From Malacoraja senta (Eukaryota), in assembly GCA_038087875.1 (NCBI GenBank), contig CM075989.1:8434001-8498000 (forward strand): a stretch of 64,000 nt of DNA. Direction: 5' to 3'. Positions 1 through 64,000 of the stretch are shown here, piece after piece. How positions within the stretch are numbered: the stretch's first letter is position 1; every line of letters starts with the position of its first letter. A model generated the notes under the pieces. The model had not been told where the DNA came from. It was given only the letters and a program-made list of their open reading frames with translations, and did not search any database. The translations under genes and the position numbers were made by a program.

Positions 1-310
1 CGAGGAAGAAGACAAGTTTCAGGAATCTTAGATGACAAGAGATGTTGGAAATTTAGTCAAAAAGATGAAGGAAACTTATGTAAAGTTCAGGAAGCTGACA
101 TTGGACAAGACTCTTGAGGAATATAAAGAAAGCAGAAAAGAACTGAACCACGAGGGCTTAAAGAGACAATGAAATGTCCTTGGCATGTAGGATTAAGGAA
201 AATCCCAAGGCATGTTTAACATACATTAAATACAAGAGGGTAACCAGGGAGAAGAAAAGATCACTCAAGCACAAAGGAGGACATCTATACCTTGAGCCAG
301 AAGAAGTGGA
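1..310 (+). mobile_element. Degenerate CR1 LINE ORF2 fragment (EN-RT linker)
   Basis: Decayed 'RIKENPKAF..YI..KRVTRE..L....G.L..EPEEV'-like coding signature typical of CR1 ORF2; frameshifted; boundaries approximate. Confidence 0.55.
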
Positions 311-484
311 TTGAAAGTTTTAAGAATTCATCATCCAATCGAGTTCCAACTCACCATGTCAAGGGTTAAGATTCTTCTCTATACAGTTACTGCCTAACCT
401 GCCTAATGTTTGTATCTGCACTCCTCATGATATATTTTACCCTATCAGACAAATGGCATAAATATCAAATAACTAATTTTTAAA

Positions 485-871
485 GGTACACAAAAATGCT
501 GGAGAAACTCAGCGGGTGCAGCAGCATCTATGGAGTGAAGGAAATAGGTAACGTTTCGGGCCGAAACCCTTCTTCAGACTGATAGGGGGTGGGGAGAAGA
601 AAGGAAAAAAGGAAAAAGGCGGAGGAGGAGCCCGAGGGCTGGGGGAGGGAGGAGACAACCAGATGGCTCCTCCCCTCCCCCAGCCCTCGGGCTCCTCCTC
701 CGCCTTTTTCCTTTTTTCCTTTCTTCTCCCCACCCCCTATCAGTCTGAAGAAGGGTTTCGGCCCGAAACGTTACCTATTTCCTTCGCTCCATAGATGCTG
801 CTGCACCCGCTGAGTTTCTCCAGCATTTTTGTGTACCTTCGATTTTCCAGCATCTGCAGTTCCTTCTTTAA
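485..871. mobile_element. Penelope-like element remnant: two inverted copies of the 3' terminal (pLTR) sequence, flanked by a 14-bp TSD
   Basis: Arms ~483-650 and ~668-839 are near-perfect reverse complements and match the Penelope 3' end at ~21970-22134; direct repeat aactaatttttaaa at 471-484 and 872-885. Confidence 0.9.
745..772 (+). ncRNA. Minimal hammerhead-ribozyme-like core in Penelope terminus
   Basis: CUGAAGA-A-GGGU(UUCG)GCCC-GAAACGUU: conserved CUGANGA/GAAA core, UUCG-capped stem II, palindromic ACGU stem III; stem I is weak. Confidence 0.6.
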
Positions 872-1134
872 AACTAATTTTTAAAAACTGACATCTACAT
901 TAAAACAAAAATCAGAATGTAATAAGTTGTCTGGCCTCACCAACCTATCTTACCCATGTTTGATTTTAAACTAAGCAGATTTTTTTTAAAACATTCATAG
1001 GATGTGGATACCTCTGTAATACCAGCATTATTATCCAGCCCCAATTGTGCCCTGAACTGATAAGACAATTAAAAGTCAATCACTGGTGCCTCCGGAGTAT
1101 CATTTAAGCCCGACTGAATAAGCGTGGCAGGTTG

Positions 1135-1265
1135 TACAGGAAGGAACTGCAGATGCTGGTCTATACCGAAGATAGACACAAAGTGTTTGGAGTAACTCAG
1201 CGGGTCAGGCAGCATCTTTGGAGAAAAAGGATGGGTGACTTTTTGGGTCGGGACCCTTCCTCAGA
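1135..1265 (-). mobile_element. Penelope-derived short terminal repeat (hammerhead-bearing family), degenerate
   Basis: ggaaggaactgcagatgctgg...gacacaaagtg..tggagtaactcagcgggtcaggcagcatc...gacccttcctcag, the same unit as at 23285, 58118 and elsewhere. Confidence 0.7.
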
Positions 1266-1751
1266 TGGCTGATTGCCTTCCTGAAGAACATTAATGAACA
1301 GGACAGATTTAACACAAATCTAATAGTTTCATGGTTATTACTATTGAGAGTAGATATTTTTTTATTCCAAATTTATTTAATGACTGGAATTTAAATTACC
1401 CTGTGCATGGTGGGATTCAAACTCAGAATTAAAGGTTCAGAACTCTGGTTGTTTACTAGTAACTGAACCATTAAACTATCATATCCAGAGGAACGTCGTA
1501 ATCCTTTTGCATGCCCCTTTACACATGTATTTACACTGCTGCAACCCCAATATGCCATTACTATTTATTTACGAATACTCCAACTGTTTAATTTATTCAA
1601 TAATGTTATTGTCTGTTTAACACTTGTGCCAATAATGTTGAATGGTTTTCCTTTAATACTGTAGATTTGTTCTTTTCCAGTGGACTCCAATCTGCAGTAG
1701 ACCCATTGTTTCAAATCACTTTGTATTCTATCATGTTGTAGCTGTAGAAAG

Positions 1752-2053
1752 GATGGCATGGTGGCGCAGCAGTAGAGTTGCTGCCTTACAGCACCAGAGA
1801 CCTGGGTTCAATTCTGACTACGGGTGCTGTCTGTACGGTTTGTACATTCTCCCCTTGGGTTCACATGGGTTTTCTCCGGGTGCTCTGGTTTCCTCCCACA
1901 CTCAAAGACGTACAGGTTTGCAGGTTAATTGGCTTAGGTAAAGATTGTAACTTGTCCCTATTGTGTAGGATAGTGTTAGCATATGGGGATTGCTGGTCGG
2001 AGCGGACTCAGTTGGTCAAAGGGCCTGTTTCCGCTCTCTCTAAACTAAACTAA
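1752..2053 (+). mobile_element. HE1-type V-SINE (tRNA-derived head, V domain, CR1-like tail)
   Basis: A-box-like tggcgcagcagtag, B-box-like ggttcaattc, V-domain ggtttcctcccacactcaaagacgtacagg, tail gggcctgtttcc...(ctaaa)n. Confidence 0.85.
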
Positions 2054-2826
2054 TAGGGACACATCTCTGAGGAGAGCCAAATGTATAAGGGATTCTCCAT
2101 TACCCTGTCAGTTAATGGATTCATAGACTTTTGTGAGATTGTAAACGTCTAGGTATACTGTTTGCTGCTGCTCCCTGCACTAGTAATGCCATGGGGTGAG
2201 ATCATGACCTTTGATAGATGGAAGCTGCCCTGCTGTTGGGAGGAGACAGTTGAGGAAGACCTGTGAGAAGAACTGTGCATCATTACCACAGTTGGGTTTA
2301 TCTACTTTCTTTGATTATGTTATTGTGCCCCTGAAGTCTACCTAATGTGTCTGCTTTTCCCAGGTGAGGTTGTAAATTCATTGCTGAGATTCCCCTCCAC
2401 CATGTTTCAGAACTTCAGCAAGGATGCTGAATGCTCCAGTGGGCCAATTATTTTACAGCTAGCGTTTGGCTGGGATACTGGTGAAACCGTGTAATGGGAT
2501 GGAGCCAAGGATGCTTGCATCAAACACTAGGGTGCGATTGTGATTCTTCACTAACTGCCTCTGGTCTTGATGAATTCCGTTCCATTCTTTGCAATCAGCA
2601 GGATGTTTGGTCTATAGAGAGTGTTGGCCGAGTCGTATCCATATAAATTATCAATGCTCTGCGCTTGTGCGCTCCTGTGCTCTATCTACTCACCATCTGC
2701 TCTTTAGGTCACAAGTTTTTGTTGGCTCTCAGCCCTCAGATACCTGTAGAACCGGTTTATTTTTCTCTGGTGGAGCTTCTATCCAAGAACACCATGCATT
2801 TGTGGTTAACTGGCAAAGCATTAATC

Positions 2827-3332
2827 AGTCAAGTCAAGTCACATTTATTTATATAGCACATTTAAAAAACAACTCTCATTGGCCAAAGTGCTTTACATTT
2901 GTTATAAGAATAATATAAACAAACAAACTACATACATATATACATATAGCCCTCGCTCAGAGGACGTCAAGAAAGGCTTGGGAGTATAGATAAGTTTTTA
3001 GTCTTGACTTAAAGGAGTCGATGGAGGGGGCAGTTCTGATGGGAAGGGGGGTGCTGTTCCACAGTCTAGGAGCTGCAACCGCAAAGGCGCAGTCGCCCCT
3101 GAGCTTATGCCTAGACCGCGGGATATTCAGCAACCCCAAGTCGGCCGATCTGATCTGAGGGACCTGAAGGTGGAGTGGTGGGTGAGAAGACTTTTAATGT
3201 AGGTGGGGGCAAGCCCATTGAGGGCTTTGTAGACATAGAGGAGGATCTTGAAATGTATACAGAACCGCACAGGGAGCCAGTGGAGAGAGGCCAGGATCGG
3301 GGTGATGTGGTCCCTTTTTTTGGTGCCCGTCA
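2827..3332 (-). mobile_element. L2 LINE 3' fragment
   Basis: ORF 2957-3139 'IPRSRHKLRGDCAFAVAAPRLWNSTPLPIRTAPSIDSFKSRLKTYLY' is the typical L2 ORF2 C-terminus; (ttgac)n tail at 2827-2840. Confidence 0.85.
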
Positions 3333-3430
3333 GATTAGAGCATTAAGGTACAGTGAAATTCAAATTACCATACAGCATACTACAAAAAAGCAACAACTAC
3401 ATAAACACACAACTACATAAAAGTTATCAT

Positions 3431-3890
3431 AATAATAATAATAATAATAATGCATTTTATTCAGGGGCGCCTTTCAAAACACTCAAGGAACCTTACAGTT
3501 AAAACAAGCAATTACAAATATATAAATAAAATGAACAACAACAAGAAGTAGTAGGGACAGCAACAATACATAATTTGGAGAGAGAGCAGCGGCAGCCAGT
3601 CAGTCACGCCAGCGTTCCCTCTCACCTCCGGAAGCCATCTTGGTAACAGAACAATCAAAAACACATTTTAACACGAACATCCACCACAGTGGCTCCTACA
3701 CATTTCTCACTGTGGTGTAAGGCGAAATAAAGTTCAAGTCCTTCCCTTAGTTCTTCCTCGGTCGTGGGCCTCGAGCCCCCGTTGACGGGACGATCTTGAC
3801 TCCCGTAGCTGGCGGCGTTCGGGCCCTCCGCGTCGAGGCGATCCGCTCCCGCATTGGGGGGGGGGGGATGTCAGCTCCCCCGCGCCGGGC
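3431..3890 (-). mobile_element. L2-tailed repeat with (ATT)n tail and GC-rich body, nested in a related repeat (~3335-3965)
   Basis: (aat)n at 3428-3451; reverse strand reads ccttgagtgttttgaaaggcgcc (L2-type 3' end); homologous to 24628-24917; cataa on both sides. Confidence 0.6.
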
Positions 3891-4966
3891 GATCATAAAC
3901 ATCCACCACAGTGGATTCCCCACGTTCCTCACTGTCATGGAAGGCAATAAAGTCCAATCTTCTTTTGTGGTCCAATCTACAATGAAATGGGCTTAATTTA
4001 TCTAAAAAAATATTTTGTTACAAGCAGAAAATAATTTAGTCCCATCAGTCTGGGTTGGGTTTGAAACAGGATCTCAGAGGTGAAAAACAATGTCACCAGG
4101 AAGGCATCGTCAACAATAGTAGCCTGAAATTGATCTTGGAAAACAGTTCCAGAGACAGCTGCCAAAACCCCAACTGGACCTGCCTTGACATGCCATGTAA
4201 GAACATTTCAAGCTAGAATGAGCTTCAAAAAGATACTGAAAATCAAATTAAATTTACAAAACAGTGTTAAATTAAGAAGGTATTATTTATAATCAGCAAT
4301 TGAAGTCTGAGACCAAGCTAATAGTATTTTTTAGTCCATTTTAAATTGAATGAAAATTGAACCATTTTCCAATGATACCTTATATTGAATATAAGAAGCA
4401 AAGGTACTCTCTTGCGAACTGTTGCACCCAGACTATTAGTCTGCCTGGAGAAATTTTCTGATTTATTATTAATGTCGGGAGTGGATTAATATCTTTATTT
4501 TTCAATTTCATTGCATTGATGCTTTGTGACATTCCAGTGCTCAGAGGCCTCAATAAAAACAGCCCCCAAATGCTCTTTGTCTGCAATGATAACTTAAATC
4601 CCCAAATGGACTTGCAAAGCCTCTCCATCTCTTTTCTGCAGCTCAAAGTCAGTAAAATAGGTAAATTATCTGTAAATCACATGACTTATTTTATCACTGG
4701 GGATAGTAGAACAAAAAAGAATGACAGTAAAATTATTTAAGGAACTAAGTGGTTGATGAATGCACATATGATACTATGTAGGTATATGCTAAAATGTAGA
4801 GAAATGCTGGCACTTGAACAGATAGTTAAGGCGGTTTATGCCTGCATCCAAACAACATGCAGTGCTGAAGGTTTGTTCTATAATTAATGGCTAGAAAGGG
4901 ATCTGAATCAGCAATCTAAACTAGAAACAAAAACGACTAAATCTGTTTGCAGCATTCCAAGCCTAA

Positions 4967-5422
4967 AGGGCCTGTCCCACGAGCATGCGACTGCATGCGG
5001 CAAGCGCGTCCAAACCGGAAGCGGGGGCCGCGCGGAGGTCGAGTGATCCCCGTACAGGGCCTGTCCCACCAGCATGCGACTGCATGCGGCGAGCGCGACC
5101 AAACCAGTAGCGGGGGCCGCGTGGAGGTCGAGTGATTGACGTGAAGTTCGAGCGAAGTCCGCGGGAGGTTCGCGCGCGACCTACGGCGTCAAGACGCTGC
5201 GCACGGCGTCAAGACGCTGGGTACGGCGTCGAGACACTGCGCACGCCCGTCGAGGTGGTGCGTACGGTCTCAATGCGGCGGCGGGTCGACAGGCCATTGC
5301 CGCGCGGAATTTTTGGACAGTGTCAGATCGAAGTGGGACCGGCCCTGCGAGGCTGTACGGCTCAAGCGACCACGTTAGGTAGCGCTTGCCGCATGCAGTC
5401 GCATGCTCGTGGGACAGGCCCT
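4967..5422. mobile_element. PIF/Harbinger-like MITE
   Basis: ~41-bp perfect TIRs beginning agggcctgtcccacgagcatgcgactgcatgcggcaagcgc; TAA TSD at 4964-4966 and 5423-5425; CpG-rich. Confidence 0.85.
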
Positions 5423-5928
5423 TAACGATATTGTTCTTGGTGACCAGGTGACGCTGAAGGAGTCCGTCATTTGAGTTATCTGGGGAGATTCAACTGCACG
5501 TATTTACCATGGTTTGGTTCACACAACAACTGCAGGTTGGATTATATAAAATAAAAAGAGAGATTATTGCACAGGGGCTTTTCTCAGTCAGAAAAGGTCC
5601 ACGGAATGTCTAGGATGAGCTCCAGAGTCTATGACAAGGAACCAATTGACTGGTGGGAGACCACTATCCTCTTCGACATAGAAAGGTACTGCAAAGGAAA
5701 GGGTCCTTCGTCCCACAATATATATATGATGAACATAAAACTAGGATAAAATAATCGCATCTACCTACACACGACCCATGCCCCTCCATTCCCAGCTTAT
5801 CCATGTGCCTATCTAAAAGCCCCTTAAACAAAGCATTTCCTGTCATTTCCTGAATGTGGCAATCTTGGGGTCTTGATGCAAGACATTGACCTGGTGACTA
5901 CAAAGATCACGGAATGGTGACGGACTTG

Positions 5929-6170
5929 GTTTAGTTTAGTTTCGAGATACAGCGTGGAAACAGGGCCTCGGCCCACCGAGTCCGTGCCGGCCAGCGATCC
6001 CCGCACACTAACACCATCCTACACACTAGGGACAGTTTACAATTTACAGAAACCAAATCAACCTACAAACCTGTACGTCTTTGGAGTGTGGGAGAAAACT
6101 GGAGCACCCAGGGGAAAACCCATGCGGTCACAAGGAGAACATACAAACTCCATACCGACAGCACCCGTCA
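5929..6170 (-). mobile_element. HE1-type V-SINE, 5'-truncated
   Basis: (tttag)n tail, ggaaacagggcctcggcccacc, V-domain reverse complement. Confidence 0.8.
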
Positions 6171-6363
6171 CCAGAAGGATCAGCAGTCAAAGAGATGGCT
6201 CAGTACCATCTTTTTAAGGGCAATCGGCAATACGTACTACTCGTCGGTGATGCTAAATGAATGAAGTCAATCTGTGGTAAAATAACCCAAAATATTGGAA
6301 AAAGTGCTTTGCAAACATTTGCAAAATTGAACACTACTCAGTTGAGATTAAAGTCAGTGAGAT

Positions 6364-6476
6364 TCTTCTTCTTGCGTATGGTGTGCACAGCCTAACAAAA
6401 AACTACATCTGCAGGTCGGGTTGATTGCATTAGTCGAAACAGGGTGGACCACGTGAAGGTTGCAATCCCCCACCCC
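6364..6476 (-). mobile_element. Short non-autonomous retroposon, family A (HDV-like ribozyme head, GAA tail), internally deleted copy
   Basis: 12-bp TSD agtcagtgagat at 6352-6363 and 6477-6488; (gaa)n tail; both ends nearly identical to 55507-55646. Confidence 0.85.
6423..6476 (-). ncRNA. Minimal HDV-like ribozyme (predicted)
   Basis: GGGGUGG-GG-GAUUGCA-ACC-UUCACGU-GGU-CCACCCU-G-UUUCGA-CUAA-UGCAAUC: P1, P2 and P3 fully paired, G.U wobble at position 1, J4/2 cytosine present. Confidence 0.8.
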
Positions 6477-6859
6477 AGTCAGTGAGATAACAGCCTTTGA
6501 CAAGCAAGTTTGAGATACTACCTCCTGGCATATGATGTGTGACCTGACTTTTTATGCCGCCTTTTAAAAAGGCAATGGACTGAACAGGGAAGAGATTTGT
6601 AATGAGCACACGTTTTCATGCTATACCTTTCAACCCAATTAGGTTGAGTTTATCAGTCAATCAGATTAAATTGAGGTAACACTGAGGAGGTTCCAGCGTT
6701 TGGACTATGATGTGAAAAGAATACTTGGTGGGGGCACCTGCTCTTCAATTTCAGTTGCTTTTCTCCTCCACACACAAACACACAGGTACCCCACTGCACA
6801 CACAAGCCAAGATCATAGAAGGCTAGTATCTTTGCACACATGTACATGGTTACAAACAT

Positions 6860-7010
6860 GCATCATCTGCTCCTTCTTGAGCAGTTCCCTCAGATTGAGT
6901 TGGTCTTCTACATCTGTTTTATGGTGACTGAGGAGGCTAATGTGGGAACCACAGACTCTTCCACAGATGAAGCATGTGATGACCAATTGGGCAGGTGGGT
7001 GGGTAATTTT
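6860..7010 (-). mobile_element. RTE LINE 3' fragment (C-terminal Cys/His motif)
   Basis: Minus strand reads TCFICGRVCGSHISLLSH, an RTE-type C-terminal motif. Confidence 0.55.
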
Positions 7011-7129
7011 TAAGTTGTCCTGATGGTGGGGGTCCTGCAGAAAACCTGGGACTTAAAGGGTAGATGGATAGATGGATAGAGTGCATGAGGCTCAGCAACT
7101 CATGGACATCGATGACATGCCACAGCCCA

Positions 7130-8300
7130 ACACATAAGATCCCACCCTATTGAAAGCCAGGAACTCCCCAGAGTCAGAGACAGTTAATGCCTGCAGGAAG
7201 GAACATTCTAAAGACACCCTAACTTTGACTCTGTCTTTGACGTGAGTGCCCATGGCTCTGTTCCATATTCTAGTCAGCCTTGTTGCTGATTAGCAAGAAG
7301 ATGAGGAGGCCATATCCAGACTCAAAAGTAACAAGGCCTCAGGAGTAGATGGTATCTCCACTGAAGTCATACAACTCAGCAGTTAAGAGCTTCAGTTGCA
7401 AATCCAAATCCTCATCCAGGAAGAGGTTATTCCAGGGTATCTCAGAGATGCCATATTGTGATCATCAAGACAAGAGATAAGTGTTGATAACTACAGAGAG
7501 GCTTCCTTGCCATGTGCATGTGGAACGTCATTGCTAGAATCCTGCACAATCTCCTCTTCCCAGTTGTCAAAGAGCTGCTTCCTGAATCACAGTGTGGACT
7601 CCATCCAACCAGAGGCCCAATGAACATGAACTTCACTATACAACAACTAGGGGTGACAGAGTAGCGGTGTTGCCTTACAGCACCAGTGAACTGGGTTCAA
7701 TCCTGACTACTGGTGCTGTCTGTATGGTGTTTGCACTTTCTCCACATGACCGCGTGTTTTTTCCCCGGGTTCTCTGGTTTTCTCCCACACTCCAGAGACG
7801 TACAGGTTTGTACATTAATTGGCTTTGGTAAAGATTCTAAATTGAACCCAGTGTGTAGGATAGTGCTGGTGTACAGGGATCGCTGGTCGGCGCGGACTCC
7901 GTGGGCTGAATGGCCTGTTTCCACCCTGTTTCTCTAAACTAAACTAAAAATGTAGGGAGCAGCACTAGCCACGATTGCTCAACTATCGGCCGAATCTCTA
8001 TGAAGATCTTTGACTCCATCAATCAGAAATTCTTCTCCATCATACATAGTTTCATAGTGGCATGCAGACCGTGATGTTAACCAATGGATTTACAACCAAG
8101 GCATTCTCAGTGAAGACTGGTGTTAAACAAGACTGCACCATCAGTCCAACACTCTTCACATTCTTTCTTGTTGCAGTGTTGCATCTCACCCCCCAACAAA
8201 CTTCCCACAAGAGTGAAACTATTCTTTAGAACCTACAAGAAGCTCTGCAACTTATTGTCAATCAGAACCATTGATACCCAAATTTCAGTAGTCGGTCACA
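7130..8300 (+). mobile_element. Degenerate RTE-clade LINE RT fragment, interrupted by a SINE
   Basis: Decayed motifs NKASGVDGI..E and LLPESQCG..P.RG, with KCREQ resuming after the SINE at 7947. Confidence 0.7.
7650..7946 (+). mobile_element. HE1-type V-SINE inserted in the RTE fragment
   Basis: Same head, V domain and (ctaaa)n tail as 1752-2053. Confidence 0.85.
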
Positions 8301-8397
8301 AATATATCATAAACAAACATCGGAACACAAATAAATGTTTCTTACATAAGGGTTAACAATCAAATAAGCAACATATGTACAAGCACATAAACACATC

Positions 8398-8884
8398 AAT
8401 AGACAATAGACAATAGGTGCAGGAGTAGGCCATTCGAGCCAGCACCGCCATTCAATGTGATCATGGCTGATCATCCCCAATCAGTACCCCGTTCCTGCCT
8501 TCTCTCCATATCCCCTGACTCCACTATCCTTAAGAGCCCTATCTAGCTCACTCTTGAAAGTATCCAGAGAACCAGCCTCCACCACCCTCTGAGACAGAAT
8601 TCCACAGACACAACTCTCTGTGAGAAAAAGTGTTTCCTTGTCTCCGTTCTAAATGGCTTACCCCTTATTCTTAAACTGTGGCCCCTGGTTCTGGACTCCC
8701 CCAACATCGGGAACATGTTTCCTGCCTCTAGCGTGTCCAAACCCTTAATAATCTTATATGTTTCAATAAGATCCCCTCTCAACCTTCTAAACTACAGAGT
8801 ATACAAGCCCAGCAGCTCCATTCTCTCAGCATATGACAGTCCCACCATCCCGGGAATTAACCTTGTAAACCTACACTGCACTCC
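8398..8884 (-). mobile_element. CR1 LINE 3' fragment with (TTGTCTA)n tail
   Basis: ORF 8543-8782 'RGDLIETYKIIKGLD...TRGHSLRI' CR1 C-terminus; aatagac repeats at the end. Confidence 0.9.
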
Positions 8885-9754
8885 AAATACATACACGCCA
8901 GCAGAGGCAGATGTTGTAGTCCAGGTAATTTAAAGCTGGTTCTTCTTATCCCATCAGTTCAGTTAATGTAACACAAACTGGAGATCATAGTTAGACTTTT
9001 CTGTATTATACTCTTAAGCTCCATTCCAGACAGTTCAATCAGCAGCTAAGCCACAGGAAGCTTTGGGCATTTGAGTTCTGCTACACAAATAATCAAAAAA
9101 GTTAAATGAGAAATAAACTGGGAACTTGAGTGGTTTATAAATTCCATCTCAACATGAAGATTTAAAAAAAGCTTTGAACTATCTCCAGAATAATCGTTAC
9201 TATGTGTAGATTGTATAAATTTTAACAGTCACTTATATTCATGCTTTGCTGCTGTCAGATTATAATGCTGATAACAAATCTGCTCCGTGGCATTGATCTG
9301 TCGTGACATTCATGGTGAATGATTAAAATCTGTCGTATAATTTGCTGCAGGTTTATTGAGTGGTACATCATCATTCATTATTCTGAGTTTCTATAATCCA
9401 CATTTATTACGTTGCGTTATTTTATAACATTTGATGAAATATCTTCACGATTTAATTGCTTTTGGGGATGAAATTTATTTCCTTTGTGCTGGCTGAACTA
9501 TATTGGTTTTCAGTCCAAAAAGGCCTCAATTTAATTTCAGCTCTCTCTCACTCTCTTCTCTCTCCCTCCCTCCACCTTCCCTCTCTCTCTGTCACCTCCT
9601 CCATATCTACAACCCCCTCATGATTACACTATTCCACCCCGCTTTTAACTGCTGTACCTTTGATAAAGACAGAAAGTCATACATCACGAAAATGAGCTGT
9701 ATCCACCGAGCCCCCTCTAACCACAAAGCATCTAGTTACACCATTGTTCATTAA

Positions 9755-10285
9755 CTACAGCACGGCATTCAACACCATCATCTGCTCCCCATTTGTTATG
9801 TAAACTTCTACTAATGTATGGTAGAGAGCATATTGACTGGTTGCATCAGGGCCTGGTTTGCCAACTATGAAAAGTGTTGGACACTGACCGCTCAGTCCAT
9901 CACAGGCACTGACCTCCCCATCATCGAAGGGATCCATAGGAGGCACTGCCTCAAAAAGGCAGCCAACATCATTAAAGATCTGTCCCCTGGCCATGTTGAC
10001 ATTTCACTCCCGCCATCAGGAAGAAGGTACAAGAGTAAGAAATCCGTGACCTCCGGGTTCAAGAACAGCTTCTTCCCAACAATCGCCAGGCTCTTGAACA
10101 CTAAGAAACTATGAACTAACTACCCTAGTTGCACTAGAGACTTTGGGCTTTTTACACTAATATTGGGGATTTTAATTCATTGAATTTTGCTTCTTATTTT
10201 ATCTACGAGTATTATGTTTACAGGCCTGGTATAATGCTGCAAATAAGAATTTCATTGTTCCGTTGTCAGTGCTTATGACAAATAA
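9755..10285 (+). mobile_element. Rex1/Babar-like LINE 3' fragment
   Basis: 'VESILTGCIRAWF...AANIIKD...LPPSGRRYKS...FKNSFFP' signature (ORF 9818-10114). Confidence 0.75.
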
Positions 10286-12584
10286 ATAATCTTGACTCTT
10301 GAATAGTGGAGCAGGCTTGAAGAGGTGAATAACCCACACCTATTTATTGTTTATTATATTCCTATTAGTATTCCTTAATTCTGCAGATCTATGTATGTGG
10401 TTGATGAGTATTGTGTGCATTGGGATACTGAGCCGCACAGAGAGTCTCAGAGTCAACCTTCTTTCTGTGTTGACAGCAGAAATCTACAAAGGGAGCTCCA
10501 AGGAGGATCACTGTTCTTGGTGAAAGAGCGTGCTAAAAACCAGCCTCAGCTGAAGGCTGAAGTGTCCCGACCCAAAACATCACCCATCCTTTTTCTCCAG
10601 AGATCGAGATGCTGCCTGACCCGCTGCGTTACTCTAGCACTTCTTGCTATAAGCTATAGCACTTCAGCTATAAAGATCTTTTAGCAGAAAAGGATGTTGG
10701 CACTATGTTGGGGTTCACGTCACATTATCTTTCTTTTGATATTTTTCCCCCTGGCCGTGAGATTAATTGGCATTGCAAAGATGTGCGGTTTCATGAGAGG
10801 CCTATCTGGTATACTAAGCCTTGGAAATGGTTAATATCCAGATGTAACTGAATATAGCATTCAGAATTAAAATTCTCAAACCCAATTAAGTCAGGTTTCT
10901 GATTCATTGATTAATTGAAAGATGCATCATGGAAACAGGCTCTTTGGCCCACCGAGTCCACACCACCATTGATCGCACTTTCTCATAGTTCAATATTATT
11001 ACACTGTCGCATCCACTCCGCACACACTTGGGGCAATTTAAGCTCTAACCCACACACATTTAGGATGTGAGACATCCAGCAGGAAACACCCGTGGTCACA
11101 GAAAATTATGCAAACTCCACACAGGCAGCACCCGAGGTCAGAATCGAAGCCGGGTCCCTGGTGCTCTACCAACTGTGCCTCTCTGCCACCCATATTTTGA
11201 AAAACATTTTCAAAAGTTTGTTGTACAGCAAATAGAACAAAATCACTTTGGGAACCATGCTTCTAAGCTCCCATGTACTTTCAGATCAAATTAAGGAAGG
11301 CAGATTCTATTATTTACTCTACATGACTGAATTTTGAACAGCCGACTGACCTTGGTATTTTTAGTGGCCTTCTGTTGAGTGATGCCAAAAAATTGAGATG
11401 GGATTAAGTTCCCTACACTAACCTCTGGCCACAAGGGCACCCTAACATGCTCTGACTTGTACAGTCACTGGATGATTTCCAAGGTTCCTAAGGCCTTTCA
11501 CTGGCTTGTGCTTTAGCAGTGGTGCCTTCATCACTATTTGGACTGATTAGGGCTTTCAGTGAGAAATTATAAGGCAGAGGTCACATTTGAGGAACTTTAA
11601 CATTGGATAATGGGGCTAGTGCAATTGATAAAATCTATTTTCATTCTTACTTCTGGCTGAGAGCTTGTTTCCCCCTATTCTAATCCTAGATAGGAGATAA
11701 AGTTGGCTTTACAGCCCAACAGACAAACAAATATTGATGCATAAAGAATTTTGAAGTATGCACCAGTACAGAATGAGCAAAGTATTACTAGATTCAGATG
11801 TAGGCATTCAAGTGCAACTAATAGGATGTACTGGACATGTTTTGCAGAGGGATGCCAAGGATTGTGATAGTATATCACAGCTGCAAGCTGGAAAGTAAAT
11901 AGTAGTTTGCCTGCGGTTGCAGATGAAAATCAATGAAGAATTGAACACATTTTTGATGTTTTTCCGCTTAATGAACACCCTTACCAAGGTCTTTAAAATT
12001 ATAGACAGGTCTAACAGGAGGACCATTGAGAAAATCGTTGCAATGAATTTGAAAAAAGTCATAGATATCCTTCTGGGTCCACAGTAATTCCCATGCATGG
12101 AAGTTTTCTTGTTCATTTTTCAAATAGCTTCATGGCCTTCCTACAGATCTCGGGAATATTCTTTGGTCTGGTTAATGTTCAGGACATCATCAGTCCTCCC
12201 ATTCCGGCCAACAGGTCATCTCCAACTTTAATTGCTTCACCTCAGGTGGCCACAGCTTCAGCTAGCTCAGCTCCAATTTCCAGAAAGCCCCCTAAAATAT
12301 CTCCACTTTTTATCACATTATCCTCCTATAAATGTTCTTTATAACCTACCTTATTTGGTCCAATTTTGGTTAACGGTCCTAATGTATTCCCATACAGCTC
12401 AGAGGCAATTTCATTATTTCAAAATGTCCTGTGATATTGTATTATGTTCAACGTGCTAGATAAATAGAAGCTACTGAAATGAAGGGCATTGAAAATGAGG
12501 ATTTTAAATTGGGTTGGAGTTATTATATGTCAATAAGCATAGATGTTAAGAGCAAGTACAATACTCACAGACAAAGGGTCTCAA

Positions 12585-12800
12585 AGGACTTGGCCTCCAC
12601 AGCCTTCTGTGACAATGAAGTCCACAGATTCACCACCCTGACTAAAATTCCTCCTCATCTCCTTCCTAAAAGAACGTCCTTCAATTCTGAGGCTATGACC
12701 TTTATTCCTAGACTCTCCCACTAGTGGAAACATCCTCTTCACATCCACTCTATCCAAGCCTTTCTCTATTCTGGACGTTTCAATGAGGCTCTCCTTTTTA
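12585..12800 (-). mobile_element. CR1 LINE 3' fragment
   Basis: 'GLDRVDVKRMFPLVGESRNKGHSLRIEGRSFRKEMRRNF' in ORF 12581-12826. Confidence 0.8.
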
Positions 12801-14353
12801 TCTCCAAATGCGAGCATCAGAAGCATCTTGTGCCTCCACCATATTGGAAGCAGAATTGTGGATGAGCATATTTATATAGAGGAGAAAATGGTAAGATGTC
12901 AGGAGACTGGTCCAGAGGTACGAATGCATGGATGAATATTTCAGCAGAAGACCAGTGGCGGTGACAAAACTGCGTGATCATGAAGATCAAAATAGGCAGA
13001 ATAGGTGATAGAACTGATGTGTGGACATGTAAAATACACTGTGCTGGGCATGACAAATGATTATTTTAATGCCAGTTGCAGAAAACTGAATATTGTAATA
13101 TTGTTCTCACCCACTTATGGCTGACCTGGATGACTGAGATTTGGTTTGTAATAGGAATCTAACCTTCTCTAGCCTGCTTTTAGCGAGACTGAGTGATCCA
13201 TCATCTTCTGGGCAAGTTCTTGCTTGTATGTTCTTAAGTGATTACTCCCGTAGCGTGCATCTCTCCCATTCACAGCCTACATCCTCTAGGCCACTCCCTA
13301 ACCGCTAAAATATACTCTCTCTCACTCCACTTTGAAACCTAAACTTAAAAGAAACACTGTAAAAAGCAAGATCAAAGCAAATAAAATTAAAACCTTCAAG
13401 CTCCCTCTGACTCATTCCTTTTGATTGGTTAAGGACTTTGATCACATTTCTTCAATTATCACCTCTAATAACTCAGTGTAAGCTTATAAAACCATTGACA
13501 CTGTAAGATTACTACTATTCTCTAAAGCTCCCCAAGGTTCGATAGTAAAAAGAAGGATTGTAATTGTTGATTCTTCGTTATTTTGTTTGAATTGATAAGA
13601 AGTGTTAATGCAAGTAATGGCCTAAGAATCCGATGTTACAGCTCTCGATACGAGGTTAAATCTCGGAGGTTTTACTTTTACCTCCCGCTGGTGTGATTGC
13701 TACGGACTGATCTGTTTTGTTCAATCGAGGACAATTCAGTTCTGTTTTGTTGTGTTTCATAATCCATACCTGACATTTGTTGGCAATCACAGCGTGGAGT
13801 GCAGCAAAGACACAGCGGTCAACTTTACTGATGGCAAACTTTCACCCCTTCTAATAATCCCTTCACCTCAGGATGTTAGGCTACAATGCCAAACCCTGCG
13901 GATTTCAGGAGGAGAACTTTGAGACATAGAACAGCACCCCACTGATAAATCTGATTTATGGGTTGTTGCTGCCATGGTGATACACCTTGTTAGACAGGTT
14001 TTGTTTGGTCGATCACAAAGAGATATTAGGATTGATAATCAAAGCTTGACGATAGAGGTAGTCACTAGGGGGTGGTCTGAAGTAGAAGAGGAAGGCAGAG
14101 AGGTGACAAGAGACTGCGGCTGCTGGGATCTTGAGCAAAACAACAAAATTGCTGGAGGAACTCAGTGGGATCAGGCAACAATCTCTGAAAGGAAATGGAC
14201 AGACAATGTTTTAGGTCCAGAACCTTATAAACTAGAGTGAAGATGGGTCCCAAACCAACACATCACCTGGAGGCAATATCTCTGGATCAGGGATGCTGCC
14301 TGACCCACTGAGTTCCTCCAGAGGAAAAAAGAGTTTAGGAAGAGAATCATAGA

Positions 14354-14650
14354 GGGCAGCACGGTGACGCATCGGTAGTTACTGCCTTACAGCGCCAGAA
14401 CCCCAGGTTCGATCCTGACTACGGACGCTTGTCTGTACGGAGTTTGTACGTTCTCCCCATGACCGCATGGGTTTTCCTCCGAGATCTTCGGTTTTCTCGC
14501 ACACTCCGGAGACGTACAGGTTTGTAGGTTAATTGGCTTGGTGTAAATGCAAATTGTCCTTAGTGTGTGTAGATAGTGTTAATGTGTGGGGATTGCTGGT
14601 CGGTGCGGACTCGGTGGGCTGAAGGGCCTGTTTCTGCACTGCATCTGTAA
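14354..14650 (+). mobile_element. HE1-type V-SINE
   Basis: gggcagcacggtgacgca head, ggttcgatcc B box, V domain, CR1-like tail. Confidence 0.85.
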
Positions 14651-15084
14651 ATAAGTTAGAGCTTAAGGTTTTGGTAGTGAAGGCATGGAAATCAAGACTT
14701 AAAGGATAGCCTACTGGCAAATTGCTAGATAATGAGGACTGATTAGTGCTGCACAGATTATTATTTAGATCTTTCTCCTAACTCAGCATTGGATGTAATA
14801 TAATCTGTTACATATTTAGTTCATCAGCATACTGATGAAGACATCTTGTCTGCATTCCAGGGATTTATTAATTTCATTGTTAGTAATAAAATTATTTGCC
14901 CAGTTGACAGGTTGATTAAAATGACTGAATTACAGAATTACTGAATTACTCTTCTTACATGCACCTGCAATTTCCTCATGCCCTACATATCAACTACCAT
15001 TCAGAGTGTTATAAGCAACTTCCATCAATGGGTTTTGCCCCCGCAGCTTCTCAGCTCCACCCAAATCTACACTACTCAGATTTT

Positions 15085-15510
15085 TAGACTTTTCAGATAC
15101 AGGGCGGAAACAGGCCCTTCGGCCCACTGAGTCTGCGCTGACAAGCCATCACCAATTTTTTAAATTTTTATATGGATGTATGGTAATCTAATTTCTTCTC
15201 TGTAAAGCACTTTGGCTTCAACGTGATTTGATTTAAAAGTGCTCTATAAATAAAAATGACTTACTACTTACTTACTTACCCCCATACACTAGCACTATCC
15301 TACACACGAGGGACAATTTACAATTTTACTGAAGCTTTATACCTGTACATCTTTGGAGTGTTGGAGGAAACCGGAGCACCCGGAGAAAACCCGCGCAGTC
15401 GCAAGGGGACCATACAAACTCCGTACAGACAGCACTTGTAGTCAGGATCCGACCCGGGTCTCTGGAGCTGTAAAGCAGCAACTCTACCGCTGTGTCATTC
15501 TGCCGCCCCT
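15085..15510 (-). mobile_element. HE1-type V-SINE interrupted by an L2-type tail (~15155-15280, + strand)
   Basis: SINE reverse complement on both sides of tgtaaagcactttgg...gtgctctataaataaa...(tact)n. Confidence 0.7.
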
Positions 15511-16876
15511 GATTCTACATCATGATCTGCTAAGCCAAGCTCCTGTGCACCTTGTATTCATATCATCCTCGCCTTATTTCACTTTTTGCTTCTTCTTCCT
15601 TAAATGTCACAAACTCTGAAATATTTAATTCCAGCTTTGGTCACTCTGTAATGGCCTGTGTTGCTATTTCATACACCCTGTAGCTGCTCCAGTGTGCATT
15701 TGTATTTGGTGGTTTTCCTTACTCTGATCTGCCTTTGTTTCTGCTCCCCCATTTGTTTTGCTCACATCCAGCTTTATTCTTTCCTTCCAGAACCTCCTTT
15801 TGAGTTTTAACTGGTAAAAAATATACTCTTCTTACTGATTACTTCTTACAAAGAAGCCATTTTTCCACTTGAATCCGATTCTTGTTAACCCCAAAGGTTA
15901 TCATTTGACATTTTAGATATTAAAATCCAGGTAGTGAAGACTGACTATGCTGTAAATGTTCCCTGTGGATAGAAGGTACTGCTTATCATAACCTGACACA
16001 TGTTTCTCTGGACTTTTATTCTTTGTGTATTTATCCCAGCCCAGGGAATTAATGGAATTGTTTAATATGAACCCATGTGTTCATGTCAAATATTGGTTAA
16101 TCATTCTGCACGATGTGCTTTCATCGCCATGGCAACTGGTTAAAAATAAGAGGTGGCTTACAAATTCTGCAATGCCTGGACACTGCTAATGATTACCGAT
16201 AGTGTCAGAAATCCCAGCACTGTTGTGTAACAGGAGCTACGCGCAAATTGTCAGTCAGAATCTTCCTTTCCAGAGCAATGGATATTAAACCCTAGATCAA
16301 AAAGGCCAGACTTACTGAAAAGCCGACTGAAGTTAAAGAAATCATCTGAAGCCCTCCGCTGTCTCCTGGCTACATTGATCCAAAATCAATAGGGAAATTG
16401 TTTCCACTTGTGGGAGAGACGGAAACAATGGTCATAAATATAAGATAACCAATAGTAATCAAGTGGTGAATTCAAGGCAAAGCTCAGTAAAACGAGTGGT
16501 TAGAATGTGAAACCTCACCATAAGGTGCACTAAGACACAAGCTAGTTAAATCCATAAAGAATCATGGGATGGAAGGGATAGACAATGTCGGATGAAGTAA
16601 TGTGGGGTGAGGCTCATATCGATTATCAAACGTCAGAAGGCCTGAATGGCCTTAGTTGATTATGTATCTTTTAACCAAATTTGTGATTAATTTGGATAGT
16701 CACAGTATGACTGTAAACATGCTAATTTGTAGGCAGTTGGCTCTCTGATTCAAAGACGGCAGAATGCTGTGCATTTTCGAAAAACTGAAAAAAACCCAGA
16801 TTTAATGGCAGAAGACCCTTCTATGGTAACAGTAATGAGCATCACAGCTAAGGATGACTTCATGGTGCTACTTTAA

Positions 16877-17349
16877 ATAGACAATAGGTGCAGGAGTAGG
16901 CCATTCAGCCCTTCGAGCCAGCACCGCCATTCAATGTGATCATGGCTGATCATCCCCAATCAGTACCCCGTTCCTGCCTTCTCCCCATAACCCCTGACTC
17001 CGCTATTTTTAAGAGCCCTATCTAGCTCTCTCTTGAAAGTATCCAGAGAACCTGCCTCCACCGCCCTCTGAGGCAGAGAATTCCACAGACTCACCACTCT
17101 CTGTGAGAAAAAGTTTCCTCGTCTCCGTTCTAAATGGCTTACTCCTTATTCTTAAACTGTGGCCCCTGGTTCTGGACTCCCCCAACATTGGGAACATGTT
17201 TCCTGCCTCTAGCGTGTCCAAACCCTTAACAATCGTATATGTTTCAATGAGATCCCCTCTCGTCCTTCTAAACTCCAGAGTGTACAAGCCCAGCTGCTCC
17301 ATTCTCTCAACATATGACAGTCCCGCCATCCCGGGAATTAACCTTGTAA
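16877..17349 (-). mobile_element. CR1 LINE 3' fragment (outer host of the nest; continues at 22130-22206)
   Basis: 'TRLIPGMAGLSYVERMEQLGLYTLEFRR.RGDLIETY'; continuation aaacctacgctgcactccctcaatagc after the Penelope; accttgtaa duplicated at 17341-17349 and 22130-22138. Confidence 0.9.
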
Positions 17350-18430
17350 GCCAATCTTTCCCCCCTGAACGCACTGCCATCGACTCATTCCGCAACAACC
17401 TAGATTGGGTTATCAAACCCGCCGACAAGGGAGGTGCCGTGGTAGTCTGGCGCGTCGATCTCTACAAAGCTGAGACCACGCGTCAACTCTCGGATACCTC
17501 CTCCTACTTACCCTTGGACCATGACCCCACTGACGAGCACCAGGCCACCATCTCCAGCACCATCACCGACTTCATCCACTCCCACGCCCTGCCCGACCGA
17601 GCCTCCAACCTCATCGTTCCCCAGCCCCGCACAGCCCGCTTTTACCTTCCCCCCAAAATCCACAAACCTGACTGTCCCGGTAGACCCATTGTCTCTGCCT
17701 GTTCGTGCCCCACCGAACTCATCTCCACCTACCTCGACTCCATCCTATCCCCCTTGGTTAAATCCCTCCCTATCTATGTTCAAGACACCTCAGACACTCT
17801 CCGTCGTCTCCACGCATTCCGCTCTCTAGGCCCTCACCCCTTCATCTTCACCATGGACGTCCAGTCATTGTACACCTCCATCCCCCACCAGGATGGTCTC
17901 GAAGCCCTCCGTTTTCTCCTCGACCGAAGAAGCAACCTATACCCGGCCATTGACACCCTCCTCCGCCTAGCGGAGCTGGTCCTTACCCTCAATAACTTCT
18001 CATTTGACTCCTCCCATTTCCTCCAAATACAAGGCGTAGCTATGGGCACATGCTTGGGCCCCAGCTACGCCTGCCTCTTTGTCGGGTACGTAGAACAATC
18101 CTTGTTCAATGCGTACCAGGGCCCCATCCCCGACCTCTACCTCCGCTACATCGATGACTGTTTTGGTGCCACATCCTGCACCCACACACAACTGACTGAC
18201 TTCATCCGCTTCACCACCAACTTCCATCCGGCACTCAAATACACCTGGACCATTTCCAACACTTCCCTACCATTCCTTGACCTCACTATTTCCATCGCAG
18301 GTGATAGACTTCTTACCGACATCCACTACAAACCTACCGACTCCCATGGCTATCTGGACTACACTTCTTCCCACCCTGCTTCCTGTAAGGACTCCATCCC
18401 CCACTCCCAATTCCTCCGTCTATGCCACAT
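17350..18430 (+). CDS. Penelope-like element reverse transcriptase, 5'-truncated (part 1)
   Basis: VIKPADKGGAVVV, FYLPPKIHK..PGRPIVS, MDVQSLYTSIP, GVAMGTCLGPSYA, YLRYIDD and LPFLD are diagnostic PLE RT motifs; no stops. Confidence 0.95.
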
Positions 18431-21146
18431 AGAAACATAGAAACATAGAAAGTAGGTGCGAGAGTAGACCACCAGGCCCATCGAGCCCGCACCGCCATTC
18501 GCTCATGGCTGAACACTAAACAGACACCCTTACCCACAAACAGTAGACACAAGACACAGAACACAAGACACTACCCTCCCCTTTATATCGCTATCACCCC
18601 TCTCCACCCCAAGAACCGCGTGATCTCCTGGGGAGGCAAAAAAACGGATAAAAACCCAGGTCCAATTCGGGAAAAAAATCCGGGAAATTCCTCTCCGACC
18701 CCAATCCAGGCGATCGACACTTGTCCAGGAGATCACTCAGGTCTTACTATACTAACCATACCTAGGTCCATATCCCTGCCCTCTCCCCGTAGCCCCTTAT
18801 CCCCTTGGCAGCTAAAAAACCATCTATTTTAGATTTAAATATATTTAATGTTTCTGCTTCCACTGCTCCCTGGGGCAGTGAATTCCATAAATTAACCACC
18901 CTCTGGGTGAAGAAGTTCTTCCTCATCTCAGTTTTAAAAGAGCCCCCTCTTATTCTACAACTATGTCCCCTAGTTCTAGTTTCCCCGATCATTGGGAACA
19001 TCCTCGGTGCATCCACCCGATCAAGGCCCCTCACGATCTTATATGTTTCAATGAGATCGCCTCTCATTCTTCTAAACTCCAAAGAGTAGAGTTCCAGCCT
19101 ACTTAACCTTTCCTCATATGTCAATCCCCTCATTGCAGGAATTAATCTTGTAAACCTTCGCTGCACTGCCTCCAGGGCCAGTACATCCTTTCTTAAGTAT
19201 GGACCCCAGAACTGTACACAGTATTCCAAATGTGGTCTCACTAATACTGTGTACAGCTGCAGCAAGACCTCCGTGTTTTTATACTCAATCCCCCTAGCAA
19301 TAAAGGCCAAAACTCCATTGGCCTTCCTGATTGCTTGCTGCACCTGCATACTAACTTTTAGTGATTCATGTACTACTACCCCTAGATCCCTTTGCGTTGC
19401 ATTACAACGCAGCTCCACCTCATTTAGAAAATAACTTGCCCTATCATTTTTTTTCCCAAAGTGAATGACTTCACATTTATTAGTATTAAATTTCATCTGC
19501 CAAGTTGTTGCCCACTCACCTAGCTTATCTATATCCTTTTGCAGACTCTTCCTATCCTCCTCATCCCCTACTTTTCCTCCCATTTTTGTATCGTCCGCAA
19601 ATTTTGATATATTACACTTGGTTCCCTCCTCCAAATCATTTATATAAATTGTAAACAACTGGGGTCCCAGCACCGACCCTTGCGGAACCCCGCTAGTTAC
19701 CGGTTGCCATCCCGAGTATGAACCATTTATCCCCACTCTCTGTTTCCTATTTGTTAGCCAATCCTCTACCCATGCTAATATATTACCCCCAATCCCATAA
19801 TTTTTTATTTTTAGCAATAGTCTCTTATGTGGCACCTTGTCAAAAGCCTTTTGGAAGTCCAAGTATACCACATCCACCGGTTCCCCTTTATCCACCCGGG
19901 TTGTTACTTCCTCAAAGAATTCGAGCAGATTCGTTAAACAGGACTTCCCCTTCACAAAACCATGCTGGTTCTGTCCGATGAAGTCATGTTTATCCAAGTG
20001 CCCCGTTAGTGTTTCTTTAATAATTGTCTCTAACATTTTACCCACCACCGATGTTAGACTAACCGGTCTATAGTTACCCGCCTTCTGTTTACTTCCTTTT
20101 TTAAATATAGGTGTTACATTGGCCATTTTCCAATCCACTGGGACCGTTCCTGCCTCCAGGGAGTTTTGGAAAATTATCACCAATGCATCCACAATCCCCA
20201 CCGCTATCTCCCTCAAGACCCTTGGATGTAATCCATCAGGCCCAGGGGATTTATCCTCCTTCAGTCTCATTAATTTCCCTAATACCACCTCCTTGGTGAT
20301 CTTAATAGTATTTAGCTCCTCCATTCCTACCGCCCCCTGTTTATCCAGCGTTGGAATATTTTTTGTGTCTTCTATGGTGAAGACTGATACAAAATACTCG
20401 TTTAATGCCTTTGCCATTTCCATGTTCCCCACCAACAACTCTCCAGTCTCACCCTCCAATGGACCAACGTTCACCTTAGCCACCCTTTTTCTTTTTATAT
20501 AGCTATAAAAACTCTTACTATTAGTTTTTATGTTGTTCGCTAAATTCCTTTCATAGTCTATTTTCCCCGTCTTAATTAATCTCTTAGTTATTTTTTGCTG
20601 ACCTTTAAATGCTTCCCAATCCTCTACCCTCCCACTATCTCTAGCTACCTTATATGCCCTTGCCTTCAGCCGAATACTATCCTTTATAGTTTTACTGAGC
20701 CATGGCTGACTGTTCTTTCCCTTACCCCTTTTTTTCTTCATAGGAATAAATTTTTCTTGAAGGTTATACAGTAGATCCTTAAACGTACACCACTGCTCAT
20801 GTACCGTCTTATTCTTGAGTCTGCTATCCCAGTCAACTTTGATCAGCTCAGTCCTCATACCTTCATAATCCCCTTTATTTAGACTAAGTACCCTAGCCTG
20901 AGTTTCAACCTGCTCTCCTTCTATTTGAATATGGAATTCGACCATATTGTGGTCACTTGTTCCCAACGAGTCCCTAACTATGACATTTTTAATTAATCCT
21001 GCTTCATTACACAGGACCAGATCCAAGATTGCCTCCCTCCTTGTCGGTTCTGTGACATACTGTTCTAGGAACCCGTCTCTAATACATTCTATAAACTCTT
21101 CCTCTAGTCTACCCTGCCCAGTTTGGTTTGCCCAATTAATATGAAA
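18428..21146 (-). mobile_element. Young 5'-truncated CR1 LINE inserted in the Penelope ORF
   Basis: (TTTCTATG)n CR1 tail at 18428-18450; 3' UTR up to 18761; uninterrupted ORF2. Confidence 0.95.
18762..21146 (-). CDS. CR1 ORF2: C-terminal part of APE endonuclease plus reverse transcriptase
   Basis: ILDLVL and SDHNMV (APE); KSPGPDG, NYRPVSLTS, QHGF, YLDFQKAFDKV, GVPQGSVLGP and FADD; open for ~795 codons. Confidence 0.95.
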   Translation of the reverse strand, partial: FHINWANQTGQGRLEEEFIECIRDGFLEQYVTEPTRREAILDLVLCNEAGLIKNVIVRDSLGTSDHNMVEFHIQIEGEQVETQARVLSLNKGDYEGMRTELIKVDWDSRLKNKTVHEQWCTFKDLLYNLQEKFIPMKKKRGKGKNSQPWLSKTIKDSIRLKARAYKVARDSGRVEDWEAFKGQQKITKRLIKTGKIDYERNLANNIKTNSKSFYSYIKRKRVAKVNVGPLEGETGELLVGNMEMAKALNEYFVSVFTIEDTKNIPTLDKQGAVGMEELNTIKITKEVVLGKLMRLKEDKSPGPDGLHPRVLREIAVGIVDALVIIFQNSLEAGTVPVDWKMANVTPIFKKGSKQKAGNYRPVSLTSVVGKMLETIIKETLTGHLDKHDFIGQNQHGFVKGKSCLTNLLEFFEEVTTRVDKGEPVDVVYLDFQKAFDKVPHKRLLLKIKNYGIGGNILAWVEDWLTNRKQRVGINGSYSGWQPVTSGVPQGSVLGPQLFTIYINDLEEGTKCNISKFADDTKMGGKVGDEEDRKSLQKDIDKLGEWATTWQMKFNTNKCEVIHFGKKNDRASYFLNEVELRCNATQRDLGVVVHESLKVSMQVQQAIRKANGVLAFIARGIEYKNTEVLLQLYTVLVRPHLEYCVQFWGPYLRKDVLALEAVQRRFTRLIPAMRGLTYEERLSRLELYSLEFRRMRGDLIETYKIVRGLDRVDAPRMFPMIGETRTRGHSCRIRGGSFKTEMRKNFFTQRVVNLWNSLPQGAVEAETLNIFKSKIDGFLAAKGIRGYGERAGIWT

Positions 21147-21929
21147 ATCTGCTCCCAGGATGAGGTGTTCCACACCAGGACATCCGAAATGTCCTCATTC
21201 TTCAGGGAACGGGGGTTCCCCTCCTCCACCATAGATGAGGCTCGCACCAGGGTCTCTGCCATACCCCGCAACACTGCTCTCTCTCCCCATCCCCCCACTC
21301 ACAACAAGGGCAGAGTCCCCCTAGTCCTCACCTTTCACCCCACCCGCCGTTACATACAACAAGTGATCCTCCGTCAGTTTCGCCACCTCCAATGTGACCC
21401 CACCACTCGCCACATCTTCCCATCTCCCCCCATGTCTGCCTTCCGCAAAGACCGCTCCCTCCGTAACTCCCTTGTCAATTCTTCCCTTCCCTCCCGTACC
21501 ACCCCCTCCCCGGGTACTTTCCCTTGCAACCGCAAGAGATGCAACACTTGTCCCTTCACCTCCCCCCTCGACTCCATTCAAGGACCTAAGCAGTCGTTCC
21601 AGGTGCGACAGAGGTTCACCTGCATCTCCTCCAACCTCATCTATTGCATCCGCTGCTCTAGATGCCAGCTGATCTACATCGGTGAGACCAAGCGGAGGCT
21701 TGACGATCGTTTCGCCGAACACCTCCGGTCGGTCCGCAATAACCAACCTGACCTCCCGGTGGCTCAGCACTTCAACTCCCCCTCCCATTCCGTATCTGAC
21801 CTCTCCGTCCTGGGTCTCCTCCATGGCCACAGCGAGCAACACCGGAAATTGGAGGAAATGCACCTCATATTCCGCTTGGGCAGTCTACATCCTGGGGGCT
21901 TGAACATTGAATTCTCCCAATTCTGCTAG
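21147..21929 (+). CDS. Penelope-like element thumb/linker plus GIY-YIG endonuclease (part 2)
   Basis: ERGFP, CNRKRCNTC, NLIYCIRCSRCQLIYIGETKRRLDDRFAEH, PVAQHF and GLN motifs; in frame with part 1 once the CR1 is removed. Confidence 0.95.
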   Translation: MCSQDEVFHTRTSEMSSFFRERGFPSSTIDEARTRVSAIPRNTALSPHPPTHNKGRVPLVLTFHPTRRYIQQVILRQFRHLQCDPTTRHIFPSPPMSAFRKDRSLRNSLVNSSLPSRTTPSPGTFPCNRKRCNTCPFTSPLDSIQGPKQSFQVRQRFTCISSNLIYCIRCSRCQLIYIGETKRRLDDRFAEHLRSVRNNQPDLPVAQHFNSPSHSVSDLSVLGLLHGHSEQHRKLEEMHLIFRLGSLHPGGLNIEFSQFC

Positions 21930-22134
21930 CCCTTGCTGTCCCCTCCCTTTCATCAGCCCTCTGGTTGTCTCCTCCCCTCCCCCAGCCCTCGGGCTCCTCC
22001 TCCGCCTTTTTTCCTTTCTTCTCCCCACCCCCTATCAGTCTGAAGAAGGGTTTCGGCCCGAAACGTTGCCTATTTCCTTCGCTCCATAGATGCTGCTGCA
22101 CCCGCTGAGTTTCTCCAGCATTTTTATGTACCTT
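21930..22134 (+). mobile_element. Penelope 3' terminal region (pLTR) with hammerhead-like core at 22040-22067
   Basis: ctgaagaagggtttcggcccgaaacgtt; matches the arms of 485-871 and the copies at 25981 and 40884. Confidence 0.85.
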
Positions 22135-22967
22135 GTAAACCTACGCTGCACTCCCTCAATAGCAAAAATGTCCCTCCTCAAATTAGGGGACCAAAACTGC
22201 ACACAATTAAAGGTGTGATTCATTTGTTAATTTACAGAGACATGCTACAAATGCATCAAATATAACATCAAGCCATTTGCACATTGATGTGACCGTAAAC
22301 TGATATAACATATGGCTGTCAAATGAAACAAGATTTACAAAACACATTGAAACTCTGGAGGGAAACAAAACCTATTAACTTTTAAACCAAAAGCATAACA
22401 TCATAATGAAAGATTCTAATTGGCCTTCAGTATCAGAGCTGGGTTTCTAAAATATGAAGGAAACCACAGGAATTGCTGGCTGGCTGGCTTCTCTTGTTCA
22501 TTACTCTACCAACTTCTATCCTTTCATCCTTACTGTTAGCTCAAAACCTCCACAGATATTATTAGTTCTATTCCTTGAATCTGGAAGGAGAGCAGTCAGA
22601 AAGACAATGTGTTTCTTGGCTAGACGCCGAGGCAGCTTCAGCGCATACTGAAACCAGAAAACCCAATCTACAGCATAATCCTGAATCCTTGTTATAATAG
22701 AATAGAGTATTGATGATTGAGAATAGATAAATGAGAGACTGGTGCTGAATCTGAATGCATATCATTCCTTTTGTGAGACATAGAACATAATCCTAGCTAT
22801 TAGGACAGAGACTGCTTCCACATTGTTGCTCTACCCCTGTCCTAATTTGCTCCACCATGTCACAAATATATTCAGTTACATGACACTTCGCTACGTCCCC
22901 ACCAATTTAGTGAGGAAAAATAAATTCATGCTAACTCTCGAAAACTCAGTTGTATTGTTAGCAAGTT

Positions 22968-23265
22968 GGGGCAGCACAGTGGTGTAGCTACAAAGATGCT
23001 GCTTTACAGCGCCAGAGACCCGGGTTTGATCCTGACTACAAGTGCTGTCTGTACAGAGTTTGTGCGTTCTCCGTGACCGCGTGGGGTTTTCTCCTGGTGC
23101 TCCGGTTTCCTCCCACACTCTAAAGACATACAGGTGTGTAGGTTAATTGGCTTCTGTAAAATTGTAAATGATCCCTGGTGTGTAGGAGACTATTAGTGTG
23201 TGGGGATCGCTGGTTGGCGCGGTGTTGGTGGGCCAAAGGGCCCGTGTCCGTGCTGTCTTTCTAAT
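22968..23265 (+). mobile_element. HE1-type V-SINE
   Basis: ggggcagcacagtggtgtagc head, V domain, CR1-like tail. Confidence 0.85.
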
Positions 23266-23284
23266 GTATAAAGATTTTGTAGGA

Positions 23285-23509
23285 GGTAGATAAAAAATGC
23301 TGGAGTAACTCAGCGGGTGAGGCAGCATCTATGGAGTGGAAGGACTAGGTGACATTTCGGGTCGAGACCCTTTTTCAGTCTGAAGAAAGGGTCTCGACCC
23401 AAAACATCACCTATTCCTTCACTCCATAGATGCTGTCTCACCCGCTGAGTTCCTCCAGCTTTTTTAATCTACCTTCGATTTTTCCAGCATCTGCAGTTCT
23501 TTCTTAAAC
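23285..23509. mobile_element. Palindromic Penelope-derived short element with TSD
   Basis: ~95-bp inverted arms centred on ttcagtctgaa (~23375-23383); aagattttgtagga / aagatattgtagga at 23271-23284 and 23510-23523. Confidence 0.8.
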
Positions 23510-24096
23510 AAGATATTGTAGGATCTAATTTGCTTTATAAATAAATTACTGCAAAAATATCCTCTGTATTCTCCAGCCACAACTAAGATTGTAAGAAATC
23601 CATCTGTCTCCACTCTTGCTTTTGTGATTGACTGGGCTTATCAGCTACCATCATTATTTAACATTTTTCTCAAACCCACTGAGGTTGATCTCACTACACG
23701 AGTGGCTTCAAATGGAAGCTGATTAAATAAAAAGCACTTTCTTCCAGATGTGAATTATGCAACAGTACCAGATATGTTAGTTAGTTCAGGTCAACGGTCT
23801 GGACAAAAATCTATACAGAGTTACTGTTAGATCAAATAGGCCCGAATAAAGACTTAACCACTCAGACTTATTATTAAATAAGCAACACATTCGTAGAGCA
23901 CAGTACACCATGTTTGATAGGAGTAGAAATGTCACCATTCCATTTATGGAAGAGAAGGGGACATGCAAGGTCTGATCACAAGCCCAAAACCTAGAATAAT
24001 ACAACACGGAAACAGGCCCTTCCGCACAACTTGTCAATGCTGACCAAAATGCCCCATCTATGCTACTCCCACCTACCCGCATTGGTCTATATCCCA

Positions 24097-24564
24097 TGTA
24101 ACAGCCCACCCTCCATCAGATGCTACTCTGATCCCTATCGCTGGCTGACAGGCCAGTCCCTGACATCATTGGTAACAGCTGGGTCCACAGACAACGAAGG
24201 GACTGCACCCACGCACACAGAGACAAAGACTGAGCGGCCAGGATAAGCCAGAGACCGCCAGCACCACCTCGTCAAGCCCAAAGCTGAGCCACCAGGACAG
24301 GCCTGTCACCACAGGCGCCTCATCTCAAGGCTGCAGGGAGAAGCCTGAGATCACCACACCACCTCCTTCGAGACCAGGGTGGAACTGCCAGTACAGGGCC
24401 AAGATCACCAGCGCCACTGCACATGCGGCCCGAGGACCAGGGACAGTGCCCCCATGCGGTCCTGGACTTTCTTGTTACTGTAAATAAAACATATTATGTG
24501 AGTTCACTGTACCGTGAGTGTCAGTGTGATTATTGCCAATTCTGACGTCATCCCCGACTCCACA
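24097..24564 (+). mobile_element. Probable solo LTR
   Basis: Begins TGT and ends ACA; AATAAA near 24483; splits the CR1 sequence atatccc|tctaaacctttcc; imperfect 4-bp TSD ccca/ccct. Confidence 0.6.
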
Positions 24565-24627
24565 CCCTCTAAACCTTTCCTATCCATGTGCCTGACCATA
24601 TGTTTTTTAAACGTTGTTATAGTACCT

Positions 24628-24917
24628 TTTGTGTGCTGTGTCTGTTGGTCTTTGTTCAAGATGGCGGTCGGAGGGGAGAGTGGATGCTGGCGCGGTTTGG
24701 CTGCCGCTGCTCTCTCCTCAAATTGTGTTTCTTATTTTCTTTTTGTGCTTTTGTAATTGAATTCTGTCCTTGATTTGTGTATTGTGGTGTTTTTATATTT
24801 GATTTACTCCGATTATGTGTTTTGTATTTTTGTGATTTTATGCCTTGTAAGGTGTCCTTGGGTGTTAGAAAGGCGCCAGCAAAAAAATGAATTATTATTA
24901 TTATTATTATTATTATT
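24628..24917 (+). mobile_element. L2-tailed repeat with (ATT)n tail
   Basis: gtaaggtgtccttgggtgttagaaaggcgcc...(tta)n; homologous to 3431-3650; tacct on both sides. Confidence 0.6.
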
Positions 24918-25980
24918 ACCTGCCTCATTTACCTCCTCTGGCAGCTTGTTCTGTATTACCACCATGTTAAAAAGTTGCCCCTTGGGTTCCTATTAAATCT
25001 TTCCCCTCTCACCTTAAACCTCTGATCCTGACTGATGAAGATCAGTGTACCAAAAGCCTTCCTGACCACCCTATCTACCTGTGATGTCATTTTCAGGGAA
25101 CTATGTACGTGCATTCCTAAATTCCTCTGTTCGACCATTCCTCTGCCCTGCCATTCACTGTGAAGATCCTGCCCGGGTTTGACATAAAAATGCAGCACCT
25201 TGGACCTATCTGCATTAAACTTCATCAATCATTTCTCAGCCCACTTGCCCAGCTGATCAAGATCCTAATGTAATGTAGTGCGGTGCCTTTGTAGTGGAAT
25301 ATTGCCTGCCTCAAAGACATAAAACTAGATAATTTTAGGGCTAGCAAGGGTTTCATTCCACTGCACTTGGCTGACAGAATGGATCTCCAATGTTTTATTG
25401 ATAGTAATCTTAAATTTATACACCATGGAGAAGATTAAAGACTCAAAATGTTCCACTTCCTTTTACAAATCTGGGACCAAAAATGGAAGGTTTTCAATAT
25501 GTGCATTGTGACGTTACACACGATGATCTCACATTACCAGCTCATGGCTGGGCACTTTGGGGCATTTACTAAATCCTTTACATCTATTTTTTTTCTTCCT
25601 TTTCTCATCTTCTTCTTAGTCAGTCCTTTTTTATAATCTAGTGCTCAGAACTTACATGATAAAAAGAAATGGATCTGATGCAAAGTCAGTTCCTAATCAC
25701 AGTTTCTCCAAGTCAAAATCAATGTGAACTGTCAGATGCCTTTCTGTTTCCAACTACAATCGCCAATTCCCGACATGGCGTGAATGCAAAATTCAGGAAG
25801 CTGCAGCCCGAAGTGAGTAGCCTTGAATATTTCACTGGCTTTGAAATTATATAACACTCTTATGTAACAGGTGCAACATTTAAAGCATATCGGCTTCTAA
25901 CATAATAACTCCCTTTTGAAAGAGGCTTTAAACAATCTTTTCTTGTTCTTGAATATGAATCCAAATAATGAAACTGTTAA

Positions 25981-26073
25981 AGGTACACAAAAATGCTGGA
26001 GAAACTCAGCGTGTGCAGCAGCATCTATGGAGCGAAGGAAATAGGCAACGTTTCGGGCCGAAACCCTTCTTCA
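25981..26073 (-). mobile_element. Very short Penelope 3' end insertion with 11-bp TSD
   Basis: gaaactgttaa at 25970-25980 and 26074-26084; body matches ~22041-22134. Confidence 0.85.
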
Positions 26074-26234
26074 GAAACTGTTAACGTGTTTGCGTGCAAT
26101 TTCCTATTATTGTTGGTTTAACTCCCTTTTGAAGACGTTCCTTACATTGACATGAACATCTTGTTTTAAAGAGACCTCAGACCAAGCTGCTCATCCTACT
26201 ACACAAATCACTGCGTGAATTCAATGCCAGAGTA

Positions 26235-26527
26235 TGGCGGTGCAGCGGTAGAGTTGCTGCCTTACAGCGCCAGAGACCTGGGTTCGATCCCGACTACGGT
26301 GCTGTGTACAGAGTTTGTACGTTCTCCCCGTGACCGCGTGGGTTTCCTCCGAGATCTACGGTTTCCTCCCACATTCCAAAGGCGTACAGGTTTGTAGGTT
26401 AATTGGCTTGGTATCAATGTAAAATTGTCCCTAGTATGTGCAGGATAGTGTTACGGGGATTGCTGGTCGGTGCGGACTGGGTTGGCTGAAGGGCCTGTTT
26501 CCACGCTGTATCTCTAAACTAAACTAA
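26235..26527 (+). mobile_element. HE1-type V-SINE
   Basis: ggttcgatccc B box, V domain, (ctaaa)n tail. Confidence 0.85.
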
Positions 26528-26621
26528 GTATTGCAATTGAATGTTCTGATCGAGTTTTGGATGCTGAGTTCACCCTCTATGCTGAAGGACTGGAGATCAT
26601 CTGTCAGCAAGGTCTCTCCAA

Positions 26622-26985
26622 GGTAGACACAAAATGCAGGAGTAACTCAGTGGGACAGGCAGCATCTCTGGAGAGAAGGGATGGATGACGTTTCAATAGA
26701 CAATAGAAATAGACAATAGACAATAGGTGCAGGAGTAGGCCATTCGGCCCTTCGAGCCAGCACCGCCATTCAATGTGATCATGGCTGATCATCCCCAATC
26801 AGTACCCCATTCCTGCCTTCTCCCCATATCCCCTGACTCCGCTATTTTTAAGAGCCCTATCTAGCTAGCTAGTTTCAGGTTGAGAGTTTCGGCTTCTTCA
26901 GAGATGTTGCCTATCCCGCTGAGCTACCCCAGTATTTTGTATCTACCTTCAATTTATACCAGCATCTGCAGTTCTTTCCTACACA
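26622..26985. mobile_element. Palindromic Penelope-derived element interrupted by a CR1 3' end (26694-26870, - strand)
   Basis: Inverted arms around an aatagac-tailed CR1 end; cagcaaggtctctc repeated on both flanks (~26605 and ~26984). Confidence 0.7.
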
Positions 26986-29900
26986 GCAAGGTCTCTCTAT
27001 TTGATTGAATAATTTGGAAAAAAAATCCTGGGGGGTTTGGTATAATCAAAAAACACAAACATCAACTGATTGACTCCAAAGCTTGAATTCAGCTGAGAAT
27101 GATATTGATGAGTTTCCACTACATCAACCATGCTGCAACATCGATAACTCTGAAAGCAATGCCCACATCACAAAATAAATGGAGAAATCTGGAGAAGAGT
27201 GATTGAAATAGTTTTAAAACGTTGCCATTACAGTTTTGATCGCATCAGATCTATAAACATTGTAATGGTAATATCATTTTCTTTGACCAATATAGCTATT
27301 ACCAACCGTAATCTTTGTTCTGCACTAGTAATGAGGATCTCAGGTTTGGTAATGAGCACAGTTGCCGCCAATAGGCCACTGCTTTGTTATTTTGAGATTG
27401 ATCAGAGTTTGCTTCAGTGTAAAAGCCAGCCATGAATCAGAGTGCTTAGACCCCGAGAGTCGTAGCCATTTTTCACAGCAAATGAAATTTGCAGTATTGT
27501 CATGCCATGAAATAGGAAAAAGAATCCCCTTGAATCCTATAATCTCCATTATCCAAGCATCTTGATCATTAATCTATTCGGTAATGCATTTCTATCGAAT
27601 AGGGTCTTTATTTAGAGACGTCCCTAGAAGCGACTGATCCATAGGTATTTTTCCTTTCAGAAAAGACCTGTTGAGGAGTGATATATTTCTTCTCACACTG
27701 ACAAAGCACCAAACTGTTGGTTGTTGAAGTCACTGTAGCTGAATGGGGGGAGGAGGGGGGGGGAGAAAATAGTAACACAGGTATTCCTCCAATGTGGCAG
27801 TATTTCAAACTTTGGAATCTGTTTGTGGATTCAGCCATGCTGCACTGGATAATCTAGTTATCACGCTGACTTAAATTTTAAACCAAGGTTTTTTGTTTTA
27901 CTGTTGATTATTGGACAGAAATCAAAAGAATGATCTGAGAGGGCCAGAATTTGACAGCCACCCACAGGCATATGCTGGGAGTAGGAGGAAAAGGAGGAAT
28001 ATGCTAAATAATGTTCTATCTAAATCTGCTGCATGTAGTGAGGGAACATAATTAGTATCCTTTTAGTCCTAGCACTGATTGGAACAAATCTGCACTATGT
28101 TCTGTGCTCCCCCTCACATTCCTTATATCACAACAATGCACTCGAAAAGTGCTTCACTGGCTCCAAAGAACTTTGGAAAGGCCTTGGGCAATGAGAGATA
28201 TTATATAAATACAGCTTCCCTATTTTCTTCCGGTGGCAAACGTTGCTTGCCAGATAGCAATCAAAGAACTTACCTCAGAGGGTCAGATAGATAGGACACA
28301 CACGCACACACACACGCACATGCTCACACACACACACACACATCAATCCCCATGCATTATTAGTGAAATAGGTCGCAATTTTCTGCTTTATATAAACACT
28401 AGTGGCTCATATTTTCCATTGCGCTCTGTTTGTTTCAGCTGTGTGATGTAAAGGGCCACCACACACACAAGACGTTACTGCCGCTGAATAGCCTGGAGGC
28501 TGGTGTGGGAACATACCACAATGTGGGTGAGCTACTAATCAGCACTTATTATCCCTTGAATATTATCCTATTGTAACATAGAGAGAGATTGCAAAAGAGG
28601 TTGTTTAGACTTTTACCAGACATTCTGTTTACAAGAAGGATTCTTTTAATGTGAGTTGGAATGTAGATTATAGTATGTGCTAAGAGCCAGGAGGATTAAT
28701 AACAGTTTACTCTTCAAGGGGGCACGAATTTTAAGATCACAGTTGATGTTGTGGCTTGTTACTCTATAATTAAAAAACAAAGAGCAATAGATCAAAGAAG
28801 ACTGCGGTTTTAAGGTAAACAAATATTTCAGGCTAAGATTGTGTCTGCTGAATTGTGATGGACACCTAGATACAGACCTCAGTACAAGAGTCCGGAGAAT
28901 TAAGGAGAAGACGCCATGAAAATATTTATGGATGCACTGTCCAATAATCTGGTAATCTATTTCCCTGGATTTGTTTTACATCATGCCACGGAAATGTAAA
29001 TATATTGAAATAAACTGGCTCGACATTTTTTTCAACCAAGTTTTTTTGCACCACAGATCGTTTTGAATTCCTACTGATGGTCATCATCCTTGGATCTCTA
29101 TGTTTACGTTTTATTATCCAGTAAAGACTCGGGTCCGAGAAAAAAGAGTTATGTGCGGGGTGGAGAAGGGAGTTCACTCCAGATTAATTCTGATTCCACT
29201 TCCAGCCAACTCCAGTTCAGCCCGTGGTGTTCCTGGTCAAAGGGCACAGCACCAGCGCCCGACTCTCCACAAGTACGTTCAGGCCAGAACCCGAGAAGTA
29301 AGAGGATACAAGTCACATTATCTCCACTGAACTGTCTCTCGAACAGCCATTTCACCTCATGTAGCACCTCCCATCCACACAATGGTGCTCCGCAGTGGTG
29401 AAGGACACTTGTTTTGCACCTGGAGCCCTGATGTCAATTAGGGCAGAAATATGTCAGAAGATGAGTTGAACGTCAGGATCTGTATATTTCAACTTTAGTA
29501 GGAGCAACGTTCACCAAAAATATTTAATTCCCATACTTGCCTGTATGAGTGCAACACCTACAATTCTCAAGAAGCACAACACAATAATCAGGACAAAGCA
29601 GCTCACTTGATCATCACTGCAACTAAGGCCCTGAACATTAATTCCCAACATCGTTGCTGCACAGCGGATGCAGTAAGTACTAGTGACAACTGCACTGTAG
29701 TTAGTCAACCAGGTTACTCCTTCTGCAAAGTAACGTGGGTAAGTCTGACAATGGTGCTGGCTGCCGAGCAAAGGATCTGCCTCAAATGTGTTTGATCATA
29801 TCACCATCAAACACATCATTCAATATCACCACAGAATTAAAGCAAAAACTAAACTGATGGATGAAAGCAGCGGGTCAAGCAGCATCTGTGGTTGCAAAGG

Positions 29901-30779
29901 GGCGGTCGGTATTTCAGGTAGAGACCTGTCAACAGGACTGAGTGCTGACGCAGGGTTTTAGACCCGAAATGTCGACTATCCTTGCCTCCAGAGATGCTGC
30001 CTGACCTGCTGAGTTCCTCCATCAGATTTTTTGCTCCAGATTACAGCATCTGCAGTGTCTTGTGCCTTCACAACAGAACTAGAATGTTACAGACAGAGGA
30101 AGGAACTTCTGTCAACTGACTACAAGCTGAAGCTTTGATCTGCTGCTGATTTTAAACCATAATTCTTAAAAGAAACAAATTAAATCCAATCACATAACAT
30201 GAATCTTGTTTTCACAAACCCTGATATTGCCAGAACATTTCAACGAGCTGCAAACTGGGTATCCGTAGTCACTTTCTGCTTTTGTATGTTCGAGGGACAT
30301 TTAGGCAGGCATTTAATTACCATCTATGGTCTTGTCAGGATACATTTGTATTCCAATCACAGTCTTGAACTAGTCATTGAATGGAAGCATTTTAAAACAA
30401 AATTAAAAGGCAGGCATGCATTGACTTAAATCCTTCAACATTGTTCACACACCAACATCCAACTAGACGACACTAAAATAACAAATGAGCCTCATCTAGT
30501 TTTGGTGGTTTTGGCTGAGAAAATTAATTTGATCAGCCCTTAAATTGTGCTCAGGGATATTTAAAGTTCATCTGGCTGTGCTTAAGTAATATCAGAAATT
30601 TTAAACTACACCGCAGAATTCTGCACTCTTAATCCCAAACCACCATAGTGAGCTGGATATCAACTAATGACTAGACTGAGTACAGGAAGGAGTTGAGAAC
30701 CTTGTGACTTGGTGTCAAGAAAACATCCTTTCTCTGAATGTCAGCAAGACAAAGGATTGTGATCGACGTTAGGAAGCAA

Positions 30780-31494
30780 AGCGCTACACATATCCCGGTA
30801 TACTTGCGCCAAAGTAGAGATGGTTGAAAGCTTCAAGTTCCTAGGCATATTGAAGAAATGGCCAAGAAATCACTCCATGCCTCTACTTCCTTGGAAGACA
30901 TAGGACGTTTGGCATGTCCCCAACAACTCTCACCAACTCCTATAGATGCACCATAGAAAGCATTTTATCGGGATGCATCACAGCATGGTTTGGGAACAGC
31001 TCCATCCAAGACCACAAGAAATTGCAGAGAATTGCGGTCACAGCCCAGACCATCACATAAACCAACCTCCCTTCCATTGACATCTACACTTCACGCTGCC
31101 TAGGCAAGGCCACCAGCATAATCAAGGACCCTGGTAACTCCCTCTTTTCCCCACTCCCATCAGGCAAGAGCTACAGAAGTGTGAAAACACATTCCTCCAG
31201 ATTCAGAGACAGTTTCTTCCCGGCTGTTAACAGACAACTGAACCATCCTACCAACAACTAGAGAGCGGTCCTGAGCTACTATCTACCTCATTGAAGATCC
31301 TTGGACAATCTTTAATCGGACTTTACTGGACATTAGCTGGCACTAAACGTTATTCCCTTTATCATGTATCCATACACTGTGAACGCCTCGATTGTAATCA
31401 TGTATTGTCTTTCCGCTGACTGGTTAGCACGCAACAAAAAGCTTTTCACTGGACCTTGGTACATGTGACAATAAATTAAACTAAACTAAACTAA
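30780..31494 (+). mobile_element. Rex1/Babar-like LINE 3' fragment
   Basis: 'YRCTIESILSGCITAWFGNSS', 'LPSGKSYRS' and 'RFRDSFFP' remnants; (ctaaa)n tail. Confidence 0.75.
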
Positions 31495-31609
31495 TTACTT
31501 TCAAAATAATTCAGCAACTATTTAAATGTAACCCCGCAGCCAGAAGCTCGGTTTAATGAGGTGCAGTCCCTCCGACAATTAGTGTTCTCAGTATTGCACT
31601 GCCCAGGTA

Positions 31610-32660
31610 ACTAGGATTGTTACTAAGATTGATGAAGGCAATATGGACTTTAGTAAGGCTTTTGATGAAGTCCCACATGGCAGCCTGGTCCCGATGGGTT
31701 AAGGCACATGAGATCCAAGGTGATTGGAGGCAGAGGCCAGAAGTGCTAGAATGCTTTTTTTAATTGGAAGTCTGTAACCAGTGGTGTACATCAGGGAGAC
31801 ACAAAAAGCTGAGGTAACTCAGCGGGTCAGGCAGCATCTCTGGAGAAAAGGTATAGGTGACATTTCAGGTCGAGACCCTTCTTCAGCACCAAATCAACGA
31901 GTGTTACCATTTCAGGGATTATGTGGATTTGAACCCCCAAGGTCTCTCTGCTCACCAATAATCCTTAGTGCTCTACCATTGCTGTATATGTCCTACTCCC
32001 ATCTGACACCAGGGACTGTGCTGGGAACCATGTTGTTTGTGATATATATCAATGGCTTGGATATGAATGTAAAAAGTACGATTAGTAAGTCTGCCGATGA
32101 CATGAAGATTGATGGTGTCGTAGTAAGGAGAGTTCCCCCAAGGCTGCAGCTGGATTTAGATCAGATGGAAAGTTGGATAGAGCAATGGCAGGTGAAATTT
32201 AATCGCGACGAGTATTAAGCTAATGCACTTTGGGAAGTCAGATGGGGTAGGACATATACAGTAAACGGTAGAACACCAAGGAATGTTGGTGAACCTTGAG
32301 GTCCAAACCCATATAATCCCTGAAATGGCAACTCAAGTTGATTGGGTGCTGAAGAAGGCATATAACATCTTGCCTTCATAGGAGCATCAAATATAAAAGT
32401 TGAGACGTTAAGTTACAATTATATACCGCAACACGGCTTAGATTACACCAGGAGAATTGTGTGTTGTTTTGGATGTTACACCACAGAGTGGATGTGGTTG
32501 TGCTGCAGAGATTGGGGAGGAGAATCACCAGGATGTTTTCTGGATTGGAGGACTTTAGTTATGGGGAAAGATTACATCGGCTGGTGGTTTTCTCTGGATC
32601 AAGAAGGCTGAGGGGTGACCTACGGACGCATGTAAAATTATAGGAGGTATAGAGAGATGG
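31610..32660 (+). mobile_element. Degenerate CR1 RT fragment
   Basis: MDFSKAFDEVPH, GTVLGTMLFVIYIN, ISKSADDMKI and WQVKFN remnants; multiple stops and insertions. Confidence 0.75.
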
Positions 32661-33069
32661 TTGATTGTTCAACAAAACATGTCAGGTTCCTGAGGTATTA
32701 CTGAGTGAGATTATAACAAATTCTCACAAATTCAATTAAATTGTCAAAGTGCCATCATAAAATTTGCTGCTGTACCCATTTGAGACATTGCAAGTAGAAT
32801 TGAGCAACTATTTTTTTCATTTCCTCTTGACCCTGTAAATTACAAATGGAGAAAGCTACCTGTTTTGTTATAGGGTTTTGAACATCGTCAAAGCGGAGAA
32901 AGAATTTTCTCCTTGGGCTGCTAGACAATTGGCTACAAATATCAATTCCATACCTACCCCAGTTGCTGAAGAATTCTACAGTAGTGTAGCCCTCACTTTT
33001 GATGGTAGAATTGTCCCAGACTAGATCAGTATGATTTCCAAACCAACTATATCTGTGAGGGAAGGCAGA

Positions 33070-35688
33070 TAGAAACATAGAAACATAGAAATTAGGTGCA
33101 GGAGTAGGCCATTCGGCCCTTCGAGCCTGCACCGCCATTCAATATGATCATGGCTGATCATCCAACTCAGTATCCCATACCTGCCTTCTCTCCATACCCT
33201 CTGATCCCCTTAGCCACAAGGGCCACATCTAACTCCCTCTTCAATATAGCCAATGAACTGGCCTCAACTACCCTCTGTGGCAGAGAGTTCCAGAGATTCA
33301 CCACACTCTGTGTGAAAAAAGTTCTTCTCATCTCGGTTTTAAAGGATTTCCCCCTTATCCTTAAGCTGTGACCCCTTGTCCTGGACTTCCCCAACATCGG
33401 GAGCAATCTTCCTGCATCTAGCCTGTCCAACCCCTTAAGAATTTTGTAAGTTTCTACAAGATCCCCTCTCAATCTCCTAAATTCTAGAGAGTATAAACCA
33501 AGTCTATCCAGTCTTTCTTCATAAGACAGTCCTGACATCCCAGGAATCAGTCTGGTGAACCTTCTCTGCACTCCCTCTATGGCAATAATGTCCTTCCTCA
33601 GATTTGGAGACCAAAACTGTACGCAATATTCCAGGTGTGGTCTCACCAAGACCCTGTACAACTGCAGTAAAACCTCCCTGCTCCTATACTCAAATCCTTT
33701 TGCTATGAAAGCTAACATACCATTCGCTTTCTTCACTGCCTGCTGCACCTGCATGCCTACTTTCAATGACTGGTGTACCACGACACCCAGGTCTCGCTGC
33801 ATCTCCCCTTTTCCTAGTTGGCCACCATTTAGATAATAGTCTGCTTTCCTGTTTTTGCCACCAAAATGGATAACCTCACATTTATCCACATTATACTGAA
33901 TCTGCCAAACATTTGCCCACTCACCCAGCCTATCCAAGTCACCTTGCAGTCTCCTAGCATCCCCCTCACAGCTAACACTGCCCCCCAGCTTAGTGTCATC
34001 TGCAAACTTGGAGATATTGCATTCAATTCCCTCATCCAGTTCATTAATATATATTGTAAATAGCTGGGGTCCCAGCACTGAGCCTTGCGGTACCCCACTA
34101 GTCACTGCCTGCCATTGTGAAAAGGACCCGTTTACTCCCACTCTTTGCTTCCTGTTTGCCAGCCAGTTCTCTATCCACATCAATACTGAACCCCCAATGC
34201 CATGTGCTTTAAGTTTGTATACTAATCTCTTATGTGGGACCTTGTCGAAATCCTTCTGGAAGTCCAGATACACCACATCCACTGGTTCTCCCCTATCCAC
34301 GCTACTAGTTACATCCTCGAAAAATTCTATAAGATTCGTCAGACATGATTTACCTTTCGTAAATCCATGCTGACTTTGTCCAATGATTTCACCACTTTCC
34401 AAATGTGCTGCTATCCCATCTTTAATAACTGACTCTAGCAGTTTCCCCACTACCGATGTTAGACTAACTGGTCTGTAATTCCCCGTTTTCTCTCTCCCTC
34501 CCTTCTTAAAAAGTGGGGTTACGTTTGCTACCCGCCAATCCTCAGGAACTACTCCAGAATCTAAAGAGTTTTGAAAGATTATTACTAATGCATCCACTAT
34601 TTCTGGAGCTACTTCCTTAAGTACTCTGGGATGCAGCCCATCTGGCCTTGGGGATTTATCGGCCTTTAATCCATTCAATTTACCCAACACCACTTCCCGA
34701 CTAACCTGGATTTCACTCAATTCCTCCAACTCCTTTGACCCGCGGTCCCCTGCTATTTCCGGCAGATTATTTATGTCTTCCTTAGTGAAGACGGAACCAA
34801 AGTAGTTATTCAATTGGTCCGCCATATCCTTGTTCCCCATGATCAACTCACCTGTTTCTGACTGCAAGGGACCTACATTTTTTTAAACTAATATCTTTTT
34901 TTTCACATATCTATAAAAACTTTTGCAGTCAGTTTTTATGTTCCCTGCCAGTTTTCTTTCATAATCTATTTTTCCTTTCCTAATTAAGCCCTTTGTCCTC
35001 CTCTGCTGGTCTCTGAATTTCTCCCAGTCCTCCGGTATGCTGCTTTTTCTGGCTAATTTGTACGCATCATCCTTCGCTTTGATACTATCCCTGATTTCCC
35101 TTGTTATCCACGAATGCACTACCTTCCCTGATTTATTCTTTTGCCAGACTGGGATGAACAATTTTTGTAGTTCATCCATGCAGTCTTTAAATGTCTTCCA
35201 TTGCATATCCACCGTCAACCCTTTTAGAATTAATTGCCAGTCAATCTTGGCCAATTCACGTCTCATACCCTCAAAGTTACCTTTCTTTAAGTTCAGAACC
35301 ATTGTTTCTGAATTAACAATGTCACTCTCCATCCTAATGAAGAACTCAACCATATTATGGTCACTCTTGCCCAAGGGGGCACGTACAACAAGACTGCTAA
35401 CTAACCCTTCCTCATTACTCAATACCCAGTCTAAAATAGCCTGCTCTCTCGTTGGTTCCTCTACATGTTGATTTAGATAACTATCCCGCATACATTCCAA
35501 GAAATCCTCTTCCTCAGCACCCCTGCCAATTTGATTCACCCAATCTATATGTAGATTGAAGTCACCCATTATAACTGTTTTGCCTTTGTCGCACGCATTT
35601 CTAATTTCCTGTTTGATGCCATCCCCAACTTCACTACTACTGTTAGGTGGCCTGTACACAACACCCACCAGCGTTTTCTGCCCCTTAG
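33070..35688 (-). mobile_element. Near-intact 5'-truncated CR1 LINE
   Basis: (TTTCTATG)n tail at 33070-33090; ORF2 covers endonuclease and RT. Confidence 0.95.
33167..35688 (-). pseudogene. CR1 ORF2 (APE + RT) with one in-frame TAA at 34883-34885
   Basis: ORFs 34883-35668 (VYRPP, MGDFN, SDHN) and 33167-34867 (QHGF, GVPQGSVLGP, FADD) are in the same frame, separated by one stop. Confidence 0.9.
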
Positions 35689-37789
35689 ATCATTTGCAAC
35701 AATTCACAGCACCAACATGCAGAGTTAGAGGATAATTAAACCTCCATCTAGCAAATATTGAAATGGTCTTTTTGTCAAAGATGCCACAGCATTTTAACAC
35801 TTACTGATCAATTTGAATGTATTTGCAGACTCTTGGATAAAGGCTTCTACTAGCTTGTAAGAAAATATCACAATGTCTTTGTTAAGCCTCTTTGGGAAAA
35901 TTTGATTGTATTGACCGGAATAATGGGTATGGGTACAACTGGACTCAAGACAACTTGTTGTTGTATTAAATACTATCAGTAGGATAGAGGACTGCCAGAA
36001 TCTTGTTCATATGTTCCAATAATCAGATGAAAAATTATTTTAAATAATACTACCATAGAATGGATAGAAATTAGTTTGACACAAGCAGATGAAGACATTA
36101 CTCATGTTTAACGATGATATCATGGTATGGTTTTAACCCAACATGACTTAATCCCATACTTAAAAAAACATGAAATAGTGAAACATTTCACTGCTTTAAA
36201 CCACTATCCCTATAATGTATTTGGGAAGATGAAGAATTTTACGCTGGTTTACATTAAAGTTAGGGTGGTTACCTCTCATTTTCCTCATATTGTAAACATT
36301 ATCCTAGCTGAGAGAGCGTGCAGGCAAGGGACCCATTCTCTGCAAATTCAGCAGGCGCTAAGGGATGCACTGAAGCTCGATGGAGCCAATGCAAAAGCTT
36401 TGTGGGGAAAGACTGCAGTCTAAGGTCCACCTGCCGCTGCATCCTGAGTGACTAAGCCCTGTGTAAAAGCCTCTCAGACATCTGAAATTGGTATTGCCCC
36501 AAGCCTCATGAGTGGTAATGGTGCTCTGCATGTAGAATGTTATGGGGTGTCAAAGGTTACGGGGAGAAGGCAGGGGAATGGGGTTAGGATAGAGAGATAG
36601 ATCAGCCATGATTAAATGGCAGAGTAGACTTAATGGGCCGAATGGCCTAATTCTGATCCTATCACTTACGATCTTATGACTGGATAACACTATCAACGTA
36701 AAGAAAGCCATTTCCTTTTTTTCCTATTTCTTGCATATATTCTTTATGAATACAGCTTCCGTTTGAAATTTAAAAATCCTTGTAACCAAATGTAGAGAGT
36801 GATGAAGGAGCTATCTGGCTTAAACTGGCTTCTGACCCAGCTTGTGATCCTCCATCCGACTGACAAACATCAATCTAATCTATTTCAATAATACTTTCAA
36901 AACATTACATGCGACAGAAGGATTCTGACCTTTTCATTAATTGAGAAACCTATTTTTGAATGTTGTTGGCTTTAAGCAATAGATTCTGAAAATTATGTGC
37001 TCTCACAAGGCTTTGCTAATCTAATACCTTTTTGGATTGATGTGGCTTATGGCTTATTCAACTTAGTAAGCACAGCTAATTCTTAGAGCAATTGGTCTGT
37101 CCATGCAACAAAATAATTCTAAACCTCAGCAAGGGAAAGGGGACTAATTTCTGCTTTCTCTAAAGAAGATACATTAATCTGCTTTAGTATTACTCAGAAA
37201 ACATTGCCAGAAAAGATAAAAAGAAAAGCCATCTTGCACCACTTCCTCCATGATCACTCCAGCTGGTAGTATTATAGACAGGGGTCACTGGTCTTGGAAC
37301 ATTCATTACAAAAGAGCCACGCCTTTGCTACAGTTATGGCGTGTTCTAAGCAGCCTCACATGTAGTAATGACACTTTACGATGAATGCCGTGACGCACTT
37401 TACAAGGTCAAATGGTCCCTTCAAGGAATTTAACCCAGACTAGACCCCACAGATTTTCTTTCTGGCCAACATTCATCCGTCAACTAACACCATGTGTGGA
37501 TGGAATGGTCGTGTATTTGAGGGATACTGTGTCGTGCAGAACCTGGCTGCTGCTTTTCCCTAACATTTCAATGAAGTCTTCAGACATGCTCGACTGGAAC
37601 ACACCTTGACCCATTCTACAGTATTGAACAATGTTATTTGAATGCAAATTATTCCTTCATGACAGACCTTTCTTTGAAATAAGCCCTTATTGATTTGTAT
37701 CAACTGCCAAATCCCTCTTCCTGTCACTTCTGTTCTGCTTTTAGTCCCTTTTTACTGATCTGATTGTGTGGCCAGGATGGGTAGATTCT

Positions 37790-38370
37790 GGAAAAGCTCA
37801 GCTGTTCAGGCAACGCCTGTGGAACATTTTGAGTTAAGACCCTTCATAAGACGTGAGAAGGGGAAGAAAGCAAAAAAAAAGAGACAAAGTGCTGGAGTAA
37901 CTCAGGGGTCAGGCAGCATCTCTGGGGAACATGGGTAGGTGATGTGTGTAGGAAGGAACTGCAGATGTGTGCAGATGCTGATTTAAACAGAAGATAGACA
38001 CAAAATGCTGGAGTAATTCAGCGGGACAGGCAGCATCTCTGGAGAGAAGGAATGGGTGACATTTCGGGTCGAGACTAGTCAGAGGAAAGGGAAATGAGAG
38101 ATATAGACAGTGATGTAGAGAGATATAGAACAAATGAATGAAAGATATACAAAAAAAGTAACAGTGATAAAGGAAACAGGTCTGTCCCACTGAGTTACTC
38201 CAGCATTTTGTGTCTATCTATGGATAAGGGGTTGTTTTGGGTCAGACCATTCTTCGGGGTCCTGACCCAAAATGACACCTATCTATGTTCTCCAGCGATG
38301 TTGCCTGGCCCACTGTTACTCCAACACATTGTGTCTTTTCTTGTAAACCAGCACCTGCAGTTCCTTACGT
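37790..38370. mobile_element. Cluster of nested Penelope-derived terminal units
   Basis: Repeated gctggagtaactcag..ggcagcatctctgg units and reverse complements. Confidence 0.65.
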
Positions 38371-38659
38371 TTACAGGAATGAAAATAAGTTAGTCTGAGA
38401 ACCAGAGGAAGAGAAGGAAGGCACTGGGTGGAATAAAGGGAAAGTCTGTAACAGTGAAAATGTTGGAGCCATTGCATTGACAGGTAAGCTCCTCCCACAT
38501 TCTGAAGACCCTTCTTCAGTGTACGTGGACGGCCAAGCTGGAGAGATGAAGACTTTCCTTGAGCCGGTGGGTGGGTACCTTTGGAGTACTTGAACCAAAG
38601 CAGATTGTCGCATGTGTACAGGTGAGTGGTAGAGGAACTGGAAGGAGACGGAGAGCTTC

Positions 38660-39480
38660 CACCACAGAGACACATGGTGGCAGGACAACAACGTCTCCCT
38701 CTATGTCAGCAAGTCAAAGGAGCTAGTTGTCAACTTCAGGAAGCGTGTTGGAGTAGATGCCCCAGTCAGCATCAATGGTGCCGAGGTGGAAATGGTTGAA
38801 AGCCTCAAGTTTCTTGGCATTAATATTACCAACCACCTATCGTGAACCAATGACATTGAAATGACAGCCAAGAAAGCACACCAATGCCTCTGTTTCCTCG
38901 AGAGAGAGACTATGGAAATCGGCATGTTTCCATTGATTCTTTCAAACTTCTACAGATGCATCATAAAGTGTATCCTGTTCGGTTGCATCACAGCTTCGTT
39001 TGTGAACACCTCTGCCCAAGACCAGAAGAAGATGTTGCCTAGTCCATCACACAGACCAGACTCCCCACCATTTACTCCATCTCCAATTCACGCTGCGTCA
39101 CAAAAGCAGCCAACGTAATCAATGACTTGGTTATTCCTTCTTCTCCCCCTCCCATTGGGCAGAAGATACAGAAACTTGAAAGTAGGCACCAAAGACTGCT
39201 TTCCCCCCTCTGCAATCAGACTTCAGCGTGGTCCTTCCATGACCTAGGGTGCTGTCCGATTCACCTCTACCCCGTGGCGGACATTGAACTTTGTCAATGG
39301 AACTGGTGTGCAGCATTGCTGAGAACTATATTCTGCATGATGTATCTTCCCCTTTGCTCCACCTGTTGTGCTCGAGTTGGGCTCAATTGTATTTACGTAT
39401 GGTGTTATCCGATTTGATTCGATGGCAGCAAAAAAAGCTTTTCACTGTTCCACAGAACATGCAACAATAATAAGCCTAAA
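38660..39480 (+). mobile_element. Rex1/Babar-like LINE fragment
   Basis: 'WWQDNN.SL.VSKSKELVVNFRK', 'KKAHQCLCFL' and 'FYRCIIKCILFGCITA' remnants. Confidence 0.75.
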
Positions 39481-40639
39481 GCAAGAATCTGGGGATATTG
39501 ATGGGAATGTGGGGAGAATAAAGTGGGATTAGTGTCAAGATTAATTCAATAGGTGCTTAATGCTTGGCATGTACTTGGTGGGCTCAAGATCCTATTTTGT
39601 GTGTTACGTGACTCCACGAGATGTTAATAATAGGTGGCGTACATTTAGGTTACTTGCGTGGAAAGAGGAGTTAGAAACTGAGGAAAATGTATTTCATCCA
39701 AAGGGCCGGGGTGTCTGAAAGTCTGCCTGAAAGGGCGCTGGAGGCAAAAATCCACAAGCGATTGAATTCTTGTAGCCCTTGGCACAGAATGACCCAGAGC
39801 TGGGAAATGGGAATGACCCGATAGCCTTCCCCAGCGCCATTCATTTTTATGATTCTCTGATCTCTCAGCATGAAGACAGATGACACAGATAATTCCTGAA
39901 GCAGCACTAAGACTCAGAGGGAGCAAATGTTTCCGTGCGGAAGGAACATATTTAATATTGATGACTTCTACTTTGCTGAAAAGACCAACTTTTCCGAGTC
40001 TTTTTTAAAATTAAATAATGGCAGTATACATAGACTCTTCCTGGAATGTAAAAGCTTTTTATTTAAAAGTCTTTGCAATCCTCTGCAATTAAAAAGACAG
40101 CTGAGTCCAATGTTATTTGTGTGTGTTCATTCAAAGAAAGCAAAATAAACAAAAAAATCTATAATTGAACCAAATATATTTGCAGTGGAGGCTTAATGGA
40201 GTGTCGTAAAGAAAGCCACTGAGAGAAGACTACAGAGCACAAAGTAGACAGCTGAAAGCATGGCCATTAATGGGGAGAGAAAATGGGTGATGTGCAAGAT
40301 ATCAAAATCAACCGGAGAATAGGAGCTGGTGGTTATGGAAATAGGGAGGGAGTAAAACCAGGAAGGGATGTAACTAAGGGGGAGAAATTTTAAATGGAAG
40401 CATTGAACAAATGTAGGACAGCAAGTCAGGCTGTGTAAGAAGTTGCATCAGTGCTTGGGACATATCAACTGAGCTGTTTTGTTTTGTCTTTTGCAAGTTT
40501 TCATTTTTGTCACCCTGCTCCTTCAAGCTGCAAATGTCTCAACTTAGATGGAGGGTTTTAGCAGGTAATTCAAGGAGCCAAACTCAGATCCTTGCTTTTT
40601 ATAACATCTACTGAAAGGGCAATTGCCATCCCTCGTAGA

Positions 40640-41450
40640 ATGGCTCTAGATCTCTGAGAAGCTGGATCAATTGGGAAAGTACTCTAAGAATTGACAGATG
40701 GAATTTAACTTGGACAAGTGTGAATTGATGTACTTTGGAATGTTAAACGAGGACAGAATGCAGGCAGTGAATGGCAGAGCCCGAGGGAGTGTGGTAGAAC
40801 AGAGGGGCCCAGTGGGACAAATCCACTTCCCTGAAAGTAGCAGCACAGGTAGATAGGTCATTAGGAGACATATGACACTCTGGGTACACAAAAATGCTGG
40901 AGAAACTCAGCGGGTGCAGCAGCATCTATGGAGCGAAGGAAATAGGTAACGTTTCGGGCCGAAACCCTTCTTCAGACTGATAGGGGGTGGGAAGAAAGGA
41001 AAAAAGGAAAAAGGCGGAGGAGGAGCCCGAGGGCTGGAGGAGGGGAGGAGACAACCAGATAGCTGATGAAGGGGAGGGGACAGCAAGGGCTAGCAGAATT
41101 GGGAGAATTCAATGTTCAAACCCCCAGGATGTAGACTGCCCAAGCGGAATATGAGGTGCATTTCCTCCAATTTACGGTGTTTATGACACTCTGGCCCTTG
41201 TTGGGAGGTCATACAGGGCATTGGTGGGATGACACCTGGAATACAGTGTGCAGTTCTAATGATCATTACAATGGAATGATGTAATTCAGCTAGAGGGTGC
41301 AGAAGAGATTCACAAGATTGTTGCTGGAACTCGAGAGATTCAGTTATAAGGAGAGACTAGACAGCCTGGACTGTTTCATCCAGGATAGAAGGTAGCTGAG
41401 GGATGACCTTGTAGAGGTTTATAAAATTATCAGTTGCACAGATGAGATGG
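40640..41450 (+). mobile_element. Degenerate CR1 fragment hosting a Penelope 3' insertion
   Basis: 'QMEFNLDKCELMYFG' and 'HLEYSVQF' remnants; LRDDLVEVYKII near 41400. Confidence 0.7.
40884..41181 (-). mobile_element. Penelope 3' fragment with 13-bp TSD
   Basis: Reverse complement of ~21840-22132; TSD tatgacactctgg at 40871-40883 and 41182-41194. Confidence 0.9.
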
Positions 41451-43672
41451 ATCATCATCGTCCTTCCCCACCCCCCTCCATCCACACCCCCCAAAATGTC
41501 CAAACCCAAAACGTCACCTATCCATGTTCTCCAGAAATGTTGCCTGACTCGCTAAGTTACTCCAGCACTTTGTGCCCTATTTTCCCCCCCCCCCCCAAAT
41601 TCAGGGGTTGGAATGTGAGAAACAGCAGCCAATTTGGCCCAAGGAAGCCCCCAGTAACAGCATTGTGAAAATAATCAGGTATCCATTTTGTTTAGTGATA
41701 TTGTTTGAGACACAAATATTTCTCAGAAGTAAACTCCCTGTGGCATGTTGCCACTGCTTCTTTTGCATATAACTTGCCTAAGAAAATGGGCTTTCAGTTT
41801 GGCATTCCATCTTAAAGCCATTTCCTCTGCCTGCAGGCCTTCCTCAGAACATTGGAGTGTTAACTATGTTCTCGTCTCAGATCTCTGGCGTGGAACGTGA
41901 CCTCGTGACTCAGAGGCAAGAGCGCTGCTACTGAACCGGGAAACAGCTGAAGCATAGGTTTGGAAGGGAGAGCGGTGAAAACACTTTTTTTTTTTTTTAA
42001 ATGACAGTCCAGGATAGCAGGTGTGTAGATGTCAAAAGCAAGCGTGAGGGAAGAGCTCAAATTGATTGGGGCCATCATTTATTAATAGCTCAATAGAGGG
42101 CAAATGGAACTCCATCAACGTCGTAGAGGAGAACGCAAAGGTCAAAACATTCATTAAATTAGCATGGGTAAAGTAAAATAAATGCTTGCAAATGAATCAA
42201 CGAGTCAATTGATTCCAAAATAAGAAGAGGGAGCTTTGAAATAGGTTGATTTTCAAGAAGACAGAAATGTCAGAAGTTTGTGATCAGAGTAATCAGATAA
42301 CTGGGGGAAACTGCAATGAGCTCAAGAGCCAACATTTTTTTTTAGCATTATTAAACGAGATTAGAGTGCAGGCAGAATTAAGAGTCTCAAATGGGATGCC
42401 AATGAGAATAAAATGGCGTGGAATGAAATGCCTAAGAAAATTGGCTTTCAGTTTGGCATTCCATCTTAAAGCCATTTCCTCTGACTGCAGGGCCGAATGG
42501 CCTACTCCTGCACCTATTGTCTATTGCTTCGTAAAGATAGCAGAGTCAGGGGATATGGGGAGAAGGCAGTAACGGGGTCCTGATTGTGGATGATCAGCCA
42601 TGATCACATTGAATGGCGGTGCTGGCTCGAAGGGCTGAATGGCCTACTCCTGCACCTATTGTCTATAGGACAAGAGGAGGAATGAGGAAAAGAAAATTGC
42701 TCCGAGACATATTATTAACCGGAATTCATTGTCTAAAAGGGCAGTCTCAAGGCAGATTCAGTGGTAGCTTTCCAAAGAGTGTTGGACATATACTGGAAAG
42801 GAAAATATTGCACAGCTATGGTAATAGAGAAAGGACCTAAGACTAATTGGATAGATCTTTCAAAATTCTGAAAGGCATGGTGGATCAAACTGCATCTGTT
42901 CTACAGCATCATTCTATGATTCAGTGAAGAGGAGGTGGAGAAGATTTTTAATAACTCTGCAGTTAGTATTATTGGAATTTGTCACACATATATTCAGCTG
43001 GGATTTCCAACCCTGACATAGATACAGAACAAGCTAACGTGCACTGTGATGTACACATCTGCATGCACACTTATATTTGACATGCAAGCTTGCATTCCAT
43101 CTCGCATACATATTCCTCCAGAGTTACTCACATCCACTCACACACACACACACACACAAACATTCATACCCACACTCTGTTTTTCTCTCTCTCTCCCCCT
43201 CTCTCACATGCACTCACACGCACTCACTCCAGATAGTGATCAAAGAACAATCAGAAACCATAGCTTTAGAGCACGGGACTGCCTGTGGCATAACCTACTG
43301 TATCATTGTCCCAGCTGAAATCCACTCACCACGGAATCATCGCACCTGATATGCTGTTGGTTTGCTGCACATTGGAAGTGTATTTCTCAATACTCTGAGG
43401 CAGCACTTAGCAAGCTGTAAATGAGAGACTTAATTGGCTGCCGTCTTTAAAGTTGTAATATAAACTGGAGAGACGAATAAAGACTCAAGTCAAAGCCATT
43501 CAATTGCATAGTTGCATGCCCAATAATTAAATGGATTAGGTCGCACAAAAGAACATTCCATGGAAACAGTGACGCTCAGAAAAGACCAGTTGGTGTATTA
43601 TTCGATAGAAACTTACTCCAGATAACCTCCGAGCCAGGATAATGTAATATAATATAATGTAATATAAAAGCC

Positions 43673-43966
43673 CATGATGGGTGGTGCAGTGGTAGAGTTG
43701 CTGCCCTACAGCACCAGAGAACTGGTTTGATCCTGACTGTATAGAGTTTGCACGCTCTCCCCGTGACCTGCGTGGATTTTCTCCGGGTGCTCCGGTTCCC
43801 TCCCACATTCCAAAGATGTACAGATTTGTAGGCTAATTGGCTCAGTAAAATTGTAAATTTGTCCCGAATGTGTATCAGACAGTTAGTGTATGGGGGATCA
43901 CTGGTCAGCGTGGACTTGGTGGGCCAAAGGGCCTGTTTCCGTACTGTATCTCTAAACTAAACTAAA
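43673..43966 (+). mobile_element. HE1-type V-SINE
   Basis: Head, V domain and (ctaaa)n tail. Confidence 0.85.
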
Positions 43967-44316
43967 TCTTTCAGAAAGGTCCATGGATGAAAATGTGAAA
44001 AAGCAAAATACCACAAATGCTCAGAATCTGGATATTCTCTCTAGGCCAGGGAGCATCAATGGAAAGGAAACATTGGAACATGGGAAAATAGCTAACTTTG
44101 TTAGTAAATTTCCAGATGACACCAAAATTGGTGGTAGAGTGACAGTAAGGAAGGATATCAAAGTTTACAACAGGATCTAGATCAGTCGGGATGTTGGGCA
44201 AAGGAAAGGCAAATGGACTTTAACAAAGCGTGAGGTGTTGCATTTTGGTAGGTCAAGTCAATAAATAAAAATGTTTTAATTAAAAAAGAATAGGATCCCC
44301 TTTAAACCAGAGGAAT

Positions 44317-45303
44317 TTATACAGAACTTAAAATAGTTTCTGCAAACAGCCCCGTATTGGTAATAGGCCGATAGTAAAACTGTTGAAACATCAACTCATT
44401 GGACCACCCGGCGGCTGCGAGAATATGGTCGACGGGGACGTCCTTCGCCGTGGCCGCCGACGTTGCTGCTGCCCTAGTCGAATGGGACGTAAAAACATCA
44501 GTGTTAATACCTGCAGCAATCAAGACTTGTTTTAGCCATCTTGAAATAGTCTGTACTGAGACTCTCTTGTGTGGTTTTTATTTGTGTGATAAACAAACCA
44601 GTTTCCATATTTCGTAAGACCCTTGTAACCTCAATGTATTGTAACAAATATGTCTTAGTACAGAGACATGGATCCGTTGGATATGCTGATAAAACAATTC
44701 TGAATCCTGTCACACCTGGCCTTCTTTGTTTCAGTAGGTCATAAATGTAAAACATAACATTATCTTCAGCCACTTACATCCTGTCTATTTGCAATTTTTG
44801 AAATGTCTGCACTCGCTGTGCTGTTACTAATGCCATAAGCATGACCACTTTCATACTGAGTTTGGCCAAAGTCAAAGACATACCAGGAGACCATTCACAA
44901 AGTAGCTTAAGAACCACACTTACAGTACATCCCAGATTGCCATGTACCTAGGCTTAGGCGGTCTGGAATTAAAAATTCCTTTCATCAATCTGGAAACAAG
45001 TGGATGAGACCCAATAGGATTTCCTTCCGACTCCACAAATAAATATGAGGACAATGCACTCCTGGCTGAATTAATTGCACTATAACTCAACCCCTCATTG
45101 TAATAAAGTGTTGACAAAAACTCTAAAACATTTGAGATATCTGCCGTACAATATTCAACATTATTTTGTACACAGAACTTTTCCCATTTCTTAATATAAG
45201 AAATGTACTGCTTTTGAGTGCTCTTCCTCCAGGCTGCCGTAAGCATGTCCACAGTATGCCCAGACAGTCCTTGCCCGAGAAAAGGCCTTCTTAAAACCTG
45301 CAA
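44317..45303 (-). pseudogene. DIRS tyrosine recombinase, disrupted
   Basis: 'GLSYSAINSARSALS', 'HPLVSRLMKG', TAQRVQ, 'FTSHSTRAAATS' (HxxR) and 'AAGWS...FQQFYYRPI' (catalytic Tyr); split over several ORFs. Confidence 0.85.
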
Positions 45304-45670
45304 ATTAACAAATCCAAACGATCATTTAATGGATGTTGTTCTCCTGTTACCAGATGCAGTAATAAATCCCTTCTTTTCGGGACTTTCATCAAAGGCCATG
45401 TCGTCAATTCTAATATCAAAGGAAACCATGGCTGTATAGGCCAATCTGGTACCACCAATACCCCTGAAGCGGTATCTTGCCTGATTTTAAGCAAACACCG
45501 ACTTATGAGGCAGAAAAGTGGAAATGCATACAAAAGCATACCACCCCAATGTAGCGAGAAAGCATCAATCGCTACTGCACCTGGATCTGGTTACAATGAC
45601 ACATATCTCGATAGCTGATGATTTAATCTAGATGCGAACAAGTCGATATCTGGCATTCCAAATCTGATTA
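45291..45670 (-). pseudogene. DIRS adenine-methyltransferase-like domain, disrupted
   Basis: 'PDIDLFASRLN', DAFSLHW, 'YAFPLF' (YAFPPF-like) and 'VLVVPDWPIQPWFP'; stop at 45591-45593. Confidence 0.75.
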
Positions 45671-47057
45671 CTATGTCATTGAATACCTCTCTATTCAACA
45701 TCCATTCTTTGTTATCATGGAATTTCCTTGACCTGGTGTCTGCTATAATATCCAATCTACCTGGTAGATAAATAGCAGAAATCCAAATACTCCTGTCAAT
45801 ACACCAAGACCAGATTTGATTAGCCAACTTATCACATGACACCGACTTGATTCCACCCATGTGATTAATATATGCCACTGCTGTTGTATTATCAATTTGC
45901 AACTGAACATGCAGGTTAGTTGTGTTAGAGCAATAAGCTTGGAGTCCATAGAACCCTCCTAAAAGCTCCAAATAGTTGATTCCCCATGTCTGCAGAAACA
46001 ATGCCTCTTCCGTATTCCATCTGCCTCCGCAGCTGGATACCAAATCAGTTGCACCCCATCCTAGTGCACTGACATCAGTTTGTAATACCATGGAAGGCTG
46101 TTCAGTCAGTATTTTGCTGAAACTGCTTGAGACATGTAGAATCCACCACTGCAAATCAGAAACAGCATTTGTTGTTAATTGCATGGCCCTATCAAAATGG
46201 CCACCATGCATCCTCAGTGCCTGTTCTTTAGCTCTCTGTAGCTGTTGGAAATGTAATGGCCCATATTGTACTGCTGGAAAAGCTGCTACTAATTTCCCCA
46301 GCACTCTAGCCACATGTCTAATTGAAGGTTTTCTCTCATTTAACAGCTTAATGCAACCATCAATCAACTCCACCCTTTTTTCACTGAGCAAAGTAATTTC
46401 CATGTGAACTGAATCAATTGTGAAACCCAGATAATCAATTGATGTACGTGGTGTTAACCTTGATTTCTTTAGATGAATTAGAAAACCCAAACTTTCAAAA
46501 GTGGATTTAACAACTGAGACAGATAACTCAGCTAACTCTTTTGTTCGTCCTATAATCAGGACATCATCCAGGTACTCCATTACCACATGCCCCTGGCCTC
46601 TCAGCAGCCCTAGAATTGGTTTTAATAATTTAGTGAATATTCTGGGAGCTGAAGTTAACCCATTAGGCAGAGCTTTAAACTGCCATAACTGATTCATCCA
46701 GGTAAATTTTAGATATTTTCTATCTTCCAAATGAACAGACACTGAATAATATGCATCTTTTAGATCAATAGTTGCCATATAACATGCTTTTGAAATCAGT
46801 TGTTTGGCAGTCACAAAAGTCTCCATTTTAAAGTGTCTAAATTGAACAAAAGGATTAAGACTTGTCAAGTCCAAAATAATCTTACATCCTCCATCCATTT
46901 TAGGTCGGGGAAATATATTAGACACTAATTGGTGGGTTTGATAAACCGACTTTTCAATAACACCTTTATTACATAGGTTTTCAAGTTCAGCTTGAACCTC
47001 CATCACTTCTTTTTGTGAAAACTGGAGTATTCTGCTAGGAACATGCTGGATGGGCAA
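45591..47057 (-). CDS. DIRS reverse transcriptase plus RNase H
   Basis: 'IDLKDAYY', 'FKALPNGLTSAPRIFTK' and 'YLDD'; RNase H 'TDVSALGWGA', 'INYLEL' and 'DNTTAVAYINHMGG'. Confidence 0.92.
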   Translation of the reverse strand: MPIQHVPSRILQFSQKEVMEVQAELENLCNKGVIEKSVYQTHQLVSNIFPRPKMDGGCKIILDLTSLNPFVQFRHFKMETFVTAKQLISKACYMATIDLKDAYYSVSVHLEDRKYLKFTWMNQLWQFKALPNGLTSAPRIFTKLLKPILGLLRGQGHVVMEYLDDVLIIGRTKELAELSVSVVKSTFESLGFLIHLKKSRLTPRTSIDYLGFTIDSVHMEITLLSEKRVELIDGCIKLLNERKPSIRHVARVLGKLVAAFPAVQYGPLHFQQLQRAKEQALRMHGGHFDRAMQLTTNAVSDLQWWILHVSSSFSKILTEQPSMVLQTDVSALGWGATDLVSSCGGRWNTEEALFLQTWGINYLELLGGFYGLQAYCSNTTNLHVQLQIDNTTAVAYINHMGGIKSVSCDKLANQIWSWCIDRSIWISAIYLPGRLDIIADTRSRKFHDNKEWMLNREVFNDIVIRFGMPDIDLFASRLNHQLSRYVSL

Positions 47058-47125
47058 ATCATAATTTGGATCGAACTCTATTCGAAATCCTTGTATAATA
47101 CTCAGAATAACAAAGTCTGAAGTAA

Positions 47126-48393
47126 TCAGCTTCCAACTTTTATAGAAGAGATGAATCTGCCCCCAACTTTTGGCTGTACTGCCTTCAATATGTTCCCATG
47201 AGAACCAGGTCCACCTACCTCCTTAGTCACTTGAGTGACCTGTGGTCCCTGGCTTCTGGCGGGAAGACCCACGCTTGTTCGTGTTCCCGCTGCAGGACGC
47301 CAACTACGCCCCTGCGACGATGATCGACTTGTTCCTGGTGTAGTCCCAGGATCAGTATGATGTCTGAAAGGATACCTCCTCTTCACAGACTTGCCAACCA
47401 TCGATGGTTTGATCAACCCGGCTGTTTTTGCCTCATCATCCAACTCCTTCACGCGTCTCGCGAGATCATCTCCAAAGAGTAAGTTGGGCAGCTGCACATT
47501 ACTGGGCTTGCAGAGTGCTACGAATTTGGGATTGATGGTGGGCCGAATAGCACACTTCCTCAAACAATTGATCTCGAGGTGGGCGCTACATAGCAACCCC
47601 AGTGCCTCCTGTCATCTGCTGGCCTTTATCCATTGTTCTGGCAAATGCAGTTATTCCAGAACCCAGCAGCTTTAATATTCTCTGCAGCTTTATTTCTTGA
47701 GCTCTCATGCTCATGCCCATCAGACCCCATATCACTTGGTTTACTGCTGGTGCTTTCAATAAAATGCAGGTCCTCAGGGTCTCGTGCTTTTTGGCAGTTT
47801 CATCCATCGTAAGCTGCTCCAGCTGATGGGATACCAAATAGTTGATCGTGGAGGCCAACTCCTCTCCCAGTGGCTCTCCTGACCCTGACGGGGCAGCGAA
47901 TCATACTGCCAGAGGTGGAATATCTGGCAGCTGCCGTTCTTCGCTTGAATCGGCCTCACCGTCAGAGTCGGGGTCAGAACTCTGCTGACCCTGTGCACGT
48001 GCCTCATCAATGAGGGTGCTCTCAAACAGCCCTTTGCTAGGTGCTGCTGACCTGGCTTCTGGAGCCTGACTTTGGCTACACTCTTCACTGAGTGTGCTTT
48101 TCTCCAGTAACCTGTGTATCAGGCTTTCCATCCGAGAGATCCGCTCAAAAGCGGTTTCCAGCCCTGGAGTCGCATCCTCCTCATCGGACTCCTCCTCCGT
48201 GGGCCGCACGGACTTGAATTTTGCCTTGCGCCCCACTGGCGCTGACTGAGTTCTTTTCAACCCCAAGTCCACAGTCGCTACGCTCCCAGCCGGCGACTGT
48301 ACAGGGGTCTGAGGCAGCTGTTCGCCGACCGCAATCTCGCGACTTTCCACCGGCTTTGCCGCTAGCCTCTTCCCCCTTGCCCGTTTTTTCCAT
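47126..48393 (-). pseudogene. DIRS gag-like ORF, frameshifted
   Basis: Upstream of RT; 'LLFGDDLARRVKEL' is typical of DIRS ORF1 C-termini; good-context ATG (gcaccATGG) at 48393. Confidence 0.65.
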
Positions 48394-50375
48394 GGTGCCT
48401 GTGGAAAAAATCCCCACATACCCACAGCAAACGGACGCGGAAACTTACGTTTCCACTAGAGGAGCGCTGCTCCTCACGTCCGTTCGTGCCAATGCGTCTG
48501 ACGTAATGACGCGCAGGCGCCCTGACGGGTCTTCTTCACGTAGTCACTCACGTGACTCCGAAGTAAAATGGATGATATAACATGTGAGTGGAATAACATA
48601 GATGTAGTGTGAACCGGCGATAGATAGGTGGGCTCAATGGGCCGAAGTACTTGCCATATCTCTAAAACCAAAACTAAATACCAAATACAAAACTAAATGA
48701 AGAGCAATTCTGGATGGATCAGAAGACATTAGAAGAATGATACCATGAGCTATCTCTCCCACCGAATTGTCAAACCTCTCAAGATTCTTGGGGAAATTCT
48801 TTACCTCTGATTGAAGAAATGTTTTTTTTTATTTTTTAAAGCTGGCATTAAATATTCTAAGCTGGAAACTGGTGCGGGTGTCATCGGGAACGGGTCTTCA
48901 GTGAAGTTCACCAGAATGGGGAAGAAGAGTCAAGTGCCAATGGCAACAGCAAGATCATTTACTGACTCGAATTTACCACAGTGTACCATCAGAGGCCTGT
49001 CCCAGTGTTATCTGTGTGAGCACCTGTCACTGTACTTAACTGGAACGGGAAAGAGAGGATATCGTGAGCCCAAACCGAAGCAACGGAATGAATCAATTAT
49101 CAAGAGACACAAGTCAATTCCATGTTTATTCCTGATCTAGATTCAGTCTGACAGCGTGGGCCCCCAGTTCCTGCACACTTCAACATGATTTCACAGCAAA
49201 TAGCAAGGTCGATGTAACTGATCGCATCTCACTATCCCTGCCCCGTTAGTTAATTAATTAACAGCAACTAATATCTCTCCACCATCAAATCCCACTCTGA
49301 TTTCATAAGCTGTCAAGACCTGGGTAGAATTACTTCCAACGTGTTCCTAATTCACAAAGACACTTCTCACTTGAGAACTTAGGGGAGGAAGGAGAAAAAA
49401 AAACTCCACTGACATTTTCATTTAACATCATTGTTTCTCGACACTCGATATAATGTGCAGCGTTTAAAAGCCTTTACCACGAGGAGCAGAGCGAGTATTA
49501 TTGTGCAGGATCAATACTTTTCATTGCGCCATGTCTCCGATGAATCTGATTGACATTCTCGTAAACCTTAAACCAACGTTTCCTACAGACTTTCTTGTTT
49601 AACGCCCCCCTTTTAACATAAAGCTCGGGCTCTTTACCATATTCCACCCTTCACTGCTCGCCACATTACTGTGCTAAACAGGTGCCGGCGATGGGATTTA
49701 AACCCAACCGTGACATCAAGGAAAGCTGTAACAAGCTCCAGGAGAAGGGGGAAAAAACGTTGATTTTATTAGCAGGATTTGATGCGTTTGATTGAAGGCA
49801 ATTTTAACATCTTTTCCGAGTTCAATTCCACTTGTGTGTCTAAAGGAGCCAGTCGTTTCACCCGTTATAACCTGTCATTTGTTCTCAGTGATTGGTTAGT
49901 TAAGTGAAATTCCATGAGCATATGGAACACATTTGCCCGGAGCTCTGCAATAATAGATATCTCCAGTCGTCATTACGAGGATCTGCTAATAGCTTTCTTG
50001 CTCCTTCTCACGCTCCAATCCTCTTCATATCCTCTTCCACTACAATTATAATTTAATGAGACTTGGACTCGTCCTTCAATCGAAAAAAAAAGCAGCGCTT
50101 CTTTGAATAATTTACTTAACATCACTTACAGCAGCATCTGATAAGTTAAAGGGGTGAGAGAGAGAAGGACAGTTGACTCTGCCTCTCTCAGTAGAAAAGG
50201 CTTCATTAATTTTTCATTGCCGGGGCCGGCCGGGATGAATGCCGTCTGGTAAACATCATATCAGCAGTGACCTTGCTTCCGTACACATTCCTCCCTCCGA
50301 GAGCTGCCTGCCATCTGTTTGCTATGAGTCTATCTGCAGCACCCTTGTCAGGAACGGGAGGGGGGAGTTAAAGGA

Positions 50376-50463
50376 CCTCTCTCCCTCTCTCCCTCTCTCC
50401 CTCTCTCCCTCTCTCCCTCTCTCCCTCTCTCCCTCTCTCCCTCTCTCCCTCTCTCCCTCTCTC
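50376..50463. repeat. (CTCTCTCC)n polypyrimidine microsatellite
   Basis: Directly visible, ~11 units. Confidence 0.95.
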
Positions 50464-51954
50464 GCAACGCTTTTAGAAAGAGCAGGGTTGAGATTATTGT
50501 GTAGCCACTTGGCTGGGTCTGCATCAGCAATCAATTAGCTCGGAGCCCATTAAAGCCTGTGTTCAATCAAACAGCTGGCACACACAAAACATCGGGACGA
50601 GCACTTTCATGGAGTTAATTATTAATAGTCCCCCTCCCCTCCCCCAATACAACTTACTATATTTAGTCATCAAGGATGTACATTATTTGTTGTGCTGCTG
50701 CAAGTAAAACAATCATTGTTCTCTCTGGGACATATGACAATGAAACACTCTTGACTGCTCTTGTAACGTCAAGGCCCTTGTAGCTCCACAAGGCCTCTCC
50801 AAAGTGAAAAGTAGTAGGTGTGGTTATGGATACCATCCAAACGTCCTGCTGCCTCGATTGCATCATGTCAGGGGCGAAAGCGCACACTATTTGTAACAGC
50901 TGGAGCAGCGTTTTAACAGAAGCTTACACGAATTGATGCTGTTTTCATAGTCCTGCAACATCAAGTTGAATTGTTTTGTAACGACAATGCAGATAGACAG
51001 TTTGACCCAAGAAGCCAGCTGGTACTTATCATTCATGCATTGTACCAGTCCTTCTGCATGGGTGACCACACACACACTCCCCATACTCCTTTTATTCCCC
51101 TTCTTTCTTGAACCATGTTTAAATATGGACATGGTCTCTGCTTCAATCACTAATTCCAACAGCACTTTCCCAGTCTTGCAACCTTTTCTGTGAAACAGCA
51201 GTCTTGTCTGCTCTCAGATTTAAATCCCCTTACGTTTAACCTTCTAACTGAGTCTCCTTGTACTATATCACTCAATGACTGCAGGCTCATTCTTTCTCTC
51301 TGTCCTTGTTGAAAGTGTTCTGCGAACCTATGCTAAATTGAACTTTAAGGCTGTAACTTACCATTCATGTTAGCAGGAAGTGAACAGCCTCATTTCTGGT
51401 TGACCTTTTTTGAAGATTGACAAATGAACTCATTTAAAACAGGCCGACAATTGTTTTACGGCAACACAGTAACATCAGATCACATCAAACATTTCCTCCT
51501 TCTTATTTGCTGCTGGTGTTTCAGTGAAGTGTTATACAAACATCCTTATCAAACAGTGTGTTTATTCTAAAGGCGAGCAACTGCAGAAGCTGAGGATGTA
51601 ACATTAAAAAGAAAATGTTAGAAATCGTCAGCAGATCAGGCTGAAGAAGGGTCTCGACTCGAAACGTCACCCATTCCTTCACTCCAGAGATGCTGCCTGT
51701 CCCACTGAGTCACTCCAGCAATTTGTGTCTATCTTTGGTCAGGCGTCAACTTTAGAGAGAGAAACAGAGGCCGCATTTTAGATTACTGATGTTTGTTAAG
51801 GCTTACTATTGTGGCATGTACCAAGGTACAGCGAAAAACTTTGTTTTGCCTTCTATCCAGAGAGATATCACACATTCAGCTCAAACTCGTTTGAACCACT
51901 ATCTTACTGCAGAATATAATTGTCACGCATTGTAGCTCATCAGTTTTAGTATTT

Positions 51955-52250
51955 CATTTTAGTTTTTTAAAATACAGCATGGAGCCAGGCCCTTCGGTCC
52001 ACCAAGTCCACGCCAACCAATGATCAACTGCACAATAGTTCTATCCTACACACTAGGGACATTTTACAGAAGCAAGTAACCTTCAAACCTGTACATCTTT
52101 GGAGTGGGGCAGGTAACCGGAGAACCTGGAGAAAACTCACGCAGTCATAGGGAAAATGTACAAACTCCGTACAGACAGCACCGTTTGTCAGGATCGAGGC
52201 CGGGTCTCTGGCGCTGAAAGACAGCAACTCTACCGCTGCGCCACCATGCT
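51955..52250 (-). mobile_element. HE1-type V-SINE
   Basis: Reverse complement of head, V domain and tail. Confidence 0.8.
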
Positions 52251-52509
52251 GCAGATGAATCCATAGGTGAATTCCAATGTCCTCAATGGGGTAGAGGTGA
52301 ATCAGCCAGTACCCTAGCTTATGGATGGTCCATTCAGAAGCCTGATTACAGGGGTAACAACCTATTCTAGTCTGGTGGTGCGTGCTTTCAAGCTTCTGTG
52401 TCTGTATGCCGGACAACACAGCACATTCTGACAGAGATAGCCAGAGTGGGACAAGTCTTTGATCCATTGCCTACTCTTTTCACGGATGCAACAATGTTGA
52501 TTCAAAGTT

Positions 52510-52812
52510 GGGCAGCACGGTGGCGCAGTGCTAGAGTTGCTGCCTTACAGCGCCAGAGACCCAGGATCGATACTGACTAAGGGTGCTGTCTGTACGGAGT
52601 TTGTTCGTTCTCCCTGTGACCTGCGTGGGTTTTCTCTGGTTTCCTCCCACACTTCAAAGACGTGCAGATTTGTAGGTTAATTGGCTTTGGTAAAATTGTA
52701 AATTGTCCCTAATGTGTGTAGGATAGTGTTAGTGTGCGGGGATCGCTGGTTGGCGTGGACTCGGTGGGCCGAAGGGCCTGTTTCTACGCTGTATCTCTAA
52801 ACTAAACTAAAC
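52510..52812 (+). mobile_element. HE1-type V-SINE, full length
   Basis: gggcagcacggtggcgcag head through to (ctaaa)n tail. Confidence 0.9.
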
Positions 52813-53010
52813 TTCATTGCTCAGTGTAAGTACTTTCAAGAATTGTATTCTCAGTTATCCATTAAAACAATTCCTGAGGGGGGGGGGGGGTCTAAATTCA
52901 TGATGTGAATTGAGGTATATGCCATACGGGAATGGGAAACTATATAGGTAACAGGACATCTTAGATCTAGTATTGTGTAATGAGGAATAATTAATTGACA
53001 TCAATTTGCG

Positions 53011-53082
53011 AAAGGATCATTTGGGGAAGAGTAATCATAATATGATAAAGGATCTTTTGGGGAAGAGTAATCATAATATGAT
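53011..53082. repeat. 36-bp tandem duplication
   Basis: aaaggatc(a/t)tttggggaagagtaatcataatatgat twice, 1 mismatch. Confidence 0.9.
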
Positions 53083-53164
53083 AGCATTTTGTTTCAAGTT
53101 TGAGAAAGGTGTGCTTGTCAAATGCAAACCATGCTCTTAAGAAAATGAGGAATGAGTTGACAAA

Positions 53165-53502
53165 ATGCAGGAAAAATGTTCCCCATGTTGGGGGAGTCCA
53201 GAACCAGGGGTCACAGTTTAAGAATAAGGGGTAGGCCATTTACAACTGAGATGAGAAAAAACTTTTTCACCCAGTGAGTTGTGAATCTGTGGAATTCTCT
53301 GCTTCAGAAGGCAGTGGAGGCCAATTCTCTGGATGCTTTCAAGAGAGAGTTAGATAGAGCTCTTAAAGACAGCGGAGTCAGGGGATATGGTGAGAAGGCA
53401 GGAACGGGGTACTGAATGTGGATGATCAGCCATGATCACAGTGAATGGCGGTGCTGGCTCGAAGGGCTGAATGGCCTACTCCTGCACCTATTGTCTATTG
53501 TC
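53165..53502 (+). mobile_element. CR1 3' fragment with (TTGTCTA)n tail
   Basis: Reverse complement of the 8398-8720 family. Confidence 0.85.
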
Positions 53503-53640
53503 ATTGATGACGAGGATCAGTGTGATCCCCACATAGCAAAATCTCAGCTATACCAGCAATAAGAATGCAAGAGCAAGTCAGAATGTGGGTGCCTTGCTGT
53601 GAATGGCTCACATATTTAGTTTGGCTTAGTTTATTCTCTT

Positions 53641-54029
53641 GTAGTAGTTGGCCCCCCTCAGTCATGACTGATGATGGGTGATGCATCCTAGTTTGCAGGT
53701 GATGTGTGATCGGATGCAAGCCTGGGCGATGTCATATGGAGGACAGGCTGTTGCCCATGCAGCACGACCCCCCCTCTCCACGTCGCTGATTGATCCAAAG
53801 GAACAGCAGGGCCGTTACAGTTTGGCACCAGCTCCGTCGCAGGAGCTGCCAGAGCGAGGTTGTAGACAACGACGAACTACCTTAGGGGCTCCGACTCCGT
53901 ATTTTCTTGTGGTTTACTCCTGTAACCTTTTCCATGACTGGATATGGCCACAAGGCAGTGGAGGTTTTAAATCAGAGTTTTCCCTCTCCTAGATGGACTG
54001 CCTTCCCAGGCTGACGAGCCCCATCTGCC
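53641..54029 (-). mobile_element. Probable non-autonomous RTE-derived element (5' UTR-like body with (CTA)n tail)
   Basis: Minus strand begins ggcagatggggctcgtcagcctgggaagg, which I recognise as RTE 5'UTR-like, and ends caactactac; interrupts a Rex1-like tail (53615-53640 / 54035-54345). Confidence 0.5.
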
Positions 54030-54349
54030 AGAATGTGTACAGTGAAAAACTATTGTTGCATGCTAACCAGGCAGCCGAAAGACAATACATGATTACAATC
54101 GATCCATCCACAGTGTACAGATACATGATAAAGGGAATAACATTCAGTGCAATATAAAGTCCAGTAAAGTCAGATCAACAATAGTCCGAAGTTCTCCATT
54201 GACGTAGATAGTAGCTCAGGATTGCTCTCTAGTTGTCGGTAGGATGGTTCAGTTGCCTGATACTGGCTAGGAAGAAATTGTCCCTGAATCGGGAGGTGTG
54301 TGTTTTCACACTATTGCACCTTTTGCCTGACGGGAGAGGGGAGAAGGGG

Positions 54350-55060
54350 TTTAATTTGTACCCACTTTGGATTTCTTTGGCAGTTCAATAATCTAAGTGA
54401 TGAAGATCTGCTTTCAACAATTGAACAATTTCAGCAACAGTATCACAAAGAGGTCTCAAACGATCTTGGAGATGAGGTGCTATTTCTTAAACAAATATAT
54501 TCAGTAAATTTAAATTGGATGGCAAGCCAAAGGAATTGCTGCAGGAGATTCTAACTTTGGGATTGGCTGGGTTATTTCCAAATATTATGATTGCATTGAG
54601 ATTTTTAATAAATTTACCAGCATCTGTGGCTCCAGGGGAAAGGAGATTCAACGTGTTGAAGCAGGTGAAGAATCACCATCATTCAACTATGGGACAAGAA
54701 CGTTTGAATGGACTTGCCATGTTGAATGTTAATTGTGATATTGCACGGCAACTAAACTTTACATCTCTAATCAATGATAATCTGTAAAACGAAAACTTGT
54801 AATAAAAAAGTATTTGTAATAATCATAACTGTTATATATTTTGAAGAAAAAGTGTTAAATTTGTCGAAAATTGAAATGAGAGAAAAAACTAAAAATTCTA
54901 ATATTTGAACTACCTAGATATTAAATATTCCAATTACATAAGAATGGGCAAAAAAACAATAATTAGTCTTCTAAGTTGTGAATGTGAAAAAAATGCACTC
55001 ATATTTGCTTGATCTTGGTTTGGGGGCCTCTAAAATTGAAATTGGCCTGGGCCTCAGTTC
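54350..55060 (+). mobile_element. hAT transposase remnant (C-terminal dimerisation domain, Tip100/ZMYM1-like)
   Basis: 'LFPNIMIALRFLINLPASVAPGERRFNVLKQVKN...STMGQERLNGLAML' (ORF 54515-54787). Confidence 0.85.
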
Positions 55061-55506
55061 AACTACGAGGGCCTTGCTGAGGCAGCGTGAGATGTAAATG
55101 GAGTCAATGGAAGTGAGGTTGGTTTGTGTGATGGGCAAACTTGCCCGTGGGTACTCTTGCCAGCCGAGGCACACGGGAAAAAGCATTTATGTTGCAACGC
55201 CATCCTGATGTGGAAATATATTGCGGGGCCATCATTATTGTTGAGCCTAAACTCTGGAACAAGCTGCCTGCGATCACCTTGGCCCAGTAGTTCCAGAAAA
55301 TGGCTCACCGCCACCCTCTCAGGGACATTCATTCATTGGTAATAGAAAATTGGCCTTGCTGTGATGCCCCATCCCGAAAAATTAAAGATATTGAAAATTA
55401 ATATCTCCACCAGAATATGGCACTGGCATGGCTAGAGAAGTTTGGCAAGAAAAACAGCGTCTGAAAATTGGGAAGTTTTTAAGAATCACAAAGTGTGAGT
55501 CAGGAA

Positions 55507-55646
55507 CTTCTTCTTCTTCTTGCGTATGGCGTGCACAGCCTAAAGATGTAGATCAACTTGTTCTATTTGATCTTGCTTGTGCACGTCGGGTTGATTGCAT
55601 TAGTCGAAACAGGGTGGACCACGTGAAGGTTGCAATCTCCCACCCC
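55507..55646 (-). mobile_element. Short non-autonomous retroposon, family A (HDV-like ribozyme head, 3' hairpin, GAA tail), full copy
   Basis: 9-bp TSD agtcaggaa at 55498-55506 and 55647-55655; (gaa)n tail. Confidence 0.88.
55593..55646 (-). ncRNA. Minimal HDV-like ribozyme (predicted)
   Basis: GGGGUGG-GA-GAUUGCA-ACC-UUCACGU-GGU-CCACCCU-G-UUUCGA-CUAA-UGCAAUC. Confidence 0.82.
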
Positions 55647-55699
55647 AGTCAGGAATTGATAGATATAGAAAAGAGGAATGTAGCACAAAATATTTTTTT

Positions 55700-56370
55700 A
55701 AAGGGATTGTAAAAAAACAATGTTGCAATGGGTAAAGACAAGATATCAATGTAAACAAATATGGTATCATAGAGGTGAGGGGATGTATTTATAAAGAGGA
55801 TTGAGGAAACAGCAGAGCTATTAAATAAATATTTCCGTCTACCTTCATATTTGAGACTATATAGAATATTGCAAGCATGCAAGAGTCTTGGAATGTTCAG
55901 CAATTCAAATTAGGAAAGAAAATCGACTGGAAAAATAAATGGGATTAAAAGTAATCAATGCCCCTGAATGTCTCTACCATGGGATTTTAAAAAGAAGCAA
56001 CTGCAAGGATGCGGTGGCGTTAATCCACCTGGATTCTAGAATGGTCCCCGTGGATTAAAAATTAACAAACGTAACCTCAGTCTTCTTGAAAGAAAGAAGG
56101 AAGTAAACGGAAGAGTATAGGTCTGTTATTCCAACATTATTACTAGAGAATTTGTAATAATATATTATTAAAAATGTGGTGAATATTCGATATGGAAATT
56201 CATAATTCGATTAGGCCGAGTCAACATGGCCACAGGGAAGGGAAGTCATGATCGACACATCTATTAGTATTTTTGAGAGTGCATTTGCAAGTTTGAGTAA
56301 AGAGAACCAGTGGATACAGTTTAGTTAGGTTTTTCAGAAGGTTCTTTATAAAGTGCACATGGGAGGTTGT
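55700..56370 (+). mobile_element. Old degenerate CR1 RT fragment
   Basis: Decayed 'ELLNKYF' and 'MVPVD*KLTNV' motifs, plus 'SQHG..GKS'-like and 'GFQK..YKV'-like remnants. Confidence 0.55.
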
Positions 56371-56725
56371 CATGGCCTTGACAGAATGTTGTCTAGGACA
56401 TGCTACATGCAGGCATGGACTGTTTCAGTTGCGACTGAGTTATGAATCCTGAGATCTTAAAATAGAAGAGCAGAATCAGGCCACTGGGCCCATTGTGTCT
56501 GCTCCAAAATTCGATCATGGAATGGAATTGAATATTGTGCAATCATCAGTGGACGTCTACTTCTGTCCTTATGATGGCGGTAAAAGTTAAAGATATAACA
56601 GCTCAATGTGGTTGGACTTGCAACACTGCACTGAGGAACTCCTGGGGTTCAGGTGATTAACCTTCAACAACCTCAACCACCTTAATTAGTTTACGGCACA
56701 ACAGTCATTGGAGTTTTTCCCCTTT

Positions 56726-56931
56726 CTTCTTCTTGCGTTTGAAGCAGCAGAAGTCTGTAGCAGGGTGATGCCATCCGGTTCGACATCCGTAGGTGCCCGC
56801 CCTAAAAAGGGCGCATGCTCCAGGTTGGCTCCAAGCTGCGGAGCTGCTGCTACTGTCTCTGTTTGTTGTCGTTCGCCTGACTGAGGTGAGTTGACAGGGC
56901 TCACCACGGGGATGTCGACAACATGAGCCCC
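56726..56931 (-). mobile_element. Short non-autonomous retroposon, family B (HDV-like ribozyme head, GAA tail)
   Basis: TSD tttccccttt at 56716-56725 and 56933-56942; tail acgcaagaagaag as in family A; different body. Confidence 0.8.
56864..56931 (-). ncRNA. HDV-like ribozyme (predicted, one P3 mismatch)
   Basis: GGGGCUC-A-UGUUGUCG-ACA-UCCCCGU-GGU-GAGCCCU-G-[P4 region]-CGAA-CGACAACA. Confidence 0.72.
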
Positions 56932-57401
56932 GTTTCCCCTTTGAAACTCCTTGACTCATTTTAACAAGGATGTTGATTAAATGCTGTCAACACTCAGCGT
57001 CGGCACTCCCACCTCACTGCGGAACTCTGCTTTTTGGACCATAAGGTGCAATGAGACATAGAGCTAAGTGGTTCTGACAAAGCCCACACTGGCCATTGGT
57101 GAGAAGATTGTTAAGGAGGAAGTACCACTTGATGACGATGTCAACAATGGCTTCCATCAAGTTGCTGATGATTGAGAGGAGACTGTGTAGCAATTAACTG
57201 AAATAGATGTCTGGCTTTTTGTGAGTTGGACATATCTGAGAAATGTTGCTCATTCTTGGGTAGATGCTACTGTAGTAACATTCTGAAACAGCCGAGCTAG
57301 AGTTGCAGCTTGTTCTCAAATGCAGATCTTGAGCAATATATCTGGAATATTTTACAGTTCCATACCTTTTCTGTTCTATGTTCAAGAGGCAGAAAGGGTT
57401 A

Positions 57402-57806
57402 AGGGCCTGTCCCACTTGACGAGGTAATTCACGAATTCTCCCGAGTTATTCACGAATTCTCCCGAGTTTTCCCCTTGATTCAAACTCACAGAATGTCCGT
57501 AGCGAGTCCGTAGGAGTTCGTAGATATTTCGTAGTGGCTCGTTATGCCAGCCGTAGGTACTCGGGGCATCAGGTAAGTCGGGACGTTTTTTCCAGCCTGA
57601 TAAAAAATGTCCACGAGTAAAAAAATAGTCAGGAGGATGCCCCGAGTACCTACGGCTGGTTTACGATATATTTACGGACTCCTATGGCCTCCTACAGACG
57701 GATGTTATGGACATTCTGCGAGTTTGAATCACGGGGGAAAACTCTGGAGAATTCATGAATAACTCGGGAGAATGCGTGAATTACCTCGTAAAGTGGGACA
57801 GGCCCT
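57402..57806. mobile_element. PIF/Harbinger-like palindromic MITE
   Basis: Termini agggcctgtcccac / gtgggacaggccct; TTA TSD at 57399-57401 and 57807-57809; inverted symmetry extends most of the way to the centre. Confidence 0.88.
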
Positions 57807-58117
57807 TTAGATTAAGCAGACACCAGGTTCAGCACGGAGATTGTGGGCTGAAGGACCCGTTCTTGTGCTGCACTGTTCTATGTACTCAGTTTTCACACAT
57901 ACCAAACCAAATTTTCTGAATGCAGACCTCTGTAATTGAGTCAAGGGGCTTCAAAGGGAAAATACTTTTGGAGTCATGCCTTGCACGAATGAAGATGGTT
58001 GTGGTTGTTGAAGGTTAAGCACCTCAACCCCAGGAGTTCCTCAGTGTGGCGTTGAAAGTCCAACCACATTTTGTTCAAGAGGATGTCAGGAGGACGCCAG
58101 GATGGATCATCTACTTT

Positions 58118-58306
58118 GTAGGAAGGAACTGCAGATGCTGGTTTAAATCTAAGATAGACACAAAAAGCTGGAGTAACTCAGCGGGACAGGCAGCACGTTT
58201 CGGGGATGAGTCTGAAGAAGGGCCTCGACCAGAAATGTCACCCATTCCTTCTCTCCAGAGATGCTGCCTGTGCCGCTGAGTTACTCCAGCTTTTTGTGTC
58301 TATCTT
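58118..58306. mobile_element. Palindromic Penelope-derived short element
   Basis: aagatagacacaaaaagctggagtaactcagc and its reverse complement; ctgaagaagggcctcgaccagaaatgtc. Confidence 0.75.
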
Positions 58307-58309
58307 TGG

Positions 58310-58830
58310 ATCATAACATTTACGAGGCTGTTGCCAGGATTCGAGGGCCTGAGCTACAGGGAGCGGATGGGGAGGCTACGATTTTATTCCTTGGAACGCA
58401 GGAGGCTGAGGGGTGATCTTATAGAGGTGTACAAGATCATGAGGAAAATAGACAAGATCAATACACAGAGTATTTTTTCCCAAGGTTAGGGGAATAAAAA
58501 AAAGAGGACATAGGTTTAAGGTGAGAGGGGTAAGATTTAATAGGACACAAGGAGAAACATTTTCACTCAGAGGATGGTGCGTATATGAAACGAGCTGCCG
58601 GAGGAGGTAGTTGAGGAAGGTACTATAACAACATTTAAAAGACACTTGAACAGGTACATGATTAGGAAGAAATTAGAGGAATATGGATCAATAGACAATA
58701 GACAATAGACAATAAGTGCAGGAGTAGGCCATTCAGCCCTTCAAATGGAACTAGCTTAGATGGGGCATCCAGGACGGCATGGAAGAGTTGGACTGAAGGG
58801 CCTGTTTCAATGCTATATGACTCTATGACA
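58310..58830 (+). mobile_element. CR1 3' fragment
   Basis: 'RRLRGDLIEVYKIMRKID...RGHRFKVRG' remnants. Confidence 0.8.
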
Positions 58831-59859
58831 TAACCATCAACATTGCCTGTCACCGTTACCATTCCCCCATTTTACTGGAACAAGGTTCAGGACCTAGAAA
58901 GCCTGGACATTCAGGTTTAAGAACAGCTTCCTTCCCACTGCCACCCAACTATAGTAGCAATCGCCTCTTTCACATCCTGTTCCCAAGGATGCCACCATGT
59001 ACTCACTGCTTTTGACTTTGCACTTTTTATCTTTTGTAAATGACACTAAAATATGGCGACCTGTGCAAGAATTTCACTGTGCAGTGCATATGTGACAATG
59101 TAGAAACATTGTAATTCATTTAGGTAGAGATTAGGTAGTGTTTCTGACACATTGTAATCCATTGTTAACTGTACATCATTCCAATATTGTATAATATTCG
59201 TTTGCGCTCGTCTGATTTTGAATCACACTCTTTCACTGTTCTACCGCTTTGCATTCATCTTTGTATTTATCAATACTGCGAGCGTACTGATTACTCTGTG
59301 AGCTTCATGTGAACAAATAAATTAATTGTACCTGGGTGCGTTGCATCATGACAAGAAACTAATTTACAATCAGTTGCCATTTCATCGTCAAAGGTGAGGA
59401 TCTAAGCAACTTTATTCCTACTATAAAAATAAGTTGTTACACAAAAGCATTGCATAACACAGTACGTGGGCTGCCTGCCAACAAAGCATTTCTCTGGCAA
59501 CTCAAGTGGAATATATAGTATGAAAGAAACCTTTAATAGAAAAATTGTAAGATTGTCTGATGTTAGACACAAAAAGCTGGAGAACGGTGCATTCCTAAAT
59601 CAGTCTATGCCAATGGTGGAATCTTCAGCTACCTTCTGTCTTTGGAGTTGACATTTTGAATTGCTGCAACTCCTATCTTCTTAAAACTAGTCTTCAACTG
59701 CATTTCCTCAAACCTTTTCTATTCCCGAACCAATTCCCATTAGGATGCTTGATATGTTTAGCACAATCTGGAATTATTGTTGGGAAGGAAAGCTTTGTTC
59801 AAATTGTCAAGTTGACTTTTGGATTAAAATTAGGGTTACATTTAGAAAAGGAAAGCCAA

Positions 59860-60180
59860 GAGTCCACGAATGGCGGCAGAGAGAGTCGGCAGCTTCAGGT
59901 TCCTGAGTGTTCATATTGCTGAAGATCTGTTCTGGGCCCAGCACATTGATGCATTCATAAAGAAAGCTCATCAGAAGTTTGAGAAGATTCAGCATGTTGC
60001 CAAATACTGTATCAAACATCTACAGGCATACGGTAGAGAGCATACTGACTGGTTGCACCATGGCCTGGTTTGGTCATTTGAATGCCCAAGAACAAAGAAC
60101 GCTGCAGAAAGTGGTGGACATTGCCTGGTCCATCACAGGTATTGATATTCCCACCATCAAAGAGATCTACAGGAGGTGAT
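59860..60180 (+). mobile_element. Rex1/Babar-like LINE fragment
   Basis: 'SFRFLSVHIAEDLFWAQH' and 'VESILTGCTMAWFG...LQKVV'. Confidence 0.75.
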
Positions 60181-61919
60181 GCACAACCCTAACCAAACAG
60201 TATGAACACTGACTTGTCTAACTTCAAGTAGCCGTTGCTTTCCCTCTCTCTCCATCCCCTCCCCCTTCCCAGTTCTCCCACCAGCCTTACTGTCTCCGAC
60301 TACATTCTATCTCTGTACCGCCCACTCCCCTGACATCAGTCTCAACCCGAGACGTCACCCATTCCTTCTCTCCAGAGATGCTGCCTGTCCCACCGAGTTA
60401 CTCCAGCACTTTGTGTCTATCTTCGACCCTAACCACAACCCTGTCTCAGCACAAGAACTATTATATACTTTTTATATGTAGCACCACGTCCTTCAACTTG
60501 CACTGGTATGGCTTGGTTACATAGTATAACTTATTTATTATATTATTGTTTATTGTATTTTTATTTGTTGTATTACTGGATTAATTTTCCTATGAAGCTG
60601 CAGCAAGCAAGAATTTTATTGTTCCATTCCCAGCGCATATGACTATTAAACATTTCTGATTCTCTTGGTTTGGTTCATTATGTTCTATGTTTCTATGGGT
60701 TATTGATTGGGGATGATCAGCCATGATCACAATGAATGGCGGTGCTGGCTCGCAGGGCCGAATGGCCTCCTCCTGCACCTATTGTCTATGTTTCTATGTC
60801 TATGTCTGTAGATTTTACCAGAATAGGCCCACTTGAGATGATGGGTGACAGGACCTTAAGATACTAAAAAGAAACAAAACTGTGGAAGGGGAAACCGCTG
60901 AAATGTGAAAGAATTAATTGGCCCCGTTATAGGCAAAACAGGAGAGATCGGGAGGAGGGTAACATGCAGAAAACAATGACTTAACGTTTTCTCTAGTCTT
61001 TGTTCTGGACAGATATCAACTTGTTTGCCAGCTGCTTCCATTTCCATTAAGATAAAAAAACATCGCTGAACACAAGTAGGCATTTGAGATTAGCCTTCAA
61101 TTACAATGTGTGCTGAGTAGTAATAAAATAGTCAGGTCTTGGATGCCCGTCAGATCCCTTGGCCACTGAACGGAAAACATGCTGAAGACACACTTTAACT
61201 AAAGTTACTGCAGTTTCTCATCGAGTGGTATGAACCATTCGACGGATTAACAATCCAATTAAATGAATGCAAGATAATTATGCCGCCTTAACATTGTCTG
61301 ATACAGTGAGTAGATAAGAGTCACATCTTGTGAATTCGGAATCTCCAGAGAGTTGATGAGGAGACGGTGTCCTCAATATATACGTGTGGAAACTGGAGCA
61401 GGACATTCTGTACATCATTCTTGCTCCACTAATTTTGTCATTGTAATTGCAATTCTCTGCATCTTTAGCATACTAAATCCCATGGAAAAAGAGATGAAGT
61501 GCAATGTACAAGAACAAAACACATCTTTCTTTTGAAATATTATTCTTTTTTTTTTCTGTTTGCACTCAGTGGCAATTTTTTGTTGTTGCCCATGATACAA
61601 TTCTACATCAATATTTATCATGGAAACCAAGCATGTTAATCTATCCGCACAGATACTCATTCATGCTCCTTCACACCAAGTGAGAATGCAAAGGAGATAC
61701 AATGGACTACAGACAAATAAGGACACACAGTGCTGCAGTAACTCAGTGGGTCAGGCAGCATCTCTGGAGATCATGGACAGGTGCTGATTTGGGTTGGGAC
61801 CCTTCTTCAGACTGAAGAATGCATCACAGATTTGAAATTCAGTCTTATTGCAGTTAATTAAAGTATTTAAACTTTTTGTCCTATCTTGTTTTATTTTGTG
61901 GTTCTCTTTGTTGAAGTCA

Positions 61920-62460
61920 ATGTCGTATAGCATGGAAACAGGCACTTTGGCCCAACTCATCGATACTGACCAAAATGCCCCATCCAAGCAAATCCCATTT
62001 TCCCATGCCTGGCCGATATCCTTCTAAATATTTGCTATCCCTGTACCTGTCCAAATGTCTTTTAAATGTTGTTATTGTACCTGCCTCAACTACTTCACCT
62101 GGCAGGTAAATCCATCTACCCACCACCCTGTGTATGAAAATGTTGCTTCTCGGGTTCCTATTAAATCTTTCCCCTCTCACCTTAAACCTAGTTCTTGATT
62201 ACCCTACCCTGGGGAAATGACTCTGTGTATTCACGCCATCCATTCCCCTCATGATTTTATACCTGCAAAAGATCACCTCCCAGTCTCCTGCGTTCCAAGG
62301 AACAAAGTCCCAGTCTGCCCAACCTCTCCCTCAAGCTCAGGACCTCAAGTCCTGGCAACCTTCTCATAAATATTCTCTCCAGCTCAATTCCTACAGCAGG
62401 GTGACTAAAATTGAACGCAATACTCCTACTGCAGTCTCACCACTATCTTATACAATATCT
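61920..62460 (-). mobile_element. CR1 3' fragment
   Basis: ORF 61917-62180 'RGERFNRN...FIHRVVG...EVVEAGTITTFKRHLD'. Confidence 0.8.
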
Positions 62461-62763
62461 ACACGGCGCCAGTGTGAAACGGCCTTTAGTGGTCAGTGGA
62501 CAAGAGCTGTACGTAACGGATTAGTGTATCATCAAGTGACTCACTCGAGTACAGATGCATGCACGGTCTCCATCAGTCCTGTCTGTGCTTCGTGGTGTGC
62601 AGGTACAGTCCCTCATTCACCCATGTTATTTAGTCATTTTTAACCATCATTTAGGGATGTTATATGAATTAAAAATATTTAAGTATGTTTATGTTTATTT
62701 TTGTGAGTTTATCAAAAGTATATTTATGTATGTTTTTGTTAGTTTATGAAAAGTTTATGTGTC

Positions 62764-62843
<80 letters not shown>

Positions 62844-63141
62844 CTCTCTCTCTGTCCTCCAAGGTTAGTTCTTCTGTTTGCCTTTATTTGCTTCAGTTTT
62901 GAACAAGCAGTTTGATTTCTTTTTTTTTTTTTGCATTGTCAACAAAGTTGAGAAAAACATGTTATTATTTTGCTTCAACCAGTTAGCAGAAAAAAATATT
63001 ATGTTTGCCTTATGAACTTTACGTTTATGAAAGAGAAAGAAAGAGGTTAATGAAGATACATAATAATTTTATGTAGGGGTTCCCTGAGACATGAAAATTA
63101 TTTCAAGGGTTCCGTAAGGGTAAAAAGGATGAGAAACGCTG
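62461..63141 (+). mobile_element. Probable hAT (Charlie-like) non-autonomous element, one terminus visible
   Basis: Ends in aggggttccctgagac...aagggttccg..gggtaaaaaggatgagaaacgctg, resembling a hAT terminus; no matching left TIR found. Confidence 0.45.
62767..62852. repeat. (CT)n microsatellite
   Basis: Directly visible. Confidence 0.95.
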
Positions 63142-63319
63142 GGTCGATGATATCACCTATTTTTTTGCAAACTTGCTAAACATGAATTGTATGTTCTCAT
63201 CCAAATCATCGACACAGATGACAAAAGAAAGGGTCCAGTACCGATTCTCGAGACTCACCTTTGTATATTCCTCAATGATGGACCAAAGTGAGATCTAAGT
63301 GTGTCAGAATTGCAACTAT

Positions 63320-63624
63320 GTCCAGCTGGTAGAGCTGCTGCCTCACAGCGCCAGTGACCCAGGTTCAATCCTGACCTCTGGTGCTGTCTGCGTGGGTTTG
63401 AACATTTTTCCTGTGACTACATTGGTTTTCTCCGGTTTCCTCCCGCATTACAAAGACGCGCGAATCTGAAGGTTAAATGACATTGGGTAATTTCCCTTAG
63501 TGTGTCGGGAGTGCATGAGAGAGTGAGAATAACTTAGAACTAGTGTGAATGGGTGACCGATGGTTGGTGTGGACTTGGTGGACTGAATGGTCTGTTTCCA
63601 TGCTGTATCTCTAAACTAAACTAA
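63320..63624 (+). mobile_element. V-SINE (older HE1-like subfamily)
   Basis: ggtagagctgctgcctcacagcgcc head, ggttcaatcc, V domain, (ctaaa)n tail. Confidence 0.75.
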
Positions 63625-64000
63625 CAACGTTAGATAAATCTACCAGCAAAGACATAATGGGCCAAATGGCCCCCTTTTTCCCATGCAATATCCTACTGTG
63701 GTGCAGCAATAAACATTGCTTAAAGTTTCACCGTTTAAGCCTAACATTCAAGCAATAAAGTGTCGATTCACAAATACCCTCTGAGGAGCTTTCCATCATT
63801 GAGTGGAACAAACAAGGGAGCAACAGACACCAGTGATTTTATATACAGCTCTCTCTTTGCAACATTATATGGGGCAGTTTTAGTGAATTCATTTTTCTTT
63901 TAACTCCGTTCTGCTCAAGTAATATTTTGTTACCAAAATGATAGCTAGTTCATTGGTTCATCGTGATAATGGTGCCGAAAGATAAAAAAAGACAAGTAGT

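Follow-up and report, generated by a model that had tools for sequence, protein, structure and literature searches.

Two trypanosome retroposons, NARTc (from L1Tc) and RIME (from ingi), are the closest described relatives in design of the element reported here: each is short and non-coding, retains the first and the last bases of its LINE, carries an HDV-like ribozyme at its exact 5' end, and lies between 11-12-bp target duplications (as set out in the available portion of PMC3383444). Vingi-1_EE, the R2 SIDEs, RTE-N and Bov-A are likewise internally deleted LINEs with both ends kept, and the accessible text of PMC5786205 reports bipartite derivatives of this type only for RTE, Ingi, Vingi and R2. 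Two ribozyme systems are also relevant: the minimal HDV-like or ‘theta’ ribozymes, which lack P4, have a short J1/2 and L4, place the catalytic C first in J4/2, and are described from metagenomes and gut phages, beside tRNAs (bioRxiv 10.1101/2023.06.13.544163, in the part available); and the mammalian CPEB3 ribozyme (RF00622), which is single-copy and intronic.

The element at positions 6364..6476 of the window (by which is meant the whole 64-kb stretch of Malacoraja senta DNA that was analysed) is of a kind already known: a bipartite LINE derivative with a predicted 5' HDV-like ribozyme, like NARTc. Unlike NARTc (as the available text describes it), it resides in a vertebrate-sized animal genome and has a parent without RNase H; it measures 113-140 nt instead of 263, its predicted head has 54 nt and no P4 (77 nt and a P4 in NARTc), and its tail is (AAG)n instead of poly(A). 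The predicted head resembles the minimal ribozymes in each of the structural traits listed above, and in contrast to them it begins a eukaryotic retroposon. With the CPEB3 ribozyme it shares L3, G1.U36, U20/G25, P1.1 and a four-base J4/2, whereas its stem sequences are different, P4 is absent, it falls below detection by the CPEB3 model, and the element that carries it is mobile and present in thousands of copies.

The reading that we favour, at a probability of roughly 0.75, is that the element is a mutated, non-coding derivative of a LINE (likely a Vingi) whose P4-less HDV-like head likely excises the element's RNA just before G1. The single insertion at 6364 is ordinary, being one decayed copy among thousands. 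What is new, as far as the literature was searched, is the likely Vingi parent, the 54-nt P4-less head in an animal, the copy number of about ten thousand, and the CPEB3-near heads of sister LINEs. With such a family, Vingi would join the LINE clades that have a 5' ribozyme (among which the available text of PMC5786205 does not count it), and the P4-less HDV-like ribozyme, so far described from phage and metagenome sequences, would be present in large numbers in an animal genome. Its 113-140 bases would also bracket the smallest cis-signals for a Vingi protein, a matter of relevance to Vingi-based gene writers (PMC13708176, as far as its available text goes).

The element and its sister copy

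The features of the two copies in the window are as follows:

6364..6476, minus strand: whole element, 113 nt, an internally deleted non-autonomous LINE derivative of the minor (B) junction type
6352..6363, no strand: target site duplication, 12 bp, at the element's 3' side
6477..6488, no strand: target site duplication, 12 bp, directly before G1
6423..6476, minus strand: predicted P4-less HDV-like ribozyme, 54 nt (by descriptor, with features compared to the available text of PMC4836649)
6396..6422, minus strand: remaining LINE 5' UTR (LINE nt 55-91), aligned to L153, L155, L156 and B-type copies
Between 6411 and 6410, minus strand: private 10-nt deletion in the LINE 5' UTR part
6374..6395, minus strand: LINE 3' end, comprising the ORF end with stop codon and a short 3' UTR (30 of 30 LINE loci examined); likely the recognition site of the reverse transcriptase (RT)
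6364..6373, minus strand: (AAG)n tail, common to element and LINE
55507..55646, minus strand: second copy, 140 nt, of the major (A) junction type with a hairpin middle
55498-55506 and 55647-55655: 9-bp target duplication of the second copy

The initial annotation had described the 6364 copy as an independent insertion with its own 12-bp target duplication, beginning at the same G1 as the other copy and differing from it in the head at a single J1/2 position, and each of these statements was borne out. The 12-bp duplication is distinct from the 9-bp duplication of the second copy, and G1 adjoins the target duplication directly in both; a segmental duplication linking the two was rejected, as they are independent insertions with target duplications of their own. 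Over the first 54 nt the sole difference is at nt 9 (position 6468), in the 2-nt J1/2. This nucleotide is A in 75 of 77 sampled copies and G in none, so that the change is private to the 6364 copy and uninformative on selection. The two target sites have 6 bases in common beside G1, which look like chance because none of 63 other G1-starting copies has them; the same count rules out a target preference for that hexamer.

Each window copy has a ‘twin’ with the same flanks 148,217 bp upstream on contig C13, with flank identities of 100% over 3,115 nt and 99.87% over 3,144 nt. Since the offset is equal, the region is duplicated in the assembly, either because at least 52 kb were recently duplicated in tandem or because the assembly contains a false duplication. 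These twins do not tie the two window copies to each other.

Derivation from a parent LINE

In the major type the 3' part can be read as an ORF terminus. A genome search prompted by this reading, for the terminus preceded by a tryptophan codon, gave 162 sites. All 30 of the LINE loci examined have the ORF end, the short 3' UTR and the (AAG)n tail in common, and they reach from 71 to over 1,540 nt upstream, scattered lengths that indicate random 5' truncation. The LINE ORF has a C-terminal Cys/His motif. At the other end, a 5'-inverted LINE copy (L100), in which the head is followed by the N-terminus of the endonuclease, led to 30 matches and to near-full-length copies that carry the head; in one of these (L155) the sequence extends over 2.8 kb from head nt 2 through to the tail, with internal deletions and its own target duplication. 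Six of 10 LINE loci retrieved retain part of the head, their alignments starting at nt 2, 3, 9, 9, 9 and 43, and none of the 10 has a clean G1 start. Every LINE copy found is broken by stops and frameshifts. In five copies (L100, L159, L160, L161 and L162) the 5' part of the LINE is inverted relative to the 3' part, as twin priming would give.

Alignment to L153, L155 and L156 resolves the 6364 copy into LINE nt 1-91 followed directly by the last 32 nt of the LINE, with nothing between, and we regard this two-part anatomy as close to certain. The shorter body that the initial annotation had called unrelated (6396-6414) corresponds to nt 63-91 of the LINE 5' UTR, of which 10 nt are deleted and two are substituted. 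The traits by which a bipartite non-autonomous LINE is recognised, namely the extreme 5' end of the LINE, its extreme 3' end with tail, and amplification as a unit, are all found. A SINE proper (with a tRNA, 5S or 7SL head) was rejected, as the head is the LINE 5' end and has no Rfam match.

The B junction of the 6364 copy has 27 exact matches in the genome at 18 independent sites, and was thus amplified as a unit, yet it stayed a minor type (1 of 77 sampled copies). Segmental duplication has spread one B-type insertion over C2 and unplaced contigs, where it is present in eight copies (L372-L376 and L386-L388). The hairpin middle of the major type, as found at 55.5 kb, has no match in five LINE copies, so that the major type is the rearranged one. 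The earlier description of the 6364 body as ‘rearranged’ accordingly has the direction reversed, and it had mixed up a junction shared by a minor subfamily with damage private to one copy. Further junctions are seen in L020, L083 and L112.

Relative to its B-type relatives the 6364 copy carries four substitutions and the private 10-nt deletion. The deletion, together with the 89% identity of the best other genome matches, might be taken to mean that this copy founded, or belongs to, a subfamily mobile in its own right, with a body that is new and unrelated. The alignment of the body to the LINE 5' UTR speaks against that proposal, as does the absence of the deletion from all 27 B-junction matches (where these reach that far), and the only identical copy of the element is the upstream twin with the same flanks. 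Furthermore, 6314-6410 is spanned, across the same 3' junction, by a contig from one sample of a related organism (runs X22/X23), whose flank differs by about 7% and whose match ends at the deletion point. A separate subfamily is thus largely refuted by the LINE alignment and by the absence of the deletion elsewhere, and we consider it extremely improbable. As the insertion is common to the related organism, it is shared and not recent, and the 10-nt deletion probably postdates it. No pre-insertion (‘empty’) allele was present among the sequencing-run contigs examined.

The LINE-derived 5' and 3' parts of the element (element nt 60-69 and the 3' UTR) are complementary over 8 bases, and over 10 in the commonest subfamily; this complementarity may bring the ends of the LINE together for deletion or for RT binding. 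The lesions of the 6364 copy break the resulting 5'/3' stem (body fold of -7.4 kcal/mol, versus -12.9 and -17.8), and no retrotransposed offspring of this copy were found in the genome.

A Pfam search of the parent LINE detected an endonuclease and an RT, and did not find RNase H. Among the matches listed (120 of 455 homologues), most are single APE+RT proteins of ~1,000 aa on contigs of 3.1-3.7 kb, and the RNase H family occurs in none; the named homologues among them are from arthropods and a tunicate, and none bears a clade label. The parent LINE fits the architecture given for Vingi (a single ORF with APE and RT, no RNase H, and a length of about 3.1 kb) in the available text of PMC13708176. 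Sister-family proteins are only 30-39% identical to the parent LINE, the RT of L177 being at 39%. The RTE clade has the same architecture traits as Vingi. The Vingi label is assigned because of the architecture in combination with a likeness of heads to Vingi-2_Gav, through the sister families discussed below, and on these sequence features the parent LINE likely belongs to the Vingi clade.

The predicted ribozyme head

An HDV-type descriptor, applied to both strands of the window, matched only the two element heads. All 17 pairs of P1, P2 and P3 are satisfied in a fold with a P1 of 7 bp, a J1/2 of 2 nt, a P2 of 7 bp, a P3 of 3 bp and an L3 of 7 nt, and in such a model the nested double pseudoknot of P1, P2, P3 and P1.1 can form. 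A 7-nt linker stands in the place of the P4 hairpin, which fits the minimal HDV-like subclass, and J4/2 comprises 4 nt beginning with C (the predicted catalytic C44, at 6433). Like the CPEB3 ribozyme described in the available text of PMC4836649, the modelled head has a G1.U36 wobble, an L3 with U20 and G25, and a P1.1 that consists of one G-C and one U-U.

Besides CpG sites, the subfamily-level changes in the head are at nt 8 (in J1/2), at nt 32 (which turns a U-A into a U.G in P1) and at nt 45 (the second base of J4/2), all of which are compatible with an HDV fold. Seven heads of other families have L3 and J4/2 as here and different stems; 56 of their 112 pair cells are changed on both sides, 51 are the same, 1 is changed on one side and 4 are broken, counts that are partly circular because either a pairing descriptor or the CPEB3 model served to select the heads, from families that are related to one another.

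Automated annotation returned nothing: Rfam gave no match in the window at the gathering score and none for the head when 6300-6540 was searched at E up to 10, and RF00622 (35-bit cut-off) was neither reached by the 6364 head nor matched at E up to 10. Minimum-energy folding, which has pseudoknots outside its model, gives the head a different fold. Among metagenome relatives of the LINE found by protein alone (80 loci, 22 of them with a usable 5' region), a full head stands ~100-130 nt before the ORF in 2 of the 22 by a relaxed descriptor that picked out none of the 22 reversed and none of the 440 shuffled controls. Next to an RT match at L232 a third head occurs on the opposite strand, and decayed partial heads were recognised by eye in several further loci among the matches listed; Rfam gave no match in 15 of the relative loci. 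Most metagenome relatives are thus without a recognisable head, and this counts against the ribozyme reading, as do the missing Rfam match and the lack of a LINE copy with a clean start at G1. On balance the head is predicted, from its modelled fold, to be a P4-less HDV-like ribozyme that would cleave itself before G1.

Family size and 5' ends

The family is of high copy number and has been amplified with a target duplication for each copy, as the earlier suggestion of a high-copy family had anticipated from the two window copies. A 28-nt pattern from the 3' part has 2,655 exact matches in the genome (1,352 and 1,303 on the two strands) and a 35-nt pattern from the head has 2,511, and the reversed controls of both have none. 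The head pattern occurs in 18 of 90 copies picked by the 3' pattern, and the 3' pattern in 9 of 30 picked by the head, from which the total is roughly estimated at ~9,000-12,500 copies (12,500 and 8,900 from the two cross-samplings).

The positions of the 5' ends were taken from the first 90 matches to the 3' pattern (of the 2,655), on contig C1, a sample that is unbiased by the head because it was picked by the 3' pattern. Removal of five duplicate rows of one insertion (L084, L276, L313, L327 and L328) left 85 independent copies; top-scoring matches to the full element were left out of the counts because they are full-length by selection. The predicted enrichment of 5' ends at G1 is present in this sample: the start lies at G1 in 63 of the 85 copies, at nt 2 in 10, at nt 3 in 3 and at nt 5 in 1; another copy begins at nt 2 and has an internal deletion, and the remaining 7 are truncated. 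Of the 77 independent copies keeping the head, 63 have a called target duplication of 8-14 bp, with at most six extra bases between it and G1. T precedes G1 in 40 of 63 copies, compared with a background of 30% (p about 3e-8), and also stands at position -6 in 29 of 63; the T before G1 may stem from a preference in nicking or from an A added to the cDNA without a template.

The commonest 5' start coincides exactly with the predicted cut. As the initial annotation proposed, this end is likely, on the present evidence, to be set by self-cleavage, although that does not follow from two copies, which a promoter acting at +1 would match equally well. Indeed, an RNA of 113-140 nt would usually be copied whole, and sharp 5' ends therefore show only where the RNA started. 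That start could be set by an internal promoter for RNA polymerase II within the first ~55 bases, with the ribozyme inactive or retained for a role in translation, in protecting the RNA or in binding the RT: a short RNA is copied whole however its end arose, the 10 starts at nt 2 would also fit initiation there with G1 copied from the cap, the head has no P4 (and the available text of bioRxiv 10.1101/2023.06.13.544163 reports P4-less ribozymes outside the eukaryotes screened), and the first 77 nt of L1Tc/NARTc are a promoter as well as a ribozyme (PMC3383444, in the portion available). Set against this are the coincidence of the commonest start with the predicted cut and the retention of the predicted catalytic C, G1.U and L3 across families with different stems. 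An extra G before the start is the signature of a copied cap. The base before G1 is G in 9 of 63 copies against a background of 21%, with no excess and hence no sign of a copied cap, which argues weakly against a capped template. On these grounds a promoter as the sole determinant of the 5' end is judged unlikely.

A joint arrangement, in which most of the RNA comes from an internal promoter and cleavage is confined to trimming read-through copies, is known from L1Tc, in the sister Ingi clade (PMC3383444, available text), and would suit dispersed insertions in equal numbers on both strands, which need no host promoters in one orientation; we give it still less weight than the promoter acting alone. 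Cleavage remains, by the modelled fold and the distribution of starts, the probable main maker of the element's 5' end.

Under the cleavage reading, a copy of the element would be transcribed by read-through from a host promoter, and the ribozyme would trim the RNA's 5' end just before G1. The LINE protein would then bind the shared 3' end in trans (a step proposed because that end is shared), and target-primed reverse transcription would insert the element with an 8-14-bp duplication. The 6364 copy would have lost its 10 nt and gained its four substitutions subsequently, probably after insertion.

CPEB3-like heads in sister LINEs

Closer likenesses to the CPEB3 ribozyme are found at the heads of sister LINEs. 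The head of one metagenome contig (L177, 3117-3190) scores 55.6 bits on the mammalian CPEB3 model, for which the cut-off is 35, and closely matches nt 2-74 of the published Vingi-2_Gav, a stretch that, in the part of the PMC5786205 supplement available, forms a CPEB3-like head. Applied to the skate genome, the same model gave 51 matches in 59 scored candidates, 39 of them at or above the cut-off and the best at 64.2 bits. A LINE ORF of the same profile lies within 150 nt of a CPEB3-like head at 9 of 30 loci examined, and at a tenth it lies further on; the LINE 5' ends above the cut-off include L333-L343, L349 and L352.

Other CPEB3-like heads start further short families, and at least three more ribozyme-headed repeat families are present. 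One of these (L353, L355 and L359-L362, with a member at C13:8596080) has a head without P4 and with a 7-nt linker; the other groups are L337, L341 and L345, and L347, L350, L356 and L358.

The source of the CPEB3 ribozyme is unexplained in the portions of the literature searched, and the sister LINE heads offer a concrete, testable origin; judged by sequence, they likely show that source. The human genome retains a trace of Vingi, according to the available text of PMC5753468. A direction of descent from Vingi to CPEB3 is the one that we infer. A literature search found no paper linking Vingi to CPEB3, and Repbase or earlier surveys may describe Vingi ribozymes or the family itself. In its broadest form the proposal, which we favour with some reserve, would be that the Vingi clade starts with HDV-like ribozymes, that one branch shrank to a 54-nt P4-less form driving a ten-thousand-copy retroposon barely longer than itself, and that mammalian CPEB3 is a domesticated 5' end from another branch.

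Surroundings of the element in the window

No host gene domain was found in the 17 ORFs scanned among the window's 31. An APE+RT LINE occupies window positions 33170-35689 (minus strand). On the same strand, at 44923-47222, an integrase SAM-like domain comes after an RT, and the two likely represent a tyrosine-recombinase retrotransposon. At 17037-21929, an RT ORF on the minus strand (18765-21194) and a GIY-YIG match on the plus strand (21108-21926) represent Penelope-like pieces in opposed orientation. Adjoining the element, at 6000-6170, is another very abundant short repeat, which presumably resembles the SINEs of cartilaginous fishes.

Follow-up and report, generated by a model that had tools for sequence, protein, structure and literature searches.

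Alignment to other repeats of the same genome indicated that family B, a short retroposon with an entire copy in the window (the whole 64,000-nt stretch of DNA analyzed here), most probably arose by internal deletion from a Vingi-like LINE, termed V7, and is non-coding. Of its parent, it keeps only the 5' end, where an HDV-like ribozyme is predicted, and the 3' UTR; the V7 protein likely performed the copying in trans. We place the probability of this reading at roughly 0.85.

The 5' portion of B corresponds to the first ~220 nt of V7 less a deletion of ~45 nt. In the full-length V7 copies (L322, L323, L325, and L326), B nt 1 to 85 stand at the very 5' end of the LINE. A deletion of 40 to 48 nt relative to V7 follows nt 85 and takes out the ATG, leaving B without coding capacity. 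B nt 83 to 174 match the beginning of the V7 frame until the first codons of the APE domain, after which ~3.0 kb are deleted; B then resumes in the V7 3' UTR, from the last base of the stop codon, and its 3' 28 to 31 nt are 93 to 96% identical to that UTR.

V7 itself is a ~3.3-kb LINE with a single ORF, in which an APE domain is followed by RT and by a weak match to a C-terminal zinc finger; none of the five V7 pieces searched matched an RNase H domain. It was reached with a V1 RT query and a pattern for the start of the APE domain (265 matches, with 5 in the control), which exposed further related families. A V7 element with both ends is found in L322 (oriented 214-3486), and an intact 1,011-aa homologue (P0002) is colinear across V7. 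All V7 copies examined were broken. In a phylogeny of RT domains that held no named Vingi or Ingi reference and whose outgroup labels were assigned from domain content, V1 to V7, V9, and seven database homologues formed one clade (89 ultrafast bootstrap support), apart from the Nimb-like, CR1-like, and RTE-like rows; three of the six RTE-like loci entered this tree, the other three having been dropped for short alignment. Identity between the V families and the RT of the DUF6451-bearing RTE-like elements was 25 to 32%, and the latter lie on a separate branch. The available parts of PMC13708176 describe Vingi elements as compact, with a single ORF encoding APE and RT and no RNase H, and from architecture together with the RT tree we infer that V7 is a Vingi-like LINE.

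Two other occurrences of V7 sequence were observed. One V7 insertion, with shared flanks and a partial V7 copy before it, is present in over 20 small contigs (L294-L321) and is a V7 copy, ribozyme head included, trapped in an amplified repeat unit. In addition, 33 nt surrounding the start codon in the V7 5' region have been expanded into a tandem array of ~12 units (L283, oriented 1-430).

The window copy begins, on the minus strand, with the HDV-like fold that had been read from its sequence in the preliminary description. P1 pairs GGGGCUC (56931-56925) with GAGCCCU (56902-56896) at 7 of 7 positions, position 1 being a G-U pair; J1/2 is a single A; P2 pairs UGUUGUCG (56923-56916) with CGACAACA (56871-56864) at all eight positions; L3 is UCCCCGU (7 nt); and J4/2 is CGAA, with its C at 56875. 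One P1.1 pair is possible, between a C of L3 and the G after P1. In HDV-like ribozymes, the first U and the late G of L3 and the catalytic C and A of J4/2 have active-site roles, and U, G, C, and A are present at these assumed positions in the window copy. Also as described, P3 carries one mismatch (ACA/GGU, 2/3 pairs), P4 is imperfect (4/5 pairs), and G1 lies within 1 nt of a 10-bp target site duplication (TSD), AAAGGGGAAA, with one extra C between them. The changes at 56913 (P3) and 56888 (P4) are private to this copy, which, with one pair lost from each of the two stems, is expected to cleave weakly if it cleaves at all. It is a decayed insertion that shows no sign of host function. Coordinates are given in Table 1.

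Table 1. Features of the family B copy and of the family A copies in the window
Feature	Position	Strand	Description or evidence
Family B element, entire copy, ~205-206 nt	56726..56931	-	Probable non-coding V7 derivative with internal deletions
Predicted HDV-like ribozyme (P1, P2, P3, one-pair P1.1, P4, J4/2 CGAA)	56864..56931	-	Predicted cut right before G1, 56931
Block 1: first 85 nt of V7, ribozyme + 17 nt	56847..56931	-	Alignment to L322 and L326
Block 2: remaining V7 5' region and first ~30 codons of the ORF, until APE domain start	56755..56846	-	V7 alignment
Block 3: V7 3' UTR from last base of the TAA stop of the ORF, past the ~3.0-kb deletion	56735..56754	-	L322, L323, L324, L325, L326, L328, L329
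(AAG)3 microsatellite tail	56726..56734	-	Sequence
Upstream TSD copy, 10 bp	56933..56942	.	Extra base 56932 before G1
Downstream TSD copy, 10 bp	56716..56725	.	Sequence
Family A copy	55507..55646	-	A 9-74 matches V1 5' end, A 91-137 matches V1 3' end
Second, shorter family A-type copy, same head	6365..6476	-	Descriptor match

The surroundings of the window copy, from 52216 to 60218, are duplicated 148 kb upstream (G000:C13:8338000-8346000, L331) over at least 8 kb at 99.94% identity, which reflects either a recent segmental duplication or assembly redundancy; the B copy in this duplicate (L002) does not count as an independent one. The window also carries other elements. At 44923-48455 (-), matches to RT and to the integrase N-terminal SAM-like domain presumably mark a DIRS-type tyrosine-recombinase retrotransposon. 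A GIY-YIG-bearing element interrupted by a LINE lies within 17037-21926 (+), and a further LINE with long open frames at 33170-35689 (-); we take the former to be a Penelope-like element broken by a CR1-like LINE and the latter to be a CR1-like LINE.

With a descriptor loosened just enough to fit the window B copy, the window contains three matches: this copy and, at 55646 and 6476, the two copies of family A. Scanning both strands of 400 dinucleotide-shuffled versions of the window gave no match. An Rfam search of the window returned no match at the gathering threshold. The best sub-threshold match at the B copy was to an HDV family, RF02682 (21.2 bits, E = 0.16, threshold 44), on which a B copy with the majority head scored 32.8 bits. 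Nested folding of the B head yielded z-scores of -0.42 and -0.48, i.e., no special stability, values that are uninformative for a double pseudoknot.

A DNA search of the 1.94-Gb genome with B returned 844 first-look candidates, 40 of which were scored and were 92 to 100% identical. A 26-mer across the B-specific deletion junction had 397 matches in the genome (≤2 mismatches) and none in the control, giving the family at least 397 copies. The majority sequence of 30 family B loci has ACC/GGU in P3 (3/3) and CUGAC/GUCAG in P4 (5/5). Where copies cover the position, the C of P3 is found in 21 of 23. Both repairs predicted for the consensus in the preliminary description were thus borne out. For boundaries, the first 30 exact junction matches were taken, all on contig C1 and picked regardless of the head. 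Nineteen copies begin at G1, two at nt 2, and nine further in; among the 19, an exact TSD abuts G1 in 12, a 1-nt gap is seen in one, and the TSD is decayed or undetected in six. TSDs of B copies are 6 to 13 bp long and the insertions are dispersed. These starts agree with the earlier claim of a short retroposon family whose HDV-like fold sits exactly at the 5' boundary. The possibility that B forms an inner part of some longer element was not borne out, as B copies carry TSDs and (AAG)n tails of their own; furthermore, none of 30 loci selected by the 3' 66 nt of B continued into an ORF.

Once inserted, B copies decay neutrally, because head and body have diverged equally (54/1,453 versus 68/1,810 non-CpG differences among junction-selected copies), the catalytic C has been lost from 4 and kept in 22 of the 26 copies covering it, and the ribozyme core is intact in only 7 of the 30 junction-selected copies.

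Family A follows the same two-ended design, having been cut from another Vingi-like LINE, V1. Its 3' part resembles the end of a reading frame, and a pattern for such an end occurred at 193 places (0 in the control), which are V1 3' ends. A second deletion form of V1, with the family A head and a longer V1 3' piece, was observed with a TSD at L184 (oriented 1409-1560).

HDV-like folds with differing stems were parsed in the heads of V1, V2, V3, V4, V5, V6, and V7. On one parsing copy per family, all seven have a fully paired P1 (7/7; GGGGCUC, GGGGUGG, GGGGGGC, GGAGGAG, GGGCUGC, GGGAGAG, and GGGGAUC) and a fully paired P3 (3/3; ACC/GGU, GCG/CGC, or GCC/GGC), and five have a P2 of 6 to 8 pairs, the P2 of V4 and V5 being read by eye only. 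Covariation among heads was read by a descriptor script, which parsed 10 of 18 head stretches in one set and 8 of 11 in another, failures being mostly due to lost first bases or point changes. In a set comprising L280, L278, and L281 (locus positions 288-371 on the + strand) and L287 (292-374), three V6 heads exceeded the Rfam threshold for the mammalian CPEB3 ribozyme (RF00622), with 63.8, 59.7, and 52.8 bits versus 35. Below-threshold scores were obtained for one V9 head (34.4 bits), one V2 head (26.1 bits), and B-type heads (~33 bits on RF02682, threshold 44), and the head loci of V1/A, V3, V4, and V5 gave no Rfam match at E up to 0.5 (14 sources searched across all heads).

Since B stems by internal deletion from a LINE in the same genome, the predicted ribozyme belongs to the LINEs, and B inherited it. 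Likewise, A and B both derive from Vingi-like LINEs that fall in a single clade, so that the differences between their stems are covariation among homologous heads and do not represent two separate inventions. The preliminary description had argued that two unrelated stem sequences giving the same fold speak against chance. The covariation in this argument holds, with P1 and P3 kept in seven families, and so does the exclusion of chance by the shuffles; what does not hold is that the two are unrelated in origin. Judged from these sequence comparisons, the case for the fold by covariation is stronger than first stated, with seven families keeping it on different stems.

Parts of B were also found in 20 public runs from 12 studies. 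Four runs, from the organisms coded A, B, C, and E, contain many B copies whose ends, at G1 and at the tail, are loose. Runs X15, X16, and X18 consist of contigs (two only presumed to be RNA), with one contig in the metatranscriptome, and speak neither for nor against transcription or cleavage. In raw reads of organism H, V7 is represented by another deletion product, which is shorter and is composed of nt 1 to 88, 13 bases, and the same 3' UTR, with 333 reads on its main joint; the B junction was absent from these reads. Independent deletions have thus retained the same two signals, the head and the 3' UTR.

We propose that transcription would start at a host promoter and read through into a B copy, or would start at a promoter inside the head as in trypanosome Pr77, and that the ribozyme would then cut before G1 and free a unit-length RNA. 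The V7 APE-RT protein would recognize the 3' UTR of this RNA and insert it by target-primed reverse transcription. The cleavage and insertion steps are modeled on the L1Tc/NARTc ribozymes (PMC3185411, PMC4035085) and on R2 SIDEs (PMC3414825), as presented in the accessible portions of these papers.

The main competing explanation, which we consider unlikely, also derives B from V7 but has its 5' end set by an internal Pol II promoter acting at +1, with the ribozyme fold carried along and unneeded by B. The trypanosome Pr77 head combines promoter and ribozyme (PMC3383444 and PMC3185411, as far as available), and an internal promoter starting at G1 would likewise give the G1 boundary seen here. 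The lack of selection on the head among inserted copies fits such a promoter as well, but neutral decay after insertion is expected under both models, and the predicted ribozyme is retained in full in A, in B, and in the organism H form, which are three independent short derivatives. Moreover, no additional untemplated G separates G1 from the TSD at any of the 12 clean junctions, which argues weakly against a capped RNA.

Still less probable is that B, although derived from V7, owes most of its amplification to a different LINE, for instance V1, in the manner of R2/R1 hybrid SIDEs. V1 and B share their last 13 nt, and ACGC(AAG)n is common to B and V1/A; however, the 3' match of B to V7 extends over 28 to 31 nt, whereas that to V1 is confined to the last 13 to 18. 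Pairwise non-CpG divergence was 7.2% for B, 5.5 to 7.1% for V7, 5.5% for V1, and 1.2 to 1.5% for V2, V4, and V6. V1 is thus similar in age and, with every examined V7 copy broken, could have helped, but B is not younger than V7, and the young families V2, V4, and V6 carry different tails. From the shared 3' UTR, the equal age of B and V7, and the other tails of the young families, V7 is the likely helper of B. Because B and V7 are equally old and the V7 copies examined are all broken, family B is likely no longer active here.

Readings of B as a conventional Pol III SINE or as a SINE that depends on RTE or Nimb, and of its fold as chance, are refuted for practical purposes by the V7 alignment, in spite of the (AAG)n ends of the RTE and Nimb elements of this genome and the scores of the B head below Rfam thresholds: each block of B maps to V7, a tRNA search of B found none, its head is the 5' end of the LINE itself with no Rfam match to a SINE-type head (tRNA, 5S, 7SL, or snRNA), no shuffle matched the descriptor, and B matches neither the 12 RTE loci nor the Nimb loci beyond the AAG run.

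Several candidate partners were rejected. The 12 RTE loci, found through a PF20049 (DUF6451) search, differ from B at the 3' end. An Ingi-type partner was sought through RNase H, and neither A nor B matched any of the ten loci recovered, three of which were translated and encoded retroviral pol; the RNase H matches included retroviral pol-like frames, some open for more than 1,300 codons (L073, L076, and L077). Nimb-like LINEs, a label used here for a gag-like ORF1 with an APE-RT-RNase H-like ORF2, were the top PF14529 matches; they have (AAG)n tails, and their terminal hairpin is loosely similar, with no significant match to B. Three Nimb-like families with such tails were observed (L108-L157), one of them very young, with copies 98 to 99% identical and open frames of 1,277 aa. 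As parents of B, V1 to V4 gave no match above shuffles except over the last 13 to 16 nt.

The arrangement of B has counterparts in known systems, described here from the available parts of the cited papers. In trypanosomes, NARTc (from L1Tc) and RIME (from ingi), together with the Pr77/L1TcRz head and SIDERs, resemble B as short non-coding partners made of the 5' and 3' ends of an Ingi-group LINE (PMC3185411, PMC4035085). NARTc and RIME further share with B an HDV-like ribozyme at +1, a 3-bp P3, a single-pair P1.1, and dispersed insertions (PMC3185411, PMC4035085); HDV-like ribozymes are described as having a 7-bp P1 from G1, P2, P4, a 3-bp P3, and a P1.1 of 1 or 2 pairs (PMC3185411). B differs in its parent, which is Vingi-like and has no RNase H, in its non-trypanosome host, and in its (AAG)n tail, and whereas the NARTc ribozyme cleaves in vitro (PMC3185411), cleavage is predicted for B. 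Drosophila R2 SIDEs likewise join a 5' ribozyme to the parental 3' end by internal deletion and are copied in trans, but they are rare and their parent is rDNA specific with a restriction-like endonuclease, while B is dispersed in hundreds of copies and has an APE-type parent (PMC3414825). Non-autonomous derivatives of Vingi-1_EE and RTE elements such as Bov-A, WALLSI3, and RTESINE are bipartite like B, and Vingi is one of four clades named as producing bipartite non-autonomous LINEs (PMC5786205). The design itself is therefore known from trypanosomes and flies; apparently new here are its presence in Vingi-like LINEs and in a vertebrate host.

The CPEB3 ribozyme (RF00622) has the same fold and a one-pair P1.1 as in B, and the best V6 copies are identical to it in P3-L3-P3 and J4/2. 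CPEB3 is a single-copy intronic element, and the B head is unlike it in sequence, its best Rfam match being the sub-threshold RF02682. We tentatively suggest, at somewhat less than even odds, that HDV-like ribozymes are general at the 5' ends of Vingi LINEs, which would repeatedly shed ribozyme-plus-tail mini-elements (A, B, and the organism H form), and that the mammalian CPEB3 ribozyme is a domesticated Vingi 5' end. For the human genome, a remnant of Vingi is on record as X12_LINE (PMC5753468, available in part). In the literature covered, which was partial, we met no report of such mini-elements from Vingi, of a Vingi with an HDV-like ribozyme, or of a Vingi origin of CPEB3, and priority is uncertain.

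B reveals the naturally selected minimal RNA signals of a Vingi-like element, a 68-nt predicted ribozyme head and a 20-nt 3' UTR followed by (AAG)n. According to the accessible text of PMC13708176, Vingi-1 is under development as a tool for RNA-templated gene insertion, with its UTRs placed on either side of the template. A self-cleaving 5' end, if present in Vingi, would bear on the design of such templates. The seven natural stem variants provide a ready covariation set for HDV-like ribozymes, and the likeness between V6 heads and CPEB3 opens the origin of the mammalian CPEB3 ribozyme to testing.
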